Virus record (IMG/VR): IMGVR_UViG_3300033143_001962
Coordinates: 1 to 64,000 of that record
Strand: one strand, 5' to 3'
Length of the DNA: 64,000 nucleotides
In this document: positions 1-64,000 of the stretch, one piece after another
How the letters are laid out: each line of letters starts with the position of its first letter
Numbering within the stretch: the stretch's first letter is position 1
Notes under the pieces: model-generated
Told to the model about the DNA's origin: nothing
Database searches by the model: none
The model's input: only the letters and a program-made list of their open reading frames with translations
Position numbers and translations under genes: made by a program

Positions 1-271
1 CATTAAATTGTATACCAACTGATAAGCCTGTGCCACGGTCAATATCGATGCCTGCTGTGCCCTCTGTAATAGATGATCCAGTTTCGCCAGCATTTAAAAC
101 GATAGTATTATCTGTAATTACAGTGTTGGTTGATTCTACTGACGTCTGTGTGCCAGAAACTATTAAATCACCATCTATTGTAATACCACCTTCGGCACGT
201 AACACAATACCATCAGTGACACCGACTGTTTCTATTGTGTAATTGCCTTTAATTCGTTTGTTTAAGCTCAT
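1..271 (-). CDS. virion structural protein (partial, runs off left edge)
   Basis: Translated by hand: MSLNKRIKGNYTIETVG...ITIDGDLIVSGTQTSVESTNTVITDNTIVLNAGETG...AGIDIDRG. This beta-rich pattern is typical of phage tail/virion proteins; GGAG RBS upstream. Confidence 0.65.
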   Translation of the reverse strand, partial: MSLNKRIKGNYTIETVGVTDGIVLRAEGGITIDGDLIVSGTQTSVESTNTVITDNTIVLNAGETGSSITEGTAGIDIDRGTGLSVGIQFN

Positions 272-284
272 TTAAGTTGCTCCG

Positions 285-857
285 TTATACGTTATTTATG
301 TGTTTTAAAAATTCATCTGTAGACATTATTTCAACATTTTTGTAATTCTTTATATTATCAACTGCGTTAGTATCCGATCCAGTTACTATCGTAAAGTGTA
401 TACCTTTATTGTGCTTAATTATGGTGTTGATTTGATGATGCCAATTGCCACCGTAGGTTGCTGGGTCTGTTGATTTCTTGTAGTACGGAGTGTCTGCAAA
501 TACGTTGTTAAATTTATCGCCTGTGCTACCAAAGTCAAATCCAAACAAGTACAAGTTCGTATGCCCGTGCAAGATAGCTAATTGTACAGCATTTGATCCG
601 CTGCTCCAATTTGCGTATGGTTGTTTAAGTTTGAAAGCACCTTTGTCTGAATACGGATTGCGGGTGTAAAATATATTATCGTGGCCGTAGCCTGTCATTT
701 GTATTAAATGTGCATGATCTGAGTCTGCTGCTACTAATACATCTGGTGTGATTTCAGTATGGATAGAGTTGCATCCGTACAAATTACCTTTGTTCTTAAC
801 TGTATGTAAGCAAATAGGTTGTCTGCTTATTCCGTTTCCTGCAATATATGCCGTCAT
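285..857 (-). CDS. DUF115/Maf-like nucleotide-sugar-handling protein
   Basis: Motif pattern YIAGNGISR, YGCN, PDVLVAAD, WSSGSNA, LYLFGFD. Confidence 0.5.
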   Translation of the reverse strand: MTAYIAGNGISRQPICLHTVKNKGNLYGCNSIHTEITPDVLVAADSDHAHLIQMTGYGHDNIFYTRNPYSDKGAFKLKQPYANWSSGSNAVQLAILHGHTNLYLFGFDFGSTGDKFNNVFADTPYYKKSTDPATYGGNWHHQINTIIKHNKGIHFTIVTGSDTNAVDNIKNYKNVEIMSTDEFLKHINNV

Positions 858-858
858 T

Positions 859-897
859 AAAAAACCCCTTATACTGTAATTATCAATATAAGAGGTT
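859..897 (-). terminator. intrinsic terminator hairpin after 922..1515
   Basis: Minus strand AACCTCTTATATTG-loop-CAGTATAAGGGGTT followed by a U run. Confidence 0.65.
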
Positions 898-921
898 AGT
901 TAAAATTTAATTAAAAATTAT

Positions 922-1515
922 TTAGATACCGAAAGCATCACCTGCGTCATCAGCTGTTGCAATGACTGTGCCATCACCTAGCGGAGTAACATCATTCATA
1001 GTGAATACTGTATCAGCTACGCTATCTGCTGCACCAAGTAATACAAAGTTAGTTGTACCAGGTACAACAATCTTGTACTCAACACCTTCTACACCTGCTG
1101 TTACATTAATGATATTAGTTGGATCACCAGCTTCTTCTGCTTCTGCTGCACCATCTGTAGTTGAATCACTGAAGTTCCATTTGATGCTATCATTTGCGTC
1201 AGCAATATCATATACATTACCTGCGCCATCACCTAATGTTACTTTGCGAGCTGCTATCTTAATAATACGTTTAACCGTAGTATCATCTAACTTCATTGAT
1301 ATTGACATTTCATTATCAGATAATGAAGCTGCATCAACGTCAACTAAGTAACAATCAGCTTCAGTAGTGCCATCTGAACAACGGAACTCCTTAGTTGCTA
1401 ATTGCTTAACAATCCAGCCATCTACAGATGCCGAGCCGTTGTAAAATTGTACTTTAAGTTCGTTGCCACCAGCTGTTGGTGCTCCGAAAAATCGTTTGTT
1501 TAGAGGTCTTCCCAT
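922..1515 (-). CDS. probable virion structural protein (MGRPLNKRFFG N-terminus)
   Basis: Late-type promoter and strong AAGGAG RBS upstream; acidic, beta-rich sequence. Confidence 0.55.
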   Translation of the reverse strand: MGRPLNKRFFGAPTAGGNELKVQFYNGSASVDGWIVKQLATKEFRCSDGTTEADCYLVDVDAASLSDNEMSISMKLDDTTVKRIIKIAARKVTLGDGAGNVYDIADANDSIKWNFSDSTTDGAAEAEEAGDPTNIINVTAGVEGVEYKIVVPGTTNFVLLGAADSVADTVFTMNDVTPLGDGTVIATADDAGDAFGI

Positions 1516-1597
1516 TTTAAAATTCTCCTTTGTTTAAGAATTGCCGTTCTAAGGCTACGCGGTTGGTTCCGCATAAACTAGCTTATTCTAGCACTCT

Positions 1598-1605
1598 TAT
1601 TTATC
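1598..1605 (-). promoter_or_regulatory. T4-type late promoter variant GATAAATA
   Basis: Matches the T4 late consensus TATAAATA at 7/8 positions; about 80 nt upstream of 922..1515. Confidence 0.55.
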
Positions 1606-2401
1606 AAGTTTCAGCATTTGGGTTGGCAATTAAGTTATCAATAATTCCTAATGATTCATTGAAGAAATGATCTGCTACCCGTTCATGCCAATCTGAATCA
1701 GGATGCATTCCATCTCGTGCGCCTGTGTTCATTACAAAAGGATTGTTGTCTTGCATTTGGTGCTGTATTAGTGTTTCAACTACCGGGTTGCAGAAGAATG
1801 ACGAGTAGTGGCTGTGGAACATCGTTCTCAAAAAACTTAAATTTTTTCTAAAATTAAATAACAAGTAGTCTTCATCTACAAGTTGTTTCGGAAAGCCTGA
1901 ATCTTCAATGGCAGTCTGGATTATTTTTCCATCGTTGTGTTCGTACGGTAATTCTAAACGTGTAATTGGTGGCCAGTACACAAAGACTAAGTGAGGCTTT
2001 AAGTCTGCATCGACTTTGTAAATAGTACGAGTAACATAATCAGAACTTGCGCCGCTTGTGGATAGATTATACGCTACTACAGACTGCGTGGTATAATCTG
2101 CTATTTTTTGTTTTAACTTATTAGCCCAAATTTCATGCTGATCAACACCAACACCAACTGACATACTACACCCTACGATAAGAATTCTAAAGGCCGCTTC
2201 ATCGTAAAAACTATCTGATCTAAAGCCGTGCTCGTTAAATGTGTACTTGATATCTTTTTCGTACTGTGCGTTCTCAGGCGTGTCAGTATCCAACCAATCC
2301 ACTGTCATGTTAGGCGGATACATGTTACTTGTTGGTAGTTCCTTATCCCATGCTGTCCTTGCGCTTGTATTGTAAAGCCGTTCCCTTTGCTTCCAGGTCA
2401 T
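1604..2401 (-). CDS. SGNH/GDSL-hydrolase-like protein
   Basis: FNEHGFRSD, IVGCSMSVGVG (block I), NLSTSGAS (block II), RDGMHP (DxxH). Start moved to MTWK at 2401, which gives an ATGA overlap with the upstream gene. Confidence 0.6.
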   Translation of the reverse strand: MTWKQRERLYNTSARTAWDKELPTSNMYPPNMTVDWLDTDTPENAQYEKDIKYTFNEHGFRSDSFYDEAAFRILIVGCSMSVGVGVDQHEIWANKLKQKIADYTTQSVVAYNLSTSGASSDYVTRTIYKVDADLKPHLVFVYWPPITRLELPYEHNDGKIIQTAIEDSGFPKQLVDEDYLLFNFRKNLSFLRTMFHSHYSSFFCNPVVETLIQHQMQDNNPFVMNTGARDGMHPDSDWHERVADHFFNESLGIIDNLIANPNAET

Positions 2402-2577
2402 ACTTTTTTCACCGGGCTTCCAAAATACAATATCACCGGCCATGCTAATGCCCACGCTATTAATCGTATTATGTAATTTATAATGCTACTTGAAACACCA
2501 GACGTGTGTTGAATATACACCCAACATACTGCACCAATCACACAATACAGTAAAACAAAAATATCTATTTCAATCAT
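2398..2577 (-). CDS. small two-helix membrane protein, 59 aa (not in ORF track)
   Basis: MIEIDIFVLLYCVIGAVCWVYIQHTSGVSSSIINYIIRLIAWALAWPVILYFGSPVKKV; ATGA overlaps on both sides. Confidence 0.7.
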   Translation of the reverse strand: MIEIDIFVLLYCVIGAVCWVYIQHTSGVSSSIINYIIRLIAWALAWPVILYFGSPVKKV

Positions 2578-2924
2578 CGCACGTTCGGCTGTGGGTGTGG
2601 TAGACGTTCCGGTTGTGCTATCGTGTTGTATATAATTGTTAACCAGTGCTTATCTGAATTCTCAATAACATTACCAGTTTCGTCTAAGTAACCGGGTTGT
2701 ACTTCTTCGGTCATTTTATTAATAACGTCACATGGTACTGCCAGTGTGTCATTACCACTGTTGTAATAATTTATCATTTCCATCACGGTATCGTGATCGT
2801 ACTTGCCTGCGGCTTCTGTTCTAAAACAGTATCCAGCATTTTTTGGATTCCATAATGTAATATACGGGTCTTCTTCTTTAGTGTGCTTTACGCTTACTAT
2901 GTAGTACTTACTTATGTTTTTCAT
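2574..2924 (-). CDS. hypothetical phage protein
   Basis: YYIVSVKHT..DPYITLW.P.NAGY motif; overlaps its neighbours in the operon. Confidence 0.6.
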   Translation of the reverse strand: MKNISKYYIVSVKHTKEEDPYITLWNPKNAGYCFRTEAAGKYDHDTVMEMINYYNSGNDTLAVPCDVINKMTEEVQPGYLDETGNVIENSDKHWLTIIYNTIAQPERLPHPQPNVR

Positions 2925-3156
2925 TTGCTAGGCCTTTTAGTTGTTCAATCAACTCTTTATCAAGTTCTTCTCGGATTCCAATGGCTAATTCTCTTGCCAT
3001 GAAGTCTTGGAATGTTTCTGTTGGCGCTCCATGTTGTAATCTGTGCCATACCTTTTCTTCTTCGGTCATGCCCGCTTCGTCATCAGAAGGCATTATGTCT
3101 GTACCTCTGATATCCCAATTAGCCATTAGTGGGTTAGCTGGTTTTTTATTAGTCAC
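2908..3156 (-). CDS. WxRL-tagged mini-protein with major-capsid backbone-helix fragment
   Basis: EEEKVWHRLQ tag. FMARELAIGIREELDKELIEQLKGLA resembles MCP EIMAALAQEITAEIDQEILLSLRSLA. Confidence 0.65.
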   Translation of the reverse strand: MTNKKPANPLMANWDIRGTDIMPSDDEAGMTEEEKVWHRLQHGAPTETFQDFMARELAIGIREELDKELIEQLKGLANEKHK

Positions 3157-3454
3157 TCATCTTTCCTCTTAATTCGCTTCTGCGTCCTGATATTATAATT
3201 AAATTATTACTTTTTGCAAAGTCCATTAAATGTTTGTACATTCCAGGCGCTTCTTCTTCGAGTCTATCGTCGATACATAATCCTGATGCACTGTGCTCGT
3301 CTACGAAACACGGGTGTACGTACTTGTGATATTGCATACGTTTATTAGCTCCGAATGATGCGGCGGTTCCTGCTAATCGTTTACACCAATCGCTTGGTCT
3401 GAACTTTTTACCTTCTGTAGTTATTCCTACTATTAATTTTGTCGGGTCTGGCAT
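3149..3454 (-). CDS. DUF3579-like protein
   Basis: GITTEGKKFRPSDWCKRL...DDRLEE..P.MY..LMDFAKSNNL matches the proteobacterial DUF3579 pattern as recalled. Confidence 0.7.
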   Translation of the reverse strand: MPDPTKLIVGITTEGKKFRPSDWCKRLAGTAASFGANKRMQYHKYVHPCFVDEHSASGLCIDDRLEEEAPGMYKHLMDFAKSNNLIIISGRRSELRGKMSD

Positions 3455-3474
3455 TTTAATCCTAAATGTTTCTG

Positions 3475-3666
3475 CTATTTAGCCCCGGATAATAACTTCC
3501 AATCTTTTCCATCATACGTCCACATGTCATCCGAACTGTGATCGAAGTAGATGCTGCCGGCTATAGGTTTAGCAAGCGGGTCACTAGTGAATTTTGGACC
3601 AGTGTATTTTAATCTATCCCAGACTTCTTGCTGCTCTTTAGTTAATTGTGGTGTACGTACTGACAT
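3475..3666 (-). CDS. WxRL-tagged mini-protein with tail-fibre repeat unit
   Basis: Likely start MSVRTPQ. Tag EQQEVWDRLK followed by GSIYFDHSSDDMWTYDGKDW. Confidence 0.65.
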   Translation of the reverse strand: MSVRTPQLTKEQQEVWDRLKYTGPKFTSDPLAKPIAGSIYFDHSSDDMWTYDGKDWKLLSGAK

Positions 3667-3946
3667 GCAAGTCTGCTCCGTCAGGTGGAGTTGATTTGAA
3701 CTGTATGGTAGTTGTTGCATTACTTTCAATACTGTAATCAAGTTTATGGCGTAGTTTGCAGCCGTCTTTAAAGACTTCGAATCGCACCTTCTCCAATGTA
3801 AGTGATGGTAATGCAAATACATCGCCCCAACCGTTACCTGTGAAGTGGTTTACACTTATTAGCCGGTCGCTAGCCTGCCTTAGTATATTCCACATTTCCT
3901 TTTTAGACTTAAATGCTTTTGTTATTGTTTTCTTAGGAAGTTTCAT
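3638..3946 (-). CDS. WxxL-tagged mini-protein with virion beta-repeat domain
   Basis: Likely start MKLPKK. Tag KKEMWNILR followed by FTGNG..F...V..DG...DYSI...F..PPDGA. Confidence 0.65.
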   Translation of the reverse strand: MKLPKKTITKAFKSKKEMWNILRQASDRLISVNHFTGNGWGDVFALPSLTLEKVRFEVFKDGCKLRHKLDYSIESNATTTIQFKSTPPDGADLHVSTYTTIN

Positions 3947-4218
3947 TTTAGTCTGCGCCACATTTCCCTTTTGTGATTCTCTTTACGCTCAGCTTTATTT
4001 CTTACATGCACAAAACGTTTATGCTCTACTATCTCATCTAAGTACGGGCAGTTAAACGCAATTTTATCTATGTCATAACTTTGCCCTACTGCTTGACAGG
4101 AGGTAGCAATGTACACACCATCTTGTGATCCGTCAGGCGAGCAGGCATCAATCTCCCACTCAATGTACTCCTGGCATTGTTTATTCCAGCAAAATTCGTT
4201 AAAGACTATGTCAGACAT
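3943..4218 (-). CDS. 4-Cys mini-protein with C-terminal WxRL tag
   Basis: Likely start MSDIV. FNEFCWNKQC...SC...NCPY; ends KREMWRRLK. Confidence 0.65.
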   Translation of the reverse strand: MSDIVFNEFCWNKQCQEYIEWEIDACSPDGSQDGVYIATSCQAVGQSYDIDKIAFNCPYLDEIVEHKRFVHVRNKAERKENHKREMWRRLK

Positions 4219-4522
4219 ATTGTAGTATCCTCCAAATCTTTTCCTTTTTCTTTTGCTTCTGCTCTTCTGCCCATTCCTTTTCAAACAGAAATTTTGCGCG
4301 GGCGTTAGTAACATGCCAATCAACCATACCTTGCAAATGCACACAATTATGCGGGTACGTAGGAATGTTTTCGTCGTTGTCTAAGATCTTAGAGCATGAT
4401 GCATATTCAACAGTGGACACATGAGTTATAAAACCATCTTCCATAATTAATTCTTCGCCGTACTCACTATAGCACTCGCACTCAAAATGATCTCTGCAAA
4501 GTTCGTACCAATTATAACTCAT
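4211..4522 (-). CDS. 4-Cys mini-protein with C-terminal WxxL tag
   Basis: YELCRDHFEC...SC...NCVH; ends KEKIWRILQYV. Confidence 0.65.
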   Translation of the reverse strand: MSYNWYELCRDHFECECYSEYGEELIMEDGFITHVSTVEYASCSKILDNDENIPTYPHNCVHLQGMVDWHVTNARAKFLFEKEWAEEQKQKKKEKIWRILQYV

Positions 4523-4731
4523 TTTAATTTATCCTCAGGGATGGACATTGCATCGTGTATCCTCTGCATGTACTGTTCTCTGAATTTATGCATCGTTGGC
4601 TGCACTGCTGTTTTAATAACATCTATATCTATATCTGCCCATCTATGCCAGCCAGTCTTAGGCTTGTTATCACCTTTAAGCTTATCCCACATTATCCACT
4701 TAGCTGTCTTTGTTTTCTTCGTCTTTTTCAT
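4519..4731 (-). CDS. WxKL-tagged mini-protein
   Basis: Likely start MKKTKK. Contains IMWDKLKGDNKPKTGW, shared with 6000..6311. Confidence 0.6.
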   Translation of the reverse strand: MKKTKKTKTAKWIMWDKLKGDNKPKTGWHRWADIDIDVIKTAVQPTMHKFREQYMQRIHDAMSIPEDKLK

Positions 4732-4969
4732 ATTCTGCTCTGGCTTGTGCAAACTGTTTGTTAGTAATCGGGAGGCCGTGTATCGTCCCGTAAATATCAT
4801 CGTCAGACATTGGCTGTATGCCTACTATATCATTTGCTAATAGTGTTGGCATTACCTTTCTAATCATTGGTATCACTATACTATCAAACCCGGGCTTGTG
4901 TACTTTCTTCAAAGCCCTGAATGTTTTTTGTGCGTCACTTATTGTCTTTTTAGTTAGTTTAAAAGACAT
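4700..4969 (-). CDS. mini-protein carrying the major-capsid Gol-region fragment
   Basis: IVIPMIRKVMPTLLANDIVGIQPMS is 15/25 identical to MCP residues 60-84 in this window. Confidence 0.75.
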   Translation of the reverse strand: MSFKLTKKTISDAQKTFRALKKVHKPGFDSIVIPMIRKVMPTLLANDIVGIQPMSDDDIYGTIHGLPITNKQFAQARAEYEKDEENKDS

Positions 4970-5234
4970 CTATGTACACCGGCATGTTGTTGATCCTTTT
5001 TAAGCTCTTTTCGGGCTCTAATAATTTCTTCCACATCATATCTTTTTTCTTTGCTTCATGCTTTGCTTTCTTAATATCTTCCATGTGTGGGCAATTTTCC
5101 GCTATCTTTAAAATATTAAATGTAATCTTGCTGGTGCCGATGCTGCATGTTATACACCTACCTACTTGCATTTTAATATCAGCGAAGTGCTTACACTCCT
5201 TTGCTCTGCAAAATTCGTTAAAGTTATACGCCAT
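4959..5234 (-). CDS. 4-Cys mini-protein with WxKL tag
   Basis: Likely start MAYNF. FNEFCRAKEC...TC...NCPH, tag KDMMWKKLL, tail INNMPVYIDVF. Confidence 0.65.
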   Translation of the reverse strand: MAYNFNEFCRAKECKHFADIKMQVGRCITCSIGTSKITFNILKIAENCPHMEDIKKAKHEAKKKDMMWKKLLEPEKSLKRINNMPVYIDVF

Positions 5235-5457
5235 TCCTATCATTATACACTTGATTGAGCAATGGTTCTACACCTTTGGATACATCGCGTATAACGCCAG
5301 GGTAGAATGAACTAATATCGTAATCGACTATATGCACACCTGGTTTCATTACGTGTCCTGTCTGTGACAGACGTTTCCACATTGCATCTTGCTCGCGTTT
5401 TAATTGCTTGCGCAAGCCGTTGCGTATTTTACGTTTAGTAATTTCTATTGCATTCAT
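5224..5457 (-). CDS. WxRL-tagged mini-protein with family B DNA polymerase motif A fragment
   Basis: Tag QDAMWKRLS followed by IVDYDISSFYPGVIR (compare PolB DxxSLYPSII). Confidence 0.65.
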   Translation of the reverse strand: MNAIEITKRKIRNGLRKQLKREQDAMWKRLSQTGHVMKPGVHIVDYDISSFYPGVIRDVSKGVEPLLNQVYNDRNGV

Positions 5458-5585
5458 TTATCATCTGGCTCGTTGAATATTATTTTAGCATTTTGGTAAT
5501 CTACCTGAAGCGGTATATACGGGCAATATATATAACCTGCGTTTACCTCTACTTCCACTGGAACGAATTTTAATTTGTCCCACAT
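5454..5585 (-). CDS. 43-aa WxKL-tagged mini-protein with capsid YCPYIPL fragment (not in ORF track)
   Basis: MWDKLKFVPVEVEVNAGYIYCPYIPLQVDYQNAKIIFNEPDDK; AAGGA RBS; ATGA overlap with the next gene. Confidence 0.7.
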   Translation of the reverse strand: MWDKLKFVPVEVEVNAGYIYCPYIPLQVDYQNAKIIFNEPDDK

Positions 5586-5601
5586 TATTTCCTTATCTGT
5601 T

Positions 5602-6003
5602 TTATTCGTGTTGTCCAAACTCTACTCTCTCGGCCATATTTTTCTTAATTTGATTCTGACGGTTCATATTATGAATTGTTCTAGCAAACGATGAGCGACA
5701 TAATACTGTTAAATACGAATACGCATTGCTACTCTTAGTTTCATCGTATCTGTGATAGTACCGTAACATATTAGTAATTGCGTCTTGTATTAAGTCCTCA
5801 GCGTATGTAAACGATTGAAAATTTTTCCTAGTTAATTCTTTCTCTGCTAAATGTACAAGGTACTTTGCTAAGTTGCCAGTCGTTTGTTTAATCAGTTTCG
5901 AGTGACGTATTGCTTCGCGTAACTCTGCGTTGGTTGTGATCTCAACTTGGTTGTACCATGGTGCTTTTAACTTACGCCAAAATAATTTTTGTTCTTTGTT
6001 CAT
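5602..6003 (-). CDS. compact gp55-like (late sigma) paralogue with N-terminal WxKL tag
   Basis: TTGNLAKYL..L.E...R.N...FTY.ED....A......Y DETKSSNAYSY.T....SF.R aligns with 28673..29653. Confidence 0.75.
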   Translation of the reverse strand: MNKEQKLFWRKLKAPWYNQVEITTNAELREAIRHSKLIKQTTGNLAKYLVHLAEKELTRKNFQSFTYAEDLIQDAITNMLRYYHRYDETKSSNAYSYLTVLCRSSFARTIHNMNRQNQIKKNMAERVEFGQHE

Positions 6004-6311
6004 ACAGAAGACGATTCAAAGTCTATTAGAATGGGGCTGTTTTTAGTACGTACTGCCCGGCCAAGACTCTGGAAAGCGATCATACTTTTCCCTACACCAG
6101 ACTGTGCTGTGAATCCATTTATGAAGCTACGGTTAATACCGTGCATGAAGTTTGATGCTTCTGCAAGATTCCGCCAACCTGTTTTCTTAGGTGTATTATC
6201 GCCACTAAGCTTGTTCCATATTTGCGAGGGTGTGCCGTGTATCTTTTCAAACTGCTTACGTTTGCCGTTTGCTATCTTACGTTTATTAATCTGTACTTTA
6301 CTTTCTTTCAT
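6000..6311 (-). CDS. WxKL-tagged mini-protein with RecA/DnaB-type Walker A fragment
   Basis: SQIWNKLS...TGWRNL...GINRSFINGFTAQSGVGKSMI...ILIDFE, then the protein ends. Confidence 0.65.
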   Translation of the reverse strand: MKESKVQINKRKIANGKRKQFEKIHGTPSQIWNKLSGDNTPKKTGWRNLAEASNFMHGINRSFINGFTAQSGVGKSMIAFQSLGRAVRTKNSPILIDFESSSV

Positions 6312-6463
6312 CGTGGTCCTGTATTCTTTGTTGGCTGTTTCATCGACAAAAATATACTAGATAGTAATTTCCATTCTTTCTGTGCTTCGGTGAGTGGAGG
6401 AGTGCTTAACTTCTTCCACATTTCGTGCTGTTCTCTTTCTTCTTTTGTTTTAAATATTTTCAC
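6308..6463 (-). CDS. WxKL-tagged mini-protein
   Basis: Likely GTG start after an AGGA RBS; EREQHEMWKKLS. Confidence 0.55.
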   Translation of the reverse strand: MKIFKTKEEREQHEMWKKLSTPPLTEAQKEWKLLSSIFLSMKQPTKNTGPR

Positions 6464-6743
6464 GGTGCTTCCTGAGTTTTGCTTTTGCTTGTACCCGTGT
6501 ACTAAAATCCGTAGATTCCACATCACGCATCAAATTTGCCAGTGCATCCCTTTCTTGTGCTAATCGTTTTTCTTCTTCGTAGTCAACATCAGCAGACATC
6601 ATTCGTGCTCTAATTCTGACAGACATATCCTGATCTTTACATAATAAATCCAAGTGCTTGCGGGTATGGATTAGCTCAATCTTTTCTTCTTGCGTCAGTG
6701 CTGAAATACGTAGCACATCAAATAAGTCTGTTTCAGTTGTCAT
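6450..6743 (-). CDS. small helical-repeat-like protein, paralogue of 8065..8268
   Basis: DLF..L...ALTQ.EK...I...KHLD....D.D..VR..AR. Confidence 0.6.
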   Translation of the reverse strand: MTTETDLFDVLRISALTQEEKIELIHTRKHLDLLCKDQDMSVRIRARMMSADVDYEEEKRLAQERDALANLMRDVESTDFSTRVQAKAKLRKHRENI

Positions 6744-6900
6744 ATAACGTTTTCTTCTTGCCCATTGTTGCCATTAAGTACGATCTGACTAGATAATTAT
6801 CTTGTACCGCGAAGTTAGGATCAATCCAATATGACTCAACGGCATGCTGAATGCTTCCGTACTTTAATTTTAAAAATGTTACCACTTGTTCAATTTCCAT
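6733..6900 (-). CDS. FLxLKYGS-family mini-protein, 55 aa (not in ORF track)
   Basis: MEIEQVVTFLKLKYGSIQHAVESYW...; directly downstream of a promoter. Confidence 0.65.
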   Translation of the reverse strand: MEIEQVVTFLKLKYGSIQHAVESYWIDPNFAVQDNYLVRSYLMATMGKKKTLYDN

Positions 6901-6949
6901 TTCTAATCGCCAATAGCCGCTTGTTTATGAGGTTGCGCTTTTAAGCTAC

Positions 6950-6979
6950 ATAATAACATTTTATGTTATAAAAAGTCAA
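6950..6979 (-). promoter_or_regulatory. sigma70-type early promoter
   Basis: TTGACT-18 nt-TATTAT with TGn extension. Confidence 0.6.
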
Positions 6980-6986
6980 GTATTTG

Positions 6987-7328
6987 CTAAACATCATTTG
7001 CCAAAATTGCTGTGGCTGATGGCTTTATGCGTTTACGATCGTTGTCGTACTGAGCTGTAGCAATTTCAATACTGCTTAAATGTTTTAATAATGAGTGGAG
7101 TTTTTTATCTTCGTTGCCTAACTTTGACCACATAATGTCTTTGCTGAACAAGGTGCGAATCGCGTTAACGTTTGTTTCAATTCTTTCTAACCTGCCATTG
7201 AACTCGCCTACGTTTCCATTGTGCTGCCGGACCGTGTGTGCGAGCTTAGTTTTCAACCCCGAAATTTCATCGTCTTTGTCACGGAGTTGTTGTTGCAGGT
7301 CTCTAATTAAATTCTTCTTAGCTGTCAT
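6987..7328 (-). CDS. coiled-coil protein with internal WxKL tag
   Basis: Heptad-rich N-half; KDIMWSKLG. Confidence 0.6.
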   Translation of the reverse strand: MTAKKNLIRDLQQQLRDKDDEISGLKTKLAHTVRQHNGNVGEFNGRLERIETNVNAIRTLFSKDIMWSKLGNEDKKLHSLLKHLSSIEIATAQYDNDRKRIKPSATAILANDV

Positions 7329-7380
7329 AAATCACCTAAATGTTATCAATACTACGCTTTCTTACTACGACTACGAGCTA

Positions 7381-7409
7381 AGTATAACATTTTTTGGTGC
7401 AGAAGTCAA
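7381..7409 (-). promoter_or_regulatory. sigma70-type early promoter
   Basis: TTGACT-17-TATACT with TGn extension. Confidence 0.75.
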
Positions 7410-7582
7410 GCTTTTCGCTTATTTAGGTTAATAAAGTTGTAATTATTGTATTGTTCTTTGGAGTACAGTAGGAGTGCTTTGTGTTCGTCGTTGGATAGAT
7501 TGATATCATTGTTGACCCAAAGGTCGAATGCGTTTGTCATGCTGCCGTACTTGAGAATTAGAAAGGTTTTTGCCTGGTCCAT
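7406..7582 (-). CDS. FLxLKYGS-family mini-protein, 58 aa (not in ORF track)
   Basis: MDQAKTFLILKYGSMTNAFDLW... Confidence 0.65.
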   Translation of the reverse strand: MDQAKTFLILKYGSMTNAFDLWVNNDINLSNDEHKALLLYSKEQYNNYNFINLNKRKA

Positions 7583-7634
7583 AGTAAATATTTACCATAG
7601 TACGGCTTTTTACGTGGGGGCGCTTTTGACCCTA

Positions 7635-7663
7635 AGTATAACGTTTTGTTATTTAAAAGTCAA
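7635..7663 (-). promoter_or_regulatory. sigma70-type early promoter
   Basis: TTGACT-17-TATACT. Confidence 0.75.
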
Positions 7664-7869
7664 GTTTTTATTAGCAGTTTGAAGAACATTGCGTCTTGCT
7701 CTTGCTCAAACCAGAAGACTGGGGCGGTGTACTGATATATAAATTTGCCAGTGGTGTGCTTGCTGCACCATGCGGATAGTTCTAATAGATTATTTTTACT
7801 ATGTGTGAATGATACTTTATACCATGTGTTTCTATCAAAGGCATCGTAACATTCTTGATTCTTTTTCAT
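7660..7869 (-). CDS. small hypothetical phage protein (W-C...FWFEQEQDAMFFKL type)
   Basis: Overlaps the upstream gene (ATGA); motif style common in small phage proteins. Confidence 0.6.
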   Translation of the reverse strand: MKKNQECYDAFDRNTWYKVSFTHSKNNLLELSAWCSKHTTGKFIYQYTAPVFWFEQEQDAMFFKLLIKT

Positions 7870-8072
7870 CGGAAGTTATTTATTTTTTTCAGTATATCAA
7901 GCAACTCCGGAATGTCCGGGTGTAAGTCCGGATCAATGCTATCCAGCCAGTGCTTGAACTCTTGGTCGTATTTTTGTATATTGATTTCTTTAATGAGCTC
8001 TAATTTCTGCTCGGTGGTTAAATACTCTTTGGTTAATCTATGCCACAGTTCTTTCTTTTCTTCTTCACTCAC
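7866..8072 (-). CDS. mini-protein with N-terminal WxRL tag
   Basis: MSEEEKKELWHRLT. Confidence 0.6.
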   Translation of the reverse strand: MSEEEKKELWHRLTKEYLTTEQKLELIKEINIQKYDQEFKHWLDSIDPDLHPDIPELLDILKKINNFR

Positions 8073-8268
8073 TTTGCCATCCTAGCGTTTTAAGTTGTTT
8101 GTTTATTCTAACGTACTCTTGTTTATGCTTTTGCTTTCTTGCGTATCTTCTAACTTCACTATCATCATCGTTTTCAAAATAATCTAAGTGCTTGTTACTA
8201 GCAATGCATAACATCTTTTCGTACTGAGTGAGGGCGTTTAATTTTATAATTGTGAATAAATCTTCCAT
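8065..8268 (-). CDS. paralogue of 6450..6743
   Basis: Likely start MEDLF; ALTQYEK...KHLDYFENDDDSEVRRYAR. Confidence 0.6.
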   Translation of the reverse strand: MEDLFTIIKLNALTQYEKMLCIASNKHLDYFENDDDSEVRRYARKQKHKQEYVRINKQLKTLGWQSE

Positions 8269-8373
8269 AGCTATGTCTGTGTTTTTGCGCTTGGGCAACT
8301 CACTTCGTGCCTTGCGTTCTCTCTGTAAGTTACAGTCGAACCTACTCACCAAGCTCCTTGCTTTCGCAGACTA

Positions 8374-8403
8374 AGCATAACATATTTTAGAGGCAAAAGT
8401 CAA
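8374..8403 (-). promoter_or_regulatory. sigma70-type early promoter
   Basis: TTGACT-18-TATGCT with TGn extension. Confidence 0.6.
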
Positions 8404-8418
8404 CCGAGGTTTGCCAAA

Positions 8419-8859
8419 CTAAACGTTGTCGTTTTCATGTAGGCGTGTGTATAATGATAGTGCTAAATCAAATTGCATAATATGTGACATTATCCAGGGA
8501 CGGATTATCGATACTAAGTAGTATCCCATAACTTTTGGATTATGCGATAACTGTGATGTGTCAGCAACTTGATGACGTATATCATTGTGTGATTCTTTGT
8601 GACAATCGGCTGCTAATTTAGGAAATCCAATTCTATGCATTAGTGCTTCTTCGTGTTCTAAATGTGTGTCAACGTAGTCAACTAGCTCATCGTAGTACTG
8701 CTGAATGTGCTCTATTGTTGGGTCATCGTGTGTAATTTCGTTAATAATATTATTGCATAATTTAAACAGATTTCGGTGTTCGTTATCTATTTGTAAGTCG
8801 CCTGTTTCAAGGTCAGGTTGCCATTCTAACGGCGTTAGATTATCGGATTGTGGGGTCAT
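8419..8859 (-). CDS. bacteriohemerythrin
   Basis: W...LETGDLQIDNEH..LF, HLEHEEALM, HKESH, WIMSHIMQFD: complete hemerythrin di-iron ligand set (H, HxxxE, HxxxH, HxxxxD). Confidence 0.9.
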   Translation of the reverse strand: MTPQSDNLTPLEWQPDLETGDLQIDNEHRNLFKLCNNIINEITHDDPTIEHIQQYYDELVDYVDTHLEHEEALMHRIGFPKLAADCHKESHNDIRHQVADTSQLSHNPKVMGYYLVSIIRPWIMSHIMQFDLALSLYTRLHENDNV

Positions 8860-8891
8860 TGTATAGTCCTATTTTAAGTTAGCTATTAGTA

Positions 8892-8920
8892 ATTGTAGCA
8901 CGGAATCGCACCAAAGTCTA
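8892..8920 (-). promoter_or_regulatory. sigma70-type promoter for hemerythrin
   Basis: TAGACT-17-TACAAT with TGn; a GATAAATA late-type box also lies at 8930..8937. Confidence 0.55.
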
Positions 8921-8942
8921 GTAGTTTTTTATTTATCGTGTT

Positions 8943-9089
8943 TCATTTTAATGCAAAAAATTCGTTAAGCATATTGAATTCTGCTACTGGCATTTTAGCG
9001 ACTGCTGACCAATTCATCATCATATCATATGCTTTTTGTTGTGATCCGTACTTAATAACAATGAATGATTTTATTTCTTCAGTACTCAT
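8943..9089 (-). CDS. FLxLKYGS-family mini-protein
   Basis: Likely start MSTEEIKSFIVIKYGSQQKAYD. Confidence 0.6.
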   Translation of the reverse strand: MSTEEIKSFIVIKYGSQQKAYDMMMNWSAVAKMPVAEFNMLNEFFALK

Positions 9090-9261
9090 AAGTGTACGCT
9101 CCTGTTCGGCGATTATTGTCTTTTGCCCATTGTGCAATCAGATCTGATTCTTCTTGTGTAAATGAGGTATCATCAAATTTATACATCCATTCTTCATAAG
9201 CAAGTATCATACTACCGTACTTTAGTACAAGAATTAGTTCAGTGTCTTTACCCGTTTTCAT
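9079..9261 (-). CDS. FLxLKYGS-family mini-protein
   Basis: ELILVLKYGSMILAYEEW. Confidence 0.65.
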   Translation of the reverse strand: MKTGKDTELILVLKYGSMILAYEEWMYKFDDTSFTQEESDLIAQWAKDNNRRTGAYTYEY

Positions 9262-9403
9262 CTGACCACCATTCCATAAATTCAGTTAGCATTGCGTCGA
9301 GATCTGTACCTAAATCGTCACCTGTAAAATTACAATACACCATTACAATGTCATCATTGGACCCGTAACGTAATCTTAAATATGTTAGTACCGCTGGATT
9401 CAT
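9248..9403 (-). CDS. FLxLKYGS-family mini-protein, 51 aa (not in ORF track)
   Basis: MNPAVLTYLRLRYGSNDDIVMVY...; ATGA overlap with 9400..9618. Confidence 0.6.
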   Translation of the reverse strand: MNPAVLTYLRLRYGSNDDIVMVYCNFTGDDLGTDLDAMLTEFMEWWSDENG

Positions 9404-9618
9404 GCTTTTAACTTTGCCCACATGTACAATCTATTAATTTCTTCGTCAAACTCAGGTGTGCGTATCGTGTACCCTTTGCCGTTAATTCTATACTGGTAAT
9501 TATCAAAATCGTAAGTCTTAGGTGCAGAGACTCTGTAGTGTCTGACCCAGAACAATGTGCCATTTAAGCATTCGTATACTACATCACGTTGGTGCATTAT
9601 AACCGAGACACTATTCAT
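9400..9618 (-). CDS. RINGxxY-family mini-protein with C-terminal WxKL tag
   Basis: YRINGKGY...EFDEEINRLYMWAKLKA. Confidence 0.6.
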   Translation of the reverse strand: MNSVSVIMHQRDVVYECLNGTLFWVRHYRVSAPKTYDFDNYQYRINGKGYTIRTPEFDEEINRLYMWAKLKA

Positions 9619-9940
9619 CTTTCTTCTCCGGGACGTGGTCTACTACTAATCTAAGTTCATGCATTGTTAAACGTGTGTACATACCAGGTGGTAGATTTAT
9701 CCAGTAATGATATGCATTAAACACTGACCCGTACTTCCAAATTAGTACCATCTCGGCGTTATCTTTAGTAACATCCAATGTCTCCAGGCAGCCCTGTTCG
9801 CACCATAAATTTAATAGTGGTGGTACATTTTCAACTGTTCTGACTCCTGGCATGTTAACTGCTACTTCAAACGCTGTGATCACTTCTCCGATTGAAGAGT
9901 ACTTAAGTGACAGGAATACTTGCTGTTCATCTTCAGTCAC
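9611..9940 (-). CDS. tandem two-domain FLxLKYGS-family protein
   Basis: VFLSLKYSS and MVLIWKYGSVFNAY. Confidence 0.65.
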   Translation of the reverse strand: MTEDEQQVFLSLKYSSIGEVITAFEVAVNMPGVRTVENVPPLLNLWCEQGCLETLDVTKDNAEMVLIWKYGSVFNAYHYWINLPPGMYTRLTMHELRLVVDHVPEKKDE

Positions 9941-10124
9941 TTAGCTTCTCCCACACACGTTCTTTCTTACGTTCTTCATAAAATGCTTTTCTGTACTCAA
10001 GTGTATTTTCACTGTACAGTACATCGTTAATACGAAGTGTAACCCAGCTTTGTGAAATTGCACTTTGTCGTAGCGTACTGCATACTTGCGCAAATTTACC
10101 ACTGCTTAATTCAATTTCAATCAC
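9933..10124 (-). CDS. RINGxxY-family mini-protein with C-terminal WxKL tag
   Basis: LRINDVLY...KERVWEKLSD. Confidence 0.6.
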   Translation of the reverse strand: MIEIELSSGKFAQVCSTLRQSAISQSWVTLRINDVLYSENTLEYRKAFYEERKKERVWEKLSD

Positions 10125-10311
10125 TTAGCTTCTGCCATATCTCTGCTTTTTCAATAAATTCTGTTGCTGCTCGTCTAAATGCGTACGAATCTTTTTTGTA
10201 AATAACACCTTTAATTCTGAACGTGTGCCACGCAAAATTAGGATTCTTTAAACGTGGCACATTAGCCTTCACCCAATACCCGCAGTACTTTTCTCTATAA
10301 TGTGCTTTCAT
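10117..10311 (-). CDS. RINGxxY-family mini-protein with C-terminal WxKL tag
   Basis: FRIKGVIY...KAEIWQKLSD. Confidence 0.6.
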   Translation of the reverse strand: MKAHYREKYCGYWVKANVPRLKNPNFAWHTFRIKGVIYKKDSYAFRRAATEFIEKAEIWQKLSD

Positions 10312-10320
10312 ACCCGCCTA

Positions 10321-10497
10321 CTAATAGTTGTGCTCTTGCTGAACAAATCGATAATACCAATCTAACATCTCGTGTCGTTGTACTGTAGTAAACAAATCAT
10401 AATCGCTTCGTAAGTCGCCGTCACGCATTGCGTCGTAAGCGTTAGCCATGCTCCCGTACTTTAATATTAAGAATGTTCTAGTCTTTTCAGGACTCAT
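10321..10497 (-). CDS. FLxLKYGS-family mini-protein, 58 aa (not in ORF track)
   Basis: MSPEKTRTFLILKYGSMANAYDAM... Confidence 0.65.
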   Translation of the reverse strand: MSPEKTRTFLILKYGSMANAYDAMRDGDLRSDYDLFTTVQRHEMLDWYYRFVQQEHNY

Positions 10498-10696
10498 TGT
10501 ACAATTCCTTTATGAAGAAGTCAAGCATCAATTCTTCTTGTTGATTAACATTCATTAAATGGTATGCTATCTGGTCTCCGAATTCAAGCGAGTCATGAAA
10601 CGCATCAGCTAACTGTTCTAAGCCGCCGTGTTTAAGTGCTAAGAATGTGTATTCCTCGGTTGTTATAAAATCATCAAGTTCAACGGTTTCAGTCAT
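10487..10696 (-). CDS. FLxLKYGS-family mini-protein
   Basis: YTFLALKHGGLEQLADAF. Confidence 0.6.
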   Translation of the reverse strand: MTETVELDDFITTEEYTFLALKHGGLEQLADAFHDSLEFGDQIAYHLMNVNQQEELMLDFFIKELYNES

Positions 10697-10697
10697 T

Positions 10698-10886
10698 TTA
10701 ATCCCACATGTACCTGCGTCTGTTCAATTCACTGTCAGTTGCGTAGTAAAAGTAATTGTTCATTATTGTGTAGTCATCCGGCACTTGCTTTCCAACAACG
10801 GTACTAGTATTCATAAAGACTTGATAGGCTTTGTACACCGTACCGTACTTTAAAATTAAATAAGATTTAGTTGCTGCGTAGTTCAT
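10698..10886 (-). CDS. FLxLKYGS-family mini-protein
   Basis: KSYLILKYGTVYKAYQVF. Confidence 0.65.
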   Translation of the reverse strand: MNYAATKSYLILKYGTVYKAYQVFMNTSTVVGKQVPDDYTIMNNYFYYATDSELNRRRYMWD

Positions 10887-11086
10887 AATATGATCTTCTG
10901 TACACGTTCAGGAATTATTAAATCACCTTGTTCCTTTTTAGATTTAATATGCGATTGAATAAAGCTTAGTAATTTGTAGTAGTCTGGATCACTGTCGAGT
11001 CCTAGTGATCGCAATGCACTGTACCTAGAAAAGATATGTGCTACGCTTCCATATTTAAGCATAAGGAATGTGTCTTCAGAATTCAT
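10883..11086 (-). CDS. FLxLKYGS-family mini-protein
   Basis: DTFLMLKYGSVAHIF. Confidence 0.65.
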   Translation of the reverse strand: MNSEDTFLMLKYGSVAHIFSRYSALRSLGLDSDPDYYKLLSFIQSHIKSKKEQGDLIIPERVQKIIL

Positions 11087-11277
11087 TAAATTAAATCCAT
11101 TGCATATTCCATTGCAGATTTAGTTCTTATCGCAAGATGGTGTGCCCAAGCATACCCTACTATCATGCATTGTTCATCTTCTGTAAAATCAGCATCCCAA
11201 TCATCAGATATGTTATAAGCATCAATGGCATTTTCCATGCTACCGTACTTTAATATTAAGAATGTTTTAATTGGCAT
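11086..11277 (-). CDS. FLxLKYGS-family mini-protein
   Basis: KTFLILKYGSMENAIDAY. Confidence 0.65.
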   Translation of the reverse strand: MPIKTFLILKYGSMENAIDAYNISDDWDADFTEDEQCMIVGYAWAHHLAIRTKSAMEYAMDLI

Positions 11278-11516
11278 TATGATTTACCGTACACTGTGGT
11301 AATTGTAGGGGCAAATACCCCATTCAATGCTGCCCAAGCTTCTAATGGTTTTACTACTTCATCGAACTCATCGGATGGTTTTTCATATATAAACCCATTT
11401 ATTTTAAAGTCAAACCTCTTAAAATTGTACTGGCGATCAGCCATTATTGTTGACTCTCTCCATACGCTGTCAAAGATTTCTCTATTTTTTGAGTACAAAA
11501 TGTCCTGATTAGCCAT
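11277..11516 (-). CDS. RINGxxY-family mini-protein
   Basis: Likely start MANQD, downstream of the promoter; FKINGFIY...EFDEVVKPLEAWAALN. Confidence 0.6.
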   Translation of the reverse strand: MANQDILYSKNREIFDSVWRESTIMADRQYNFKRFDFKINGFIYEKPSDEFDEVVKPLEAWAALNGVFAPTITTVYGKS

Positions 11517-11546
11517 GGTTATTACCCTTCTGAACGAATATAATGT

Positions 11547-11575
11547 AGTGTAACAGGTTATTTTGGGAAAGTCAA
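11547..11575 (-). promoter_or_regulatory. sigma70-type early promoter heading the mini-gene array
   Basis: TTGACT-17-TACACT with TGn extension. Confidence 0.7.
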
Positions 11576-11608
11576 GCTTTTGATAGGCACTCATTAATAA
11601 ATATATTA

Positions 11609-12091
11609 GTGAACTACTTAATACTAATTGACGTTTGGGGACGATTGTCAACACCGTTAGAGATCATTTGTAAAACTAATATAGCATTATTAATATCTGA
11701 TGTCTCAGACAATCCAAATTGGAAAATAATATATCAGGATTTTGATCCTGATATCGATCCTAAAATTCAGCACGTTTGCAACAATTCAAATAATGCAATA
11801 CCCGAGCACGATTGGGCTAATTTAAAATTAGATTCAAAAGACATAGTGTACTTTGCTGGGTTTCATGCTAATCACTGTTTGTTTGAGAAACCGTTAGGTA
11901 TTGATAATCTATTAAGTTTGCACCCTGCTCAAGAATTTTTTGTGTTATCCGACCTAACATGTGGGCTGAATCAACACACTCCTGTACCTATCAGTGACTT
12001 ATCTATTATTAATTTCAATAATGATTATAGTGTAAAAATGAACATGCGGCGCGCAATGCTGCTCGATAATTTACTTAGTATACAAATTTAA
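11609..12091 (+). CDS. isochorismatase/cysteine-hydrolase-like protein
   Basis: LILIDVW ... VYFAGFHANHCL ... VLSDLT. Confidence 0.55.
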   Translation: MNYLILIDVWGRLSTPLEIICKTNIALLISDVSDNPNWKIIYQDFDPDIDPKIQHVCNNSNNAIPEHDWANLKLDSKDIVYFAGFHANHCLFEKPLGIDNLLSLHPAQEFFVLSDLTCGLNQHTPVPISDLSIINFNNDYSVKMNMRRAMLLDNLLSIQI

Positions 12092-12094
12092 GTC

Positions 12095-12123
12095 AAAAAA
12101 AAGCACTCCGAAGAGTGCTTTTT
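12095..12123 (-). terminator. intrinsic terminator after major capsid gene (likely bidirectional)
   Basis: Minus strand AAAAAGCACTC-TTCG-GAGTGCTTTTTTTT with a UUCG tetraloop. Confidence 0.9.
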
Positions 12124-12146
12124 AGATATTGCTTTACTACCTGGTC

Positions 12147-13337
12147 TTAGCTGAAAGACAAGTTGCTTACGCTGATTTCGCCTAAGTAATCACCAGCATT
12201 ACCAAAAGATGATGCAGTGTTAGTGAGTTCCACGTAACCATAACGTGTCATGAAGCTTACAACTGGTTCGAACGTAGACGGATCTAAAACAACGCCTGAG
12301 CTCATTAAAGGAATGTAAGGGCAGTAGAACGCTGGAGCGTCTGCTTCACTTGAACCTTTATAACCAATAAGTACCGGAGTACTATCAGCAGCATATGAAT
12401 CAACATATACTTTCATAGCACTGTTTAATGTACCAACTAACTTAGTGTTAGTAGGAGCTTCAAAAGTACCTTCAGTTGTACGTGCAAATGCAGATGTAGT
12501 AGCTGATTGTAATACTGTTAATGCAGCTGGACTAACAACGGCATAGTTACCTGCGCCACGACGTGTACGTTGTGCGATAAGGTTAGCAGTACGGTTAACT
12601 AATACAGCAAGTGCCGCATGTTCATCACCTACGAATGTAGCAGTACCAGATACAGCAGCTTGATCGTAGTTGAATTCAGTTGACGCTAAAGAACGTAAAG
12701 ATAATAAAATCTCTTGATCGATTTCAGCGGTAATTTCTTGTGCTAATGCAGCCATGATTTCAGCTTCGACATCAATGCCGTGCATTGATTGTGCATCTTG
12801 AGCAGCTTCAAAAGTCCAACGCGCTTGTAACTTACGTGTCTTCGCTTCAACAGCTTGCTTTAAGATTTGAACGGAAATGTTACGACCGCCTTCACCTTCC
12901 ATTTGCGCTGTAGCAGCACCACGGTAGTCAGTCTGTGTAGCACCAACGCCTGCAGAGTATGCTTGAGCAATTTTGAAAGGACTTAACGCTTCATCACCAG
13001 CTGTAGTTGGTGTACCAGCAGCAGATGTATCGTTCATTGTTGAACCGTAACGTACACGTAAAGTATGGATCTGGCTTACTGGACCAGACATTGGTTGAAC
13101 ACCTACTAATTCGTTTGCAATTACCGTAGGCATTACACGTCGAATTACTGGTAAAATTACACGGTTTAATGTTGCAACGTTACCAGCGGCAGTAGCGCCA
13201 CTTGTAGCAGATTCTGCTAAGTGGTTACGAGTGTTTTCTAGGATTACGCCCATTGTAGAACGTTTAGTACCGTCTAGACCTTCAAGCAATGCTTCTTTAG
13301 TCTCTCCCCAACGGCCTTCTAATAGTGCTTGTGACAT
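12147..13337 (-). CDS. gp23: major capsid protein (T4 gp23-like)
   Basis: RRVMPTVIANELVGVQPMSGP, KTRKLQARWTFEAAQD..HGID.EAE, FYCPYIPL, FMTRYG. Confidence 0.95.
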   Translation of the reverse strand: MSQALLEGRWGETKEALLEGLDGTKRSTMGVILENTRNHLAESATSGATAAGNVATLNRVILPVIRRVMPTVIANELVGVQPMSGPVSQIHTLRVRYGSTMNDTSAAGTPTTAGDEALSPFKIAQAYSAGVGATQTDYRGAATAQMEGEGGRNISVQILKQAVEAKTRKLQARWTFEAAQDAQSMHGIDVEAEIMAALAQEITAEIDQEILLSLRSLASTEFNYDQAAVSGTATFVGDEHAALAVLVNRTANLIAQRTRRGAGNYAVVSPAALTVLQSATTSAFARTTEGTFEAPTNTKLVGTLNSAMKVYVDSYAADSTPVLIGYKGSSEADAPAFYCPYIPLMSSGVVLDPSTFEPVVSFMTRYGYVELTNTASSFGNAGDYLGEISVSNLSFS

Positions 13338-13359
13338 ATCTAATTTTCTCCTGTTTAGA

Positions 13360-14454
13360 TTATAGCCCTGCTAACTTTTTAATGTCGATTACATTTGTAT
13401 CTTCATTTTTGTTAACAGCTTTATCACCAGTTACTGCAACGCGACTTTCTGTAACTACTTTACGTTTCTTAGGCGTAGTAGCTTCGATTGTTTTATTGGC
13501 AAGTACCGCTGGTAAATATTTTTCGAAAGTTTTATTCAAACGCGAAGTTTGAACGTTTTCGAGTAAATCCTGCATAACTACACGTTTGTCATCGTTGAGT
13601 GGACCTAACAAATCAGCTAATGTATCAGCACGTTTGTTATTTTCTGTAATTACTTTAATTTCATTATCTTTGCTTTCTGTAAGCTTTTGTAGTTTTGTAG
13701 CAATAACAACAGACTCTTTAATTTCTGTTTTCTGTGCTGCAACTTGATCCTTTAGCTTACGGATTTCTGCATTTTCGTTTAAGTGAGTACTTGTAAATTC
13801 ACTTGAGAACGCTTCAAATATTGTACGACCAAATGCGTTTTCACGCGCTGATTTAATATCTTCTTGTAATGCAGTTAGTTCAGATGACAGTTTTAACTTA
13901 ACATGGTTTTTAACTTTCGCAGCAGATTCTGTTACAAAGCGACTCTTAAGTGCTTTGAGTTGATCACGTGCTTCTGCAACTAGCTTAACCTTAGTATCAA
14001 CTAAGTCTTGCTTGTCTTGTGCAAATTCACGTATTTCTGTTGCTAACTTCTTAGAAACAAATTTTTCAATTGATTCTAAACCTTCGTTTTGCTTTTTGCG
14101 GTCATTGCGTAGTTCTTTAATTTCTTCAGCTAACTTAGCTGTCATGAAGTTATTAAACTTAGCACCACTCTCTGACATTTTCTTAATGAACTTAACACGA
14201 TCTTCTGCTAATGCAGATTTCTCTTCTTTAAATTCAACAATTTCAGAGTGCAAACCTTCGGTAACCATTTTGTCAAGAGCTTCAACCATCACTTTCTTAT
14301 CATGATCATAACGCTGTGCAAATTCTTCACGTAATTCAGTACGTAACTCTTCACGGGCTTCATTTAATTTTGAATCCCAAGCTTCCATAATTTCTGAATG
14401 TGTGTCTTCATTGATAACATTACTATCAAGCAACTGTTTGATTGCTTCTAACAT
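13360..14454 (-). CDS. gp22: prohead core scaffold protein (gp22-like)
   Basis: Long charged coiled coil located between protease and MCP. Confidence 0.75.
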   Translation of the reverse strand: MLEAIKQLLDSNVINEDTHSEIMEAWDSKLNEAREELRTELREEFAQRYDHDKKVMVEALDKMVTEGLHSEIVEFKEEKSALAEDRVKFIKKMSESGAKFNNFMTAKLAEEIKELRNDRKKQNEGLESIEKFVSKKLATEIREFAQDKQDLVDTKVKLVAEARDQLKALKSRFVTESAAKVKNHVKLKLSSELTALQEDIKSARENAFGRTIFEAFSSEFTSTHLNENAEIRKLKDQVAAQKTEIKESVVIATKLQKLTESKDNEIKVITENNKRADTLADLLGPLNDDKRVVMQDLLENVQTSRLNKTFEKYLPAVLANKTIEATTPKKRKVVTESRVAVTGDKAVNKNEDTNVIDIKKLAGL

Positions 14455-14465
14455 ATTTCAGTCTC

Positions 14466-15098
14466 CTAAATTTTAAGATCTTTGATAAACTTCATTACTT
14501 CAGTCTTCAAATATCTTTGTACACGTTTGTCCGTACTAGCTTCTTCTGCTATACCTAACATTTTAAGTCCGCCATTAAAATTCATAATGCCTTCGTATAT
14601 TGCTGTAGGGTACGCTTCAGGCGCACTAGGTTGGGCAACTATATCAACAGTGATTATTTCGAAATCACTGACGTGTCCGTTGGCTTCGTTAACATTGCCG
14701 CTTCCGCGACTTGATACACCTAACTTAACACCTGCTTCAAGCATAGTTTGAATAACTGTTCCTGAAGGTGTTGGTAGTATCTTTAACTTGCCATAACCGT
14801 TTGCGCCTTCCATCCACATATCTGTAATCATGTGCGACACACGGTCTAAATTTATTTTCAAATCTTCTGGATGATCTATTTCGCCTAAGACGCTATAGCC
14901 ACCCTTGATTTGTTCTTTTAGTGTTTGTACTGCGGTTGATATTTCATTTACTGGATATACACGTTGGTTTGCATTACGTTGGTCTCCCTGTATGCAAATG
15001 CCTTTCATGTATAAGTCTTTGCCGCCTGTGTCGTTAGCTTCGTTTAAAAGCTCGACTCTAGCAGCATCAAAAGATAAATGTTCCTGTAAAATTCCCAT
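14466..15098 (-). CDS. gp21: prohead protease (gp21-like)
   Basis: RNANQRVYP, LGEIDHP, VSHMIT, LGVSSRGSG, TVDIVAQPSAPEAY. Confidence 0.93.
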   Translation of the reverse strand: MGILQEHLSFDAARVELLNEANDTGGKDLYMKGICIQGDQRNANQRVYPVNEISTAVQTLKEQIKGGYSVLGEIDHPEDLKINLDRVSHMITDMWMEGANGYGKLKILPTPSGTVIQTMLEAGVKLGVSSRGSGNVNEANGHVSDFEIITVDIVAQPSAPEAYPTAIYEGIMNFNGGLKMLGIAEEASTDKRVQRYLKTEVMKFIKDLKI

Positions 15099-15105
15099 CG
15101 TAGTA

Positions 15106-15900
15106 TTAAGAACCGCTTAAGCTTTTCTTATTAACACCAGCATCTTCGCCCTTCTTCTTAGGCTCAGTTACTTTGCTTTCGTTTGGCTCAGTTGTACCAT
15201 CGCCTGGCTTAACACTAGGTGTTGCAACATTACCTTCTTCACCAGTTGTTTGGTGTGGCTTAGCTACTGCTCCAAGACCTTTCTTACCGCTGTTATCAGC
15301 GTTAACTGTAGTCTTGTTAGTACCTTCGCTTTCAGTGCTGTTTGAAATACCTTTAGTTACTTTAGTTAAAGCAACGTTTTCGTTAAAACCTTCAAGTTCT
15401 GGTTCCATACCCATGTCACCACCCATTTCAGCGTCCATACCCATGTCATCGCCCATTTCTGGTTCCATGCCCATTTCGTCGCCCATGCCTTCATCACCAC
15501 CCATCATTGAGTCGAATTCAGCCATTAATGAATCTAATTGATCTTCTAAATCAACTACACGGTCTTCTAATTCTGCGTCTTCTTCGTCGCCTGCAACGTG
15601 ATCCATTTCATGTGAATCCATATCACCTGAATCATCAAAGTCATTATGACTTTCGCCAGCTTCGTCACCAATTTCAGGTGCCATCATATCGTCGTCTTCT
15701 GCTTCACTCATACCTTCTTCATCAGCTGCAATGTCGTTGACTAATTCGTCAGCTTGATCACCACCAAAGTTATCTTGGTCCATAAGTGACTCATAAATGT
15801 CACGAGATTTTTCAACTACGATTTCGTGGAAGAGGTCCGAAGCTTTTGCTTCTTCTTCATTGATAACGTACTCAATTAATTTTTCAAATTTATTACTCAT
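15106..15900 (-). CDS. acidic prohead core protein (gp67-like position)
   Basis: Very acidic, low complexity, with MGDEMGMEPE-type repeats; lies in the head module. Confidence 0.55.
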   Translation of the reverse strand: MSNKFEKLIEYVINEEEAKASDLFHEIVVEKSRDIYESLMDQDNFGGDQADELVNDIAADEEGMSEAEDDDMMAPEIGDEAGESHNDFDDSGDMDSHEMDHVAGDEEDAELEDRVVDLEDQLDSLMAEFDSMMGGDEGMGDEMGMEPEMGDDMGMDAEMGGDMGMEPELEGFNENVALTKVTKGISNSTESEGTNKTTVNADNSGKKGLGAVAKPHQTTGEEGNVATPSVKPGDGTTEPNESKVTEPKKKGEDAGVNKKSLSGS

Positions 15901-16026
15901 TCTTAAATCTCCTAAAAGTATACTTTCTATGACTGTATTTAATAGCTAAAGTCTAAAAGTACGTATTTAATAGGAGAAAAGGTGTGAAAAGGTATATCTT
16001 TTGTGAAATCTACTAGAAATAGTAGA

Positions 16027-16323
16027 TTATTGTTGTGCTTCTACTTCCGCTGCAAGTGCCTGTGGATCGCCACTTACTAAAATTATTTGGCCGTTAACTT
16101 GGAATTCTCTGACGCCGCGCTCTATCGGAAAGTCAAATACAGATGATGAATCGAAGCCGTACTTCTCATCAAAGTGTGCCATTGCTGTGTCGTTATGTGT
16201 ATCAAGTTCTTCTATACTAACACCGTCAAATACATATAAAATTCTACTTTCACCGTATTCATTTAACGATTCGATACGCTGCATTGATTCTGTTAATTTC
16301 TTAAGTTGGTCTAGCTCTTTCAT
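16027..16323 (-). CDS. hypothetical protein, possible internal head protein
   Basis: Head module; LKKLTES/LNE leader resembling gp21 cleavage-site-rich propeptides. Confidence 0.45.
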   Translation of the reverse strand: MKELDQLKKLTESMQRIESLNEYGESRILYVFDGVSIEELDTHNDTAMAHFDEKYGFDSSSVFDFPIERGVREFQVNGQIILVSGDPQALAAEVEAQQ

Positions 16324-16550
16324 TAGAAAGGTTCTCCCATATCTACTTCGCCCTCTGCTGGAGCTCCATATTGTTTTTGGATTGACGTAAGCTTTGCTTC
16401 TTTTTCATACTCTCGTATATCATTCATCTTTCTTAATTTATTAATTTGCTTTAATGTAAGACGTGTTTGACGTAAGGCATACTTAGTAGACTCGTCGTCT
16501 TCTAAACTTTGCATGCCTGGTATGTGTTGCTCTACTTCGTTAATAATCAT
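16323..16550 (-). CDS. small head-module protein
   Basis: RQTRLTLKQINKLRKMND; CATAAATA late box at 16556..16563. Confidence 0.6.
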   Translation of the reverse strand: MIINEVEQHIPGMQSLEDDESTKYALRQTRLTLKQINKLRKMNDIREYEKEAKLTSIQKQYGAPAEGEVDMGEPF

Positions 16551-16558
16551 AATACTAT

Positions 16559-18259
16559 TTATGGTAAGTCAACATCTACAGTATCAGGACCTTCTGCGTC
16601 CATACTGTCCATGTCTTCCATGTCTTCCATATCTTCGAAGTCACTCATGTCGCCTAAGTCGCCATCCATACCGCCCGGACTAACACCTACGCCACGTAAA
16701 TCAGATCCACTAGTGCCGCCCTCTTCGTCGTCTACAGCATTTTCTTCGCGCCATAGTTCTTCGTTCTCTGTCATTTCTTCTTCAGTTAAACCTAAGTAAC
16801 GTTTAAGTGCGAAGCGTTTAGACATATAAGGTATGTCCGCTGTACTGCCGAAGTTACCTAAACGTGCAGTATCAAGCTCACTTTGTCGGTAGCTTGCAAA
16901 GTTCTGTGGGTTATTAAACTTAATATCAAATAAGCCTGCGTCAATGTTAAAGCCTCTCCAGCGTAAAAACATCTTAAACTCTTCGTTTAATTGTGTTACA
17001 AGTACGTTTTGTAAGCGTTCGCAGTACTGGTTAAATCTAAATTCTTGTATTAATGCGCCAGTACCACCATCTTGTTTAGTAGTTTGATCTGCGCTGTCGT
17101 CTGGGCCGCTTGGCAAGTAACTGCTAGGTACACGTAAGCCACGTGCCATTTTGTTGTTAAAGTAACGTAAGTCATCTATCTCACTTAAGTTTTGTCCACC
17201 CGGTAATGTATCTACTGTAGAGCCACGTCCGTCTGCATCCTTAGGGAAGAAGTAATCTTCATTCATTGATATAGGATTATAGCTTGCATCAAGCATATTC
17301 TGCCCACCGCCGTTCTGTGTAGGTATACGTCGTTGATGCATTTCATTCTTAATACGTTCCACAAAGCCCATAGCTAAGTGACTAGGCATATTACCAGTAT
17401 CAATGTTAAACACTCTACGTTCTGGTGCGCGTTGGATACGATAAATTAATATAGCATCTTCTAATAATTCTTTTTGTTTATACACTTTAAACACTTGTTC
17501 AAGTATACTTTGTCCAAATGGCCAGTTATAATCCATGCCTTCTGTTAAGCTTAAGTGCATAATATGAGCAGCATCAATAGCTACTTCTTGTTGATTAAGA
17601 CTAAAACGTCCATGACTTCCGCCGTCTTGATTTGGAATTGTGTACGATTGTGGTGCAGTGGCGCCTTGCCCTGGTGCTCCGTTTTGGAAATCACTTGTTG
17701 TCTTTGCGGCTACTGTTAAGTTCTCAAAGTTAGGGTTAATGTCTTGTATAATGTACTGCTCTGGCTTTTTACCTTCACTTTCATTTACAATAACTCTTGT
17801 TACTTTATTAGTTTCAATCCAAAATAGTTTAAATGTTTCTGGATCACGGATAAACACTTGGTCTCCGTATTTAATAGAGTTACGGAATACTTTAAAGATA
17901 CGCTTGTCGAACTCGTTAAGCTTAACCCATTGTGTTAACTGTTCAGCTAGTATTTTAACTTCGTTGTCTGTAGGTTTTTCACTGTAGCTTATTTCAAATG
18001 CAGTTTTGTTTTGTTCATTTTGTTGTGTACTGAACTCAGCAATAATATCTAAACATGCATTGATTTCGCTGTCCATATCCATTGTCTCGTACTGATTGTA
18101 ACGTTCAATACGATTAGGGTGCCCAGTGTACACTTCCGGTAATGTGTTCTTGTAGTTTTGAAAACCAAAGTTCTTACCGTCGGGTCCGTGACTCGCTCCG
18201 CTTATTGGGCTCATCATTCCTGTTGTGTCTGCTACTTTGAAATACTTTTTCCATGCCAT
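16559..18259 (-). CDS. gp20: portal protein (gp20-like)
   Basis: LLEDAILIYRIQRAPERRVFNIDTGNMP, SMNEDYFFP, TVDTLPGGQNLSEIDDLRYF. Confidence 0.95.
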   Translation of the reverse strand: MAWKKYFKVADTTGMMSPISGASHGPDGKNFGFQNYKNTLPEVYTGHPNRIERYNQYETMDMDSEINACLDIIAEFSTQQNEQNKTAFEISYSEKPTDNEVKILAEQLTQWVKLNEFDKRIFKVFRNSIKYGDQVFIRDPETFKLFWIETNKVTRVIVNESEGKKPEQYIIQDINPNFENLTVAAKTTSDFQNGAPGQGATAPQSYTIPNQDGGSHGRFSLNQQEVAIDAAHIMHLSLTEGMDYNWPFGQSILEQVFKVYKQKELLEDAILIYRIQRAPERRVFNIDTGNMPSHLAMGFVERIKNEMHQRRIPTQNGGGQNMLDASYNPISMNEDYFFPKDADGRGSTVDTLPGGQNLSEIDDLRYFNNKMARGLRVPSSYLPSGPDDSADQTTKQDGGTGALIQEFRFNQYCERLQNVLVTQLNEEFKMFLRWRGFNIDAGLFDIKFNNPQNFASYRQSELDTARLGNFGSTADIPYMSKRFALKRYLGLTEEEMTENEELWREENAVDDEEGGTSGSDLRGVGVSPGGMDGDLGDMSDFEDMEDMEDMDSMDAEGPDTVDVDLP

Positions 18260-18280
18260 GTTATAATGTTCTCTTTATGC

Positions 18281-18288
18281 TATTTATA
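18281..18288 (-). promoter_or_regulatory. T4-type late promoter TATAAATA
   Basis: Exact consensus about 20 nt upstream of the portal start. Confidence 0.75.
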
Positions 18289-18322
18289 GGTTCTATTGCT
18301 TTGGTTGTTAAATTGTTAACCG

Positions 18323-20350
18323 TTATGAGTTTGTGTTGTCTTTAATCTTGCGTAACATATCAAGCTTTTTACTAATATCGCCTAGTAGTGCCCGCATTGC
18401 TGATTGTTCACCAAATTCAGCTGCTGAAATAGCTCTCCCGCCATCACTGTCGGCTTTATTATGAGCACGTTGCATTTCTATCCATTCAGCTTTTACTTTT
18501 TCTTGCTGTGCTGCTAAGTCGGTTGTATTTGCTGCGAGTGGTTGTTGTTTTTCTCTCGCTTTAACAAAGGATGCTGATTTTGTTTTTGTTACATTAGCTC
18601 GTTTAATATCGTTCTTAGCATTAGTAATAGCATTTTTCGTTAACCATTTGTCTAACCCACTTTCTGTAAACAAATCTTTTTTGTATTGTTCAATTTCTGC
18701 TTTTTTATTTTTTATTTTTAAGTCGTTTACTTTAATTCGTAACTTGTGTGCTGTTAATTGCCCGGCTTTTAATTTTTTCTCATCGGCTGCTACTAAGTTT
18801 CTCAACTCTTCTTTTAAACTTTCCGGTGCGTCTGGATTAGCTATTGCATTCTCAAGTTTCTTTCTATTGCTTTTTAAATTTGATTTAGTGTCAGCATTTG
18901 TGCCTGTGACCGCTTTAAGTGAGCCAGCAGTACCGGGTGAATCATGCGCCCATTCATTAATCTTACCTGTAATTAGCTCTAATGCACCCGCGAACTTGTT
19001 TAAGCCGGTTATAACAATACCACTGTCCATAAACATACTGTTCATATTAGCGGTAGCTTGTTGTAATGTCGTCATTGTCTTTACTATGTCTTTAGTAGCT
19101 TTATCAGCACCTTTACCTTGTGCATCACGCTGTTTAACTATGTCTTCGTACTCTAATAAATTCCTACCAGCTGTATTAGCAAGCTCAGCAAAGTTAATGA
19201 ACGGTGAGTCTGAACCTAATATTTTAGCAAGACTTTGATGCATCCCGCCAGTCTTGGCAAGTTCTTTAGCTTTTATAGTTACACCATTAATTGCTTTAGC
19301 TTGTGCTTCAGCAGCTTGTTTAGTAGTCATATCATTCTTTTTAAACTGTTTCAATGATGCTACAATGGTCTCGCCCATTGATGACTTGTATACTTTTTGT
19401 GCTGCGGCAGTGTTAATATATCCAGCTGCGATATCAGCTGCGCCTTGTGCAAGCTCAGGGGATTTCGTACGTAAGGTAGTAACAAAATCACTCATTGCGT
19501 TAGAAGCTGCAAGACCGTACTTAGATTGATGTTCGTTTAATGTTGCTCTGAATCTTGCGTCTGACATGTTTGATTCACGTTGTTTCTGCAATTCTTTTCT
19601 ACTAACACCAGACAGTTTAGCAATAGTATCTAATTCATATGCATAACGTTTAGTGCCTTGTATTATTTCTTCTTGTGACATTTGTGAACGCATGCCTAAC
19701 TTTCGTTGCATTACCTGGAAGTCAACAGATGCTTCGCCTATTTCAGCAATGCTGAAACCTAAGTTACGCATAGCTTGACCTTCAGCACCTTTCATTTCTT
19801 TCATTGTCGTGGTAAATGTTTTGCCACCTTTTAACGCAGAACTAGACAAGTACGATAAATTCTCTGAGTTTTCTTGTAGTAATTTTGAGTAAGTAGCAAG
19901 TGGTATTCCTGCTTTCTTAATATCTTTAGCTAATCCTGTTATACCTTCAGCACCCATTTGGCCAGCTTCACTTAACTGTTGGAAGTTATCAAAACCTGCT
20001 TGTATCTGCCCTATAGAAAATGTTGCTAACTCTTGCGCAGCTTCGCCTAGACCACTAAACACATCACCAAGTAATGGAATCTTACCAAGTAAGCCTGTTA
20101 TAGCGCCTATTGTAGCGTTAATGACAGGTGTTAAGTCGTTAAAGTTACCTGTACTTTTATCAACAGCCTTTGCTGAGTCTTTAAACCCTTTTGCTACTTC
20201 GCCTGTTGCGGTTCCGAATGTTTTAACTACCTTGCCTGAAGTTGTTACAGCAAGCTTGAACTTAATCATCTCTTCTACTGTAATTTTACCGGCATCAGCC
20301 AGCTCTTGCATGTGTTCAAACCATTCTTCTTCTGATCTTTCGTCTGCCAT
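18323..20350 (-). CDS. probable tape measure / tail length protein
   Basis: 675-aa Ala/Lys-rich helical protein, divergent from the baseplate hub gene. Confidence 0.55.
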   Translation of the reverse strand: MADERSEEEWFEHMQELADAGKITVEEMIKFKLAVTTSGKVVKTFGTATGEVAKGFKDSAKAVDKSTGNFNDLTPVINATIGAITGLLGKIPLLGDVFSGLGEAAQELATFSIGQIQAGFDNFQQLSEAGQMGAEGITGLAKDIKKAGIPLATYSKLLQENSENLSYLSSSALKGGKTFTTTMKEMKGAEGQAMRNLGFSIAEIGEASVDFQVMQRKLGMRSQMSQEEIIQGTKRYAYELDTIAKLSGVSRKELQKQRESNMSDARFRATLNEHQSKYGLAASNAMSDFVTTLRTKSPELAQGAADIAAGYINTAAAQKVYKSSMGETIVASLKQFKKNDMTTKQAAEAQAKAINGVTIKAKELAKTGGMHQSLAKILGSDSPFINFAELANTAGRNLLEYEDIVKQRDAQGKGADKATKDIVKTMTTLQQATANMNSMFMDSGIVITGLNKFAGALELITGKINEWAHDSPGTAGSLKAVTGTNADTKSNLKSNRKKLENAIANPDAPESLKEELRNLVAADEKKLKAGQLTAHKLRIKVNDLKIKNKKAEIEQYKKDLFTESGLDKWLTKNAITNAKNDIKRANVTKTKSASFVKAREKQQPLAANTTDLAAQQEKVKAEWIEMQRAHNKADSDGGRAISAAEFGEQSAMRALLGDISKKLDMLRKIKDNTNS

Positions 20351-20388
20351 TTTAAATCCTAAAATAATATTGGGTTATAACTCCCAAG

Positions 20389-20396
20389 TATAAATA
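20389..20396 (+). promoter_or_regulatory. T4-type late promoter TATAAATA (divergent CATAAATA at 20406..20413 on minus)
   Basis: Exact consensus upstream of 20424. Confidence 0.75.
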
Positions 20397-20423
20397 CGTT
20401 TATACTATTTATGAGAAAAGATT

Positions 20424-21263
20424 ATGAGTGAAAATCCTTTAAAGCAATATTTTAGAACAGCAGCGATACATTTAGATTTACCGTCAAAAGGTAAGTTCTA
20501 CCCAGATGACACTTTAGAAATGCCCGAGACAGGTGAAGTTGAAGTGTTTCCTATGACAGCGTTAGATGAAATAACATACAAAACACCAGACGCATTATTT
20601 AACGGTTCAGCCGTAGTTGATGTTATACAAAGCTGTATACCTGCAATTAAAAATGCATGGGAGATGCCCATTATAGATTTAACTGCGGTACTAACTGCAA
20701 TCAGAATTGCAAGTTTCGGACATCAAATTGACATCGAAACTAAATGTCCTGAGTGCGGTGAGAAGAGTGATTATGGTCTTGATTTACGCAATGTACTTGA
20801 TTCTGTTACTCCACCTGATTACTCTAAATCACTTAGTATTGGTGATCTTAAAATTATGTACAAGCCAATGTCGTACAGAGACTTAAACGAAAATAGTAAA
20901 TTACAATTCGAAGAAGCAAAGATAGAACAGTTACTTGTTACAGATGAAGCCGAAATGAGTAATGAGGAACAGTTAAAAATTATGTCTGATGCATTTAAAA
21001 AAGTATCTTTATATACATTAACTGCATTATCTAATAATATTAGTAAAATCATTACACCAGACGTGACAGTCTCCGACAACGAACACATTGTTGAATTCTT
21101 AGAAAACTGCGAACGTGATAGGTTTAAGCTTATTAAGAAAGAAGTTACTGACAGTCAGTCTGACAGTATTATAAAACCGTTACATATTAAATGCATCAAA
21201 TGTGAACATGAATACGATGAACCGTTCACTTTGGATATGTCATCTTTTTTCGCGCAAGACTAG
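20424..21263 (+). CDS. gp26: baseplate hub assembly protein (gp26-like)
   Basis: LPSKGKFY, PMTALDE, IRIASFG, CPEC ... CIKC zinc motifs. Confidence 0.75.
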   Translation: MSENPLKQYFRTAAIHLDLPSKGKFYPDDTLEMPETGEVEVFPMTALDEITYKTPDALFNGSAVVDVIQSCIPAIKNAWEMPIIDLTAVLTAIRIASFGHQIDIETKCPECGEKSDYGLDLRNVLDSVTPPDYSKSLSIGDLKIMYKPMSYRDLNENSKLQFEEAKIEQLLVTDEAEMSNEEQLKIMSDAFKKVSLYTLTALSNNISKIITPDVTVSDNEHIVEFLENCERDRFKLIKKEVTDSQSDSIIKPLHIKCIKCEHEYDEPFTLDMSSFFAQD

Positions 21264-21268
21264 TAATC

Positions 21269-21481
21269 TTGGATTCTGACGGTATTGAGGGGTACATCAA
21301 TCAATTGGAAGATGAAGTTAAAGACATTAAAAATTCAGCACTACAACTAACATGGGCTATGCGTGGCGGTGTGCAATATCACGACACACTTAACATGTGT
21401 TTTGACGAACGCAAAATGATAGCCGACATATCAAAAGAAAATCTAGAAGTTACTAAGAAGTCAGGGCTTCCGTTCTTTTAA
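21269..21481 (+). CDS. small baseplate assembly protein (gp51-like position)
   Basis: Follows gp26; LTWAMRGGVQY...ER motif. Confidence 0.5.
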   Translation: MDSDGIEGYINQLEDEVKDIKNSALQLTWAMRGGVQYHDTLNMCFDERKMIADISKENLEVTKKSGLPFF

Positions 21482-21722
21482 GCAAGTCCTTACGTGTTTG
21501 CTTACCATCCTCCCAAGACACACACATAGCACCATCTAATATATTAGCTACTGCAATCTTCCTAGGAATCTGAATTACTTCATTATGTTCTACACAATAA
21601 AGTCTGTAATGATGACTTTTATCTTTGTACGTGAGCTCACGGTAGTAATGTGTGCAATTATCATTACACAAATGTTCTACTCGCTTTTCAAATCTAATGT
21701 AAAAGTCTTTGATGTTGCTCAT
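21453..21722 (-). CDS. hypothetical protein
   Basis: C/H-containing 89-aa ORF with a GATAAGTA late-like box upstream. Confidence 0.45.
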   Translation of the reverse strand: MSNIKDFYIRFEKRVEHLCNDNCTHYYRELTYKDKSHHYRLYCVEHNEVIQIPRKIAVANILDGAMCVSWEDGKQTRKDLLKRTEALTS

Positions 21723-21779
21723 ACATGTACTTATCAGAATTTAATGTCATGGCTATGAAATAATGTATTAAATGACTTA

Positions 21780-22538
21780 AGATCTAGCTGCGCAGATCTA
21801 TTCGTTTGTTTACTTCGTGAAACAAACTCATCTGTTTTCAGACTAATTAGTATAGATATTTTTGAAAGAGTAATTACTTAATGTATGATAGATGGAGCAC
21901 TTACTGATACTCGAACAGAGTCAGTGGCCATACTTCACCCACCCTAGGGTAAGTGAAAAAGAATTCGAACGTCCTCGTTAGTCCAAGTACATAAAATCTG
22001 ATCCCATGCGGAAATTCTAGCACAAGCCGTAAATCAAACCATGTTTCTACACGATAGGTATGTGTTACTGTTAAGTAACATGAAGGCGGTCGTCCTCAAA
22101 CCTTCTCATATCCCGACTCACACGACGGAACCCGTACACACCTCGTTGTAGTCACCAGCGTGTACTGAGTCGACGGTTGTATCTTTTTCACAGAGCCGTC
22201 ATCTTTTAGCCTAAACACTTATATCTCCCATATTGATTTATTTTCACAGTTAAACGCATTACATGGTAGGCGTATTGCATCATCGTCCTTTGGTAGGATA
22301 GTAACTGTTAATCCCGCTATTGCTCGGAACGTTTAGGTGTCCTTCTCATCATTTGGCTGAGGAAGTTTTACCGCGTGTAGTATCCGCCCCACGCAAAGGC
22401 TTTCAATAGTGTTTAGGCTAAAATCAATAAATTGCTGGTATGTATTGTGTCCCACATAACTTTTCCGTTATGCATTTCGCTGGGTGCGTATTTTGAGAAT
22501 AAGATTTTATAGAGTTTGCTCTCTTTATGTAACGTATG
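21780..22538 (-). ncRNA. candidate large structured non-coding RNA (~750 nt)
   Basis: No ORF of 60 aa or more; perfect 16-bp long-range stem; more than 10 hairpins, with G-U pairs mostly favouring the minus strand; upstream promoters. Boundaries approximate. Confidence 0.6.
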
Positions 22539-22544
22539 TGTTAC

Positions 22545-22601
22545 ATTATAGCATCTTCTGTACAAAATGCAACTAATAAGTTACATTTAATGATATTTAT
22601 A
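22545..22601 (-). promoter_or_regulatory. sigma70-type promoter (TTGCAT-16-TATAAT, TGn extension) plus late promoter TATAAATA (22594..22601), both pointing into the non-coding region
   Basis: Direct motif matches. Confidence 0.6.
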
Positions 22602-22634
22602 TTATCAATTGTCTGTACAAAAATAAATACTAAC

Positions 22635-23165
22635 ATGGCATATATAGAGCTTAAAACAAAGGACATTAAAATCCTAAAAGAAAAACTCCACAAGCAAAAT
22701 GAAGGCATCTGCCCTTTGCTTGGTGTCCAAGTGCCACCTGAACAAATGGCATTAGATCATATACATAAGCTTAAGTCCGAAGACTACGCTGATGATAAAG
22801 GAACTATACGCAATGCTATAGAGTTCCGAGCTAATGCACTAGAAGGTAAAATAACAAATAATTGGAAACGTTATTACGGTGCTGATACTTCTAAGCACTT
22901 AACAGATCTTCCAACTTTCTTACGCAACCTTGCTGACTACTTAGAAGCTGGAGCTTACACAGAAGACGGAGATTTTTATATCCATCCTAGTGAAGTACCT
23001 AAACTTCCAAAAGTCAAAAAATCATCTTATAATAAAATGATTAAACTCTTCAAGATAAAATATCCCAAAAAGAAAGTACCACCTTATCCAAAATCTAAAA
23101 AATTAACTAAACTTATGGACAAGCTGTTTACTGAATTTGATATAACTGATTTTTATTACAGTTAA
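22635..23165 (+). CDS. endonuclease VII (gp49)-like nuclease
   Basis: Likely start MAYIEL. QNEGICPLLG...ALDHIH...GTIRNAI..RANALEGKI...FLRNLADYL. Confidence 0.75.
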   Translation: MAYIELKTKDIKILKEKLHKQNEGICPLLGVQVPPEQMALDHIHKLKSEDYADDKGTIRNAIEFRANALEGKITNNWKRYYGADTSKHLTDLPTFLRNLADYLEAGAYTEDGDFYIHPSEVPKLPKVKKSSYNKMIKLFKIKYPKKKVPPYPKSKKLTKLMDKLFTEFDITDFYYS

Positions 23166-24146
23166 TCACCACTCGGTGATATGATTGATGTCACCGAGTT
23201 TTTCTTGTGTACATTTGTTCTTGCACTCCGACGATGTAAATAGTAATTCTTCGTACCAACTATCTAATTCTGTAATTGGTGTATTGTACAAATTTAACGC
23301 ATTACTTGTCCATGCATCGTTGTGTTCGTATCTATTAGCAACCCAGCAACACGGATAAAGCTCACCTCGGCTATTTAAAAATACACCCTTGTTACCAATA
23401 GAACATAAGCCGCTATTTGATGTTAATGCCGCAGCACGTTCTTTAAAGATTACTTTCAAGTCAGCGCCAGGTCTGACTTTATTAGTAATATAAGCTAACT
23501 CTCTTTCGTACCGTTTACTACTTGATAGTAAATTAGGATCAGTGGGTTTTAATTTATCGTCTTTTATCCACTTAGTACTTTTTGTTAGCTGGAATAAATC
23601 AAATTTATATTCTATAGCTAGATTTAATAAATCTTGTATGTTGTCTTGATTAAACTTAAAACCTATTGAGGCCCATACTTTATAAGTTGAGTTATTAACA
23701 CTAGTGAACGCATCAATCCCATCCATGATACCCGCCCAATCTGAATTAATGCGATACATCTTGTTTGAGGCATGATCGAATCCGTCAATACTCCAATGCA
23801 TTTCATCATTTTCATTAAGCACCTCACCAAGTGCTGTCCACCAATTCAGTGGTCTGTAGCTTCCGTTTGTTATAATAACAAACATAATGTCTGGGTTACA
23901 CGCCTTAAACCATTCAATGATTTGAATTAATTCAGTGGCATATATTGGATCACCGTCGTTACCGCATAACGTTATCTTCTTAATATTTTTAGCAACATTT
24001 GCACCTACCGTATCTTTAAAGAAATCTAGTGTTAGCTGCTTATTAAGCAACGACTCAGGCACCTCGGCCCTAGGACATCGCGGACACTGCAACGGACAAC
24101 GACTGCTTAGTTCTATATGCCAGTGGTCTAATGCTATACTAGTCAT
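23166..24146 (-). CDS. radical SAM protein with C-terminal SPASM/twitch-like domain
   Basis: CPLQCPRC (CxxxCxxC), CGNDGDP, ITNGS, SIDG, G.LYPCCW; start approximate. Confidence 0.85.
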   Translation of the reverse strand: MTSIALDHWHIELSSRCPLQCPRCPRAEVPESLLNKQLTLDFFKDTVGANVAKNIKKITLCGNDGDPIYATELIQIIEWFKACNPDIMFVIITNGSYRPLNWWTALGEVLNENDEMHWSIDGFDHASNKMYRINSDWAGIMDGIDAFTSVNNSTYKVWASIGFKFNQDNIQDLLNLAIEYKFDLFQLTKSTKWIKDDKLKPTDPNLLSSSKRYERELAYITNKVRPGADLKVIFKERAAALTSNSGLCSIGNKGVFLNSRGELYPCCWVANRYEHNDAWTSNALNLYNTPITELDSWYEELLFTSSECKNKCTQEKLGDINHITEW

Positions 24147-26124
24147 CGACGCCTTCGTATGATGTAAAGCCACCCTCTTTAATTACTTTAATTGTATTAT
24201 GCACACGACTTATTAGTTCGTCTTTGTGTGATACAAGCCATACAGACTTGTTACGCTCACGCGCCATACTCTTAAGTATTTTAATAGACGAATCAACGCC
24301 GTTAGCATCTAATCCATTGTCTAGTAGTTCGTCTACAAACAATAGGTTTATATGACTATATAGCGATTCCCATACATCTCTAAACGCCCAACTTAATGAT
24401 AATATTAAACGTGTACGCTCGCCACGACTTAAGTTATCAAAGTCTAACTCGCGGCCCATGTCGCTAATCTCTACAGTTAAGTCACTCATGAACCTAACTT
24501 GATGCGGTAATCCAATTTCGTCTAAGTAGTGTGTTAATCTATTGTTTAAGTAAGCTAAGTTCTGCTCTATAATCTTCTTACGTATAAAGCTATCCTTGCT
24601 TGTTAATAATTTAAGTAAGAATGCTTGATGTTCCTGCATTTCAGTTAATCGATTCATTTCATCGTAACTAACATCTTGTATACCACTGTCTTGCATAGTT
24701 TCAATCTGTGCAGTATATGGATCTGTTTCAAGTGCTGATACTTCTAACTGTGCTATTAATGTATTAAGTGAACTCTTGTGTTCGTGTGCTTCGTCAATAT
24801 CTTTATAAAAAGTTTTGAGTACTACAGGCTCTATGCGTGGCACTTCATCTTCAAATGGAACAGTAGGATCATCTTGTTTACTTACTGCCATCCCTTTAAC
24901 TTCAGGCGGCGATCCTAGCTCTGCAAGTTTTAATTTGTATTCATCTTCTTTAGTAGTGTTATCTGCTAACTGAGTACTGTAGTCAGTCATCTCAGTTTGC
25001 TTTGCAGTTATGTTTTCTTCTTGCTTTTCATCGTGTAGCTCTTGCCCGCATGAATGACACTTGTGGTCTACGAGTAAATCAATATCTTTTTGTAAGCCTT
25101 GCATTCTGCGTTCGCATTTTGTATTATCTGTTTCTAATTGCGTGATCCATTTGTTACAATCGAGTACTGCGGTATTGTATTCTGTTACTACTGCATCCTT
25201 AGATGCTTCTTCTGCGTCTATTACAGCATTGAACTTAGTTACTTTTTCTTTTTCAACGTGATATGCAGCCATAGCTACTTTGTGTGCTTCTTTGCTTGCG
25301 TCAGAGAGTGCGTACCACTCAGTCTTTGCATCTTCTCTTGCTTGCGTGTTGTCTTTGTGATTGCTAATTTCTTTTTCAATGTTTATGTCCATTAACTTAT
25401 TAATGGCCGTGCCAAGATTGGTGTCTTTTGTGTGTTTGTCAGTTTGCCACATTGTTTGTCTGTCTTGAAGATTCTCAATTTGCTCTTCAATGTGTAAATT
25501 AGACTTTAATATAGCACTTAGTAAGAACTCTTCTTCTTTTAAACCATCCTTTGTACTCTTGTTTGCAACTTTAAGTGCCTCTGCCTTCTCAGACAGTACA
25601 GTAATACCAAGTAGTTGTTCTATAATGTTCTTTTGATCGTTGTTACGCATTGATAAGAACGGTTCAGTGTACGTATTAAGTGCTACACTGTGCTTAAACA
25701 TATCGTGACTAAGATTTAGTAACTCTTCAATCTCTCGTTGCGTTTCTCTGTTCTCACCTTGTGCTTCATCACCTTCTGTATCTTCACCATTCTTATAAAA
25801 TTTTAATAAGTTTGGCTTACGACCGCGCTCGATTCTGTACTCAACATCATCAATGTCAAAGTCCACAGAAACAAGCATGTTCTTTTCATTTGTTTTGTTT
25901 ATTAGATTGTTAACACGAATCTTAGTAAGTGCATCACCGTAAAATGCATAACTTAATGCATTAATTAACGTAGTCTTACCAGTACCATTCTTACTGCCAT
26001 TAGCACCTAAGTCTAAGTTTTCACCTAGTACAAGTGTTAAGTCTTGTCTATCGAAATTTACTGCTTGTGTTGCATTACCAACACTCATAAAGTTTTTTAC
26101 TGTTAAATTCTTAATACGAATCAA
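24139..26124 (-). CDS. gp46: recombination exonuclease ATPase subunit (gp46/SbcC/Rad50-like)
   Basis: KNFMSVGN, Walker A GSKNGTGKTT, zinc hook CHSCGQ, signature LSRGE, Walker B LLFVDE, VSH. Likely TTG start at 26124. Confidence 0.93.
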   Translation of the reverse strand: MIRIKNLTVKNFMSVGNATQAVNFDRQDLTLVLGENLDLGANGSKNGTGKTTLINALSYAFYGDALTKIRVNNLINKTNEKNMLVSVDFDIDDVEYRIERGRKPNLLKFYKNGEDTEGDEAQGENRETQREIEELLNLSHDMFKHSVALNTYTEPFLSMRNNDQKNIIEQLLGITVLSEKAEALKVANKSTKDGLKEEEFLLSAILKSNLHIEEQIENLQDRQTMWQTDKHTKDTNLGTAINKLMDINIEKEISNHKDNTQAREDAKTEWYALSDASKEAHKVAMAAYHVEKEKVTKFNAVIDAEEASKDAVVTEYNTAVLDCNKWITQLETDNTKCERRMQGLQKDIDLLVDHKCHSCGQELHDEKQEENITAKQTEMTDYSTQLADNTTKEDEYKLKLAELGSPPEVKGMAVSKQDDPTVPFEDEVPRIEPVVLKTFYKDIDEAHEHKSSLNTLIAQLEVSALETDPYTAQIETMQDSGIQDVSYDEMNRLTEMQEHQAFLLKLLTSKDSFIRKKIIEQNLAYLNNRLTHYLDEIGLPHQVRFMSDLTVEISDMGRELDFDNLSRGERTRLILSLSWAFRDVWESLYSHINLLFVDELLDNGLDANGVDSSIKILKSMARERNKSVWLVSHKDELISRVHNTIKVIKEGGFTSYEGVDD

Positions 26125-26726
26125 TCGAAATTCCTCATTAAATTTTCCTTCCATGGCAGCATTCTTAGGTTGCTTACCGCTGATGCATCTTCTACACTCA
26201 TACCTTTTTCAAAACATTCTTTTATTGTTTTGATATGATCTAACTGCCATCCACCTTCTACACCACATAACGTTCTTGGGTAATTTTGTGGGTTAATTAT
26301 TTTCTTGTGTACATTATACACTTTTCCGCTCAGTCCGTGTACCTTTCTGGCATATTTTGTATATTCCTTAATATTAGGGTTTCTTATTTTTCTTGACCCT
26401 AATCCTTTTGCAGCAACATTATTTGTTTTTTGCTGACACGAGTGCGAACAATACTTCTTTTTCAGCTTAATCATAACTTCAAATGTAGTTGTGCAATCCG
26501 GGTTAATGCATTCTCTAGTTTCACGAGGCAGTTTATTAGATCTTGTTGCTCTAGATCTACCTGTCATTGCTTTTGACTGGTTGCCTTTAATTCCCAACGC
26601 ATATCTTTTATTTCTTACTGTGCCTTCTCTGAGTCTCAACTTTTCAGCAATTTCACGCACACTTTTAGTTGTATCGTGTAATAAATTAATTTCTTCGTCG
26701 GTCCAGTTATGTGGTTTTATCATCAT
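26121..26726 (-). CDS. free-standing HNH homing-endonuclease-like protein
   Basis: N-terminal WTDEE HTH, C-x4-C/C-x3-C zinc motif, LDHIK...NLRMLPWKEN; inserted between gp47 and gp46. Confidence 0.7.
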   Translation of the reverse strand: MMIKPHNWTDEEINLLHDTTKSVREIAEKLRLREGTVRNKRYALGIKGNQSKAMTGRSRATRSNKLPRETRECINPDCTTTFEVMIKLKKKYCSHSCQQKTNNVAAKGLGSRKIRNPNIKEYTKYARKVHGLSGKVYNVHKKIINPQNYPRTLCGVEGGWQLDHIKTIKECFEKGMSVEDASAVSNLRMLPWKENLMRNFD

Positions 26727-26783
26727 AATATTAAGTCTCCTTAATATTATTTACCGTTTTACTGCTTAATCGTTAAGGTTAAT

Positions 26784-27797
26784 CTATAAATTGTTGTAAA
26801 TTTCCATTAGTAATGCAGGCTTGTAGAAATCACTTTCAATTGCTGTGATTTGCTCGCTTATAATAGTATCTACACTATTAAAGGATACTTCTGCATTATT
26901 GTCTTGTTCGAACTCGCCATCTTTAACAGGAATTAAACTTATTTCACGTAAGTTGTATTTCTTATTAAACGTTTCTTTGATAAAGTTTGCTTCTTCATAA
27001 CTTACGTCGATATCTAAGTTAACTTTAAGTGACATGCCCGGTGAAAGTAGTTCGTCACCTTTATCGATTAGCTCGCTTAGGTTTACTACCCTGTATAAGG
27101 GTTGATCTGGCCACGAATGGAATGTCGGTTCTTTATCCCATTCGAGAACCATAGCACCACGTTTATCATCACCAGCATCGGCGAAGTTATGCGGAAAGCA
27201 ATTACCAATGTATGTAACATTGCCACGTTCTTGTCGCATATGAAAGTGCCCACTGAACACTTGTTCAACGTTAGCCATTTGATCTGCATTTACGGTACCA
27301 CTGTCAGGCATTTCAACCAAAGCATTCATTTTAAAATGCGGTAGTTCGAAATGACCGAACATATACTTGGCTTTAATCTTCGTTAATTTTTTATAATCAT
27401 CGCCCACCAACCAAGGAACAATGGCAACATCATCTTGCTTAAACCAGTCATTACATATTGTAATATTCGGTAAATGTTTTGCCCATTCAATCCCGTGAAT
27501 GTCACGTTTATCTCTATAGTAAAGATCATGATTCCCAGGTATAAAGTAAAAGTTTTCAAATGCATCGTTAAGTTTCTCCAGACTTCTCAAACTGAAGTTA
27601 AGAGTCTGGAGATTAATAGACGCGCGGTGGTGATGCCAATCGCCTAAGAATAGGCCTGTTTCACAGCCTTGTTCTTTTGCAGTAGCTATAGCAAAGTCTA
27701 CGAAAGCTTCACAATCCTCATTGTGCCGCTGACTATTGCTTTTTAAACCGAAATGTATATCTGTAAATATTAGTGCTTTATTAAATAGGTTACTCAT
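26784..27797 (-). CDS. gp47: recombination exonuclease nuclease subunit (gp47/SbcD/Mre11-like)
   Basis: TDIHFG, LGDW, GNHD, GHFE, SGHFH metallophosphoesterase motifs; likely start MSNLF. Confidence 0.93.
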   Translation of the reverse strand: MSNLFNKALIFTDIHFGLKSNSQRHNEDCEAFVDFAIATAKEQGCETGLFLGDWHHHRASINLQTLNFSLRSLEKLNDAFENFYFIPGNHDLYYRDKRDIHGIEWAKHLPNITICNDWFKQDDVAIVPWLVGDDYKKLTKIKAKYMFGHFELPHFKMNALVEMPDSGTVNADQMANVEQVFSGHFHMRQERGNVTYIGNCFPHNFADAGDDKRGAMVLEWDKEPTFHSWPDQPLYRVVNLSELIDKGDELLSPGMSLKVNLDIDVSYEEANFIKETFNKKYNLREISLIPVKDGEFEQDNNAEVSFNSVDTIISEQITAIESDFYKPALLMEIYNNL

Positions 27798-28686
27798 GAA
27801 GCTCCTTTGGGTATGTATATGTCCATAATTCTGTTGTTGTTTTGGGAAAGTCGTCACCAATGTCATTACATCTTAATTCGAGATTTAATTCTTCTCTAAG
27901 ATATTTTTGTATGTATGCTTCGTCGTATACGGTACTGTCGTCTGGCATGTTGCAATTAATGTGTTTAGTAAAGTTATCTAAGAACAGTGCTATATCTTTG
28001 TCCTTATTAAGGTGCTTTTGTAAGCTTAACATTTCATTGTGATTTGTCATTATAGTGTCGTAACTTTCGGTTACGTCGAAGTTAAGTTCACGCGCTAACC
28101 GCATTAATGTATTTTTAAAATCAAATAATAAATCTTTGATGTTGATTTCAATACACTTGTCCTTGCTATTATATTCGCCAACTGAATTTACGCCTTTGAT
28201 AAATTCTTTATAACTGTAAAATTCTCGCATGTTTGCAACTTTTGAAAAATCCTCATCATTGATTTCTTTTCTATGCTGGTCTATTAGATATCTGTCATGA
28301 ACTTTATCGTGCTTGTTGTTGCGAATTAATAAATGCATGTCTGCGTCGGATCTAATTAATATACCTTTGACAACTTTTGATAAAATGTAATCAACACTTT
28401 CACCAGCACTCGAATCGGTTAAGTCACGCTCGTCATTAAATACATGATGCATTCGGAAAAACGGAAGTGTGTCTGGCCCGTGTACATGTTGCTCGAACGT
28501 AGGCATGTTAATCCTTGAGTTATATATTGTGAAATTTTTCTGCGTGTGAGAATTGCCATTCTTTCCCCACGGCAATTCCGGACTATCACAAAGCCCAATG
28601 CTGGTAAAATTGTTAAGTACCCAATAAAGATACGACCCGTATGCTCCAGGCTCGTATATTATAGGTATTGTTTTACTTTTTGTCAA
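27790..28686 (-). CDS. hypothetical protein, possible sulfotransferase-like P-loop fold
   Basis: N-terminal IIYEPGAYGSYL loop. Confidence 0.35.
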   Translation of the reverse strand: MTKSKTIPIIYEPGAYGSYLYWVLNNFTSIGLCDSPELPWGKNGNSHTQKNFTIYNSRINMPTFEQHVHGPDTLPFFRMHHVFNDERDLTDSSAGESVDYILSKVVKGILIRSDADMHLLIRNNKHDKVHDRYLIDQHRKEINDEDFSKVANMREFYSYKEFIKGVNSVGEYNSKDKCIEINIKDLLFDFKNTLMRLARELNFDVTESYDTIMTNHNEMLSLQKHLNKDKDIALFLDNFTKHINCNMPDDSTVYDEAYIQKYLREELNLELRCNDIGDDFPKTTTELWTYTYPKELHE

Positions 28687-29653
28687 GTTTCTCGTCTGTT
28701 AAATGTTTGTCGTCTGAGTTGTCATTACTAAACTGTCTAGTCCAGCTAGGAGTTAGTCCGTTAGCTTCTAAAATGTCATCACGTATGTTCTGCATCTTCT
28801 TCTCGATGTTTAGTACCCTGGTAAAGCTGTTAGTAACTGCGGCAGTGTAGTACGCAAATGGATTTTGTGATTTCATTTCATTAAACTGTAGTCCAATTTG
28901 ACTAAGCTGTAATAAAGCTTGCCCTTGCATCTCATCATTGTAAGTATAACCACGCCAGTTACTGCGCGTTCCGTAACGTTCGCATAACTTCATGTACATC
29001 ATTGCTAAGTTGCCAGTCGTCCGCCCGTGATCTTTATTAAATGCACCAGTTTCTAAATCACCTTTCCAATGACTCTTACCTACTAGCTGTACTGCCATAG
29101 CATTATCGCCTTCCATAGCAAACCCGTGGTCTGCTAACTTTGAAACACGGTAGTGATAAAATGCAGGAAAGCCACAACGCATAGGAATCATTTCTACTTC
29201 GAGCCCAGTGCCGTCTAGTAACTCTAATTCATCGTCGTTTAATAAATCATCAAACACTGCATTAGCTTTTGCCTGCTTAGCCGCTTTAGCAGTAGCAGCT
29301 TTTGATTTCTTTTTAGGTACAAGTGGAATGTGTTCTGTAGTCATTACTCTGTAAACTACATCTTCTAATTTGATATCTTCTAATTCGGTGGGAATGTCAA
29401 GCTTTGTTAAGCGTGTTGCCCTTGCCTGTCTGCCAAGTAGTGTAACCGGTACGTCTTCCATGATGGGCTTTCCATCTTTGTCTTTGCTTACTTCGACATT
29501 TTGTGTACCCCAAATGTCCGATAAGTTTTCTACTATGAAGTCTTGTTGATTGTCTTCTACTTTGTCCAGAAAAGAACAGTATGAAATTTTACTTAAGTGT
29601 ATCTCTTTCAACATATCCTTGTTATTTAAATAATTCTTTTTACGTTTAGCCAT
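28673..29653 (-). CDS. gp55: late transcription sigma factor (gp55-like)
   Basis: NYLNNKDML, RSNWRGYTYNDEM, FNEMKSQNPFAYYT; adjacent to gp47/gp46 as in T4; likely start MAKRKK. Confidence 0.85.
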   Translation of the reverse strand: MAKRKKNYLNNKDMLKEIHLSKISYCSFLDKVEDNQQDFIVENLSDIWGTQNVEVSKDKDGKPIMEDVPVTLLGRQARATRLTKLDIPTELEDIKLEDVVYRVMTTEHIPLVPKKKSKAATAKAAKQAKANAVFDDLLNDDELELLDGTGLEVEMIPMRCGFPAFYHYRVSKLADHGFAMEGDNAMAVQLVGKSHWKGDLETGAFNKDHGRTTGNLAMMYMKLCERYGTRSNWRGYTYNDEMQGQALLQLSQIGLQFNEMKSQNPFAYYTAAVTNSFTRVLNIEKKMQNIRDDILEANGLTPSWTRQFSNDNSDDKHLTDEKLDKK

Positions 29654-29681
29654 ACATCTCCTTGTAGCTTTAGATTTAACT

Positions 29682-29709
29682 ATTATAGCACATAAGCATA
29701 ATAAGTCAA
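29682..29709 (-). promoter_or_regulatory. sigma70-type promoter for gp55-47-46 operon
   Basis: TTGACT-16-TATAAT with TGn extension. Confidence 0.7.
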
Positions 29710-29743
29710 CCATAATTTATTATATTGGGTTATAATATGTACT

Positions 29744-29751
29744 CATAAATA
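29744..29751 (+). promoter_or_regulatory. late promoter variant CATAAATA
   Basis: Upstream of the baseplate operon; the same variant occurs at 35670..35677, and GATAAATA at 52146..52153 and 52817..52824. Confidence 0.6.
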
Positions 29752-29773
29752 CGTTAAACAGGAAAGTAAGTTA

Positions 29774-30601
29774 ATGGCAGATTCAATTAAAACTATAGCG
29801 GCAGCAGCGGCAGCAGAAGCACGTAAATTAAAATCAGCAACCCTGCAACAATACGCAGTGGATGAACAGAAAAAGGAAAAAGATTGGCGTGTACGATTAC
29901 ATCTGGCACCAGGTGCTGATTACTTGTATAAATCAGACAATCCTGGAATACTAGCCCCGCTTAAGGCGACAGACGGCCTTATATTTCCTTATACTCCTGA
30001 GATAGCAGTTCAGTACAATGCTAACTACCAGAACTACGAGTTAACTCACAGTAACTACAAAGGTTATTTTTATCAAGGCAGTAAGGTAGAAAATTTAATT
30101 ATAACAGCAACATTCACAGCACAGGATAGAGCAGAAGCCAACTACATGTTAGCAGCAATGCACTTCTTACGTAGTGCAACTAAAATGTTTTATGGTCAAG
30201 ACGATAGCAAGCGTGGAGTTCCGCCCCCAATATTATTCTTAACAGGCTTAGGCGAATTTCAATTTAAAAATCACCCATGTGCATTAACAATGGTGAACTA
30301 CAACTTAGAAACAGATGTGGATTATATCGCAGCAGGCTCTATGCAAACACCACCACCTCGCAAGACTAGCACTAGTGCCAGAGTGAATAAATCATTAGCG
30401 AAAGGTGCCAGAATTATTACAGGTCGGTCCGAACCAGAAGCTAACGATCCGATAGAAGTACACGACGATGTTACTTATGTGCCTACTAAGATAATAATAA
30501 ACTTCACAGCTATTCCGATACAAACACGAGATCAAGTTAGCAACGAGTTCAGCTTAGAAAAATATGCAAGTGGTGAACTACTTAAGAAAGGATTTTGGTA
30601 A
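29774..30601 (+). CDS. tail-tube-fold baseplate protein (tube initiator-like)
   Basis: IFPYTP, FTAQ, GVPPPILFL; located before gp53. Confidence 0.55.
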   Translation: MADSIKTIAAAAAAEARKLKSATLQQYAVDEQKKEKDWRVRLHLAPGADYLYKSDNPGILAPLKATDGLIFPYTPEIAVQYNANYQNYELTHSNYKGYFYQGSKVENLIITATFTAQDRAEANYMLAAMHFLRSATKMFYGQDDSKRGVPPPILFLTGLGEFQFKNHPCALTMVNYNLETDVDYIAAGSMQTPPPRKTSTSARVNKSLAKGARIITGRSEPEANDPIEVHDDVTYVPTKIIINFTAIPIQTRDQVSNEFSLEKYASGELLKKGFW

Positions 30602-30897
30602 TGAGTTACAAGAATTCAAGTGCGTACAGTAATACAGGTATCAGTGATTACTATTTAGATTTAATGGTAAACAGGTCAATACCGAAGTTATCCGACGATA
30701 CTATTTTTACAATTACAGAAACGTATAACATGCGCCCAGACTTATTAGCGTATGATGTGTACGGTGATGCAGACTTGTGGTGGGTATTTGCTCAACGCAA
30801 TCCAGACACATTAAAAAATCCGTTAATTGATTTTAAACCAGGTACTGATATTTTTGTACCGCAGATAGCAACATTGCGCACAGTGCTAGGAATTTAA
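30601..30897 (+). CDS. gp53: baseplate wedge LysM-like protein (gp53-like)
   Basis: RPDLLAYDVYGDADLWWVFAQRN ... G..IFVP. Confidence 0.8.
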   Translation: MSYKNSSAYSNTGISDYYLDLMVNRSIPKLSDDTIFTITETYNMRPDLLAYDVYGDADLWWVFAQRNPDTLKNPLIDFKPGTDIFVPQIATLRTVLGI

Positions 30898-30898
30898 T

Positions 30899-33034
30899 AT
30901 GGCTGACTTTGAACCGTTACCTAATAAGTTTAAGAAGTTTAATAACTTCACTTATTCTGTATCTATATACATTCAATCTCCCGCACATTATGCAGACATG
31001 ATTAATAGTGTCGATGGCTACACGGATCTGAGTAGGCTAACTTTACTCTTACAAAGTGGTGGTATAACTAATAGCACACTCGGAGCAAAGCGTAGCAGGC
31101 ATTTTAAAAATGACTTTTATATAAACGACATACAAATAGAAAGTTTAATAAGTGGCACAGCCACCGGCAGTCCGAGTAACTCGTACGAATTGAACTTTAC
31201 AGTTACAGAACCAATGGGGTTAACATTCCTTGAAAGCTTAAACAATGCAGTACAAGAATATAATCAGGAATTAGGGTACGCAGATGGTGAGGTCAACTTC
31301 GTAGCACAAACATACTTAATGGTAGTCCGTTTTTATGGCTATGACAAGGATGGTAATATCCAAACAGGCGACAGTATCGAAACGTCAGACGCAGATGCCT
31401 CAGTTGAAAAATATATTCCGTTTATGTTTAGTAACATTACATTTACAATGGAAGCAGCACAGGTTGTATATAGGTGTGAAGCGGTATGCCCGCAATCACA
31501 TATAGCAAACGATAAAGCACATGGAGTTATACAGAAGACAATCGGACTGAAAGGTGCAACCCTTGCAGATTTACTGTCTTCTAATAGCTCTACAAGTTTA
31601 AAAACAGTATTAAATGATCACCAAAAGCAACTAAAGAAAAACCACATGTTCACTCATGTAGACAGTTATGATTTTGAATTTGACAAAAAAGGCGGCGCCC
31701 TGGCTATAGCTGAAATGAAACAGAAAGGCGCATTAGACGTAACCCGTAATGCTTCAAAAATAGATCCTACGACGATAATAAGTACAGCTGAGTTAGACAC
31801 AAAGGCACAAGCATTATCAGCACATGCAGGAACAAGCATAATTAAGTTCTTAGACACAGCAATACGTTCTAGCGACTACATACTGAGTCAGTTCACTGAG
31901 GTAGACGATCCGGCTGTCAAGGGCAAAAAGCATTATGTACAGAAGACTGAAGGCCCGCTGAAGTGGTTCAAAATACAACCAAGACTTAAAGCTGATGTTA
32001 ACAAGTACGATAAAAAACGCAACGACTTCGCGTATCACATTACATACGTTATATCAGAATACGATGTACCGAGTTTAGGTACAGTATCACCAGTGTTCGA
32101 CGGCGTTGATTGTTTTAAAGTACACAAGGAATACGACTTTTGGTTCACTGGTGCTAATACAGAAGTACTTGATTTTAGACAAGAGTACAATGCATTTTAT
32201 CTAACATCGTTTAGTAATTCGCATTCAGAGAATAAAACAGGCTCACAAGTAAACTTTAATAATTTAATAAGCAACACAACACGTACAGCAAACATAGCAA
32301 CTTCAAATCAAGTTGCTCGCGGTGGAACAAATGATAGCACACAACAATCAGCTAACGCGGCAAGTATATTATACTCACCTGCTGATCAAGCTAATGCAGA
32401 AATTGATATAGTTGGCGACCCAGATTGGATCTGTCAGAGTGAATTGTATTACGGTCCAGGTGAAGATAAGAATTATGGTCCAGTTATGAACGATGGGTCG
32501 ATTAATCCGAACGTGGCTGAAGTATTTTTTAGTATTAGTTTTAATACAGTAGTTGATTACGATTTAACGACAGGCTTAGCAGATACAAGACACAACGGCC
32601 AAACATTATCGCAATATAAATTAGTGTACAGAGCAAACCAGATAACTACACAATTACACGATGGACAGTTTAAGCAGAAGTTGTTAGGTACTATTATGTT
32701 TATACCTGATAGATGTACAGCCGGCACTAGTAACGGATCAGGTAACGGATCAGGTAACGGATCAGGTAACGGATCAGGTAACGGATCAGGTAACGGATCA
32801 GGTAACGGATCAGGTAACGGATCACAGGGAGTATCTATTAGAGCTACAGACACAGACGCAAAACCTGCTCCGGTACTTAGTAAGGTAGGTAAGTCTAATA
32901 AAATAACTAATACACCGAGTCTCGTCAGCAAAAGAACCGATCGCTCAGCGAAGGAAGCTCTTGACTTGAAAGGCAGTACAGTTACTCAAAGTGGCTCAGG
33001 CTTTGCAAACGAATTTGATGATGACCAAGGATAA
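30899..33034 (+). CDS. baseplate hub-like protein
   Basis: Lies between gp53 and gp5; IVGDPDWI and GQFKQ.L motifs of hub/gp27-type proteins. Confidence 0.5.
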   Translation: MADFEPLPNKFKKFNNFTYSVSIYIQSPAHYADMINSVDGYTDLSRLTLLLQSGGITNSTLGAKRSRHFKNDFYINDIQIESLISGTATGSPSNSYELNFTVTEPMGLTFLESLNNAVQEYNQELGYADGEVNFVAQTYLMVVRFYGYDKDGNIQTGDSIETSDADASVEKYIPFMFSNITFTMEAAQVVYRCEAVCPQSHIANDKAHGVIQKTIGLKGATLADLLSSNSSTSLKTVLNDHQKQLKKNHMFTHVDSYDFEFDKKGGALAIAEMKQKGALDVTRNASKIDPTTIISTAELDTKAQALSAHAGTSIIKFLDTAIRSSDYILSQFTEVDDPAVKGKKHYVQKTEGPLKWFKIQPRLKADVNKYDKKRNDFAYHITYVISEYDVPSLGTVSPVFDGVDCFKVHKEYDFWFTGANTEVLDFRQEYNAFYLTSFSNSHSENKTGSQVNFNNLISNTTRTANIATSNQVARGGTNDSTQQSANAASILYSPADQANAEIDIVGDPDWICQSELYYGPGEDKNYGPVMNDGSINPNVAEVFFSISFNTVVDYDLTTGLADTRHNGQTLSQYKLVYRANQITTQLHDGQFKQKLLGTIMFIPDRCTAGTSNGSGNGSGNGSGNGSGNGSGNGSGNGSGNGSQGVSIRATDTDAKPAPVLSKVGKSNKITNTPSLVSKRTDRSAKEALDLKGSTVTQSGSGFANEFDDDQG
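32732..32824 (+). repeat. perfect 12-bp tandem repeat (AACGGATCAGGT)x7.75 encoding (NGSG)n
   Basis: Directly visible. Confidence 0.95.
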
Positions 33035-33037
33035 TAA

Positions 33038-34507
33038 ATGAGTGATATGAATTACAGTGGCAGTAGAAAGCCGGCAAAGAATTTTAATTTAGATAGAGGC
33101 GGCGCGATAGCGCACCCTGGTCCTTTTGTGGGAGTAGTTAAAGGTACAACAGACCCTACACATGCAGGACGTATACAAGTATGGATTAAAACATTCGGTA
33201 ATATAGCTACACAAGATAATGAAGCTGATTGGATATGGGCTAGGTACATGACTCCATTCTACGGCGTAACACCACATAAAACTTACGAAACAGTACAAAA
33301 TAATCACTTCGACGAAAACGGTCAGTCGTACGGTATGTGGATGGTAGCCCCTGATGTAGAAACAGAAGTTCTTGTTGTATTTGCCGAAGGCGATCCAGAT
33401 CAAGCGTTCTATATAGGCTGTATTCCAACTCCGATGATGAACCACTCTATTCCAGCAATGGGCGCAGTGCCTGCTAGCCGTGCTAAAATTAACACCGCGG
33501 CAGATACTGTAATAGTACAAGATTTGTTTGCAGATCAAATACCAGTGTCAGACATGGACAGATCAGAACGATCACTTAATAATCCAGACTACCTTAAATC
33601 AGAGAAGCCATTTTACAAGTACCTAACGTCTCAAATGGTTAACTCAGGATTAATAGCAGATACCTTACGTGGTCCTATTACAAGTAGTGCTCAGCGAGAA
33701 ACACCAAGTCGTGTGTTTGGCTTTAATACTCCAGGCCGCCCTGTGTATAATGTACCAATGGCAGATGACGAAGTTAGGCAAAAAATAGAAGACGACGTAG
33801 CCAACGACGTAGTAACTGATACTACTGTTCATTATAGAAAAGCAGGCCATAGTTTTGTAATGGACGATGGCGACATAGATACTGATAATAACTTAGTGCG
33901 TATTCGTACATCAAGTGGCCACCAAATAACTATGTGCGATGATGAAGGCAAAGAATTTATTTACATTACACATAGTAGTGGTAATTGCTGGATAGAGTTA
34001 GGCTCTGAAGGAACTATAGATGGATGGGCTGCGAACAGTGTTAACTTCCGTACAGGTGGTGACATAAACTTACACGCCGACAAAGACATTAACTTAAATG
34101 CCGGTGAGCAGATTAACTTGCGAGCAACTAAAGACATGACACTTGAAACAGATGCTAGTTTATTACTTACAGGTAAGACAGCAGTAACAGCATACAGTTC
34201 AGCAACTATAGGACTTAAGAGTGATGGTACAATAGCACTCGATGCAGGGAGCTCGGGATCGTTTAAAGCAGGTGCAGCAATGACTATTAAAGGCTCACGC
34301 GTAGGGTTAAATGATGGCTCGGCAGCATCAGTGACAGCACCACAGGCACTATCGCAAAATAGCTGGCCAGACACGTACGAAATACCAGACAAGGGCTGGT
34401 ACGAAGAAGCTGGTAAATTCAAAAGTATTGTTTCACGCGCAACAACTCATGAACCGTACTCAGGTCATGGTGCTGGTATTGCTAACCCTAAGAAGTCAGG
34501 TAGTTAA
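33038..34507 (+). CDS. gp5: baseplate central spike (gp5/VgrG-like, OB fold plus beta helix)
   Basis: DPTHAGRIQVWI, P.V.TEVLV.F..GD, GHSFVMDD, IRTSSGHQI; C-terminal beta repeats. Confidence 0.8.
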   Translation: MSDMNYSGSRKPAKNFNLDRGGAIAHPGPFVGVVKGTTDPTHAGRIQVWIKTFGNIATQDNEADWIWARYMTPFYGVTPHKTYETVQNNHFDENGQSYGMWMVAPDVETEVLVVFAEGDPDQAFYIGCIPTPMMNHSIPAMGAVPASRAKINTAADTVIVQDLFADQIPVSDMDRSERSLNNPDYLKSEKPFYKYLTSQMVNSGLIADTLRGPITSSAQRETPSRVFGFNTPGRPVYNVPMADDEVRQKIEDDVANDVVTDTTVHYRKAGHSFVMDDGDIDTDNNLVRIRTSSGHQITMCDDEGKEFIYITHSSGNCWIELGSEGTIDGWAANSVNFRTGGDINLHADKDINLNAGEQINLRATKDMTLETDASLLLTGKTAVTAYSSATIGLKSDGTIALDAGSSGSFKAGAAMTIKGSRVGLNDGSAASVTAPQALSQNSWPDTYEIPDKGWYEEAGKFKSIVSRATTHEPYSGHGAGIANPKKSGS

Positions 34508-34509
34508 CA

Positions 34510-35274
34510 ATGTTAGAAGATAGAATATCTGAACTTGAAAGTGAAGTAGTACAAGCACCGATTAAAAAAGATGACGTGTTAAACGAAGCTGTGAAAAATT
34601 ATAATATAACAGAAGTGCAAGCACTTACAATAGAACAAGTGCTAGGTATCATTGCCTCGAGGGTGAAAGATGTTAATCAAGATACCGACGAAGTAACTGC
34701 TAGTAGTGTTGGATTATACGGACTACGCATTCCGCAATTACAAACAAGAATTGTAGTTAAACCGCATATAGCAAACGGTGATGCAAGTGTAATTTTAAAC
34801 GATTCGTCGGTGTTTACAGGCCGCGAAGGTATTACACATGTTAACGATATTCTCGATAACGAAAACGTACAAAATAAATTACTACAAGAAACAGCAACAT
34901 TTGTAATTAATAAACTAACACAAAGAAGTCTGTTAAACAATGAGGGTGCAGCTACTATGGCAGCGGTACTCGGAGCAGCAATGAAGTACAGTGTAGATGA
35001 AATTGCAAGTTGGATAAACGGTACAGATAATACAGATATAAATAAAGTAGCAAAGCAAGCACAATACGCATCAGCCCTAGTTGATCAAAAAGTAGCTGAT
35101 GAAATTGCTAAGATACAAGCAGGAACAAATGGTGCAGTAGTTGTAGTACCAACACGTAACACAGGCACTGTAGATGATAGAGCGTCTACTAAAATGATGA
35201 ACGCAATGATAAACAACAAAGCAGATCCTGTAGAATCAAGTTACGTAGAAAAAGATGATGAGGAATATTTCTAA
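34510..35274 (+). CDS. hypothetical baseplate-region protein
   Basis: Between gp5 and gp25, tightly coupled. Confidence 0.5.
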   Translation: MLEDRISELESEVVQAPIKKDDVLNEAVKNYNITEVQALTIEQVLGIIASRVKDVNQDTDEVTASSVGLYGLRIPQLQTRIVVKPHIANGDASVILNDSSVFTGREGITHVNDILDNENVQNKLLQETATFVINKLTQRSLLNNEGAATMAAVLGAAMKYSVDEIASWINGTDNTDINKVAKQAQYASALVDQKVADEIAKIQAGTNGAVVVVPTRNTGTVDDRASTKMMNAMINNKADPVESSYVEKDDEEYF

Positions 35275-35648
35275 TGCCGAATTTTATAGGCTTTAATACA
35301 ATAGGACAAGATAAGAAGTTCACACTAACTGATTATGAGTTAATTAAACGTGATTTATTAAATGCATTTAGTATAAGGTTAGGCACAATGCCAGGACGGC
35401 CTGAGGTTGGTTCGAAAATATGGGAAATGGTATATGATCCGAACGATGACATCTTAAAGCGTGAAATTGAAAATGAAATCACCCGCATTATTAACACAGA
35501 TCCACGCGCTGAGTTACAGTCTATACGTGTTACCCAAACACATAACACCGTGAACGCAGAAACAAAAGTTCTAATAGCACCGGATTCAAGTACTGAAACA
35601 CTGTACTTTATATTTAACACGGACACCCAAACAGTAACAGCACAATAA
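35274..35648 (+). CDS. gp25: baseplate wedge / sheath initiator (gp25-like)
   Basis: IKRDLLN.F....G....P.VGS.IW...YDP ... DPR. Confidence 0.85.
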   Translation: MPNFIGFNTIGQDKKFTLTDYELIKRDLLNAFSIRLGTMPGRPEVGSKIWEMVYDPNDDILKREIENEITRIINTDPRAELQSIRVTQTHNTVNAETKVLIAPDSSTETLYFIFNTDTQTVTAQ

Positions 35649-35705
35649 ACTGCATACATTATAGTTCACCATAAATACAAACAATAGTATTTAAGGGAAA
35701 ATATA

Positions 35706-38700
35706 ATGGCTACAACTACACGTCAAACGGCAATCTTCGGTACAGAGGATTGGAAAAAGCTTTATAAAACATATAAAGAAGCTGACTTCCAAAGTTATAA
35801 CTTTGAGACCATTCGTAAAACAATGGTTGACTACTTACGTCAACACCACCCAGAAAGTTTTAACGATTTTACAGAGAGTTCAGAGTACGTTGCAATTTTA
35901 AACGTAATGGCATTTATGGGCCAATCACTTGCTTTCCGCTCAGACTTAAACACTCGTGAAAACTTCTTAGATACAGCAGAACGACGTGATAGTGTTACAA
36001 ACCTTGCTAAACTAGTAGGGTATACACCAAAGCGTAACGATGCAGCAAGTGGCTATTTAAAAGTACAATCAGTAACTACAACAGAAAACATCACTGACTA
36101 CAATCGCGTTAATCTCTCTAACGTAACAGTACGCTGGAACGATAAAACAAATGACGATTGGCAAGAACAATTTAGTACAGTACTTAATGCTGCATTAATT
36201 GATTCGCAAAAAATCGGCCAGCCGGGACGTAGCGCAGATGTAGTTGGAATTAAAACAGACGAGTACGCTATTAACATGACAGCAGGCTTTTTGCCAGTAG
36301 TTCCATTTAATGCATCAGTAAGTGGTTCACAAATGGACTTTGAACTTGTTAATGCTTCATCAGTGAACAAAAATTATATTTACGAACCAGCACCAAAAGC
36401 TGATGCTAAAATTAACTTATTGTTCCGCAATGATAATAATGGTTATGCAAGCGGTAGCACAGGTTACTTTTTCCACTTTAAGCAAGGTTCATTACAGACA
36501 CAAGACTTTACACTAAGCGAGCGTATTGCAAATCATTCAGTTGAATTTGATACAGACGGTGTTAATAATAGTGACGTGTGGTTATTTAAAGTTGATGCAG
36601 AAAATGCAGTAGTAACAGATGAATGGACTGAAGTAGAAAACATTTACGCATCTAATAACTCACAACTTGATACAGAAGATAGAAAGTTCTTTAGTGTTAC
36701 AAGCAGAGCAGCAGATCAAGTTACACTTAACTTTGGCGATGGCGTGTTTAGTGATATCCCAGTAGGTACATATCGTTCTTACTTACGTGAGAGTAACGGT
36801 CTTGAGTACGTTATCAACGCAGAAGAATTACAAAACATTGATGTTAGCTTAAGCTACACAAGCAGAACTGGACGTCCAGAAACAATTACATTTACACTTA
36901 GTTTAACGACTCCAATTACTAATGCTAAGAATAGAGAAAGCTTAGACGATATTAAACGCCGCGCACCAGCACGTTTCTACACACAGAACAGAATGGTAAA
37001 CGGCGAAGATTATAACAACTTCCCTTACACTGCATACAGCTCGATTATTAAAAGCAAAGCAGTTAACAGAACAAACATAGGCGCAAGTCGCTATTTAGAT
37101 TTAGTTGATCCTACTGGCAAGTACAGTAGCATTAACACATACGCAAGCGATGGATTAATTTATAAAGACGAGAGCTTGAAGTCATTTAACTTCACGTTCA
37201 ATGATAAGAATGACATTGATTTAGTATTCCGTAATAAAGTAGAACCACTACTTGCTTCACGCGGCACTATACAATTTTACTACGAGAACTACAGTAGAAT
37301 TGACATGTCATCAATTGATATACAGTGGAGTCAGAGTACTACTATAACAAATGAAACGACCGGCTTCTTTAAGAACTCATCGGATGCTCCGCTTAGTATA
37401 GGGTCATTTGTTAACGATAATAGAGAGTACTTAATTCCTAATGCACTTATTAAATTTATTGCTCCAAACGGGTATCACTTTAACGCAACTAACAAATTAG
37501 TACCAGGTACAGTAGTAACACCAGAAGATAAAGATGAAATTTGGGCAACTATTGTTTCGGTAGATACAGACGGAACAAATCAAGGTGTTGGTAATTATGA
37601 AGACGGAACAGGTCCAGTTACATTAAATCAGTTTGTGCCAACTGAAGCAATCCCGGCAGAAATTATTCCAGTGTTTAGCACAGACTTACCAGTTGCACTT
37701 GAGCAAGAAATGTTAGCGCAAGTAGAATTGTTACGTAACTTTGGCATTAGATTTGATCACTTAACAAATACATGGTACATTATTGCAGCAGATGATTTAG
37801 ATGCACAAGGTGACTTTAGCTTAGATAACGCAGGATCAACTAATAACGTAAATGAAGATGCGAGTTGGATAGTACGCTTTATTAGTACACCACAAGGCTA
37901 CGAAGTATCAGGAAGAGTCTTACAGTACTTCTTCTCAAGTGTACTTGAAACACGTTTCTTCTTTGATGATAGCAGACAAATATTTGATCCAAGAACTGGC
38001 AAGGTAGTAAACGACTTTATTAAAGTACTTAAAACAAATAGTAAGCCAGACAATAACGAACCACTGGCTGGTGATATCATTATGGATATTATAGATCAAA
38101 GTGTAGAGACTGATGGCTATGTAAACGATTACAAAGTAGAAATAAGCTTTACTGATAGTGATAAAGACGGCATCGCAGATGACCCGGATTACTTTAATAC
38201 TTTAGTTAATGCAGAAGTAGATAGTACTCGTAAAAACGTGTACTTCCAAAGTACTGTAGATTTTGATAACTTAGAACGTTACCTGCCTATTGCGTCAGAC
38301 ACTGTTAATGCAGAGTACGCAACAGAAGCAGACATTGCTTTAGTTAAAACAGAAAACGTAAACGGTCAAATATTTTATGCTTATACAGATGATGCATTTT
38401 ACGAATTAGTAGTTGACGGTATAGACCGCAGCATAGTTTTACGTACAGACTACAATGCACAAACAGGACGTGATAAATTACACTTCCAATATAAACATAA
38501 TAGTCCAGAAACAAGACGTATTAATCCAAGTGTTACAAACATTATAGATATCTTTGTTGTTACTGCTAGTTACTATGAAGCGTTCACTCGCTACATTCAA
38601 GACAATACGAATACAGTTGAAAAACCGATCGTACCAACAACAGATGAGCTAACAGTACAGTACGAGAAGTTACAAGATAGTAAAATGGTTAGTGATAATG

Positions 38701-39098
38701 TTGTTATGAATAGTGTTAAGTTTAAAGCACTGTTCGGAGATAAAGCAGACGATAATTTACAAGCATATATAAAAGTAGTGAAACTTAATAATGTTGTAAC
38801 AAGTGATAGTGAAATTAAAAGTAATGTTATTTCAGCTATTAACGAGTACTTCGATATTGATAACTGGGACTTCGGTGATACATTCTTCTTCAGTGAACTT
38901 AGCGCATACTTACATAGTAAGCTTGGTGACGTTGTAGGATCTATTGTTATTATTCCTAAGGATCCACTTAAAACATTTGGTGATTTATATGAAATTAAAT
39001 CAGCACCGCATGAGATATTTGTAAGTGCGGCAACAGTTAACGATGTAAATATAATCGATGCTTTAACAGTAAGCAAGTTACAGAACGGAGCGGTATAA
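35706..39098 (+). CDS. gp6: baseplate wedge protein (gp6-like)
   Basis: FNDFTESSE, ENFLDTAERRDSV..LAKLVGY.P, FGDGVF, ESLDDIKRRAP..FYTQNRMVNGEDY. Confidence 0.85.
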   Translation: MATTTRQTAIFGTEDWKKLYKTYKEADFQSYNFETIRKTMVDYLRQHHPESFNDFTESSEYVAILNVMAFMGQSLAFRSDLNTRENFLDTAERRDSVTNLAKLVGYTPKRNDAASGYLKVQSVTTTENITDYNRVNLSNVTVRWNDKTNDDWQEQFSTVLNAALIDSQKIGQPGRSADVVGIKTDEYAINMTAGFLPVVPFNASVSGSQMDFELVNASSVNKNYIYEPAPKADAKINLLFRNDNNGYASGSTGYFFHFKQGSLQTQDFTLSERIANHSVEFDTDGVNNSDVWLFKVDAENAVVTDEWTEVENIYASNNSQLDTEDRKFFSVTSRAADQVTLNFGDGVFSDIPVGTYRSYLRESNGLEYVINAEELQNIDVSLSYTSRTGRPETITFTLSLTTPITNAKNRESLDDIKRRAPARFYTQNRMVNGEDYNNFPYTAYSSIIKSKAVNRTNIGASRYLDLVDPTGKYSSINTYASDGLIYKDESLKSFNFTFNDKNDIDLVFRNKVEPLLASRGTIQFYYENYSRIDMSSIDIQWSQSTTITNETTGFFKNSSDAPLSIGSFVNDNREYLIPNALIKFIAPNGYHFNATNKLVPGTVVTPEDKDEIWATIVSVDTDGTNQGVGNYEDGTGPVTLNQFVPTEAIPAEIIPVFSTDLPVALEQEMLAQVELLRNFGIRFDHLTNTWYIIAADDLDAQGDFSLDNAGSTNNVNEDASWIVRFISTPQGYEVSGRVLQYFFSSVLETRFFFDDSRQIFDPRTGKVVNDFIKVLKTNSKPDNNEPLAGDIIMDIIDQSVETDGYVNDYKVEISFTDSDKDGIADDPDYFNTLVNAEVDSTRKNVYFQSTVDFDNLERYLPIASDTVNAEYATEADIALVKTENVNGQIFYAYTDDAFYELVVDGIDRSIVLRTDYNAQTGRDKLHFQYKHNSPETRRINPSVTNIIDIFVVTASYYEAFTRYIQDNTNTVEKPIVPTTDELTVQYEKLQDSKMVSDNVVMNSVKFKALFGDKADDNLQAYIKVVKLNNVVTSDSEIKSNVISAINEYFDIDNWDFGDTFFFSELSAYLHSKLGDVVGSIVIIPKDPLKTFGDLYEIKSAPHEIFVSAATVNDVNIIDALTVSKLQNGAV

Positions 39099-39101
39099 CA
39101 A

Positions 39102-42100
39102 ATGGCAAGAATTCGTAGTGTAGATTTTTTACCTGAAATCTTTCAAACAGAGACTAACAAAAAGTTCTTGAACTCAACTCTTGATCAATTAATTCAAGAG
39201 CCAAAGTTTAAAGAAGTACAAGGTTACATCGGACGTAGGAATGCACCTGGTGCAACGCCAACTGATGGCTATGTACTAGAACCTACAGCTGATCGTACTA
39301 ACTATCAACTTGAACCGGGCGTGACATTTAAAGATAGCGATGGCAAGACAATTGATGCTCTATCTTACTTAGGACTTATTAACGGACTTAAGGCTGCAGG
39401 CGCGAATGTTGATAATCACGATCGTTTATTCCGTAGTGAGACATACAGTTGGAGTCCGTTTATAGACTTTGATAAATTTGTTAACTACTCACAGTATTTT
39501 TGGTTACCGGCTGGCCCAGATAGCGTAGACGTAGGCGAACTTGCTGACGGCGTACTGTTAACTAACGACTTTAACATGGAGCAAGAAGAAGATACATACA
39601 GCGTAGAAGACTACAGTATCGACAATCCAATCATTACAGTAGCACGTGGTGGCGAATATACATTTAATGTTAATCAACCAGGACAAGAGTTCTTTATACA
39701 AGCACAACCAGGTGCCGACGGTACCATGCCATGGGCTGCAAACATTAGTTCACGTGACGTACTTGGTGTTAGCAACAACGGCGAAGACAGCGGCGCAGTA
39801 CAATTTAACGTACCGCAAAGTAACGCACAAGACTTCTACCATAACTTAACAAGCATAGGTGATGTTGATTTAGCAACCTCAGTACGCATGGATGAGATTG
39901 CAGATCAATTATTAGATGATGTCGGTGAACACTTAGGCATACAAAACATCAACAACAATACTATTGTATTTTTAAATGATCAACTAGGCGATGCAGTCGA
40001 CTTAGGTTGGATCAATAATGGAATCCCACTGACAACATTAGCAGAACGTTATCAAGTTTTTAAAATCGTTCTCGAAGACGTCGCAGGCGATGTGTATGTT
40101 AGACTAAACCCTTACCAACTTGTAAATAACTTAGAAAAGTTTACAGTACAGTACGGTAACGAACACAGTAACAAGACATTTTATAAAACTCAACAAGGTG
40201 TGTTTAAAGAGATGCCAATTTTAACAGCATCATTGACTACACTGTACTATCAAGATTCATCACACCCGGATCGCTTTGGTGTTATAAACATAGTCGATGC
40301 AAATGAATCTCCTACACTTAATATAAGTGATATACTTGGCAGAACAGATTACACTAGCGCAAATGCAGTGGTGTTTACTAATGGATTAAAAGTTAAATTC
40401 CGCGGCAACACAAACCCAGCAGAGTACAGCGACAATGAGTACTTCGTTGAAGGCGTAGGCACTGCTATTAAGTTAGTCGCTGTCAGCGATTTAATAATAC
40501 CAGAAGCGTATGCTAAGAGTACGACAGCACCATGGGATACTAGCCCATTTGATTCAGCAGGACTCGATGGAACATTAAATGCCCCACTTGATCAAGACTA
40601 CATCACAATTAACAGATCAAGCATTGATAGAAACGCTTGGTCGCGTAGTAACAGATGGTTCCACATTGATGTAATTACTAAGACAGCAGAATATAATAAC
40701 GTTGTACTAGACTTAGATAATAACGACAGAGCAGACAGACCCGTAATAGAGTTTGATGCAGACTTACGTTTATTTAATTACGGCACTAACGGTAAGGATA
40801 GTATTAACATAGTAGACACTACAGAAGTAGATGCACTTTCAAACGTTAATGACGAAGAAAGCTATACTATAGACGGATATAACTTAGTAGAAGGATCACG
40901 GGTTGTTTTCGCAGCAGATGCGGATTTATCAGTGCGTAATAAAATTTATGTTGTTGAACTAGTTGACTTAAACAACAACGGCACAGAGACTATAAACTTA
41001 ACTCTTGCAGAAGATAGCGAAAGTGAAAACAATGACGTTGTACTTGTTACTAACGGATTAACACAACAAGGCGCAGTGTTTACATTTACTAATAATGTAT
41101 GGGTACAATCACAACAAAAAGAATCAGTTAATCAAGCTCCATTGTTTGATGTGTTTGATACAGCTGGTACCTCACTCAGTGATTTACAAGCATATCCAAG
41201 TACTTCATTTGCAGGTACTAAGGCATTTAGTTATGCAGAAGGAACTGGTCTTAAAGATAAAGTCTTAGGCTTTCCATTAAAGTACTTAAACATTGATAAC
41301 TTAGGTGACATCGTTTTCGAGAACAACCTTTACACTGATACGTTTATTTACGTAGAGAACAGTGTATCAAAAGACAATAGCCCGGTTGGCGATGGTTACT
41401 TAAGAAAGTACAGCACACGAGAAGAATACACAAATGAAATTGGTTGGTCTAAGACAGTTGAAGAATCGTACTTAGCACAAATTTTAAACTTCGAGTACAC
41501 AGGTGCAGCACTTGAATTAGATGTATTACCTAAGGTAGGATTGAGTATACCAGCTGTACATATTACTATTAACAACGAATTTATTAACCCTTCAGACTAC
41601 ACAGTAACTGATAACGTTATTACATGTTCGAATATTATTGCAGAAATAGGCGATACTATCACTGTTAATGTTATAAGTGACGAAGTAAGTAAATTAGGTT
41701 ATTACGAAATTCCAAGTAATATAGCAAGCAACATGTTTAATGAAAATACAGATTTGCTTACACTAGGTACAATCCGTAATCACTTTAATAACTTATCACA
41801 ACATATCTTAGACATTGATGGTGATGTAAACGGTGCAAACAACTTACGTGACTTAGGCGACATAAGCCGTTACGGTAATTTAATTGTACAGCAATCAGCA
41901 CCACTGGCACTTGCAGCAATGTTTATGCGCAACAAAGAATATAACTTCTTTAGTGCTACAGAGTTCAATGCAAGACAATACGAGAAATTTAAAAACCAAT
42001 TAATGGATTGGGTTAGTAAGAACGAAGTATACGGAATGGATGCAGGCGAAGTACTTGATGCCGCATTGAAAGAATTAAATGCTAACAAGCACGTAGACGG

Positions 42101-45100
42101 AAGTTTTTACTGGAGCGACATGCTTGCGACAGGTGAAGACTTCGAAGCAACAGAGTACGGTATTACTGCTATAAGCACAAATACTTTTACAACTCTTTAC
42201 TCGTACAATTACACAAGCGCAAATAGTAAAGCATTATTAGTGTACGTAAACAATGAACTACTAACTAAAGATGCAGAATACACAGTAGCGAATGATGGCC
42301 CACGTATTGAAATTTTAACTACTCTAGACGTAGGCGACATTGTTACTATAAAAGAATACAACACAACAGTTGGTTCAGGTATACCAAGTACACCTACTAA
42401 AATGGGAATGTACCCTAAGTTCAAACCAGAGCTGTACACAGATAACACATACGTTAAACCAACAGATGTTATCAGAGGACACGACGGTAGTGTTACAGTA
42501 GCGCACGGCGACTTCAGTGATGATGTTTTACTTGAATTTGAAAAACGTGTTTATAATAACATTAAAGTTAATGCTGAGATACCACTATTGTACAGTGATG
42601 TACAAGGTGGACAATTCCGCTTCACAGATTACACTGACGCTGAAATCAATCAAGTACTTGCTCCTAGCTTATTAAGCTGGTTAGGTTGGAACAGAATTGA
42701 TTACAAAACACAAGACTACAATAAGCTAGAAAGTAAAACATGGAACTACAGTTCGGCACAATGTAAAGAAGGCGACAAAGTAGCTAAAGGAAACTGGCGC
42801 GGAATTTATAACTGCTTCTACGACACAGATGCACCACATGAACGCCCGTGGGAAATGCTTGGTCTAACAGAGCAGCCAACGTGGTGGAAAAATAGATACG
42901 GCCCTGCACCTTATACAGCAGGTAACTTAGTACTATGGGACGACTTAGAAATTGGCTTAATTAAAGAGCCAGGTAACGAACGCATAGCAGAAAGATTTGT
43001 GCGCCCAGGATTAACAAACGTACTTCCTGTAGACGGTGAAGGCAAATTGTTAATGCCGCTTGATACAGTAATATCAGATTACACTGAATATGACTTTAAG
43101 AAGTCTTGGGCACTAGGCGATCACGGTCCAGCAGAAACAGCATGGCGTAAGTCAAGCGCGTTCCCTTATGCTGTACAGACTTTATTAGCATTAACTAAGC
43201 CTGCGCAGTACTTCAGCTTAATGGCAGACAGAGATAGATACACTTACAACACAGATTTTAATCAGTACTTGTACGATGAAAGACATAGAATTGATTCACG
43301 TAAGGTAGAGATACTTGAAGAAGATACATTTAAACATAGTTACATAAATTGGATTGTAGATTATAATAAGCATTACGGTTATAACTCATCTGAGAAACTA
43401 AAAGAAGATATGAGCAACTTAGGTGTTAGCTTAATGCACCACATGGCTTCATTTACAGATAAGAACAGCTTACGTATATTTACAGATAAGAGTTCCCCGG
43501 ATAGCACTAATAGTAGTTTATTACTACCAGACGAAAGTTACAACTTATTAATGTACAAGAATCAACCATTCGACGAGATTATATACTCATCTGTCATTGT
43601 ACAAAAAACAGAAGATGGCTATTCAGTGTCAGGTAACAGTGCAACGAACCCGTACTTTAAAATATTTGCAAGTGAGCCAACAGGACAGTTTAAAACTATT
43701 ACGGTAGGACGTACAGAGCGTACATCGACATCTGTTAATGTACCGAAAGACTTCACAGAAGAAGTCGTGTTTATCCCTTATGGTCACGTATTTAGAAGCA
43801 GACAAGCAGTAGCAGACTTTATCGTAAGCTATAACAAGTACTTAGTAGCACAAGGTTTGCAGTTCAATGACGCAGTAGGTACTATACAAGTTGATTGGGA
43901 AGAAATGGTTAAGGAGTTTATTTACTGGACTGACCAAGGCTGGTCAACAGGCAGTGTAGTTAATTTAAACCCATCAGCAAGCACATTAGAATTCGAACGT
44001 GAGTTAGTACTTGTAGACGACTTAAACAATTTAGAATTAAACGAACAACCACTGGATCAAAACCGCGAGCCATTACAATCCGGCGATTATGTTGTTGATA
44101 GAATTGATAATAACTTTAAAATTAGAATGTTAAACAATAACGTTATAAGTTACTTGAAGTTTAACTTAACTAACTTCGAACATTTATTAGTACTTGATAA
44201 CGTAAGTATCTTTAACGACTTAATGTACGATCCGGTTACTGGTGTTAGACAACATCGTGTTAAACTTTCTGGTTTTGCAACATATGATTGGAACGGCCAA
44301 CTTGATGCGCAAGGCTTCTTATACAACGACGATAACGTAGTTGAATGGAGCCAAACTAATAGCTACAACACAGGTGATATTGTTAAGTTTAAAAACTCGT
44401 ACTGGAGTGCAGCAGAAAAGCTACAACCAGCAGCAGAGTTTGATTTTAGTAAGTGGGTCAAGACTAATTACAATGATATTAAGAAAGGCTTGTTACCTAA
44501 TATTGCAACGAAAGCAGACCAACAACTTGATTTCTATAATAATAAAACAGCTAACTTAGAAAGTGATGTTGATTTAATGGCACTTGGCTTAACAGGCTTC
44601 AGAGCGCGTGATTACTTACGTGCATTAGATTTACATGACATAAGTCAAGCACACATATACAGTGACATGATACAGTCTAAGGGAACAGCAGATAGCTTGA
44701 ACTTATTCCAAGATGTTATACTTAACAACGAAGTTGTTGATTACGAAATATACGAAAACTGGGCAATTAAACGTGCAGAGTTCGGTGCGAGTAGTAGCAG
44801 AAGTTACATTGAATTACAATTAGATGAAACGTTCCACACAAGCAATCCGAGTATTGTAGAAGTTGTTAATGCAACCATTGACGCAGAATTTGGCGACCAA
44901 ACAATTACAACGGCAAACATATACAAGCAAAGCGAAAAGAACATAGATAAAAACATACTACCAACTAACGGTGATAAGAATTTAGATACTATGCTACCAT
45001 CAGCAGGTTTTGTTAACCCAGACGATGTAGATATTGCTATATTTGAATTAGCTGACTTCCCTGAAGTGACAGATGTCATTGATGGTACACTTGTATGGGT

Positions 45101-48100
45101 TGCTAAAGATACAGTAACAGATTGGAATGTGTACAGAGCATTTGAATTAGAAGCAGTGATAACAGATGTGCTTGATAACTTAGACGGTTCACTTACATTA
45201 ATATTTGATACTGAACACGGACTAGCAGCAAGTGAAATTTTAGTAGTACAAAATGTTGATGCAGCATTAGTAGATGGCACACATATTATAAGCTCAGTGA
45301 CTGATGACTTTAAAGTTGTTATCCCGGGCGAGTTAGCACAGAATCAAACTACTATAGATGATGTTACAGGAACAGCATTAAAGTTCCTATCAGTGCGCAT
45401 GGAAAATCCAAGCAGCATTGCAGGCTCATTTGTTGATAACAGATTATTTGCAACGGATACTGTATGGATTAACGAATACAATAGTAAAGGTGCAGTGTAC
45501 GAAAAGTCAAGTCCATTTACACCAGTGGTGTCTTACATTAGCCCAGAAGAAGAAGCTAATTCGGAGTACGGTTATGACGTAGTACAAGGTTATAACGGCG
45601 CTGGCATGATGGTAAGTGATCCGGCTATTAATACAAAAGGACAAGTGTTCTGCTTTGACAAATTTGGATCAGCCGATTATATATTAAATCAAGTACTTAA
45701 ACTTAGATCTACAGAAGTAGCACGTTATGGTGAATCACTTGCGATGTCTGAGGAATGGGCAGTAATTGGTGCACCGGGCGACGGAGCATCTATACCAGGT
45801 GTTGCAGTACTAGTATCACGTGATAAGGTTAAAGGATTGTTTAATGAAATTCAAGTTATGACTCATCCTGACGCTACTAACGCAACTCTACTAGATACAG
45901 AATTCGGTAAGAATGTTACATTAAGTACAGATGAGAATTGGTTGTACGTAAGCGAACCTAATGCAAACAAAGTTCACTCGTATCAAAAAGTAGAACATCA
46001 AGCACAAACTATTGCAACAACAATGGACGGAATTACCCAGAATATTTTTGTAGAAGATGTTATTAAAGCTGATACAAAGAATGAATTGTCGGTGACGTTA
46101 GATGGCAACTTACTTTCAACAGCAGAGTACGAATACGACGGAACAAATGTAGTATTTGATGTTACGCCAGCAGATGGTGTTATTGCCCGCGTGTCACGCT
46201 TAGACTCGAATGTGTTTGACGGTAACGGCTCAGCTCAATTCACAATAAACAATGTTTATGCATTGAATGGAATTGATTCTATTAGAGTAGCAATTGATGG
46301 CAATATACAACGTCCGCGATATGATTACACACTAGCAGGTAACGTGTTAACATTTACAACAGCACCTGACTTAGGTACTAATAATATAGTAGTTACAGTT
46401 GATACACATTTTGCTTATGTGAGCACTATTGCAGAAGCAAGTGGTGACTTCAGTACAGCAGTTGATGCAACGACAGATAGCAGTCACATTATAATTACAG
46501 CACCAGCAGATGACAAAGCATATATTTACGATAGAGTTGTTGAACGTTTTGTAGTACACAAAGATGATGCTCTATTAGAACCAATTACGTTTACCCTTAA
46601 TCCTATCGCAGGTAGAACTGTGAGCGGTAATGTATTTGTAAATGGTGTGAAGCAAATTAAAGAAGGATTCAATGTAAACCCTAATTACAGTGTAAGTGGT
46701 AATACAATTACATTTATAACAGACAATGTAAAAGTCGGCGACTTCGTTGATGTTGATACAACTGAATTTAAAGAAATACAAACATTAACAGGCCCAGCAG
46801 GTTCAAGCTTTGGTAACGATGTAAGTATTTGTAAGTCTAAGTGCTCTATATACTTCGGCGCTGAAAATGATAACGACGGCGAAGGTAGTGTTGTGCGCTA
46901 TGTTAACAAAACAAGAATGTACGGTATTATACAAAGTACAATACAGGACTTAACAGTTAGTGTAGGTGATAGTTTACGTGTCAATAATGTTGAGATCGTA
47001 TTTACAGGAACAACAATAGACCAAGTAGCACAAGATGTCAACGATGCTGCAATACCGAATGTTATTGCAAGTGTTAACGATGGTTACTTAATAATCGAAC
47101 TTAAGAACAAAACAATTACATCGATTGCTAACAAGTTAGACGTATTGCCTGGCAAAGGTACTACAATGGCATCGCTTGGCTTACAATCTTACTACAATGG
47201 ACAAACAATTACAAGTCCGCAACCAGCTGCTGGAGCACATTTTGGTAGCTCGGTGCAAATTGACTTAAACTTAAATCAATTAATTGTAGCAGCGGTAAAT
47301 GGGCCGATTGCATACGGCGCAGACACAACTGAAGTTCTCGCAGATACAACAGCGTATACAGCAGACATGGCATCAACAGGTGTAGTTTATACATACGATT
47401 TACTACCTGACGCAACAGAGTTTAGTGAAGGCAAATTAGTATTTGGCCAACAAGTTATAGATGATAAGATGGTAACTACCGGACTGTTTGGTAATGCCGT
47501 AAGCTTAGTAGACGGTACACTAGTTGTTGCATCAATTGCTTACGACACAGACACGTTAACTGATGTAGGGCGAGTTGCTATATTTGAAAATAAAGAAAAC
47601 AAGTTAAGCTGGAATGCAATTAAAACAGAAAAAGACATTGTTGATGTTAGCTTAATTAACTCAGTATTCATTTACAACAATGAAACGTTTGCTGTTGAGC
47701 AGTACCTAGATTACATCGATCCACTTAACGGTAAGATACTTGGTGTAGCTAAACAGAATATAGATTACATAGAAACAAAAGAACCAACAGTGTATGGCAG
47801 CGACTTCACAGGTGCATTATGGGGCAAACAACAAGTTGGACAAATGTGGTGGGATATTAGTACATGTAGATTTGTTGATTATAATCAAAACGATAGTGTA
47901 CAAGCAAGCAAGCTATGGGGCAAAATGTACCCAGGTAGCAGTGTTGATGTTTATCAATGGATTGAAAGTGATGTGACACCAGACTTATACGACGGCGCAG
48001 GTACAGTGTACGATGTAACTAAATTTGTTACAATGTCAGAAATAAACAATAGCGGTATTATACAAAATACTTATTACTACTGGGTTAAAGGTGTTAATGC

Positions 48101-51100
48101 AGTAGATACAAACGCTCACAAAACTTTAAGTGCAGACGCAGTAGCTCAGTACATTGAATCACCAATTAGCTCAGGCATAGCGTACTGTGCATTAATTGAT
48201 CAAAACATTGTAGGGCTGTATAACTGTAAAGAAATTATCAACAGCACTAAGTCAGTACTACATATTGAATACGATAAGATTAAAAATGATAACAATGTAT
48301 TCCACGAGTACAGCTTATTAAGAGAAAACTTTGCCAATGACTTCTTACCAGATGGGCTGTACAAAAAGTTCCAAGACAGCTTATGTGGCGTTGATAGCTT
48401 AGGCAATAAAGTACCGGATGTTAACTTAAGTTATAGTGATAGATTTGGTATTGATTTTAGACCACGTAAGTCTATGTTCATTGATAAGTTTGCAGCTCTG
48501 ACAAGTTATTTAGAGCGTGTTAATGCTATAATGAAATTAAGCACTATTGCAGAGTCTAGGGTTTATCCTTTACTTAATAGTGAAGAGCCTATCCCTGCGC
48601 AAGCATCAGGTGCATGGGATGAAAAAGTATTTAATACAGAAGAACTATCGTTCCAGGACTTAAACATTGTTCCAGCAGGGCACACGTACTTACTTGAAAC
48701 AGATAGTAATAGTAACGGCTTATGGGCAATTTACGAAGTAACAGCCACCAAGACTTTACAATTAAAACGTGTGCAAAGTTATGACACTAAACGTTTTTGG
48801 AGTACTGAGAATTGGTACGCAGAAGACTTTAGTCCGTTTACTAAATCGGATTATGTTGTAGGCACTTATGCAGAATTAGCAGCAATAGACGCAGCTAACA
48901 ACGCAGTGGCTAAAGTACTTGAGAACAGTGTTAACAAGTGGGAAATATACAGATACGAAACTGATACATGGGTACGTGTTGCGTTAGAAAGCGGAACTAT
49001 ACAGTTCAATGAACGTTTATGGAATTATGACTTAGGACGTTACGGTTGGGATACAGAAGTATTTGATGCACAATACAACGATGAAGAACCAGTAATTGAA
49101 TTAAGAAAAATTATTCAATCAATTAACGAAGAAATATTAATTGGTGACTTAGCAGTGGAACGTAACAAAGCGTTCATGTCAATGTTTAATTACATATTGT
49201 CGGAGCAACCACATGTTGATTGGTTGTACAAGACAAGTTTAATTGATGTGAATCACAGAGTACGTAGCTTAAGTCAATATGCAGTATACCAGAAAGATAA
49301 CCAAGACTACTTAGCAGATTACATCAAGGAAGCTAAGCCTTATCATACTAAGATTAAAGACTTATTACTTAGCTATGACGGCAACGATGTATTTGATGGC
49401 TCACTGACTGACTTTGATTGTCCAGCAGTGTACAGCGATGAGTACAATAAATTTATTAGCCCGATCTTAGATGATGGTGCTATCCTTACAACAGACGTAA
49501 GCAATGTACTTGCAGATGATGCACAATGGCAAACAAGCCCATGGGCTGAATGGTACAACAACTACAGATTAAATATCAGTGAAGTTGAAATAGTTAACCC
49601 AGGTAGTGGATATACATTTGCTCCTACTGTTACTGTTACAGGTGACTGTGTAAATCCTGCAGAGCTTATTGCAGTGGTATCAGGCACAGGCGAAATTAAA
49701 GAAATAGAAATTGTTAAAGCAGGCTGCGGATACATTAGCGCACCAATTATTACAATAGAAGGTGGTAACGGCAACGGCGCTACTGCATTAGCTATTACAG
49801 GTAACAACGTAGTCAGAACGCTAAACACTACTATTAAGTACGATAGGTACGAATACGAGTCAAACGTAGTAGAGTGGGAAGCACTAACTGAGTACACCGA
49901 AGACCAATTAGTACGTGTTAACAATGCAGTATATAAAGTGCTTACAACAGAAGAAAGTGCAGAAACATTTAACCCAGCATTACATGAGTTAGTTGATATC
50001 GAAACCTTAAGTGGTATTGATAGAACAACAGGCTACTATGTGAGTGATGTTAACAACCCAGGACTAGACTTATCATTATTAATTAATGGCATTGCATACC
50101 CGGGTGTTGAAGTTGACAGTGTACACTTTGCACAATCACTTGACTCAGTAGGTCCAGAAGGCTTACCGACGTACAGTGAAGAAATAATAGATACAATTTA
50201 CGAGAGCGCGTTCTTAGATACTTACTTAGGCACAACGCCTATAGATATTAATATAGACGGCGGTATGTTCATTGATACATATCACTCACATGCACCGGAC
50301 GAATTAGTTCCAGGTGCAATGTTTGATACACTTGATATTAAAGTGTTTAGTCGCCCTGGCTCAGACTACAACAATGATGGACATGGGTTTGATATACAAA
50401 GCGTAACGAATACAGCAAGTGGAACAACAGGCACGTTTAGCTTTGATGCCGCAGCAAATCACGCAATTGAGCTTGTAGTTGTTAATTTAACAACAGGAGC
50501 AACATTGTACGAAGGTGCAAATTACAGCATTAACTGGACTGACAAGACAGTAGAAGTTACTAGCGGTATTGTACAGGGTGATGAAGTTAAGATATTTGTT
50601 TATGAAATTGGCGGTGGCAATCAGTTGTACAGAGCTACAATGACAGGCGATGAAGCTAATAATACATTTACTGTACCGGCTAAACTGGACGAAATATATA
50701 ATATTGTAATGTTTGCCAATGGTGTTGAACTTACTAACGTAACAACAACCCCAATTAATAATCAGTCATCACTTGTTACTATAACAGGCACTTTACAAGC
50801 AGATGCATTTGTTACTGTTACGGTATTTGGATTTAATATTCCGCAGCGCGACGAAAGCTACCCAGTTACACAAACGTTTATATATGGTACTGATGCACTT
50901 GAAATGGACGTTGATGCATTGACTGGTAAGAACAGACATAACGCTATTGTTGAAGTAAACGGCTTACGTTTACAGCCAGAAGAAGGTGTGCGTAGTATTG
51001 CAAATGGAATAAACACAACGTTCTTATTGCCACAAGGCGGCAATTACAGTCATGACTTAGTTGCAGATAATGAAGTGTCTGTATATGTTAACGATGTGTT

Positions 51101-52130
51101 ACTTGCGAATGGAATTGATTACACATTAAGCCCAGCAGCTCCACAAGCTGCAAGATACGGCACAGCGAAGTACGGTACAGCATTGTATTATAATAGCACC
51201 GGGAACTTTATCCCGCGTTATGTAATATTAAACACTGCACCAGTTGATGGTCAGAAAGTAGAAGTATTTGTTAGTCACGAAACAGCATACGAATTTGATG
51301 TTAACACATTAATATTAGATGCAGCACCAACTAACGGTGATATTGTAGCAGTAACAACATTTAAAGATGTTAGAGAACTTGATATACTAACAGAAGTATA
51401 TGTTGGCCCAACACAAATCGAAGAAGCACAGTTAGACTTGTACGATACAGAAGGTTACGATACACTTGCTTTTGATTTAACATCAGGTGTAGACGTAGAT
51501 GTAAATGTATTCCGAAGCAGTAAGATTGCACTAGCAAATACAAATAGACTATGGGTAACATTAAACGGTGAACGTTTAGCAGCTGGCGAAGATTATAGAA
51601 TTGAGAACACTAACGAGTTAGTACTTACAATTCCAGTAATATCTGAGACAGATGTTGTAGCCGTAACTAGTATTACTGATAGTATTATTACAGATGGTTC
51701 AGAGTTCCGTATATTTAAAGATATGCGTGACAGTGTTGGTATGTACAAAATCTCAGATACTACAACTACAGAATTAATACAAGATTTAAACATAGCAGAC
51801 GACATAATACATGTACGTGATGCAAGTGTACTAGGACAGCCGAATCTAGCTATTGCTAAGTTTGGTATATTAACTATTAACGGTGAGCGCATTACATACA
51901 GAGAACGCGACTTACTTAACAATACGGTTAGTGGGTTACGTCGTGGTACAGCTGGCACAGGTGCAGCAGATTTGCACAGTGCAGATGACAGAGCTTACGA
52001 TATTAGTTCTAAGAGTTTTGTACAATGGGATTATGATAGAATATGGTACGCTGTAGGTGATGGCGAAGCGTCAAATGGAATTCCGTTACAGGACCAAGCG
52101 ACGATACCTGCTTTATTCATTAAAAAGTAA
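39102..52130 (+). CDS. giant 4342-aa baseplate/tail structural protein (gp7-like position)
   Basis: Follows gp6; repeated V.V(N/D)G...DY beta modules, FG-GAP-like propeller repeats, NPGSGYT.AP modules, KPYHTK motif. Confidence 0.7.
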   Translation: MARIRSVDFLPEIFQTETNKKFLNSTLDQLIQEPKFKEVQGYIGRRNAPGATPTDGYVLEPTADRTNYQLEPGVTFKDSDGKTIDALSYLGLINGLKAAGANVDNHDRLFRSETYSWSPFIDFDKFVNYSQYFWLPAGPDSVDVGELADGVLLTNDFNMEQEEDTYSVEDYSIDNPIITVARGGEYTFNVNQPGQEFFIQAQPGADGTMPWAANISSRDVLGVSNNGEDSGAVQFNVPQSNAQDFYHNLTSIGDVDLATSVRMDEIADQLLDDVGEHLGIQNINNNTIVFLNDQLGDAVDLGWINNGIPLTTLAERYQVFKIVLEDVAGDVYVRLNPYQLVNNLEKFTVQYGNEHSNKTFYKTQQGVFKEMPILTASLTTLYYQDSSHPDRFGVINIVDANESPTLNISDILGRTDYTSANAVVFTNGLKVKFRGNTNPAEYSDNEYFVEGVGTAIKLVAVSDLIIPEAYAKSTTAPWDTSPFDSAGLDGTLNAPLDQDYITINRSSIDRNAWSRSNRWFHIDVITKTAEYNNVVLDLDNNDRADRPVIEFDADLRLFNYGTNGKDSINIVDTTEVDALSNVNDEESYTIDGYNLVEGSRVVFAADADLSVRNKIYVVELVDLNNNGTETINLTLAEDSESENNDVVLVTNGLTQQGAVFTFTNNVWVQSQQKESVNQAPLFDVFDTAGTSLSDLQAYPSTSFAGTKAFSYAEGTGLKDKVLGFPLKYLNIDNLGDIVFENNLYTDTFIYVENSVSKDNSPVGDGYLRKYSTREEYTNEIGWSKTVEESYLAQILNFEYTGAALELDVLPKVGLSIPAVHITINNEFINPSDYTVTDNVITCSNIIAEIGDTITVNVISDEVSKLGYYEIPSNIASNMFNENTDLLTLGTIRNHFNNLSQHILDIDGDVNGANNLRDLGDISRYGNLIVQQSAPLALAAMFMRNKEYNFFSATEFNARQYEKFKNQLMDWVSKNEVYGMDAGEVLDAALKELNANKHVDGSFYWSDMLATGEDFEATEYGITAISTNTFTTLYSYNYTSANSKALLVYVNNELLTKDAEYTVANDGPRIEILTTLDVGDIVTIKEYNTTVGSGIPSTPTKMGMYPKFKPELYTDNTYVKPTDVIRGHDGSVTVAHGDFSDDVLLEFEKRVYNNIKVNAEIPLLYSDVQGGQFRFTDYTDAEINQVLAPSLLSWLGWNRIDYKTQDYNKLESKTWNYSSAQCKEGDKVAKGNWRGIYNCFYDTDAPHERPWEMLGLTEQPTWWKNRYGPAPYTAGNLVLWDDLEIGLIKEPGNERIAERFVRPGLTNVLPVDGEGKLLMPLDTVISDYTEYDFKKSWALGDHGPAETAWRKSSAFPYAVQTLLALTKPAQYFSLMADRDRYTYNTDFNQYLYDERHRIDSRKVEILEEDTFKHSYINWIVDYNKHYGYNSSEKLKEDMSNLGVSLMHHMASFTDKNSLRIFTDKSSPDSTNSSLLLPDESYNLLMYKNQPFDEIIYSSVIVQKTEDGYSVSGNSATNPYFKIFASEPTGQFKTITVGRTERTSTSVNVPKDFTEEVVFIPYGHVFRSRQAVADFIVSYNKYLVAQGLQFNDAVGTIQVDWEEMVKEFIYWTDQGWSTGSVVNLNPSASTLEFERELVLVDDLNNLELNEQPLDQNREPLQSGDYVVDRIDNNFKIRMLNNNVISYLKFNLTNFEHLLVLDNVSIFNDLMYDPVTGVRQHRVKLSGFATYDWNGQLDAQGFLYNDDNVVEWSQTNSYNTGDIVKFKNSYWSAAEKLQPAAEFDFSKWVKTNYNDIKKGLLPNIATKADQQLDFYNNKTANLESDVDLMALGLTGFRARDYLRALDLHDISQAHIYSDMIQSKGTADSLNLFQDVILNNEVVDYEIYENWAIKRAEFGASSSRSYIELQLDETFHTSNPSIVEVVNATIDAEFGDQTITTANIYKQSEKNIDKNILPTNGDKNLDTMLPSAGFVNPDDVDIAIFELADFPEVTDVIDGTLVWVAKDTVTDWNVYRAFELEAVITDVLDNLDGSLTLIFDTEHGLAASEILVVQNVDAALVDGTHIISSVTDDFKVVIPGELAQNQTTIDDVTGTALKFLSVRMENPSSIAGSFVDNRLFATDTVWINEYNSKGAVYEKSSPFTPVVSYISPEEEANSEYGYDVVQGYNGAGMMVSDPAINTKGQVFCFDKFGSADYILNQVLKLRSTEVARYGESLAMSEEWAVIGAPGDGASIPGVAVLVSRDKVKGLFNEIQVMTHPDATNATLLDTEFGKNVTLSTDENWLYVSEPNANKVHSYQKVEHQAQTIATTMDGITQNIFVEDVIKADTKNELSVTLDGNLLSTAEYEYDGTNVVFDVTPADGVIARVSRLDSNVFDGNGSAQFTINNVYALNGIDSIRVAIDGNIQRPRYDYTLAGNVLTFTTAPDLGTNNIVVTVDTHFAYVSTIAEASGDFSTAVDATTDSSHIIITAPADDKAYIYDRVVERFVVHKDDALLEPITFTLNPIAGRTVSGNVFVNGVKQIKEGFNVNPNYSVSGNTITFITDNVKVGDFVDVDTTEFKEIQTLTGPAGSSFGNDVSICKSKCSIYFGAENDNDGEGSVVRYVNKTRMYGIIQSTIQDLTVSVGDSLRVNNVEIVFTGTTIDQVAQDVNDAAIPNVIASVNDGYLIIELKNKTITSIANKLDVLPGKGTTMASLGLQSYYNGQTITSPQPAAGAHFGSSVQIDLNLNQLIVAAVNGPIAYGADTTEVLADTTAYTADMASTGVVYTYDLLPDATEFSEGKLVFGQQVIDDKMVTTGLFGNAVSLVDGTLVVASIAYDTDTLTDVGRVAIFENKENKLSWNAIKTEKDIVDVSLINSVFIYNNETFAVEQYLDYIDPLNGKILGVAKQNIDYIETKEPTVYGSDFTGALWGKQQVGQMWWDISTCRFVDYNQNDSVQASKLWGKMYPGSSVDVYQWIESDVTPDLYDGAGTVYDVTKFVTMSEINNSGIIQNTYYYWVKGVNAVDTNAHKTLSADAVAQYIESPISSGIAYCALIDQNIVGLYNCKEIINSTKSVLHIEYDKIKNDNNVFHEYSLLRENFANDFLPDGLYKKFQDSLCGVDSLGNKVPDVNLSYSDRFGIDFRPRKSMFIDKFAALTSYLERVNAIMKLSTIAESRVYPLLNSEEPIPAQASGAWDEKVFNTEELSFQDLNIVPAGHTYLLETDSNSNGLWAIYEVTATKTLQLKRVQSYDTKRFWSTENWYAEDFSPFTKSDYVVGTYAELAAIDAANNAVAKVLENSVNKWEIYRYETDTWVRVALESGTIQFNERLWNYDLGRYGWDTEVFDAQYNDEEPVIELRKIIQSINEEILIGDLAVERNKAFMSMFNYILSEQPHVDWLYKTSLIDVNHRVRSLSQYAVYQKDNQDYLADYIKEAKPYHTKIKDLLLSYDGNDVFDGSLTDFDCPAVYSDEYNKFISPILDDGAILTTDVSNVLADDAQWQTSPWAEWYNNYRLNISEVEIVNPGSGYTFAPTVTVTGDCVNPAELIAVVSGTGEIKEIEIVKAGCGYISAPIITIEGGNGNGATALAITGNNVVRTLNTTIKYDRYEYESNVVEWEALTEYTEDQLVRVNNAVYKVLTTEESAETFNPALHELVDIETLSGIDRTTGYYVSDVNNPGLDLSLLINGIAYPGVEVDSVHFAQSLDSVGPEGLPTYSEEIIDTIYESAFLDTYLGTTPIDINIDGGMFIDTYHSHAPDELVPGAMFDTLDIKVFSRPGSDYNNDGHGFDIQSVTNTASGTTGTFSFDAAANHAIELVVVNLTTGATLYEGANYSINWTDKTVEVTSGIVQGDEVKIFVYEIGGGNQLYRATMTGDEANNTFTVPAKLDEIYNIVMFANGVELTNVTTTPINNQSSLVTITGTLQADAFVTVTVFGFNIPQRDESYPVTQTFIYGTDALEMDVDALTGKNRHNAIVEVNGLRLQPEEGVRSIANGINTTFLLPQGGNYSHDLVADNEVSVYVNDVLLANGIDYTLSPAAPQAARYGTAKYGTALYYNSTGNFIPRYVILNTAPVDGQKVEVFVSHETAYEFDVNTLILDAAPTNGDIVAVTTFKDVRELDILTEVYVGPTQIEEAQLDLYDTEGYDTLAFDLTSGVDVDVNVFRSSKIALANTNRLWVTLNGERLAAGEDYRIENTNELVLTIPVISETDVVAVTSITDSIITDGSEFRIFKDMRDSVGMYKISDTTTTELIQDLNIADDIIHVRDASVLGQPNLAIAKFGILTINGERITYRERDLLNNTVSGLRRGTAGTGAADLHSADDRAYDISSKSFVQWDYDRIWYAVGDGEASNGIPLQDQATIPALFIKK

Positions 52131-52162
52131 GCAGTTAATGATTTGGATAAATAATAGCAATT

Positions 52163-52813
52163 ATGCAAGACGATAAAAAACAAGAGAGTACAGAAGAAGT
52201 GAAAAAACCAAACGAACAAAGCGGCGTACAGGTTACAGGTCACATTAAAATTACTGATCCTGTCACAGGCGAAGTAATACTTGACAAACGCAACGCTATT
52301 CATTATGAAAACTTCAGTGAGTCACTGGCTAATAGCTTGTCCAATAAGAATGTTGGGCAAATATATCAAATGTCATTTGGCAACGGCGGCACAAGTGTTG
52401 ATCCTACAGGCGTAATTACTTACTTGCCTGCTAACTCAACAGGTCAGAACGCTGATTTGTACAATCAAACATATTCAAAAGTAGTTGACGATAGTTCAAC
52501 TGCTAATACAGATACTTCAAGAAACAATTTAACAGTTATTCATACTAGTGGTAAGGTTTACACTGATATACTAGTTAGTTGCTTACTTGATTATGGTGAG
52601 CCATCAGGACAACAAGCGTTCGATAATAGTACGCAACTTGATGGAGAGTTTGTATTTGATGAACTTGGCTTAAAGAGCTGGTACGGAAGTGCCGAGGATT
52701 TGAAATTAATCACTCATGTAGTTTTCCACCCAGTGCAAAAGTCCTTGAACAGACAAATACAAATAGATTATACAGTTCGCATCCAGACGTTGACGAACTT
52801 GTCAACAACTTAA
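52163..52813 (+). CDS. virion structural protein (baseplate/tail)
   Basis: Late box upstream; FVFDELGL, THVVFHPVQKSLNR.IQIDYT. Confidence 0.55.
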   Translation: MQDDKKQESTEEVKKPNEQSGVQVTGHIKITDPVTGEVILDKRNAIHYENFSESLANSLSNKNVGQIYQMSFGNGGTSVDPTGVITYLPANSTGQNADLYNQTYSKVVDDSSTANTDTSRNNLTVIHTSGKVYTDILVSCLLDYGEPSGQQAFDNSTQLDGEFVFDELGLKSWYGSAEDLKLITHVVFHPVQKSLNRQIQIDYTVRIQTLTNLSTT

Positions 52814-52846
52814 AATGATAAATAAAGCTAATATACGGAGCAATCG

Positions 52847-54340
52847 ATGGCTTATACAATAAACAAAACAGATGGTTCTATCTTCGCAACAGTATCGGAT
52901 GGAACAATCAATACAGACAGTAGTGTTACTGTCATTGGTAAAAACTACGCTGGTTACGGCGAATTTTTAGGTGAAAACTTTTTACGCCTTTTAGAAAACG
53001 GTTCAAATGCGGCAGCACCAGCTAACCCATTACAGGGCCAGCTATGGTTTGATTCAGCAGCAGGTTTACTTAAAGTATTTAACGGTACAACATTTAAGAA
53101 CTTAGGCGCAGCGGCAGCAGACAGTGTTGCTCCACCAAGTAATGTAACAGGCGACATGTGGTTTGACACAGTTAACTCACAGTTAAACGTTTATGATGGA
53201 GCTGACTTTATATTAGTTGGTCCAGCATTTACAGCAGGCACAGGTACTTCTGGCGCCATTGTTGATACTATCCAAGATAGTTTAGCAGTTGATCACGTTG
53301 TAATTAAATTATACGCAGAAGACGACATTGTAGCTATTGTAAGCAAAGACACAGAATTTACAATTGGTACACCACTGCCAGGTTTCGCAACAACAATTAC
53401 TCCAGGTGTTCAATTAGCATCAACAGTAAACGGTGAGATTCCAACGTTTATCGGTCAAGCTACAGATTCACAATTATTAGACGGTATCGACAGCACAGGC
53501 TTTATTAGTGCTACTACTGATGACACTACAACAGGAACAATTGGCATTTTAAATGACAACGGTTTAACAGTTGGCGCAGATAGCGATGCAAAGATTACAG
53601 TAAGTGGCACAAATGTTACAGTTGGTAATACAACATTAGACGGAGACTTGATTTTACAAGTTAACGATGGAGGCGTACCAACTGACGTTATAACAATAGA
53701 TGGCGCGACAGGTAGAGCAACAGTAGCAGCACCACTTACTGCAAACGATGTAGCTAACAAAGATTATATCGATACTGCAATAACAGCAGCCGTTGATCCT
53801 GTTACAGGTACTGCATTACTTAAAGATGGTAGCAATGATGTCACTGGCGTTATTAACCCAGCAGCAGATAATGCAACAGATTTCGGTGAAGTAGCAAAAC
53901 GTTGGGCAACAGTACATGCAGTAACATTTAGCGGTAAAGCTACGACAGCACAGTACGCGGATTTGGCGGAACGCTTTGAAGCAGATGCTACAATGGTTCC
54001 AGGCACAGTAGTTGAGTTAGGCGGTATAGCAGAAATTACAGCTTCGGTAAGTGATTTATCAAGTGAAGTGTTTGGTGTTATAAGTACTAATGCAGCGTTC
54101 TTAATGAACTCAGACGCAGGCACAAATGAAACGCATCCACCAGTAGCAATGAGCGGTAGAGTACCGGTCAGAGTTATTGGAACGATAAATAAAGGACAGC
54201 GTTTAGTGTCGGCAGGCGACGGCTTAGCCAGAGCAGCTACACTAGAAGAAATTAACTCTTTCAATGTAATCGGAAGAGCACTAGAAAGTAAAACAACAAG
54301 CGGCGAAGGTGTAATTGAAGCATTCGTAACCGTTAACTAA
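52847..54340 (+). CDS. tail fibre-like protein with C-terminal chaperone-like domain
   Basis: Two G.(L/M)WFD.....L.V(F/Y).G repeats; C-terminal AQYADLAERF...PGTVV..GG..EIT...GRVPVRV. Confidence 0.7.
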   Translation: MAYTINKTDGSIFATVSDGTINTDSSVTVIGKNYAGYGEFLGENFLRLLENGSNAAAPANPLQGQLWFDSAAGLLKVFNGTTFKNLGAAAADSVAPPSNVTGDMWFDTVNSQLNVYDGADFILVGPAFTAGTGTSGAIVDTIQDSLAVDHVVIKLYAEDDIVAIVSKDTEFTIGTPLPGFATTITPGVQLASTVNGEIPTFIGQATDSQLLDGIDSTGFISATTDDTTTGTIGILNDNGLTVGADSDAKITVSGTNVTVGNTTLDGDLILQVNDGGVPTDVITIDGATGRATVAAPLTANDVANKDYIDTAITAAVDPVTGTALLKDGSNDVTGVINPAADNATDFGEVAKRWATVHAVTFSGKATTAQYADLAERFEADATMVPGTVVELGGIAEITASVSDLSSEVFGVISTNAAFLMNSDAGTNETHPPVAMSGRVPVRVIGTINKGQRLVSAGDGLARAATLEEINSFNVIGRALESKTTSGEGVIEAFVTVN

Positions 54341-54361
54341 TTAAACAGGAATTTTTAAAAC

Positions 54362-55282
54362 ATGGCTTATACATCGGGCAACACAATATTAGATGACGAG
54401 TACAACAGCTTTGCAGCAAGTGTGAACGCAGTTATGTCGACAGGTAGTGGCGAAGGCGGTTACGGGCAAGGTGCAGTGTCTACAGTATCAGCAGGTACTA
54501 TAGTGTCAGCAGCACAATGGGCAACATTGCTAAACAAAATTAGCTCAGCAGCGTCGCATCAAGGTTCTAGTATTACAGGTATTGCTAACCCAGTAACAAC
54601 AGATACTATTACAGCAGAAGCAGCACTTACTAGTAACATTTCGACTATCGGAACTAACAAGAAAAACGCAGCGGCAAGTGGTACAGCTATCACAGCTGGT
54701 GGCACTTCGTCAACTACAGCATCATGGACTACAACACGCGCAACAACACAGCGCGTAACATTTGGCAGTACTGAACAAAGACGTTTCTTTTTCAACGCAG
54801 GTGGACGTATTACGATTTCGTTCTCGCGTACTGGCGGAACAGCACATGCTAAAAATACAGGTTGGACAGATTTATGTACAGCTTGCGGCACAATTAACTT
54901 AACTGGTGGTAGTGCAGCTAAAACAATAGCAGCGGTATCATACACAGGTCTTTCAAAGAAAGGCGGAAGCGGCACAGTGTCTATACTAAACACAGGTACA
55001 GGTGAAGAAGATTTAACTGGTACGTTAGTAACTCATTTCAGACAGTACGATGCATCTGCAAATTATACAGCAAATCGAATCGATCTTGCGCTTGCTGATG
55101 GTGCAGCAACTATTGACATCAGAACAACATTCATTGATGATGCTGCTGACGAACCTGAAGATCCAAGCCTTGATATAGTAGATGGCACTTTAACTTGTAC
55201 AGTAACAGTAGTTCCACCAAGTACTGCTAATTTATCTAGCACTTGGGGCACACCTAGTATTAGTACTACTGAAGCACTATAA
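54362..55282 (+). CDS. Thr/Ser/Gly-rich tail structural protein
   Basis: MAYT start like the preceding fibre gene; RFFFNAGGRI motif. Confidence 0.6.
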   Translation: MAYTSGNTILDDEYNSFAASVNAVMSTGSGEGGYGQGAVSTVSAGTIVSAAQWATLLNKISSAASHQGSSITGIANPVTTDTITAEAALTSNISTIGTNKKNAAASGTAITAGGTSSTTASWTTTRATTQRVTFGSTEQRRFFFNAGGRITISFSRTGGTAHAKNTGWTDLCTACGTINLTGGSAAKTIAAVSYTGLSKKGGSGTVSILNTGTGEEDLTGTLVTHFRQYDASANYTANRIDLALADGAATIDIRTTFIDDAADEPEDPSLDIVDGTLTCTVTVVPPSTANLSSTWGTPSISTTEAL

Positions 55283-55302
55283 CATTTTGGTACAATCCAA
55301 TT

Positions 55303-55331
55303 AAGTAAGGGGCTTTTGCCCCTTTACTTTT
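55303..55331 (+). terminator. intrinsic terminator ending the tail operon
   Basis: AGTAAGGGGC-TTTT-GCCCCTTTACT-TTT. Confidence 0.75.
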
Positions 55332-55351
55332 GACTTCTTTTTTGCTATAAT
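55323..55351 (+). promoter_or_regulatory. sigma70-type promoter for the modification cluster
   Basis: TTTACT-17-TATAAT with TGn. ATG at 55358 follows almost immediately, so the mRNA may be leaderless. Confidence 0.55.
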
Positions 55352-55357
55352 TAGCAG

Positions 55358-55666
55358 ATGAAAGATAAACTCAAAAACGTCCGCCAGCACTTCGATCACG
55401 ATGCTGCAAAACAAATACTCAAAGAAAAGTACGAAGCCAAAATGCTATTTGCAGCTTTCGAAGGCATGTGGAAAGCAGGTCCAGAATTAATTAATACACT
55501 CAAAATTGAAATTACTGGTTGCTATGCAAACATGGTATTAATTGACGAGTACGGTAATCCATGTAGCGTTAAGAGAATGGAATTATTATCATTGGCTCAA
55601 CAACGTTGGAAAGAACAAATGAATGGTTGGCACAAAGAATTTGAAGAGTTGCAAAGTAAACGATGA
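55358..55666 (+). CDS. hypothetical protein
   Basis: VLID.YGNP motif; coupled to the next gene. Confidence 0.55.
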   Translation: MKDKLKNVRQHFDHDAAKQILKEKYEAKMLFAAFEGMWKAGPELINTLKIEITGCYANMVLIDEYGNPCSVKRMELLSLAQQRWKEQMNGWHKEFEELQSKR

Positions 55667-56478
55667 GTAGAGGCGTACTAATATTTGCGTTTAACAATAA
55701 AACGTTAGACTACTTTAAGCAAGCAGTCTGGGTAGCTGATAGAGTACAGCGATTCCTTAACCTTCCAACAACTATTGTTACTGACGAAGCAAGCTTAAGC
55801 ACAAAAACAGAGCACAATGTTATTATTAAAGAAGTACACGTTATGTCTAAACGTGTATTTGATGTTAGTAAAGGATCACAGTCTGATTTTTGGTTTAATG
55901 CTAATCGCTTCCAAGCATACGATCTTACGCCGTACGACGAAACTATAGTAATTGATAGTGACTACATTGTTAGCAGCGATCAACTTAATTTATTATTTGA
56001 TTCGCCACATGACTTCTTATGTCATAGAGATGTGTACGATGTGTCTAATAGAAATAGCTTAAGTGGGGATTGCACATTTGGTAAGGTGCAAATGCCGCAC
56101 TACTGGGCTACTGTCTTATTCTTCCGCGAGTCAGCTCTTGCAGAAGACATGTTTGAGCTAATAGAAATGATTAAAGAGAATTGGAAATTTTATAGTCAGT
56201 TGTATCAGTTCACTGGAGCATTGTTCCGTAATGACTTTGCAGTTAGTATAGCACTGTCTATTGTTTACGGGCATAGATTACATGCTATTCCTACTATACC
56301 GTGGAACTTGCCTACAGCGGTAACAGATATAGAAGCTACGCAAATAGATGATACAACATTTGAATTAACGTACGAGAAGCACTACAGGAATAAGAAACGT
56401 CCTATGAAAACAATTATTAAAGATCAAGACTTACACTTGTTTAATAAGGTAGCGTTAGAGGCAATGATAGATGCATAA
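55663..56478 (+). CDS. nucleotide-diphospho-sugar transferase-like protein (GT-A)
   Basis: GVLIFAFN, TPYDETIVIDSD (DxD), YWATVLFF, FRNDFA. Confidence 0.65.
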   Translation: MSRGVLIFAFNNKTLDYFKQAVWVADRVQRFLNLPTTIVTDEASLSTKTEHNVIIKEVHVMSKRVFDVSKGSQSDFWFNANRFQAYDLTPYDETIVIDSDYIVSSDQLNLLFDSPHDFLCHRDVYDVSNRNSLSGDCTFGKVQMPHYWATVLFFRESALAEDMFELIEMIKENWKFYSQLYQFTGALFRNDFAVSIALSIVYGHRLHAIPTIPWNLPTAVTDIEATQIDDTTFELTYEKHYRNKKRPMKTIIKDQDLHLFNKVALEAMIDA

Positions 56479-57307
56479 GTTAGACCCAAACGGTTACTTA
56501 ATAGTAGCAACTAACACAGATGATGTAGACTACATTGATTGTGCGGTTGCATGTGCGCGTAGTATTAGATTGCACACACCAGACGCTAAGATATGCTTAT
56601 TAACTACTAGCGATGTGAAATTGGTCGCACATACAGTATTTGATTACATTAAGTTATTTCCGTACCCAGTCAATAAAGAAAATCCATTTGCAAACGATTG
56701 GCAAATATACCACGCAAGTCCATTCCGTGAAACGATTAAAATAGAAGCGGATATGATTATCCCGCATAGTATCGAACATTGGTTTAGTATGCTTAGACAC
56801 AAAGATGTTGTACTAACACTTGGAGCAAGGAACTACAAAAATGAAAAAACAAATGAAAGACATTATAGAAAAATATTTGATGCAAATAATTTACCTGACG
56901 TATATAATGCGATTACTTACTGGCGCGTAAGTCAAACAGCACATGACTTCTTTGCGTTAGTTAAGCATTTATTTGATGCATGGCCAGACGTGCAGCAGCA
57001 AATTAAATTAGGCAGTACTGACATTGGCACTACAGATTTAGTGTACGCAATAGCGGCAAGGTCTATGGGTGTAGAAAAAGTAACTTTGCCAGAAACATCA
57101 TATCCTACGCTTATACATATGAAAGGAAGGATAAATAAGCTTGTAGGCGAAGACTGGACAAAAGAATGCGTTTACGAATTCGATAAATCAAACATTCGTA
57201 TTAACACTATCGATCAACAATATCCCTTTCATTACCAAGTCAAAGAATTTAGCAAGGAATTAAACAAATATTATGACGAACTTCTTCAAAGCCCTGAGCC
57301 AAGTTAA
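56471..57307 (+). CDS. GT-A-like paralogue
   Basis: GYLIVA.N, SPFRETIKIEADM, LPDVYNA..Y. Confidence 0.6.
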   Translation: MHKLDPNGYLIVATNTDDVDYIDCAVACARSIRLHTPDAKICLLTTSDVKLVAHTVFDYIKLFPYPVNKENPFANDWQIYHASPFRETIKIEADMIIPHSIEHWFSMLRHKDVVLTLGARNYKNEKTNERHYRKIFDANNLPDVYNAITYWRVSQTAHDFFALVKHLFDAWPDVQQQIKLGSTDIGTTDLVYAIAARSMGVEKVTLPETSYPTLIHMKGRINKLVGEDWTKECVYEFDKSNIRINTIDQQYPFHYQVKEFSKELNKYYDELLQSPEPS

Positions 57308-57596
57308 CGAGCCAGTCTATCAAAAAATAGAATTTAGGCTGTACTACGACGACGAAAATAAGCCAACGTTCTACACCATGGAAGAACTTGAAGGCAATTA
57401 CATTAACATAACAGCACTAGAGTTTGCAGAAGGCAGGCAAGATGTAGTTATCAAAGATGGCAAAATTAAACGTGTTAGTGGTATAAGCATAGGTAAATTA
57501 GTACCATCGCAGGATGGATATGGCACACTACGAGACGATGTCAGTATAGTAGGATTAGAAACATTATGGAGTATGAAAACGTATGAGAACGATTAA
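57273..57596 (+). CDS. hypothetical protein
   Basis: FRLYYD motif; in operon. Confidence 0.5.
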   Translation: MTNFFKALSQVNEPVYQKIEFRLYYDDENKPTFYTMEELEGNYINITALEFAEGRQDVVIKDGKIKRVSGISIGKLVPSQDGYGTLRDDVSIVGLETLWSMKTYEND

Positions 57597-57834
57597 AATA
57601 AAGAAAGCATTCACTGAAGACTTAGTGCCAGTGGTAAAAATAATATTCGATGATCAAGAAGCATCAGCGACATGGAAGCCACACATTGTTGAAGATATGG
57701 AAAAGTATCACCCTGGGATTGATGTCACGGACGAAATTGTAAAGGCTCTAGTTGGAGAGTTAGATTTTGAATTTACATTAACTGAAGATGAAAAGGTTAT
57801 GTGTTTGGAAAAATTATCAGAAACCTTTAAATGA
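57583..57834 (+). CDS. mini-protein with major-capsid fragment
   Basis: SATWKPHIVEDMEKYHPGIDVTDEIVKALVGEL vs MCP QARWTFEAAQDAQSMH-GIDVEAEIMAALAQEI. Confidence 0.65.
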   Translation: MRTIKIKKAFTEDLVPVVKIIFDDQEASATWKPHIVEDMEKYHPGIDVTDEIVKALVGELDFEFTLTEDEKVMCLEKLSETFK

Positions 57835-58769
57835 GTGAATACAGCATGGACATAGCTGATATGGACGTTGTTTATCTTAGTTACGACGAGCCGCAGAAAG
57901 AAGAGTTCTGGGTTAAGATTAAAAACATGGTGCCATGGGCAGTACGTGTAGACGGAGTTAAAGGCAGCGACGCAGCACATAAAGCCGCAGCTGATGCAAG
58001 TCAAACAGATCGCTTCGTTCTAATAGATGGCGACAACATGCCAGACTTAGACTTCTTTAATCAGTCTATAAATTTTGTAGACGCTGATTACGAAAAAGCA
58101 GTATTCCGTTGGAGAGCACGTAACGAAATAAATGGCTTAATGTACGGCAACGGTGGACTTAGTTGTTGGACTAAAGAGTTTATATACAACATGAAAACAC
58201 ACGAGGCGAGTGAAGGCGATGATGAAACCGATGTCGAATTTTGTTTCGATCCTAATTACTGGGCTATGCATGATTGTTTCAGTACTACTTTTCCTAATGG
58301 CAGTCAGTACCAAGCATGGCGTGCCGGTTTCAGAGAAGGCGTTAAAATGTGTCTTATTAAGGGCACTAAGCCGAGCATTATAGAATTTAAAGATCAAGTA
58401 CATAAGCGTAACATGGATAACCTAAGCATTTGGCATAATATAGGGCTAGACGTAAAGAACGGCGAATGGGCCATAGCAGGAGCAAGACAAGGTACGTACA
58501 TGACTATGCTAGACGACACGTGGGATTATAAAGACGTACAAGACTTCGATAAAGTAGAAGAAATTTACAATACAAGTGTACGTGGATTTAATGCTGAAGG
58601 CTTAATGGATGATATAGGTGACGAGCTTGAAGCACAATTAGACATGACTATATTGCTACCAGACACCGCTAACAGTAGATTCTTTAAGCATCATTACAAA
58701 GCTAACTTTCATAATAAAGGTATCGGCGTTAAAGAAATTGATGTCATACGGGAGCAAGAAGGATGGTAA
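57831..58769 (+). CDS. glycosyltransferase-like protein
   Basis: LSYDEP, RVDGVKGSDAAHK, LIDGDN (DxD), YGNGG, AWRAGFREGVK. Confidence 0.6.
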   Translation: MSEYSMDIADMDVVYLSYDEPQKEEFWVKIKNMVPWAVRVDGVKGSDAAHKAAADASQTDRFVLIDGDNMPDLDFFNQSINFVDADYEKAVFRWRARNEINGLMYGNGGLSCWTKEFIYNMKTHEASEGDDETDVEFCFDPNYWAMHDCFSTTFPNGSQYQAWRAGFREGVKMCLIKGTKPSIIEFKDQVHKRNMDNLSIWHNIGLDVKNGEWAIAGARQGTYMTMLDDTWDYKDVQDFDKVEEIYNTSVRGFNAEGLMDDIGDELEAQLDMTILLPDTANSRFFKHHYKANFHNKGIGVKEIDVIREQEGW

Positions 58770-59323
58770 GTTGGCTAGACACAAACATATCTTTTAATAA
58801 TGCATTGTCAGATAACGGCCACAAATTAATCAATAAATTAATGATACAGTCACTTAGTGAGTCAGAAGGGAAGATGGACAAGTATTATTTTGACGATGTT
58901 GATTTTGTCAATGAAGCATGGCTTAACTCTCTTAAAGATGCAGGATTGTATCCGTATGTTGCTCTAGCAGTATATCGACGCGAAGGTGCACACGGTTTAG
59001 AATTTGCACATACTGATTCACTTACTACGTATGCGGCCTTAAATTGGGTAGAGTGTACAGGACTAAGTGAAATGGTATGGTACACCCCAACAAAAGACCC
59101 GACAATGATTGAAGCAATAGATACATTAGTATACGAACACGATGACCTAATAGAGATAGATAGTAAGGACATTCATGGTGATAATATGACACTAGTTCAA
59201 ACGAATATACCTCACGACGTCCGCCGTGACGGTGCAGCTCGTCTGACAATTAGTGTACGTTTCCGCAACGGATGGCAATCTTGGGAAGAAGCAGTAGAAT
59301 TTTTTAAAGGTAATAACTTATGA
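58763..59323 (+). CDS. HxD..H cupin / 2OG-Fe(II) oxygenase-like protein (paralogue 1)
   Basis: AHTD, ALNW, MVWY, TNIPHDV, RLTISVRF. Confidence 0.6.
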   Translation: MVSWLDTNISFNNALSDNGHKLINKLMIQSLSESEGKMDKYYFDDVDFVNEAWLNSLKDAGLYPYVALAVYRREGAHGLEFAHTDSLTTYAALNWVECTGLSEMVWYTPTKDPTMIEAIDTLVYEHDDLIEIDSKDIHGDNMTLVQTNIPHDVRRDGAARLTISVRFRNGWQSWEEAVEFFKGNNL

Positions 59324-59934
59324 ACCCGTATTACGCAACAACAAATATAGATTTTATGAACGGTATCTCAAATTACGGCGCAGAAGAAATTAGACGCTTA
59401 GACGCTGAGAGTATAACTAACCCGGAACAATTCTCAATTGAGAAGTACTTCATTGATTACGATGATAAAGAAAAGAACTTCCTGACACTTGAATGGAAAG
59501 ACAAACTAGTAGCAGCAGGTCTAGAGCCGTATTACGCTTTGGTGTTTGTTAGACAAAACACAGAACACAATAATGCAGACGGCCCGCACGTTGACGCACA
59601 GCCCGACGGTATATTCACAGCATTAAATTATGCGCATTGTTTAGGTGAAGAGAAAATGGTTTGGTACAAGGCGAATGAAACAGTTACAGACCTTAGTAAG
59701 GTGCCAGTACATGATACGCTGCCTTATATACAGTACGAAAAAAGTAAAGTCCGTGAAGTCGCATCAGCACCTACAGCAAGCCGTGGAAGCTTAATGTCGT
59801 TAGTGCGAACAGACATTCCGCATGACATTATTATTAAAGGTAACAGCAGACGCTTGTCAGTTAGCTTGCGCTTTCACAATAAATTTAAAGATTGGGAAGA
59901 AGCAGTAGAATTTTTTAAAGGTATTAAAATATGA
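59320..59934 (+). CDS. HxD..H cupin / 2OG-Fe(II) oxygenase-like protein (paralogue 2)
   Basis: PHVD, ALNY, MVWY, TDIPHDI, RLSVSLRF. Confidence 0.6.
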   Translation: MNPYYATTNIDFMNGISNYGAEEIRRLDAESITNPEQFSIEKYFIDYDDKEKNFLTLEWKDKLVAAGLEPYYALVFVRQNTEHNNADGPHVDAQPDGIFTALNYAHCLGEEKMVWYKANETVTDLSKVPVHDTLPYIQYEKSKVREVASAPTASRGSLMSLVRTDIPHDIIIKGNSRRLSVSLRFHNKFKDWEEAVEFFKGIKI

Positions 59935-60566
59935 TATACAATAACAACGGTAAACACTTAATGATAATTGGCTTCAATGCAAGCACAATTACACAAGAGA
60001 TAACGTACATGTTTGAAGAAGGCATTATGCGTGGTGATGCACCTGGTCTTAATTTTGATGTTATTACACCTGACGAATTCTTTAAGATTGGCCAGAAGGA
60101 AGTATTCCAGTACCTTGTTATGTTTAACAAAGATCAGAAAGTACGTAAAGACGTTATAGATACAATAAACTGCGAAGGTTTAAATTGTGTTAGTGCAGTA
60201 CATCATACAGCCTGGATGCCAGCAAATGCATACATTGGCAAAGGAACAGTTATAGGTCCATTTGCATCATTGTACCAGCATACTAAACTAGGAGACCACG
60301 TTGTCTTAGAAGCATACAGTATGGTAGGACATCACTCAGAGGTTGGAGACAATGTGCATATACGTCCTAATGTAATGATATCTGGCAATGTAACAATAGG
60401 TGATAATTGTATGATCAACTCGCGGAGTACAGTACTTGAAGGTTATAGTATTTGCGACGGAGTAGCATTAGGGGCAATGACTTGTGTGCGTAAGCATATA
60501 ACAGAGTCCGGTATATACTTGGGTACAAGTGCTAAACGTGTTGGTGAATTTGCTGATGCGACTTGA
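59931..60566 (+). CDS. hexapeptide-repeat sugar acetyltransferase (NeuD/PglD-like)
   Basis: AVHHTA, IGKGTVIG, VGHHSEVGDNVHI, IGDNCMI hexapeptide repeats. Confidence 0.85.
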   Translation: MIYNNNGKHLMIIGFNASTITQEITYMFEEGIMRGDAPGLNFDVITPDEFFKIGQKEVFQYLVMFNKDQKVRKDVIDTINCEGLNCVSAVHHTAWMPANAYIGKGTVIGPFASLYQHTKLGDHVVLEAYSMVGHHSEVGDNVHIRPNVMISGNVTIGDNCMINSRSTVLEGYSICDGVALGAMTCVRKHITESGIYLGTSAKRVGEFADAT

Positions 60567-61536
60567 GATACAAAAACATATCGGCAATGACGAGTTAGTT
60601 GATACAACTACATTAATTATTTCAATAATTGACATCATGCACGAGCACGGTGAAATCACAATGGTAACCGATGAGGTATTTTCAGCTGTTAACACTGGCT
60701 TCGTTGATGTACTAGATAAACTAATCCGGCACTATAATTGGGACAGGAAAAAGATTACACTCGAGTATGTTAATAGAAAAGAAATGGAAACTATTACGCA
60801 ATTTAATGCCGTGATGTTCTCGGATTTTAAGTCTGGTACATTAGCCGGTAGTCGCACATTTGATGTTCCTACATCGTTACCGTGGAATAAGGAAATGGAT
60901 TTTGGTATGTTTATTGGTCGGCTTAATTTTACAAGACTGTGCGCATTGGATAGTTACCGGAATTTTAAATATAAAGAATTTGGCATCACGTCGATGAATC
61001 AGGCACCTTACGAGGATTCCGTTAACGATAAGTTTATCTTACAATATTTAAAAGCCACAGATACGAAGTGGGCAGACATAAAGGATCTCCAGCCGTACAG
61101 CGATCTCGGCGAAGTAATAAAGCCACCTATAATTCCACCCGCAAGTTTAATAGGATGGGAGAAGGTATACGAAAAAATAGCAATTGAAATCATATGCGAA
61201 ACTAATGATTCGTACGGTAATATGGCTATTACTGAAAAGTTTCTCAGGTGTTGTTTGTATAAGCGACCATTTTTATTAATAGGCAGCCCGGGTATTCTGC
61301 TTAGTTTAAAAACCGATTACTGGCATACTGATGAGAAACCGAGATTCTTTGAGGATGTAATACCATTGAACTATGATAACTTATACGGCAAGGAACGAGT
61401 GGACGCCGTGTTTGATTTACTTGCTAATTTAATTAGTACAGGTAAAATTAATACAATACTTGAAGATTGCAAAGAAGACATTGAACACAATTTCAAGATA
61501 GTAAGTGAAAACATACAAGGATTATCAAATGCATAG
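60556..61536 (+). CDS. hypothetical protein, possible glycosyltransferase-like
   Basis: IEIICET...ITEKF.R....KRPFLLIG motif; likely start MRLEIQ. Confidence 0.45.
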   Translation: MRLEIQKHIGNDELVDTTTLIISIIDIMHEHGEITMVTDEVFSAVNTGFVDVLDKLIRHYNWDRKKITLEYVNRKEMETITQFNAVMFSDFKSGTLAGSRTFDVPTSLPWNKEMDFGMFIGRLNFTRLCALDSYRNFKYKEFGITSMNQAPYEDSVNDKFILQYLKATDTKWADIKDLQPYSDLGEVIKPPIIPPASLIGWEKVYEKIAIEIICETNDSYGNMAITEKFLRCCLYKRPFLLIGSPGILLSLKTDYWHTDEKPRFFEDVIPLNYDNLYGKERVDAVFDLLANLISTGKINTILEDCKEDIEHNFKIVSENIQGLSNA

Positions 61537-62128
61537 CAACAACTTACCAGACTGGTATAAAACAGAAATAGTATTTAGTGAGCAGTTCTCACTTAGTGAG
61601 TTTGGACACGAAGCAGTAAAAACAATGAAAGAACGTGCAGAAAAAGAATACGTGTGTCACGTAGTATATGAAGAAGACACACGTATCTTTAGTGACAGTT
61701 GGTTGCAGTACCTTGCAGAATTTGGACTACATCCTACAAGTGTGCTAATTATATGTAGGCTATCCCAAGCCCAACACCCACACGCACATTTAGATAAGTC
61801 ACTGGGCATACATGATAGCGGAGCACTTAATTGGGTAGAAGATAATAACGATGACAGCGAAATGATATGGTACGAGATGCCAGCATTAGATGTTGACCGT
61901 TACGACTTTGAAAGCGATCCACGCTATACTAATTTTAGAAGCGAGCAGTTAACAGAACGTTCTCGTGCTACACTTGGCGGTAGCGATAATATGGCATTAG
62001 TCAGAACAGACATTCCGCATAATATTATAATGGGTGACGTGCCTAGGCTGGCTGTTAGTGTACGCTTTAGTGAAGGTGAGTACACATGGGCAGAGTCCGT
62101 AGAAAGAATGAAGGAGTACATAGTATGA
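61529..62128 (+). CDS. HxD..H cupin / 2OG-Fe(II) oxygenase-like protein (paralogue 3)
   Basis: AHLD, ALNW, MIWY, TDIPHNI, RLAVSVRF; likely start MHSNN. Confidence 0.6.
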   Translation: MHSNNLPDWYKTEIVFSEQFSLSEFGHEAVKTMKERAEKEYVCHVVYEEDTRIFSDSWLQYLAEFGLHPTSVLIICRLSQAQHPHAHLDKSLGIHDSGALNWVEDNNDDSEMIWYEMPALDVDRYDFESDPRYTNFRSEQLTERSRATLGGSDNMALVRTDIPHNIIMGDVPRLAVSVRFSEGEYTWAESVERMKEYIV

Positions 62129-62718
62129 GTGAATGTATGCACAGAACAAACATAAGTTTTAAAGGCGCGCTATCCGAGTTAGGTGGAATAGAAATAAATC
62201 GTATCAGGCGACTAGTTGACAAAAAAACATTCCATCATCAAAAGTTTATATTAGATAAAGAAAAGATATTTACAGATGAATGGATGCAGTACGTACATGA
62301 TAAGTTAGGAATGACTCCTACTACTGCAATGGCATTTTGTCGTAACCCGCACGTACAATTAGGCGCAGCACATATAGATGGCGGCCGAGACCGTGAAATA
62401 TTTATGGGTCTGAATTGGGTGCAAGGCGAAGACGATAGTGAAATGATATGGTACGACATGCCCGACGTACTCAACGATATGCTTGAAGATGAATATGTTA
62501 AGTACTGGACGTTCCCAGAAGATGAATACGACTTAAAAGAAATACATAGAGAGTGTGTTGGCAATAGTGATAACTTAGCACTTGTACGCGCAGACATACC
62601 GCATGATGTTATTATGGGAGACAAACAACGTTTCGGGTTTACAATACGTTTCTGGAAAGACTACGAAAGTTGGGATGATGTTGTAGAACAATTTAAGGAC
62701 GTTATAGTTGAAGAGTAA
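62125..62718 (+). CDS. HxD..H cupin / 2OG-Fe(II) oxygenase-like protein (paralogue 4)
   Basis: AHID, GLNW, MIWY, ADIPHDV, RFGFTIRF; likely start MSECM. Confidence 0.6.
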   Translation: MSECMHRTNISFKGALSELGGIEINRIRRLVDKKTFHHQKFILDKEKIFTDEWMQYVHDKLGMTPTTAMAFCRNPHVQLGAAHIDGGRDREIFMGLNWVQGEDDSEMIWYDMPDVLNDMLEDEYVKYWTFPEDEYDLKEIHRECVGNSDNLALVRADIPHDVIMGDKQRFGFTIRFWKDYESWDDVVEQFKDVIVEE

Positions 62719-64000
62719 ATTTTTAACAGATGCAGAAAACATGAAGGAAAAGTTGGATACAGTATCTCCTTCATTTTGTTTAGCAAAGTGGAAGCAAGTA
62801 TCCTTGCACTTAACAAATGGCATGAATAACTCTTGCTACCATCCTCCATTGCATAAAATTAATGTAGACGATATAATAAAAGATCCAAGCGCACTACATA
62901 ATACAGCAGAAAAAGCTATAGCCAGAAAACAAATGGTGAGCGGCGAGCGACCCTCTGAATGTAGCTACTGTTGGGCAATGGAGGATAACGGTGAGTTAAG
63001 TGACAGGCATTACAGAAGTGGAGAACCATGGGCAGCACAGGACTTTGATACAATAGTCGCAAACCCAGAAGCTTCTGTAACGCCATCGTATGTAGAGGTT
63101 AATTTTAACCACTCATGTAACTTAGCTTGCTCTTATTGCAGCCCACAATTTTCGAGTACGTGGGGGGTTGAAGCAAGAAAGTTCGGAGCTTACCCTACTT
63201 CAACTCCACATAACGATCCTGCTTATTTTGCAGGTAATCGTAAACCAATTCCTAATCGCGAATACAATCCATACGTAGAAGCATTTTGGAAATGGTGGCC
63301 CGAGCTTTACAAAGACTTAGTACATTTCCGCATGACAGGCGGCGAACCATTACAAGATAAAAATACTTACAAAGTCTTTGATTATGTTTTGGAAAATCCA
63401 AAACCTGATTTACATTTGAATGTAACTTCAAACCTGTCTGTAGATCAGAAGCTGTGGGACAAATATTTAGGGTACGTTAAGCAATTAACTACTGGCAAGA
63501 TTGAACACTTCATGCAGTACGTATCAGTAGACACATGGGGTGAACAAGCAGAGTACATACGGCACGGGTTAGACTTTGATTTACTTTGGAAACGAGTAGA
63601 CCAGTACTTGACAGAAGTGCCTGAGTACTGTAGTATTACATTTATAATTACTATGAATAACTTGTCGATATACAGTTTGGATAAGTTAATGGAAGGCATC
63701 TTAGAGTTGCGTAAGAAGCACAGTAAAACATATCAGCGTGTATGGTTTGATACTCCAGTCTTGCGTACACCAGAATGGCAGAGCTTACAAATTCTGCCAG
63801 AGTACTATGCAACTAAGTTGATGGATATAAAAGAATTCATGATAGACAACGCGGAGACAGCTGATGAGCTGTATCATGGATTCAAAGATTATGAAATACA
63901 ACGTATGAGCAGAGACATAGCTTGGATGAGACAAGGAACTGATAACGTGGAACAAAAGAAAGCGGACTTTTATCGCTTCTTTAACGAAGCAGACAAACGT
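62708..64000 (+). CDS. radical SAM protein with N-terminal Cys cluster (partial, runs off right edge; not in ORF track)
   Basis: Translated by hand from TTG 62708: FCLAKWKQVSLHL..G...SCYHPP, ECSYCW, NHSCNLACSYCSP (CxxxCxxC), MTGGEPL. Confidence 0.85.
   Translation, partial: MKSKFLTDAENMKEKLDTVSPSFCLAKWKQVSLHLTNGMNNSCYHPPLHKINVDDIIKDPSALHNTAEKAIARKQMVSGERPSECSYCWAMEDNGELSDRHYRSGEPWAAQDFDTIVANPEASVTPSYVEVNFNHSCNLACSYCSPQFSSTWGVEARKFGAYPTSTPHNDPAYFAGNRKPIPNREYNPYVEAFWKWWPELYKDLVHFRMTGGEPLQDKNTYKVFDYVLENPKPDLHLNVTSNLSVDQKLWDKYLGYVKQLTTGKIEHFMQYVSVDTWGEQAEYIRHGLDFDLLWKRVDQYLTEVPEYCSITFIITMNNLSIYSLDKLMEGILELRKKHSKTYQRVWFDTPVLRTPEWQSLQILPEYYATKLMDIKEFMIDNAETADELYHGFKDYEIQRMSRDIAWMRQGTDNVEQKKADFYRFFNEADKR

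What the first reader, a model, noticed from the sequence alone, without database searches (positions are those of the whole stretch)
5224..5457. 77-aa protein holding family B DNA polymerase motif A and a pre-motif-B-like piece
IVDYDISSFYPGVIR matches PolB motif A (DxxSLYPSII), and GVEPLLNQVYNDR resembles the G(I/V)xPxxLxxxxxxR segment before motif B, with the intervening sequence deleted. It is far too small to be a polymerase. Its leader (ITKRKIRNGLRKQ..W..LS) is shared with the Walker A fragment ORF (INKRKIANGKRKQ..W..LS), showing different cargos swapped behind the same leader.
Basis: partly seen in the sequence, partly recalled or inferred. Interest (0 to 1): 0.65.

Follow-up and report, generated by a model that had tools for sequence, protein, structure and literature searches.

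The report
Phage microprotein mimicking polymerase motif A
This real 77-residue phage gene joins a conserved basic helical leader to a short copy of the DNA polymerase's most conserved active-site motif. It belongs to an apparently undescribed family whose members carry copies of capsid, helicase or polymerase motifs and may act as baits or decoys.

Summary
The ORF at 5224-5457(-) is real. It shows coding-type codon usage, has an ATGA overlap with the gene upstream, and sits in an array with early-type promoters on a 250-kb contig of an uncultivated T4-related jumbo phage.

Residues 35-71 align colinearly with the phage's own family B polymerase (residues 376-414), covering the YV..P..G segment, motif A and the residues just after it. 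No Pfam PolB hit exists and BLAST alone is noise, but several tests agree:
- A clade motif-A profile ranks this ORF first among 2,095 genome ORFs (E 0.006; 2 of 200,000 shuffles reach its score).
- Two related phages carry small ORFs with an even clearer D.D[IV][SN]SLYP.
- A profile built only from the three small proteins finds true PolB motif A in four genomes.

The "pre-motif-B piece with a deletion" is not supported.

The leader is confirmed and general. A confident 31-residue basic helix (RKIRNG.RKQ...W.[KR]L) heads at least 20 metagenomic proteins. Their cargos copy T4-type major capsid protein (Gp23) motifs (Pfam-significant), a DnaB-type Walker A, or PolB motif A.

Function is unknown. 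My best guess (about 0.4) is a tethered motif mimic that baits a host factor recognising conserved phage proteins.

The parts
5224..5457 (-). Gene for the 77-aa leader+cargo microprotein (the finding)
   Evidence: ORF list. Codon-usage log-odds positive only in this frame. ATGA start/stop overlap with the upstream ORF. The identical protein is the only word-index hit in the 5.8-billion-protein collection.
5359..5457 (-). Leader, residues 1-33: basic (net +7) single alpha-helix containing RKIRNGLRKQ and MWKRL
   Evidence: Leader alignment A3 of 16 proteins has invariant R, N, R, K, L and near-invariant W. Leader profile hits this ORF at E 2e-14. AF2 with a 24-sequence alignment gives a helix at 3-33 with pLDDT 92-97.
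5368..5382 (-). MWKRL, the [MIVF]-W-x-[KR]-L tag shared with 14 other minus-strand ORFs between 2.9 and 10.3 kb and with the N-terminus of the short sigma
   Evidence: Motif census and codon comparison show that wobble positions differ, so conservation is at the protein level. The sigma N-terminal tag is conserved in 8 orthologues.
5245..5355 (-). Cargo, residues 35-71: contiguous copy of the PolB region around motif A (own PolB residues ~376-414)
   Evidence: AF2 confidence is low here (pLDDT 47-63), consistent with a peptide that is unstructured on its own.
5296..5325 (-). Motif-A core DYDISSFYPG. D47 aligns with PolB D390, S50 with S393, Y52 with Y395 and P53 with P396
   Evidence: Alignment with own PolB, G001 PolB and the two related small ORFs. 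The PolB invariant columns come from alignment A2.
6000..6311 (-). In-genome paralogue with the full leader and a Walker-A-type cargo (SGVGKS)
   Evidence: phmmer E 7e-4 to the target. Leader profile E 1.4e-20. Orthologue P0003 has a conserved cargo. The cargo type in L032 matches DnaB_C (E 0.009) and phrog_19 DnaB-like helicase (E 4.8e-5).
6950..6979 (-). Nearest upstream sigma-70-like promoter (TTGACT, 18 nt, TATTAT with TG), one of a repeated TTGACTT...TGTTATACT family. Expression from it is inferred
   Evidence: Promoter scan. Repeat family D1. Genome-wide pattern count is 43 against 22 expected, concentrated in small-gene arrays. No minus-strand terminator-like site lies between it and the gene.
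5602..6003 (-). Linked short gp55-like late sigma (133 aa) carrying the same tag at its N-terminus
   Evidence: phrog_234 E 8e-22 and Pfam Sigma70_r2 E 4e-5. Found next to leader-family genes in L027, L030, L031, L032, L033, L035/36 and L044.
6308..6526 (-). Decayed positional homologue of the PolB-motif cargo (…KEWKLLSSIFLSM), frame-split from 6450-6743
   Evidence: tblastn of the L032 151-aa ORF: residues 2-95 match frame 1 (E 3e-19) and residues 87-126 match frame 2 (E 8e-5).

Best explanation
What is shown: this is an expressed-type phage gene encoding a two-part microprotein.
- Part 1 (residues 1-33) is a family-defining, strongly basic single helix ending in W-x-[KR]-L.
- Part 2 (residues 35-71) is a probably unstructured peptide. 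It copies the phage PolB segment that runs from YV..P..G through motif A (D..S[LF]YP) and the following turn.
- It cannot polymerise DNA.
- It is one cassette of a family in which the same leader carries copies of the most conserved motifs of core phage proteins: four different Gp23 capsid segments, a DnaB-type Walker A, and PolB motif A.

What is inferred: the gene is transcribed early, from sigma-70-like promoters. The cargo acts as a motif mimic, meaning a tethered bait that occupies a factor which recognises that conserved polymerase segment. That factor is most plausibly a host protein that senses or acts on conserved phage proteins. The leader helix supplies a common function such as anchoring, oligomerisation, or nucleic-acid or hub binding. 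The partner is not identified.
For: Identity:
- Coding frame and gene packing.
- Leader family: 17 proteins at E<=1e-3 among 1.84 billion representatives; leader alignment; further loci.
- Leader modelled as a confident helix.

Cargo equals PolB motif A:
- for the target itself.
- Independent small ORFs L032:368-823 and L033:1090-1290 carry D.D[IV][SN]SLYP. They are the top two motif-A hits among 509 ORFs of related loci.
- The three cargos align with each other and with PolB.
- A profile of the three finds true PolB motif A, and nothing else for its cargo part, in G000, G001, G005 and G006 (E 0.008, 0.012, 0.034, 4.7e-4).

Selection on the motif:
- The residues kept in all three cargos (D, S, L/F, Y, P) are the PolB invariants.
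- The frame-split positional homologue in this window has lost them. That shows what unconstrained decay looks like.

Mimicry is general in the family:
- Leader proteins match Pfam Gp23 above or near threshold (5e-12, 5e-6) and phrog_138.
- One cargo matches the MCP gene in 430 phage records.

Early, arms-race-like context:
- Repeated sigma-70-like promoters.
- Cassette presence and absence differs between related phages.

Host relevance:
- Bacterial STAND sensors are reported to detect the MCP, portal, DNA polymerase and helicase/RecA-type ATPase. Lit and CapRel detect the MCP through short motifs (PMC13581612; PMC3014915). The cargo repertoire overlaps that target list.
Against: - There is no functional data, no identified partner, and no orthologue of this exact gene.
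- Pfam PolB does not hit, and each PolB-likeness statistic is modest on its own.
- Motif A is buried at the active site of a folded polymerase.
- The reported polymerase sensor (Avs19) recognises family A polymerases by fold, independent of the catalytic Asp. A 35-residue peptide may therefore be irrelevant to such sensors.
- A bait that binds an activating sensor could trigger it rather than block it.
- Early expression is inferred only from promoter-like sequences.
- The host is unknown.
Confidence: 0.4

Rival explanations
1. The leader is the functional part and the cargo is a relic. The basic helix does the job, for example by binding nucleic acid like an arginine-rich motif, or by binding RNA polymerase, the sigma or a clamp through the W.[KR]L tag. 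The C-terminal peptides would be captured gene fragments that serve only as tails, their likeness to PolB being inherited and not used.
For: The leader is the only confidently folded and the most conserved part. The same tag sits on the short gp55-like sigma in all 8 orthologues, and leader genes are linked to that sigma gene. Cargo tails beyond the motif are not conserved between orthologues. Some members have cargos with no recognisable source (P0004, P0008, P0016).
Against: The cargos keep exactly the invariant residues of their parent families across divergent phages. A decayed copy exists in the same window for contrast. Walker-A and capsid cargos are conserved between orthologues as strongly as the leader.
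Confidence: 0.25
2. The protein is a dominant-negative or regulatory fragment aimed at phage proteins. The peptide would interfere with folding, assembly or partner binding of a family B polymerase, either the phage's own (as a timing control) or that of a co-infecting T4-like competitor (as exclusion). This is how protein fragments can inhibit their parent proteins.
For: Fragments tiled from essential proteins commonly inhibit the parent protein (PMC9245647). The capsid cargos correspond to highly conserved Gp23 profile regions (positions 6-37, 147-196, 309-328). Small early proteins are typical exclusion factors (established T4 biology).
Against: The cargo retains the invariant residues that self and competitor share, so it could not spare the phage's own polymerase. 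Inhibiting replication early would be self-defeating. Motif A has no free docking site on a folded polymerase.
Confidence: 0.15
3. The PolB likeness of this particular ORF is a chance resemblance. The protein would be a leader-family member with an unrelated cargo.
For: BLAST E 0.012 is at the genome-wide noise level. There is no Pfam hit. hhalign probability is only 54%. The hypothesis was formed after reading 64 kb.
Against: It is the best non-polymerase hit of the motif-A profile in the genome, and the shuffle test gives p about 1e-5. Two other phages, retrieved by leader similarity and not by PolB similarity, have small tagged ORFs with a clearer motif A. The reciprocal profile finds PolB in four genomes. 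Protein-language-model neighbours are enriched for PolB-family clusters, which is a lead only.
Confidence: 0.08

Closest known systems
Family B DNA polymerase (Pfam PF00136), motif A region
   Same: Colinear sequence likeness to YV..P..G....D..S[LF]YP plus about 15 following residues. The aspartate aligned with the catalytic Asp is kept, as are the Ser, Tyr and Pro.
   Different: The protein has 77 residues. It has no exonuclease domain, no motif B or C, no fingers or thumb, and no Pfam hit, so it cannot be an enzyme. The motif sits behind an unrelated helical leader.
T4 Srh and Srd, small early phage proteins resembling a segment of host sigma-32 or sigma-70 and proposed as decoys (from my own knowledge: Mosig et al. 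1998, Gene 223:143; not checked here)
   Same: A small early phage protein made essentially of a copy of one conserved segment of a much larger protein, thought to act by competition.
   Different: Srh and Srd copy host proteins. Here the copied proteins are the phage's own core proteins, many different cargos share one leader, and there is no sequence relation.
Short-motif sensing of the T4 capsid protein (Gol peptide with EF-Tu and Lit protease; CapRel)
   Same: A short, highly conserved peptide of a core phage protein is the biologically recognised unit (PMC3014915; PMC13581612). The neighbouring ORF 4700-4969 carries a segment that, by my recollection of the T4 gp23 sequence, corresponds to the Gol region.
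   Different: In those systems the peptide is part of the full-length capsid protein and triggers defence. Here the peptides are free-standing early proteins, and for PolB motif A no sensor is known.
microProteins and dominant-negative protein fragments (PMC7584889; PMC9245647)
   Same: A small protein related in sequence to one part of a larger protein, expected to act by competing for that part's contacts.
   Different: Those are known in plants and animals or as engineered fragments. No phage family with a common leader and a repertoire of cargos has been described.
T4 internal proteins with a capsid-targeting sequence, and RiPP precursor peptides (leader plus variable cargo architectures; from my own knowledge)
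   Same: A conserved N-terminal leader followed by unrelated, rapidly exchanged C-terminal parts, located in a hyperplastic locus.
   Different: The leader here is a 31-residue basic helix, not a 10-residue tag cleaved at L/I-x-E. The promoters look early, not late. No modifying enzyme is found nearby. The cargos copy motifs of other proteins.

Membership tests
Family B DNA polymerase (PF00136) | Scores above the Pfam gathering threshold | tested here: not met
   hmmscan gives no family at E<=10. A genome search with PF00136 hits only the 923-aa polymerase gene.
Family B DNA polymerase (PF00136) | Motif A (D..SLYPS) in its sequence context | tested here: met
   Clade motif-A profile E 0.006, best non-polymerase ORF. 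hhalign P 1.3e-4. Reciprocal profile finds PolB motif A. The final Ser is replaced by Gly.
Family B DNA polymerase (PF00136) | Motifs B (K...NS.YG) and C (DTDS), and the exonuclease domain | tested here: not met
   The protein ends 24 residues after the motif-A core. The pre-motif-B profile gives no hit. The sequence shows no such motifs.
Leader-cargo microprotein family (defined here) | N-terminal RK[IV]RNG.RKQ followed about 10 residues later by W.[KR]L, within one long helix | tested here: met
   Leader profile E 2e-14. Alignment A3. Helix at 3-33 with pLDDT 92-97.
Leader-cargo microprotein family (defined here) | Cargo copies a conserved motif of a core phage protein | tested here: met
   PolB motif A for this member. 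Gp23 for P0006, P0012, L032:3998-4258 and L032:3516-3941. DnaB-type Walker A for L032:792-1019. A minority of members have no identified source.
T4-type internal protein with capsid-targeting sequence | Short N-terminal tag ending in an L/I-x-E protease site, and late expression | tested here: not met
   There is no consistent L/I-x-E after the leader in alignment A3. The upstream promoters are sigma-70-like. TATAAATA is not enriched. Virion content is not testable here.
RiPP precursor peptide | Leader-recognising or modifying enzyme encoded nearby | tested here: inconclusive
   Pfam, PHROG, NCBIfam and PADLOC scans of the neighbours at 4.5-6.5 kb show none. The whole genome was not screened, and 28% of it is missing.
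Anti-defence decoy of a host sensor | Binds and blocks a host immune sensor of the copied protein | not testable with these tools
   The host and any sensor are unknown. There is only a conceptual overlap with the reported target list.

The most novel reading that the evidence does not exclude
These jumbo phages encode an exchangeable library of early 'epitope' microproteins. A common helical leader presents short copies of the very motifs by which bacterial pattern-recognition defences (Lit/CapRel-type motif sensors, or STAND sensors of the capsid protein, polymerase, helicase or portal) recognise the core phage proteome. Acting as competitive antagonists, they would blunt those sensors before the real late and replication proteins appear. 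The 77-aa protein would be the polymerase-directed member of that library.
Probability: 0.3. Interest if true: 0.9.

Novelty: new variant of a known kind. Interest (0 to 1): 0.75.

Why it matters
Bacteria are now known to sense much of the conserved phage proteome, including capsid, portal, polymerase and helicase. How phages answer sensors aimed at parts they cannot mutate is an open question.

A family of early proteins that copy exactly those immutable motifs behind one leader would be a new counter-strategy, or a new regulatory principle. It is directly testable with co-expression screens.

Even if the function differs, the family shows that short conserved motifs of core proteins are duplicated, kept under selection and exchanged as cassettes. 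This matters for annotation, because such ORFs are otherwise called 'major head protein' fragments or ORFans. It also offers natural peptide tools.

Tried and rejected
- Library scans of the 77-aa protein gave nothing usable. Pfam, NCBIfam and PADLOC returned none, and PHROG only a chance-level 0.17.
- PDB sequence search gave only ribosomal protein L29 at E 2.1, taken as chance.
- The word-index protein search found only the protein itself. A peptide-pattern scan of viral contigs found no orthologue. Megablast of 4-8 kb against phage records found none.
- The pre-motif-B reading was rejected.
- BLAST alone was rejected as evidence after a genome-wide null.
- AF2 with 3 sequences was poor, pLDDT 57. 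The 24-sequence run resolved only the leader.
- Complex prediction of the short sigma with the 77-aa protein gave no verdict, so it counts neither for nor against.
- The look-up of sequencing runs listed none, so read laying was not used and expression is untested.
- The T4 late promoter TATAAATA is not enriched. Rfam gave no hits.
- A DNA-level explanation of the leader was rejected. The two leaders are 54% identical in nucleotides, with different codons at 5 of 13 identical residues, and no DNA repeat joins them.
- Mobile-intron or homing-endonuclease debris was considered. Relatives' PolB genes are interrupted, but at motif C, not motif A.
- The capsid-targeting/internal-protein and RiPP readings were considered and not met; see the membership tests.
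- The Ralstonia phage RsoM2USA 'hypothetical protein' hit turned out to be its unannotated full-length capsid gene, not a fragment.
- Five further clade genomes had no extra PolB-cargo ORF.

Full report
**Setting**

The window is the first 64 kb of a 249,797-bp IMG/VR viral contig (38.6% G+C, CheckV completeness 72%). It is a distant T4-type jumbo phage:
- Its Gp23-family capsid protein (12147-13337, minus strand) is 68% identical to that of Vibrio phage 2.275.O and 64% identical to PA5oct.
- The portal protein is T4-like.

Downstream of the capsid gene and a strong terminator (12123-12098) lies a tightly packed minus-strand array of about 45 small genes (11.65 to 2.4 kb). The array is punctuated by a repeated sigma-70-like promoter, TTGACTT...TGTTATACT. 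The finding lies in this array.

**Is the gene real?**

ORF 5224-5457(-) encodes 77 residues. Three observations support a real gene:
- Its ATG overlaps the TGA of the preceding ORF (ATGA).
- Codon-usage log-odds against a model trained on the phage's long genes is positive only in this frame.
- The overlapping plus-strand ORF scores negative.

The nearest upstream promoter-like site is at 6979-6950, with no terminator-like site in between. Early co-transcription with the neighbours is therefore inferred, not shown. No sequencing run could be listed.

**Is the PolB likeness real?**

The phage's own polymerase is at G000 214604-217375 (923 aa). The evidence builds in steps.

- BLAST: residues 38-70 align with PolB 379-413 (34% identity, E 0.012). 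A genome-wide control shows this is not evidence by itself, because 26 of 1,966 small ORFs reach that E-value against some large protein. Pfam PF00136 does not hit.
- Clade profile: a 51-column profile of the motif-A region from 22 clade polymerases ranks the 77-aa ORF first among all 2,095 ORFs outside the polymerase (13.2 bits, E 0.006; the next is 0.25). Only 2 of 200,000 shuffles of the protein reach this score.
- hhalign against a PolB alignment gives P 1.3e-4 and probability 54%.
- Independent relatives: loci fetched through the leader, not through PolB likeness, contain two small tagged ORFs, L032:368-823 (151 aa) and L033:1090-1290 (66 aa). Their cargos read D-N-D-I-S-S-L-Y-P-S and D-M-D-V-N-S-L-Y-P. 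They are the top two motif-A hits among 509 ORFs of those loci.
- Joint alignment: the three cargos align with each other and with PolB across H/Y-V-x-x-P ... D-x-D-[IV]-[SN]-S-[LF]-Y-P.
- Reciprocal test: a profile built from the three small proteins alone finds the true PolB motif A in G000, G001, G005 and G006 (E 0.008, 0.012, 0.034, 4.7e-4). For its cargo half it finds nothing else.

I put the probability that the cargo is a PolB motif-A copy at about 0.85.

**The second piece**

A profile of that PolB region (around GIIPGLLKRWYAERK) finds nothing in the ORF. Both HMMER and hhalign extend the motif-A alignment straight through GVEPLLNQV onto the residues that follow motif A in PolB. The cargo is one contiguous copy with two small internal deletions.

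**The leader**

- Within the genome, the 77-aa ORF and 6000-6311 find each other (E 7e-4).
- A profile search of 1.84 billion proteins returns 17 proteins of 57-131 residues. Scans of viral and metagenome contigs add more.
- All begin with M-K-E-T/S-x-x-x-[IV]-x-x-R-K-I-R-N-G-x-R-K-Q, then about 10 residues, then V/M-W-D/K-R/K-L (alignment A3).
- With 24 sequences, AF2 models residues 3-33 as one helix at pLDDT 92-97. The cargo stays at 47-63.
- The two leaders in this genome share 54% nucleotide identity and differ in codons at conserved residues, so the constraint is on the protein.

A shorter version of the tag (K/E-rich, then W.[KR]L) occurs in 15 minus-strand ORFs between 2.9 and 10.3 kb. 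It also occurs at the N-terminus of the short gp55-like sigma 5602-6003, where Q and W are invariant in eight orthologues. Leader genes and this sigma gene are neighbours in every locus long enough to show it.

**The cargos**

Most full-leader proteins carry the Gp23 segment R-K-L-x-A-x-W-T-x-E ... H-G-x-D-x-E.
- Pfam Gp23 scores 5e-12 for L032:3998-4258. Gp23 hits are precomputed for P0012 and P0006. phrog_138 scores 2e-9. One cargo matches the capsid gene in 430 phage records at up to 58% identity.
- Other tagged ORFs carry Gp23 profile positions 6-37, 168-196 or 309-328.
- Others carry a DnaB-type Walker A (DnaB_C 0.009; phrog_19 4.8e-5).

In this window, capsid copies are at 4700-4969 (E 2e-8 to own MCP residues 60-84) and 5454-5618. 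Elsewhere in the genome they are at 156721-156921 and 57583-57834.

Cassette content differs between relatives. In L027 the order is Walker-A ORF, sigma, MCP C-terminal ORF, then a homologue of 4519-4800, with no 77-aa gene. So 'different cargos behind one leader' is supported.

**Selection**

The residues conserved among the three PolB-type cargos are the polymerase invariants.

The window also holds the positional homologue of the L032 151-aa gene. Here it is split by a frame change into 6450-6743 and 6308-6526, and its motif has decayed to L-L-S-S-I-F-L-S-M. That contrast argues that the motif in the 77-aa protein is maintained by selection.

**Mechanism**

Nothing here shows function. I rank the options as follows.
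- Bait for a host factor (about 0.4). I favour a tethered motif mimic that baits a host factor. The reasons are that the cargos are exactly the least mutable motifs of the core proteome, the context looks early and fast-evolving, and the repertoire overlaps the reported targets of bacterial sensors: MCP, portal, DNA polymerase, helicase/RecA ATPase, and short-motif sensing by Lit and CapRel. The weaknesses are listed under the best explanation.
- Leader-centred model with relic cargos (0.25).
- Dominant-negative action on polymerases (0.15). This is disfavoured because the cargo keeps the residues that self and competitor share.
- Chance (0.08).

A complex prediction of the sigma with the 77-aa protein gave no verdict.

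**Novelty**

No library (Pfam, PHROGs, NCBIfam, PADLOC), none of the isolate phages matched by tblastn with a leader-bearing member (no match covers the leader), and no paper found describes this leader or a family of core-motif copies. The nearest concepts are fragment decoys (T4 Srh/Srd), microProteins, and leader-cargo loci (T4 internal proteins, RiPPs). Each shares only one feature with this family.

**Limits**

The contig is incomplete, the host is unknown, and the exact gene has no orthologue on record.

Noticed in passing
window 4700-4969 (-): An 89-aa ORF contains a 25-residue copy (60% identical, E 2e-8; Pfam Gp23 1e-8) of own MCP residues 60-84. By my recollection of T4 gp23 this corresponds to the Gol region, reported as the most conserved part of gp23, which binds EF-Tu and triggers Lit. 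The same cargo type follows arginine-rich leaders in L030, L032, L038, L039, L042 and L043.
   Followed up: partly
window 5454-5618 (-); L027:752-919; L035:4001-4267; L044:1468-1743: Small tagged ORFs carry the MCP C-terminal motif (G-Y-I-Y-C-P-Y-I-P-L type). Between this window and L027 the tag and motif are conserved, but the tail after the motif is not.
   Followed up: partly
window 5602-6003 (-) and 28673-29713 (-): A short (133 aa) gp55-like late sigma lacks a C-terminal tail and carries the W.[KR]L tag at its N-terminus. A 346-aa protein shares its C-terminal 86 residues (29% identity, E 1.5e-11). Which of the two is the working late sigma is unclear.
   Followed up: partly
window 6308-6743 (-): 6450-6743 and 6308-6526 together correspond to a single 151-aa gene in L032. 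They are split here by a frame change, and the PolB-motif cargo has decayed.
   Followed up: yes
G000 156721-156921 (-), 57583-57834 (+), 233130-233321 (-): Further small ORFs outside the array show copies of MCP residues about 168-220 (E 2e-4 and 0.003) and of two portal segments (E 0.004 and 0.019). The first has the W.KL tag.
   Followed up: no
window 6733-11277 (-): About eleven paralogous small genes share an N-terminal F-L-I-L-K-Y-G-S motif. They are interleaved with four ORFs of a second family that ends in W.KL-S-D/K-A directly before the next start codon.
   Followed up: no
window 3943-4344, 4211-4522, 4959-5243 (-): Three paralogous Cys-rich ORFs (F-N-E-F-C ... C-P-H) carry the W.[KR]L tag near the C-terminus. 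Homologues sit next to the sigma gene in L029-L033 and L038.
   Followed up: no
P0003, P0004, L032:1463-1648, L034:998-1210, L035:4001-4267: Many family members end in a recurring C-terminal D/E-T-T-A (or V-T-A) tail, which could be a second signal. The 77-aa protein lacks it.
   Followed up: no
L019-L024 (relatives' PolB genes): The polymerase gene is interrupted at residues about 630-635 (motif C, YGDTDS) by a 0.6-1.4 kb insert with a frame change. This suggests a mobile intron in that lineage.
   Followed up: partly
L026 (Vibrio phage 2.275.O, 317.5-321.3 kb): The cultivated relative also has a small-gene array directly after its capsid gene. Four of its ORFs end in T-Y/W-E-L-L, a possible analogue of the tag. 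No leader-family member was seen there.
   Followed up: partly
window 39102-52130 (+): A single 4,342-residue ORF. It was not examined.
   Followed up: no

Follow-up and report, generated by a model that had tools for sequence, protein, structure and literature searches.

The window analysed here comprises the first 64,000 nucleotides of the 249,797-bp virus record IMGVR_UViG_3300033143_001962 (CheckV completeness about 72 %). On its minus strand, between positions 5618 and 5454, lies a small gene (ORF2) which joins a helical "tag" shared with many neighbouring genes to a copy of one conserved strand motif of the phage's own major capsid protein (MCP). An ATG at 5585 leads to the stop at 5454 and gives 43 amino acids, whereas the longest form runs from TTG 5618 and gives 54. 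The gene fills the 144-nt gap between two genes and overlaps both of them: its start overlaps the end of the upstream gene (5602-6003) by 17 nt, and its TGA overlaps the ATG of the downstream gene (5224-5457) as ATGA. The MCP itself (12147-13337, minus strand, 396 aa) is of the T4 gp23 type (Pfam Gp23 E 1e-95), and the nearest cultured relatives, Vibrio phage 2.275.O, Phosso, PA5oct and the GAP32/CBB/121Q group, share only 62-68 % identity in this protein. A nucleotide search of positions 4000-8000 against 50,697 phage records found no match, and three scans of IMG/VR contigs (with the sigma-like upstream gene, with an ORF2 alignment and with a sigma alignment) found no relatives. The phage is therefore an uncultivated jumbo phage with no close relative in either collection. 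Translation table 11 was used throughout and no other genetic code was needed.

The starting point was a sequence-only reading, which described the 43-aa frame as an unannotated ORF made up of the tag and the capsid motif YCPYIPL. This observation is confirmed: the ORF exists as described, and in six-frame translation of the window the heptapeptide occurs only here and in the MCP. However, the 7-mer by itself is not significant. A tblastn search with the phage's own MCP gives only E 1.5 for this 14-aa match, and an unrelated junk frame at genome position 111751 shares another exact 7-mer (KIAQAYS) with the MCP. Pfam Gp23 scores only 13 bits on ORF2 against a gathering cut-off of 24.4. A chance resemblance of a short spurious ORF is nevertheless very unlikely and is already contradicted by the homologues. 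The probability of this specific 7-mer anywhere in six frames is about 1e-4. A six-frame search of the whole genome with Pfam Gp23 finds exactly four places, the MCP and three mini-ORFs: 4724-4888 (profile positions 4-61, E 2e-9), genome 156733-156831 (profile 149-181, E 1e-3) and ORF2 (profile 312-354, E 7e-3). Three related jumbo phages (PA5oct, GAP32 and Vibrio 2.275.O) show no extra hit at E<=1, which also means that the trait is not universal in the clade. Furthermore, a profile of the ORF2 family aligns to an MCP profile with hhalign E 2.8e-8 and a probability of 95 %, ORF residues 23-41 corresponding to MCP residues 330-348. All 563 tblastn hits listed for the motif fall in gp23-type capsid genes, and homologues of ORF2 hit phrog_138 ("major head protein") at profile positions 367-384.

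The family was assembled from protein collections. A called 54-aa product of this frame (P0001) was already present in the large protein collection, so that the ORF is not unannotated as the sequence-only reading had held. A word search found one homologue, P0002 (55 aa), on a 958-bp metagenome contig (L001), where it sits in the same place after the same upstream gene. An HMM search of 1.84 billion representatives added P0003 (60 aa), P0004 (49 aa) and P0005, which is called as 69 aa but is probably about 52 aa long from a GTG with a good Shine-Dalgarno site (HMM E-values 3e-31 to 6e-5). The five known members are from uncultivated jumbo phages of the gp23-capsid clade; they come from separate 50%-identity clusters and are 36-48 % identical to ORF2. 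They are 49-60 aa long and consist of a charged N-terminal stretch, an amphipathic tag helix (E-hydrophobic-W-x-K-L-K/S), a linker with a proline four residues after the tag, the motif (D/N)AG-aromatic-aromatic-Y(C/A)PY(I/V)P(L/I) and a free-varying tail; ORF2 fits this architecture. E10, W13, K15, L16, P20, Y31, P33 and Y34 are invariant. The IPL part of the heptamer is not kept in the closest relative, which has YCPYVTI. The genomic setting was compared as well: the same neighbour occurs in L001 and an array of tagged genes in L013 (a contig with homologues of ORF2 and of the sister gene ORF3), but the neighbours differ in three further contigs (L014-L016), so that a conserved setting is neither established nor excluded.

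The conserved N-terminal module (5556-5603, residues 6-21, KTDKEIMWDKLKFVPV) contains the tag helix and differs from L001 by four synonymous and no nonsynonymous changes in 16 codons. The aligned part of the two proteins is 24/33 identical, against 51 % for the neighbouring sigma paralogue. The capsid-like block follows at 5496-5552 (residues 23-41), with its core NAGYIYCPYIPL at 5508-5543. The tail (5457-5507, residues 38-54) is not conserved: the tails are unrelated among homologues, and in L001 the homologous DNA is read in another frame because of indels. A frame not conserved in relatives had been named beforehand as one refutation of the idea, and the frame is conserved. An AF2 model of the family has low confidence (pLDDT 62.8), with only a helix at residues 8-16 defined, and is too poor for a fold search; a search for look-alikes in the ESM Atlas gave no usable hit.

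The sequence-only reading had further proposed that an ACG codon upstream of the internal ATG was once an ATG, and that an earlier, longer tag helix had been lost. The upstream codons are as it gave them, and a C-to-T change in ACG would indeed be silent (CAC to CAT, His) in the overlapping gene 5602-6003. Whether relatives have ATG at this codon had been named as a check, and the idea is not supported: in L001 the codon is CCT, and the start ATG lies three codons further upstream, exactly where this phage has TTG 5618. In L013 the position of the internal ATG, the hydrophobic position of the tag, is GTA, so translation there must begin upstream. The residues upstream of the internal ATG (KTDKEI) are conserved as protein. 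The N-terminal extension is therefore part of the protein, and the gene most likely starts at TTG 5618. The sense that the tag helix is longer is right, but the longer helix is most likely still made. Expression of ORF2 by frameshifting from the sigma paralogue was considered and rejected, since a stop lies two codons before the start in both the window and L001, and the upstream genes differ in L013 and L014.

Alignment of the MCP to solved T4 gp23 chains places MCP residues 333-344 (DAPAFYCPYIPL) on mature-chain positions 380-391, which is gp23 residues 445-456 (DAGIYYAPYVAL), a P-domain beta-strand; the MCP's own copy of the whole block, residues 330-348, is encoded at 12294-12350. The strand contains the gp31-bypass site A455, and it is reported that A455V removes the need for the gp31 co-chaperonin, as does a triple change in the spine helix (PMC9546572). 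The earlier suggestion that the motif looks more like the DAG-type capsids than like the resident MCP is supported. The ORF2 core NAGYIYCPYIPL matches DAGYFYCPYIPL of the XacN1 MCP at 10/12 and the own DAPAFYCPYIPL at 8/12, while homologues carry DAGYFYCPYIPL (the same twelve residues, in P0005), DAGYFYAPYIPI and DAGFFYCPYV. An old origin is also supported: all seven third-codon positions of YCPYIPL differ between ORF and MCP (14/21 nt), so this is not a recent copy, and it has been held by selection on the residues. Taken together, the interpretation offered by the sequence-only reading is partly supported.

The closeness of ORF2 to the clade consensus could be taken for a weapon against co-infecting relatives, that is, a dominant-negative peptide which poisons the folding or assembly of competitors' capsid proteins. 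The mini-protein keeps the DAG-type motif, while the resident MCP and its nearest relative have DAP/DAA, and all blocks chosen are the parts shared by every gp23-type capsid. However, the resident MCP shares the YCPYIPL core and thus has no obvious way to be immune, and no data on co-infection exist. This reading is improbable.

ORF2 is one of at least three tagged mini-genes in this genome, each carrying a different conserved gp23 block. ORF1 (4700-4969, minus strand, 89 aa) has a degenerate tag (QKTFRALKK, compared with QKLFWRKLK of 5602-6003), followed about nine residues later by the N-terminal conserved gp23 block at 4805-4888 (MCP residues 57-84, 54 % identity, E 1e-6; Pfam Gp23 E 1.2e-8; phrog_138 E 9e-9). 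It has a full-length homologue, P0009, at 68 % identity. This block is equivalent to the Gol region of T4, the most conserved part of gp23 and the ligand of EF-Tu and Lit (PMC3014915). The Gol region spans residues 93-122. ORF3 (genome 156721-156921, 66 aa) lies outside the window, tightly packed between genes, and has the tag EVWNKLK followed by the block that spans the P-domain strand and the start of the spine helix (MCP 169-198; Pfam E 1.6e-3; phrog_138 E 1e-3). L013 holds a homologue of ORF3 (E 4e-9 to ORF3, E 4e-7 to the MCP) 1.2 kb from the ORF2 homologue, and the tags of the ORF2 and ORF3 families align at hhalign E 2.8e-5. A decayed collinear capsid pseudogene is rejected, since the blocks lie in the wrong order, at separate loci, each in its own tight gene. 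Outside this lineage, Xanthomonas phage XacN1 and Sinorhizobium phage Phosso also hold separate ORFs with gp23 blocks but without this tag. XacN1 has the N block at the end of ORF261 (E 4e-8) and the middle block in the 74-aa ORF451 (E 3e-7), while Phosso has the C block at the start of gp170 (E 9e-6), which has no relatives in the phage collection, and an N block at 182280-182546.

The three blocks of ORF1, ORF3 and ORF2 are P-domain or N-arm elements, which brings in the possibility of an assembly or folding modulator of the phage's own MCP. In this view, the isolated strand would pair with MCP folding intermediates, or would rebuild a split P-domain-like sheet together with the ORF1 and ORF3 pieces, and so tune the folding, timing or geometry of head assembly. 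T4 residues 455 (C block) and 292/306/307 (spine helix, which starts in the M block) are the places of gp31-bypass mutations, and M98 (N block) and H282/M284 (M block) cluster in the T4 head (PMC9546572). No GroES or GroEL homologue was found in the 250 kb of the record, but this is weak evidence as the genome is only about 72 % complete. The proximity of the ORF2 and ORF3 homologues in L013 also fits. A complex prediction for ORF1, ORF3 and ORF2 scored 0.02 against a mark of 0.32, which counts neither for nor against binding. On the other hand, the genes sit in a small-gene array with early-type signals and not in the late head operon, the three blocks co-occur only partially in XacN1, Phosso and L014, and the same tag also heads proteins which have nothing to do with heads. 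This reading is regarded as doubtful.

One of these proteins is the upstream neighbour (5602-6003, minus strand, 133 aa), composed of an N-terminal tag (FWRKLK) and a sigma region-2 domain (phrog_234 E 8e-22). It is a short paralogue of the full-length late sigma factor (28673-29713, minus strand, 346 aa; phrog_12791 E 5e-72), the parent or paralogue, with 29 % identity to residues 231-316. Another is a P-loop protein headed by the N-terminal module of ORF2 itself in L002, the only contig found by a metagenome scan. Its payload first looked like a terminase, but Pfam gives only weak DnaB_C/AAA matches. The downstream neighbour (5224-5457, minus strand, 77 aa) carries the tag MWKRL and, tentatively, a stretch resembling motif A of the phage's family-B DNA polymerase (blastp E 0.022 to residues 379-413 of genome ORF 214604-217375, DNA_pol_B by Pfam); a homologue search found only the query itself. 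Further weak matches are 3475-3822 to a tail-fibre-like protein (E 0.03), 2908-3126 to the MCP spine helix (E 0.5) and a weak portal fragment at genome 233130-233324. In addition, a 51-aa portal fragment (phrog_213 E 7e-8) lies just upstream of P0004 in L014.

Altogether about 15 consecutive small minus-strand ORFs between 2908 and 10311 carry the tag (hydrophobic-W-x-K/R-L), and five more are scattered through the genome. The tag usually ends a charged helix, is followed by a Pro/Gly linker, and can be N-terminal, internal or C-terminal. The codons for K/R and L vary freely, which shows a peptide motif, and a DNA-level element such as a promoter or RBS cassette is rejected for the family as a whole, although the 27 nt identical between the window and L001 leave a local RNA constraint possible. 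A resemblance to the capsid targeting sequence of T4 internal proteins, an N-terminal peptide of about 10 aa ending in a prohead-protease site (L/I-x-E), was also considered. By eye there is no L/I-x-E after the tag, and the tag also sits on a sigma paralogue and at C-termini; virion content was not examined, and the comparison settles nothing either way.

The tag could also be a recombination and translation-start cassette that captures random gene pieces in a hyperplastic region, with the capsid piece as a passenger without motif-specific function. The same N-terminal module is joined to different payloads in L002 and L013, gene content between conserved neighbours varies (L001 against the window, L014 against L015), and the tails drift freely, even changing frame. 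However, the payload motif, and not only the tag, is the best-conserved part across the five members, substitutions in it are synonymous or conservative, and the residues are kept although third codon positions relative to the MCP are saturated. A dead passenger would have decayed evenly, and such a functionless by-product is therefore considered unlikely and is ranked fourth, after the decoy or interference towards a host factor, the modulation of the phage's own capsid folding or assembly and the weapon against competitors.

Early or middle expression of the array is suggested by consensus matching only. A strong terminator follows the MCP (12123-12098), and TTGACT-N17/18-TAxxxT matches recur before several array genes, the nearest upstream of ORF2 being a sigma-70-like match at 6979-6950 (TTGACT-18-TATTAT, minus strand). 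The total number of such matches is not above that in shuffled sequences, and no sequencing run was listed for this phage from which expression could be examined. An exact T4-type late promoter, TATAAATA, sits 29 nt before the portal gene, but none lies within the array.

What the analysis demonstrates is a genuine, selected gene of about 54 aa, its two-part architecture, the capsid origin of its payload, and the existence of sister genes and of a tagged sigma paralogue; the function is inferred. The favoured but tentative reading, held at somewhat less than even confidence, is a mimic mini-protein (decoy or interference), probably made from the small-gene array before the late capsid gene. 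It would present the capsid strand in isolation and occupy whatever normally meets that strand while the MCP is nascent or unfolded. A core strand of a folded capsid protein is exposed only in nascent or unfolded MCP, and its natural readers would therefore be the MCP's own partner strands, chaperones, or host sensors of nascent capsid protein. A host factor that senses or handles nascent core phage proteins is rated the likeliest target, which would make ORF2 a decoy by analogy with the Gol segment. Capsid, portal and tail-fibre proteins are frequent defence triggers (PMC13728456). However, no known defence sensor reads this particular strand, the Gol precedent concerns the block carried by ORF1, and expression, proteomic and interaction data are lacking. 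The tag helix would dock all tagged mini-proteins to one common partner, and the identity of both partners is unknown.

A wider reading, which is doubtful but would be of great interest if true, is that a lineage of jumbo phages keeps a library of tagged "self-mimic" mini-proteins. Each would present one conserved linear motif of a core phage protein: three or four capsid blocks, the late sigma factor, and possibly portal, DNA-polymerase motif A and tail fibre. They would be made early to blind host sensors, or competitor functions, that recognise the nascent core phage proteome, with the shared tag coupling every decoy to one common effector or hub. This rests partly on weak matches, and as HMM searches can only see conserved blocks, part of the pattern that the motif is always a conserved one is detection bias.

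Capsid, portal, terminase and tail proteins are the main patterns that bacterial immune systems detect, and the phage answers known so far are point mutations or inhibitors unrelated to the trigger. A conserved gene family that copies conserved strands of the phage's own capsid protein into 50-90-residue proteins behind a common tag would be a new class of phage gene, whatever its exact role (decoy, assembly regulator or anti-competitor). Searches of open-access papers on the topic and a recent counter-defence review mention no phage-encoded capsid-fragment proteins, and ORF2 is therefore rated a new kind of phage gene with unknown function. Such a family would offer short, testable peptides that mark which capsid segments matter to some partner, an explanation for some of the many orphan small ORFs of jumbo phages, and a simple computational screen of small ORFs against profiles of core proteins to find more of them. 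It also shows how genes are built in hyperplastic regions, by joining a portable tag module to pieces of essential genes.

Among known families, ORF2 is a fragment-sized mimic and not a capsid protein: it stays below the Pfam Gp23 cut-off, matches positions 312-354 of a 376-position profile only and gives no Pfam hit at E<=0.01 in hmmscan, although it carries the C-terminal P-domain strand motif DAGxxY(A/C)PY(V/I)(A/P)L. The gp24-type vertex protein is likewise a second gene derived from the capsid gene, but it is a full-length paralogue of gp23 that keeps the whole HK97-like fold, whereas ORF2 keeps 12-19 residues; no full second Gp23 hit exists in the 250 kb. Short, mostly unannotated PHROG families share motifs with the major head or portal protein. 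ORF2 and homologues touch phrog_13936 (E 0.0018-0.07), ORF1 and XacN1 ORF261 touch phrog_12830, and the L014 portal fragment touches phrog_23805, so such mini-ORFs already exist, unnoticed, in sequenced phages. These matches are weak and 9-17 residues long, and no function or description is attached to the families. For phrog_13936 the match of ORF2 (E 0.0018) covers only residues 29-39 against positions 24-34 of a 43-position profile, which leaves membership undecided. The PeSL elements of T4-type hyperplastic regions are also short conserved modules at gene starts with novel small ORFs swapped behind them between related phages; they are, however, non-coding promoter and stem-loop cassettes, whereas the module found here is translated and conserved as peptide. 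The Gol segment, which triggers the Lit protease through EF-Tu, is likewise a short, linear, highly conserved stretch of a gp23-type capsid protein that acts on its own as a ligand for another protein (PMC3014915). It is part of the capsid gene itself, ORF2 does not carry the Gol-equivalent region, and binding to EF-Tu or a protease was not assayed. ORF2 would work most like a microProtein or decoy, although binding to the parent or to its partner was not measured and interference with the parent has not been shown. MicroProteins, a concept from plants and animals, are small single-motif proteins derived from larger ones that act by forming non-productive complexes; they are not described in phages and, in contrast to them, the proteins found here carry a common extra tag helix. 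As in microProteins, a very small protein keeps one interaction motif of a large parent protein encoded in the same genome, and several such derivatives (capsid, sigma) exist here.

Two further small genes of the phage combine the helical tag with a block of the gp23-type major capsid protein (MCP). The gene at 4700-4969 (minus strand) of the window encodes 89 aa and consists of a degenerate tag followed by the most conserved N-terminal gp23 block, the Gol-equivalent region. A full-length homologue (P0009) with 68% identity exists, and a precomputed Pfam Gp23 assignment is present on both proteins. The second gene is located outside the window at genome position 156721-156921 (minus strand; 6721-6921 in the genome segment L003) and encodes 66 aa comprising the tag EVWNKLK and the gp23 P-domain strand together with the start of the spine helix. 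A homologue of this gene was found at 11402-11671 in the metagenomic contig L013, and in the phage itself it is followed by an RF-1/GGQ-domain protein (156329-156724, Pfam RF-1 E 1e-15). In addition, small ORFs carrying T4-portal (gp20) fragments are present at genome position 233130-233324 (minus strand) and at 879-1034 in the metagenomic contig L014. The one in L014 (51 aa, phrog_213 E 7e-8) lies directly upstream of P0004, a homologue of the tagged capsid-strand gene.

The genome contains two late-sigma-like genes on the minus strand of the window, a full one of 346 aa at 28673-29713 (phrog_12791) and a tagged paralogue of 133 aa at 5602-6003 which covers only the region-2 domain. Furthermore, the tag proteins encoded at 5224-5457, 4519-4731 and 6000-6311 (minus strand) possess a payload resembling the motif-A region of the family-B DNA polymerase of the phage (genome 214604-217375). 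This resemblance consists of VDYDISSFYPG compared with VDINSLYPS (E 0.022) and a shared PK(K/T)(T)GW stretch, and 6000-6311 also contains a Walker-A-like SGVGKS. The payload of the tag protein at 3475-3822 (minus strand) resembles a repeat of a tail-fibre or virion structural protein encoded at 52847-54340 (plus strand) with an E-value of 0.03, and a similar motif occurs at 11948-12148 in L013. The small proteins encoded at 3943-4314 and 4959-5243 (minus strand) are Cys-rich paralogues (NEFC...C..C...NCP) which carry the tag at or near the C-terminus.

A second repeated family of small genes (50-70 aa) is characterized by the motif (L/I)ILKYGS...A near the N-terminus. It was found at 6733-11277 (minus strand) of the window, at 2229-8843 in L013 and at 3-865 in the metagenomic contig L002, with at least 11 copies in the phage studied here and about 20 in L013. 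No family match was obtained for these proteins. About eight paralogous Cys-rich genes of about 400 aa are located at 62708-64000 of the window and at genome positions 64-73 kb, 90.4 kb and 239.6 kb; they look radical-SAM-like, but only by eye. Likewise by eye, GGDEF- and EAL-like proteins, with GGDEF and EALLR motifs in the tblastn output, and TctA/TctC-like transporter genes appear to be present in this phage genome (99.9, 150.9-152.6 and 171.3-173.3 kb; 232-235 kb). The window also contains a single open reading frame of 4342 aa at 39102-52130 (plus strand) and, at about 32834 within the 30899-33034 region, a minus-strand frame reading YLIRYLIRY..., that is, a short tandem DNA repeat.

With regard to transcription signals, a strong hairpin terminator (12098-12123, minus strand) is located immediately after the MCP gene and is followed by a sigma-70-like promoter match. 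An exact T4-type late promoter, TATAAATA, lies at 18281-18288 (minus strand), 29 nt before the portal gene, and also at 20389-20396 (plus strand), before 20424-21263.

What the first reader, a model, noticed from the sequence alone, without database searches (positions are those of the whole stretch)
6000..6311. Truncated helicase/recombinase P-loop behind the tag
TGWRNL...GINR..INGFTAQSGVGKS...ILIDFE reproduces the start of a RecA-fold ATPase (DnaB/gp41 H1-H1a or UvsX) and stops before Walker B, so it cannot be a working ATPase. The WNKLSGDNTPKKTGW junction is shared with 4519..4731 (WDKLKGDNKPKTGW), again suggesting modular shuffling.
Basis: partly seen in the sequence, partly recalled or inferred. 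Interest (0 to 1): 0.6.

Follow-up and report, generated by a model that had tools for sequence, protein, structure and literature searches.

The report
Conserved mini-protein built from helicase piece
A jumbo T4-related phage keeps, under clear purifying selection, a 103-residue early gene that joins a shared basic leader to only the first ~70 residues of the ATPase region of a gp41/DnaB-type replicative helicase, so it is probably a maintained helicase mimic and not a dead fragment.

Summary
Window 6000..6311 (-) is a real 103-aa ORF with a Walker A loop (res 69-76) and an H1a-like glutamate (E99), and it ends 4 residues later. It is gp41/DnaB-like, not UvsX-like. Against gp41 profiles, hhalign gives Prob 87-94% (P 1e-7 to 5e-6), aligning res 28-99 with T4 gp41 158-227. 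The score exceeds every shuffle that keeps Walker A and every other natural P-loop tested. The UvsX profile gives Prob <=1%.

It is not a pseudogene. A 98-aa orthologue from another metagenome is 63-65% identical. It has the same end point and the same ATGA overlap with a mini-gp55 gene. Its indels are all in frame, and pN is 0.22 against a saturated pS of 0.79. It is more conserved than the neighbouring sigma-like gene.

Residues 1-36 form a basic leader shared with other small ORFs that carry different C-termini, so modular shuffling is supported. Neighbouring ORFs carry pieces of gp23 and gp55.

The protein lacks Walker B, H3, H4 and the arginine finger, so it cannot be an autonomous helicase. 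The most likely role, by inference only, is an early-expressed helicase-subunit mimic. Only two members are known.

The parts
6000..6311 (-). The 103-aa ORF (stop included): basic leader plus helicase-derived piece
   Evidence: orthologue P0003
6317..6320 (-). AGGA ribosome-binding site, 7 nt before ATG 6311..6309. The ATG overlaps the stop of upstream ORF 6308..6526 (ATGA).
6204..6311 (-). Residues 1-36: basic N-terminal leader (..INKRKIANGKRKQFEK..) ending in the IWNKL 'tag'. It is shared with other small ORFs. pN 0.124 against pS 0.77.
6207..6221 (-). Tag IWNKL (res 31-35). The W is replaced by M in the orthologue.
6141..6230 (-). Residues 28-57: region collinear with the gp41 linker and TGW motif (TGW = 6174..6182). 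Weakly supported and poorly conserved (pN 0.42).
6015..6140 (-). Residues 58-99: gp41/DnaB-like H1 to H1a block (strand, P-loop, helix, strand, Glu). It aligns without gaps to T4 gp41 186-227.
6084..6107 (-). Walker A AQSGVGKS (res 69-76), identical in the orthologue
6015..6017 (-). E99, aligned with the H1a glutamate (T4 gp41 E227). The Lys-to-Glu spacing is 24 in both proteins.
5602..6003 (-). Translationally coupled downstream gene: 133-aa mini gp55-like sigma with an N-terminal LFWRKL tag. Same synteny in L004.
6308..6526 (-). Upstream coupled small ORF, also tag-bearing (EMWKKL)
6950..6979 (-). Nearest upstream early-promoter-like site: TTGACT, 18-nt spacer, TATTAT, with TG upstream of the second hexamer
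4519..4731 (-). Paralogue sharing tag plus GDNxPKxTGW with the ORF, then diverging
   Evidence: no gp41 signal of its own
5224..5457 (-). Paralogue sharing the basic leader (..ITKRKIRNG.RKQ..MWKRL) with a different C-terminus

Best explanation
The ORF is a functional small gene, probably expressed early, of an uncultivated jumbo T4-related phage. Its product has two parts. Residues 1-36 are a basic helical leader that this phage group places on many small ORFs. Behind it sits a ~70-residue piece captured from a gp41/DnaB-type (SF4) replicative helicase gene. That piece runs from the linker/TGW motif through Walker A (H1) to the H1a glutamate, and the protein ends there.

Shown: the coding status, the purifying selection on both parts, the conserved end point, the helicase (not recombinase) parentage, and the modular leader.

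Follows from the sequence: without Walker B/H2, H3, H4 and the arginine finger it cannot hydrolyse NTP or translocate as a RecA-fold enzyme on its own.

Inferred: it acts as a subunit mimic, a microprotein-type regulator. In SF4 rings the NTP site lies between subunits, and the linker of one protomer packs on its neighbour. A protein that keeps only the P-loop face, and perhaps the linker, could dock on a gp41/DnaB protomer of the phage itself, of a co-infecting relative or of the host. It would then cap, open or poison the ring early in infection. My confidence that the identity is right is about 0.85, and that the mimic mechanism is right about 0.3.
For: Coding and expression signals: codon score, AGGA site and ATGA coupling on both sides. 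There is an enriched, strand-specific early-promoter-like motif: 11 sites against 3.95+-1.85 expected, all on the minus strand, the nearest at 6979..6950.

Selection: orthologue P0003 is 63-65% identical with the same stop and the same synteny with the mini-gp55. Over the whole ORF pN is 0.216 against pS 0.794 (Fisher 2e-16). In the helicase-like block alone it is 0.196 against 0.75 (9e-8). All indels are multiples of 3. The ORF is more conserved than the adjacent sigma-like gene, which is 51% identical.

Parentage: hhalign Prob 86.6 to 94% and P 4.5e-6 to 1.4e-7 against gp41 profiles, including the gp41 of five relatives from the same capsid clade (30% identity over 44 columns). Shuffle and natural P-loop controls score lower. 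Weak Pfam and PDB hits are mostly to RecA-superfamily families: divDNAB, AAA_25, AAA_24 and KaiC, plus one weak PhoH hit. ESM Atlas gives DnaB_C clusters at 0.93-0.94 and TM 0.67-0.77 to KaiC/SF4 models over res 28-103.

Context favouring mimicry: neighbouring small ORFs hold short conserved pieces of other core proteins. One is gp23 57-84, which corresponds to T4 gp23 95-118. Another is the gp55 core.
Against: Nothing shows binding to a helicase. Complex prediction gave no verdict.

The phage's own gp41 is not in the 72%-complete record, so the cognate pair could not be examined.

A strand-loop-helix-strand piece is unlikely to fold alone. The AF2 single-sequence model was poor (pLDDT 50) and the Atlas model is only pLDDT 0.61.

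The selection estimate rests on one pair of sequences. The linker part of the homology is weak (score 18.1 against a shuffle maximum of 18.4). No Pfam hit reaches a curated threshold. The tag's W is not conserved in the orthologue.
Confidence: 0.45

Rival explanations
1. It is a stand-alone phospho-ligand or nucleic-acid binder. The basic leader plus a single strand-(P-loop)-helix element oligomerises and binds NTP, polyphosphate, ssDNA or RNA, as engineered 40-55-residue P-loop prototypes do. It acts on nucleic acids or nucleotide pools and has nothing to do with the helicase it came from.
For: The Walker A loop and E99 are strictly conserved, which suggests ligand binding is kept. The leader is strongly basic. 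Engineered one-element P-loop polypeptides bind NTPs and ssDNA, separate strands and act as oligomers (bioRxiv 10.1101/2020.07.30.228619).
Against: The leader also occurs on ORFs without any P-loop. Conservation extends well beyond the loop to helix alpha1 and strand beta2, which suits a protein interface as well as it suits ligand binding.
Confidence: 0.2
2. It works with the co-translated mini-gp55. The two coupled products form a complex that tunes host RNA polymerase or the replication-coupled late transcription switch.
For: The order mini-helicase piece, mini-gp55, 54-aa ORF, with the ATGA overlap, is conserved in both known phages. A separate full-size gp55 sits at the canonical place beside gp47/gp46 (28673..29713), so the mini-gp55 is an extra copy.
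Against: Neighbouring genes alone are weak evidence for binding. In another relative (L010/L011) the mini-gp55 is preceded by different ORFs.
Confidence: 0.1
3. The P-loop resemblance is chance in an unrelated small protein.
For: No hit reaches a curated family threshold: divDNAB E 0.14, AAA_25 0.07, KaiC 0.84. The Walker A pattern occurs by chance in genomes. There are only two sequences for the profile.
Against: The score exceeds all 150 Walker-A-preserving shuffles and all other natural P-loops tested. The 42-column alignment has no gaps and the Lys-to-Glu spacing is identical. Two separate gp41 profiles agree, and the language-model and structure searches point the same way. An upstream collinear extension includes TGW.
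Confidence: 0.08
4. It is the N-terminal piece of a split helicase whose remainder is encoded elsewhere (in the missing 28% of the genome) and assembles with it.
For: No DnaB_C/gp41 gene is found in the 250-kb record. T4-type phages are known to carry split essential genes (own knowledge).
Against: All five large relatives carry one complete ~460-480-aa gp41 with its own H1/H1a, and none has the mini ORF. The piece is only ~30% identical to those gp41s. It is fused to a leader shared with unrelated ORFs.
Confidence: 0.05
5. It is neutral debris of illegitimate recombination in a hyperplastic region (a plain pseudogene fragment).
For: It lies in a hypervariable array and is absent from 80 capsid relatives and 5 large records.
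Against: pN is 0.22 against pS 0.79. All indels are in frame, start and stop are conserved, and it is better conserved than the neighbouring sigma-like gene.
Confidence: 0.03

Closest known systems
T4 gp41 / DnaB-family (SF4) replicative helicases
   Same: Res 28-99 align collinearly with T4 gp41 158-227 and with the clade's own gp41 126-197. Shared features are the TGW motif, the G..R..LN.. strand, Walker A, helix alpha1 and strand beta2 ending in the H1a Glu, with identical Lys-to-Glu spacing.
   Different: Only ~70 of ~470 residues are present. There is no N-terminal primase-binding domain, Walker B/H2, H3, H4 DNA loop or arginine finger. No Pfam DnaB_C hit. The piece is fused to an unrelated basic leader.
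Small early ORFs of T4-type hyperplastic regions, shuffled via promoter/stem-loop cassettes (PeSLs; PMC2839356, PMC4122927)
   Same: It lies in an array of small, tightly coupled ORFs between core blocks. The array varies between close relatives and is punctuated by a repeated sigma70-like promoter motif. One composite hairpin-plus-promoter lies right after gp23 (12098..12123 / 12068..12096).
   Different: Here the shuffled unit also lies inside the proteins: a shared leader or tag with exchangeable C-termini. Some payloads are pieces of core genes. Most promoter copies lack a clear upstream stem-loop.
Engineered beta-(P-loop)-alpha prototypes (Vyas et al., bioRxiv 10.1101/2020.07.30.228619)
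   Same: A single P-loop element of about 40-55 residues without the rest of the fold. Those polypeptides bind NTP and ssDNA and act as oligomers.
   Different: The prototypes are designed ancestral-style sequences. This is a natural gene under selection in a phage, and its activity is untested.
MicroProteins, i.e. dominant-negative truncated paralogues (concept from plants and animals; own knowledge)
   Same: A small protein homologous to one part of a larger multi-domain, oligomeric protein, lacking the catalytic parts.
   Different: Not described for phage helicases as far as my searches show. Complex formation is unproven here.
Short viral DnaB_C/KaiC/RecA_N-bearing clusters in the ESM Atlas (73-110 aa)
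   Same: Nearest neighbours by language-model features (0.93-0.96) and by predicted structure (TM 0.67-0.77).
   Different: They may be contig-end fragments of full genes. No sequence-level homology was detectable: phmmer over 1.84 billion representatives found only one full-length relative.

Membership tests
SF4 (DnaB/gp41) helicase | Walker A (H1) after a beta-strand | tested here: met
   AQSGVGKS, res 69-76, aligned to T4 gp41 197-204
SF4 (DnaB/gp41) helicase | H1a glutamate about 24 residues after the Walker lysine | tested here: met
   K75 to E99 is 24 residues, and T4 gp41 K203 to E227 is 24. The two are aligned without gaps.
SF4 (DnaB/gp41) helicase | Walker B/H2, H3, H4 DNA-binding loop, arginine finger | tested here: not met
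   The protein ends at res 103. The stop is conserved in the orthologue, and the next codons belong to the mini-gp55.
SF4 (DnaB/gp41) helicase | N-terminal primase-interacting domain | tested here: not met
   Res 1-27 are a basic leader shared with non-helicase ORFs.
SF4 (DnaB/gp41) helicase | Pfam DnaB_C (PF03796) above the gathering score | tested here: not met
   No DnaB_C hit. divDNAB scores 11.2 bits against a cut-off of 26. AAA_25 scores 13 bits against 27.
RecA/UvsX recombinase | Profile similarity to UvsX around Walker A | tested here: not met
   hhalign Prob 0.8-1.0% against a 6-sequence UvsX profile
T4-type hyperplastic-region early ORF | Lies in a variable block between core genes and differs between close relatives | tested here: met
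   Absent from 80 loci with 79-89% identical capsid genes and from 5 large records
T4-type hyperplastic-region early ORF | Flanked by early promoter / stem-loop cassettes | tested here: inconclusive
   The promoter motif is enriched and strand-specific, but a hairpin accompanies only the copy at 12096. There are no expression data.
MicroProtein-type mimic | Small protein homologous to part of a larger oligomeric protein, lacking the catalytic parts | tested here: met
MicroProtein-type mimic | Forms a non-productive complex with the parent protein | not testable with these tools
   The one complex prediction gave no verdict, and the cognate gp41 is absent from the record.

The most novel reading that the evidence does not exclude
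The early array at ~3-10 kb is a toolkit of leader-tagged mimics, each carrying the most conserved interaction segment of a core phage machine. The segments are the gp41 linker/P-loop face, the gp55 core that binds RNA polymerase, and the gp23 segment that matches T4's Gol region, which binds EF-Tu. The mimics would serve as dominant-negative weapons against co-infecting relatives, or as decoys or tuners for host factors and sensors that recognise those segments. The helicase piece would be one member of a new class of phage 'fragment mimics'.
Probability: 0.15. Interest if true: 0.85.

Novelty: new variant of a known kind. Interest (0 to 1): 0.55.

Why it matters
A natural one-element P-loop protein under selection would be a rare living counterpart of the minimal P-loop polypeptides studied as models of early enzymes.

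If it binds a replicative helicase, it would be a new kind of phage-encoded helicase regulator or inhibitor, made by recycling a piece of the target itself. Pieces of gp23 and gp55 in neighbouring ORFs, behind the same tag or leader, suggest a general way in which jumbo phages turn fragments of core genes into small regulators. That idea is directly testable with cloned ORFs.

The case also warns annotators that a 'truncated ATPase' in a phage variable region need not be a pseudogene.

Tried and rejected
Searches that found nothing:
- megablast of 4 kb against GenBank phages.
- PHROGs for the ORF.
- PDB phmmer with the whole protein gave only noise, such as choline-binding repeats.
- The word search found only the query itself, and the query plus P0003 when given the profile.
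- tblastn against phages gave only E~8-10 hits to RadA/primase P-loops.
- IMG/VR scans with the ORF and with the mini-gp55 found no close relatives.

Artefacts set aside: in the big search, hits P0002 (4710 aa) and P0004 (1819 aa) come from summing 44 and 5 repeats that score 0.6-8 bits each. BLASTP finds nothing for P0002.

Structure and complex prediction:
- The AF2 single-sequence model was too poor to use (pLDDT 50). I therefore ran no fold search on it.
- hhalign against single T4 gp41 or UvsX sequences lacked power.
- Complex prediction of the mini-protein with the helicase domain (res 150-420) of a relative's gp41 gave no answer. This is neither support nor evidence against.

Other tests:
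- DnaB_C, RecA, divDNAB, T4 gp41 and T4 UvsX found nothing in the 250-kb record.
- Other tag-bearing ORFs show no gp41 signal, so the tag as such is not helicase-derived.
- The T4 late-promoter word TATAAATA is not enriched in the window and none of its four matches lies in the array.
- No sequencing run was listed.

Full report
WHAT IS THERE. The minus frame is the coding one. Codon usage trained on the genome's long genes gives +0.32 bit/codon, like its neighbours. The longer plus-strand ORF 5989..6360 scores -0.15 and is a shadow. An AGGA lies 7 nt before the ATG. That ATG overlaps the stop of the upstream ORF (ATGA), and the ORF's own TGA overlaps the ATG of the next gene.

GENOME CONTEXT.
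- The window is the left end of a 249,797-bp IMG/VR virus record, estimated 72% complete.
- The record carries T4-type portal, prohead protease and major capsid genes at 12-18 kb. It also has gp46, gp47 and a long gp55 at 24-30 kb, and gp43 at 214-217 kb.
- The capsid protein is 79-89% identical to many uncultivated contigs of up to 374 kb. It is 64-68% identical to jumbo phages such as Vibrio phage 2.275.O and Pseudomonas phage PA5oct.
- A strong hairpin ends the gp23 transcript at 12098..12123.
- From there down to about 2.5 kb runs an array of small, overlapping minus-strand ORFs. It is punctuated by a repeated promoter-like motif, TTGACT-N16-18-TAnnnT. There are 11 copies in the window against 3.95+-1.85 expected. 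All are on the minus strand and 7 lie within 6950..12096. The nearest one upstream of the ORF is at 6979..6950.
- This looks like the hyperplastic early regions of T4-type phages (PMC2839356, PMC4122927). Early expression is inferred, not shown. No sequencing run was listed.

HOMOLOGUES AND SELECTION. Word search and family scans left the protein open, so I used the one exhaustive search. It found a single full-length relative, P0003 (98 aa, 63-65% identity), plus two proteins that share only residues 1-56. It also returned two repeat artefacts.

P0003 lies on two short metagenome contigs. It is followed, with the same 4-nt overlap, by a 132-aa gp55-like gene and a 55-aa ORF, exactly as in the window.
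- Both proteins end just after LIDFE.
- The DNA differs mostly at third codon positions (29/18/51 differences at positions 1/2/3).
- All three indels are multiples of three.
- By the Nei-Gojobori method, pN is 0.216 against a saturated pS of 0.794 (Fisher 2e-16). For the leader (res 1-36) the values are 0.124 and 0.77. For the helicase-like block (res 58-99) they are 0.196 and 0.75 (9e-8). The spacer (res 37-57) is loose at 0.42.
- The ORF is better conserved than the adjacent sigma-like gene, which is 51% identical.

It is therefore a maintained gene, not a decaying fragment. The family is rare. A profile search found only these two. None of 80 capsid-relative loci or 5 large relatives' records carries it.

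IS IT A RecA-FOLD START, AND OF WHICH FAMILY? Curated libraries give only sub-threshold hits. These are mostly to RecA-superfamily families: divDNAB at E 0.14, AAA_25 at 0.07, AAA_24 at 0.085 and KaiC in the PDB at 0.84, plus one weak PhoH hit at 0.14.

I built profiles from ten phage gp41 proteins and six UvsX proteins taken from GenBank records.
- The two-sequence profile of res 48-103 aligns without gaps to T4 gp41 186-227, with Prob 86.6%, P 4.5e-6 and score 39.1.
- Full column shuffles give 12.0+-2.1. Shuffles that keep Walker A in place give 26.5+-3.1 with a maximum of 36.3.
- Ten other natural P-loop segments (AAA+, PhoH-like, clamp-loader-like, Rad50-like) give 8-26.
- The UvsX profile gives Prob 1%.

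Five large relatives each carry one complete gp41. Against these the block is 30% identical over 44 columns (Prob 82%). With all 15 gp41s the Prob is 92.9%. With the full-length mini-protein the alignment extends to res 28-99 against T4 gp41 158-227 (Prob 94%, P 1.4e-7). This brings the mini-protein's TGW onto the helicase's conserved TGW motif. On its own that upstream part is weak: score 18.1 at the collinear position, against shuffles of 11+-2.2 with a maximum of 18.4.

The ESM Atlas points the same way. DnaB_C-bearing clusters score 0.93-0.94 by features. By structure, KaiC, SF4-helicase and RecA_N models score TM 0.67-0.77 over res 28-103. The parent is therefore a gp41/DnaB-type helicase. 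The donor cannot be named.

THE LEADER, THE TAG AND MODULARITY. The motif hydrophobic-W-x-[KR]-L occurs in 15 consecutive minus-strand ORFs between 3.0 and 10.2 kb. The whole genome's six frames contain only 55 W-x-[KR]-L matches. The codons differ between copies, so the motif is kept at the protein level. It sits at the N-terminus, in the middle or at the C-terminus of its ORF.

A longer leader (M-K/S-E-S/T-K-x-Q-x-N-x-RKIRNG-x-RK...) precedes different C-termini:
- this helicase piece;
- an unknown module in P0005;
- a gp23 piece in P0006 (Pfam Gp23 E 9e-6, equal to own gp23 168-206);
- two further ORFs of locus L010;
- window ORF 5224..5457.

ORF 4519..4731 shares the tag plus GDNxPKxTGW and then diverges. 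Other tag ORFs have no gp41 signal. In the orthologue the tag's W is M. Modular exchange behind a common leader is thus supported.

Payloads that are pieces of core genes recur:
- ORF 4700..4969 carries own gp23 57-84, which corresponds to T4 gp23 95-118.
- L010 carries the same gp23 piece behind ITWERL.
- The coupled 133-aa gene is the core of gp55, lacking the long protein's other parts.

HOW IT MOST LIKELY WORKS. The protein keeps strand beta1, the P-loop, helix alpha1 and strand beta2 with the H1a Glu. It lacks everything else a RecA-fold motor needs, so autonomous NTPase or helicase activity is not expected. This follows from established knowledge of SF4 motifs H1 to H4.

Strict conservation of the loop, the helix and LIDFE says this surface is used. 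In SF4 rings the NTP site is formed between neighbouring subunits, and the linker of one subunit packs on the next (established knowledge). A protein keeping only these elements is well suited to dock on a helicase protomer and block or open the ring.

I rank this subunit-mimic reading first, at about 0.3. The rivals follow:
- a stand-alone phospho-ligand or nucleic-acid binder like the engineered P-loop prototypes, 0.2;
- a partner of the coupled mini-gp55, 0.1;
- chance resemblance, 0.08;
- a split helicase, 0.05;
- neutral debris, 0.03.

The one complex prediction gave no verdict. The cognate gp41 is not in the record.

COMPARISON AND NOVELTY. The protein fails membership of the SF4 helicases because it lacks H2-H4, the NTD and a Pfam-threshold hit, although it derives from one. 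It fits the setting of T4-type hyperplastic early ORFs. It also fits the concept of microprotein-type truncated paralogues, for which I found no phage helicase precedent. I rate it a new variant of a known kind, of moderate interest.

CAVEATS. The selection analysis rests on two sequences. Profile probabilities of 87-94% are strong leads, not proof. The predicted structures are of low confidence. Expression timing is inferred from motifs. The exact borders of T4's Gol region come from my memory, while the review read here gives only 'a 29-residue region, the most conserved of gp23' (PMC3014915).

Noticed in passing
window 3048..10137, minus strand: Fifteen consecutive small ORFs each carry hydrophobic-W-x-[KR]-L, usually after a charged helix. 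It sits at the N-terminus, inside or at the very C-terminus. The codons vary, so it is a protein-level motif of unknown function. Scattered further copies lie at genome positions 71345(+), 105166, 156870, 192681 and 197789.
   Followed up: partly
window 4700..4969 (-); L010:814-1146: An 89-aa ORF carries a 28-residue piece of the phage's own major capsid protein (gp23 57-84, 54% identical; Pfam Gp23 35 bits). It corresponds to T4 gp23 95-118, which from memory lies within the Gol region that binds EF-Tu and triggers the Lit protease. A relative carries the same piece behind an ITWERL tag.
   Followed up: partly
window 5602..6003 (-) and 28673..29713 (-): There are two gp55-like late sigma genes. 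A 346-aa one sits at the canonical place beside gp47/gp46. An extra 133-aa mini version, equal to res 231-316 of the long one, has an N-terminal LFWRKL tag and lies in the small-ORF array. The mini version is conserved in L004, L010 and L011.
   Followed up: partly
window 6950..12096 (-), also 511, 29682, 45481, 56646: A repeated promoter-like motif, (a)agcTTGACTttt..N..tGTTATaCTtag, occurs 11 times against ~4 expected, always on the minus strand. The copy at 12068..12096 follows the gp23 terminator hairpin directly (12098..12123), like a PeSL cassette.
   Followed up: partly
P0006 = L010:1246-1563; genome ~156870 (-): P0006 joins the same leader to a 39-residue piece of gp23 (168-206). A similar '...VWNKLKDNK...LRGDWTVE' ORF exists in this genome near 156.9 kb.
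   Followed up: no
window 8419..8859 (-): A 146-aa hemerythrin (HHE cation-binding domain, Pfam E 5e-13) sits inside the small-ORF array. PHROGs has no match for it.
   Followed up: partly
window 3943..4344, 4211..4522, 4959..5243 (-); L010:1733-2230, L011:876-1163: Several small ORFs share a Cys-rich pattern (F..FC....C..YIEWE ... C...GQSY.I......CPY), often ending in the tag. They look like a zinc-ribbon-type paralogue family. Two of them overlap each other in different frames.
   Followed up: no
window 39102..52130 (+): A single 4342-aa ORF lies in the structural region, preceded by an 1130-aa ORF. Not examined.
   Followed up: no
whole record G000: tblastn with T4 proteins gave no significant match to gp41, UvsX, gp61, gp44, gp62 or gp45 in 250 kb, although gp43, gp46 and gp47 are present and five relatives each have a gp41. 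The rest of the replication module is probably in the missing ~28% or too diverged to detect. A clamp-loader-like P-loop gene lies at 240.6-241.6 kb near the right end.
   Followed up: partly
L006:806-1048 (P0005): This leader-bearing 80-aa ORF ends ...IVDWDTTA, like the orthologue's ...LIDFETTA. It has no P-loop and sits before a dCMP deaminase gene. It may be a degenerate or differently recombined relative of the helicase piece.
   Followed up: no
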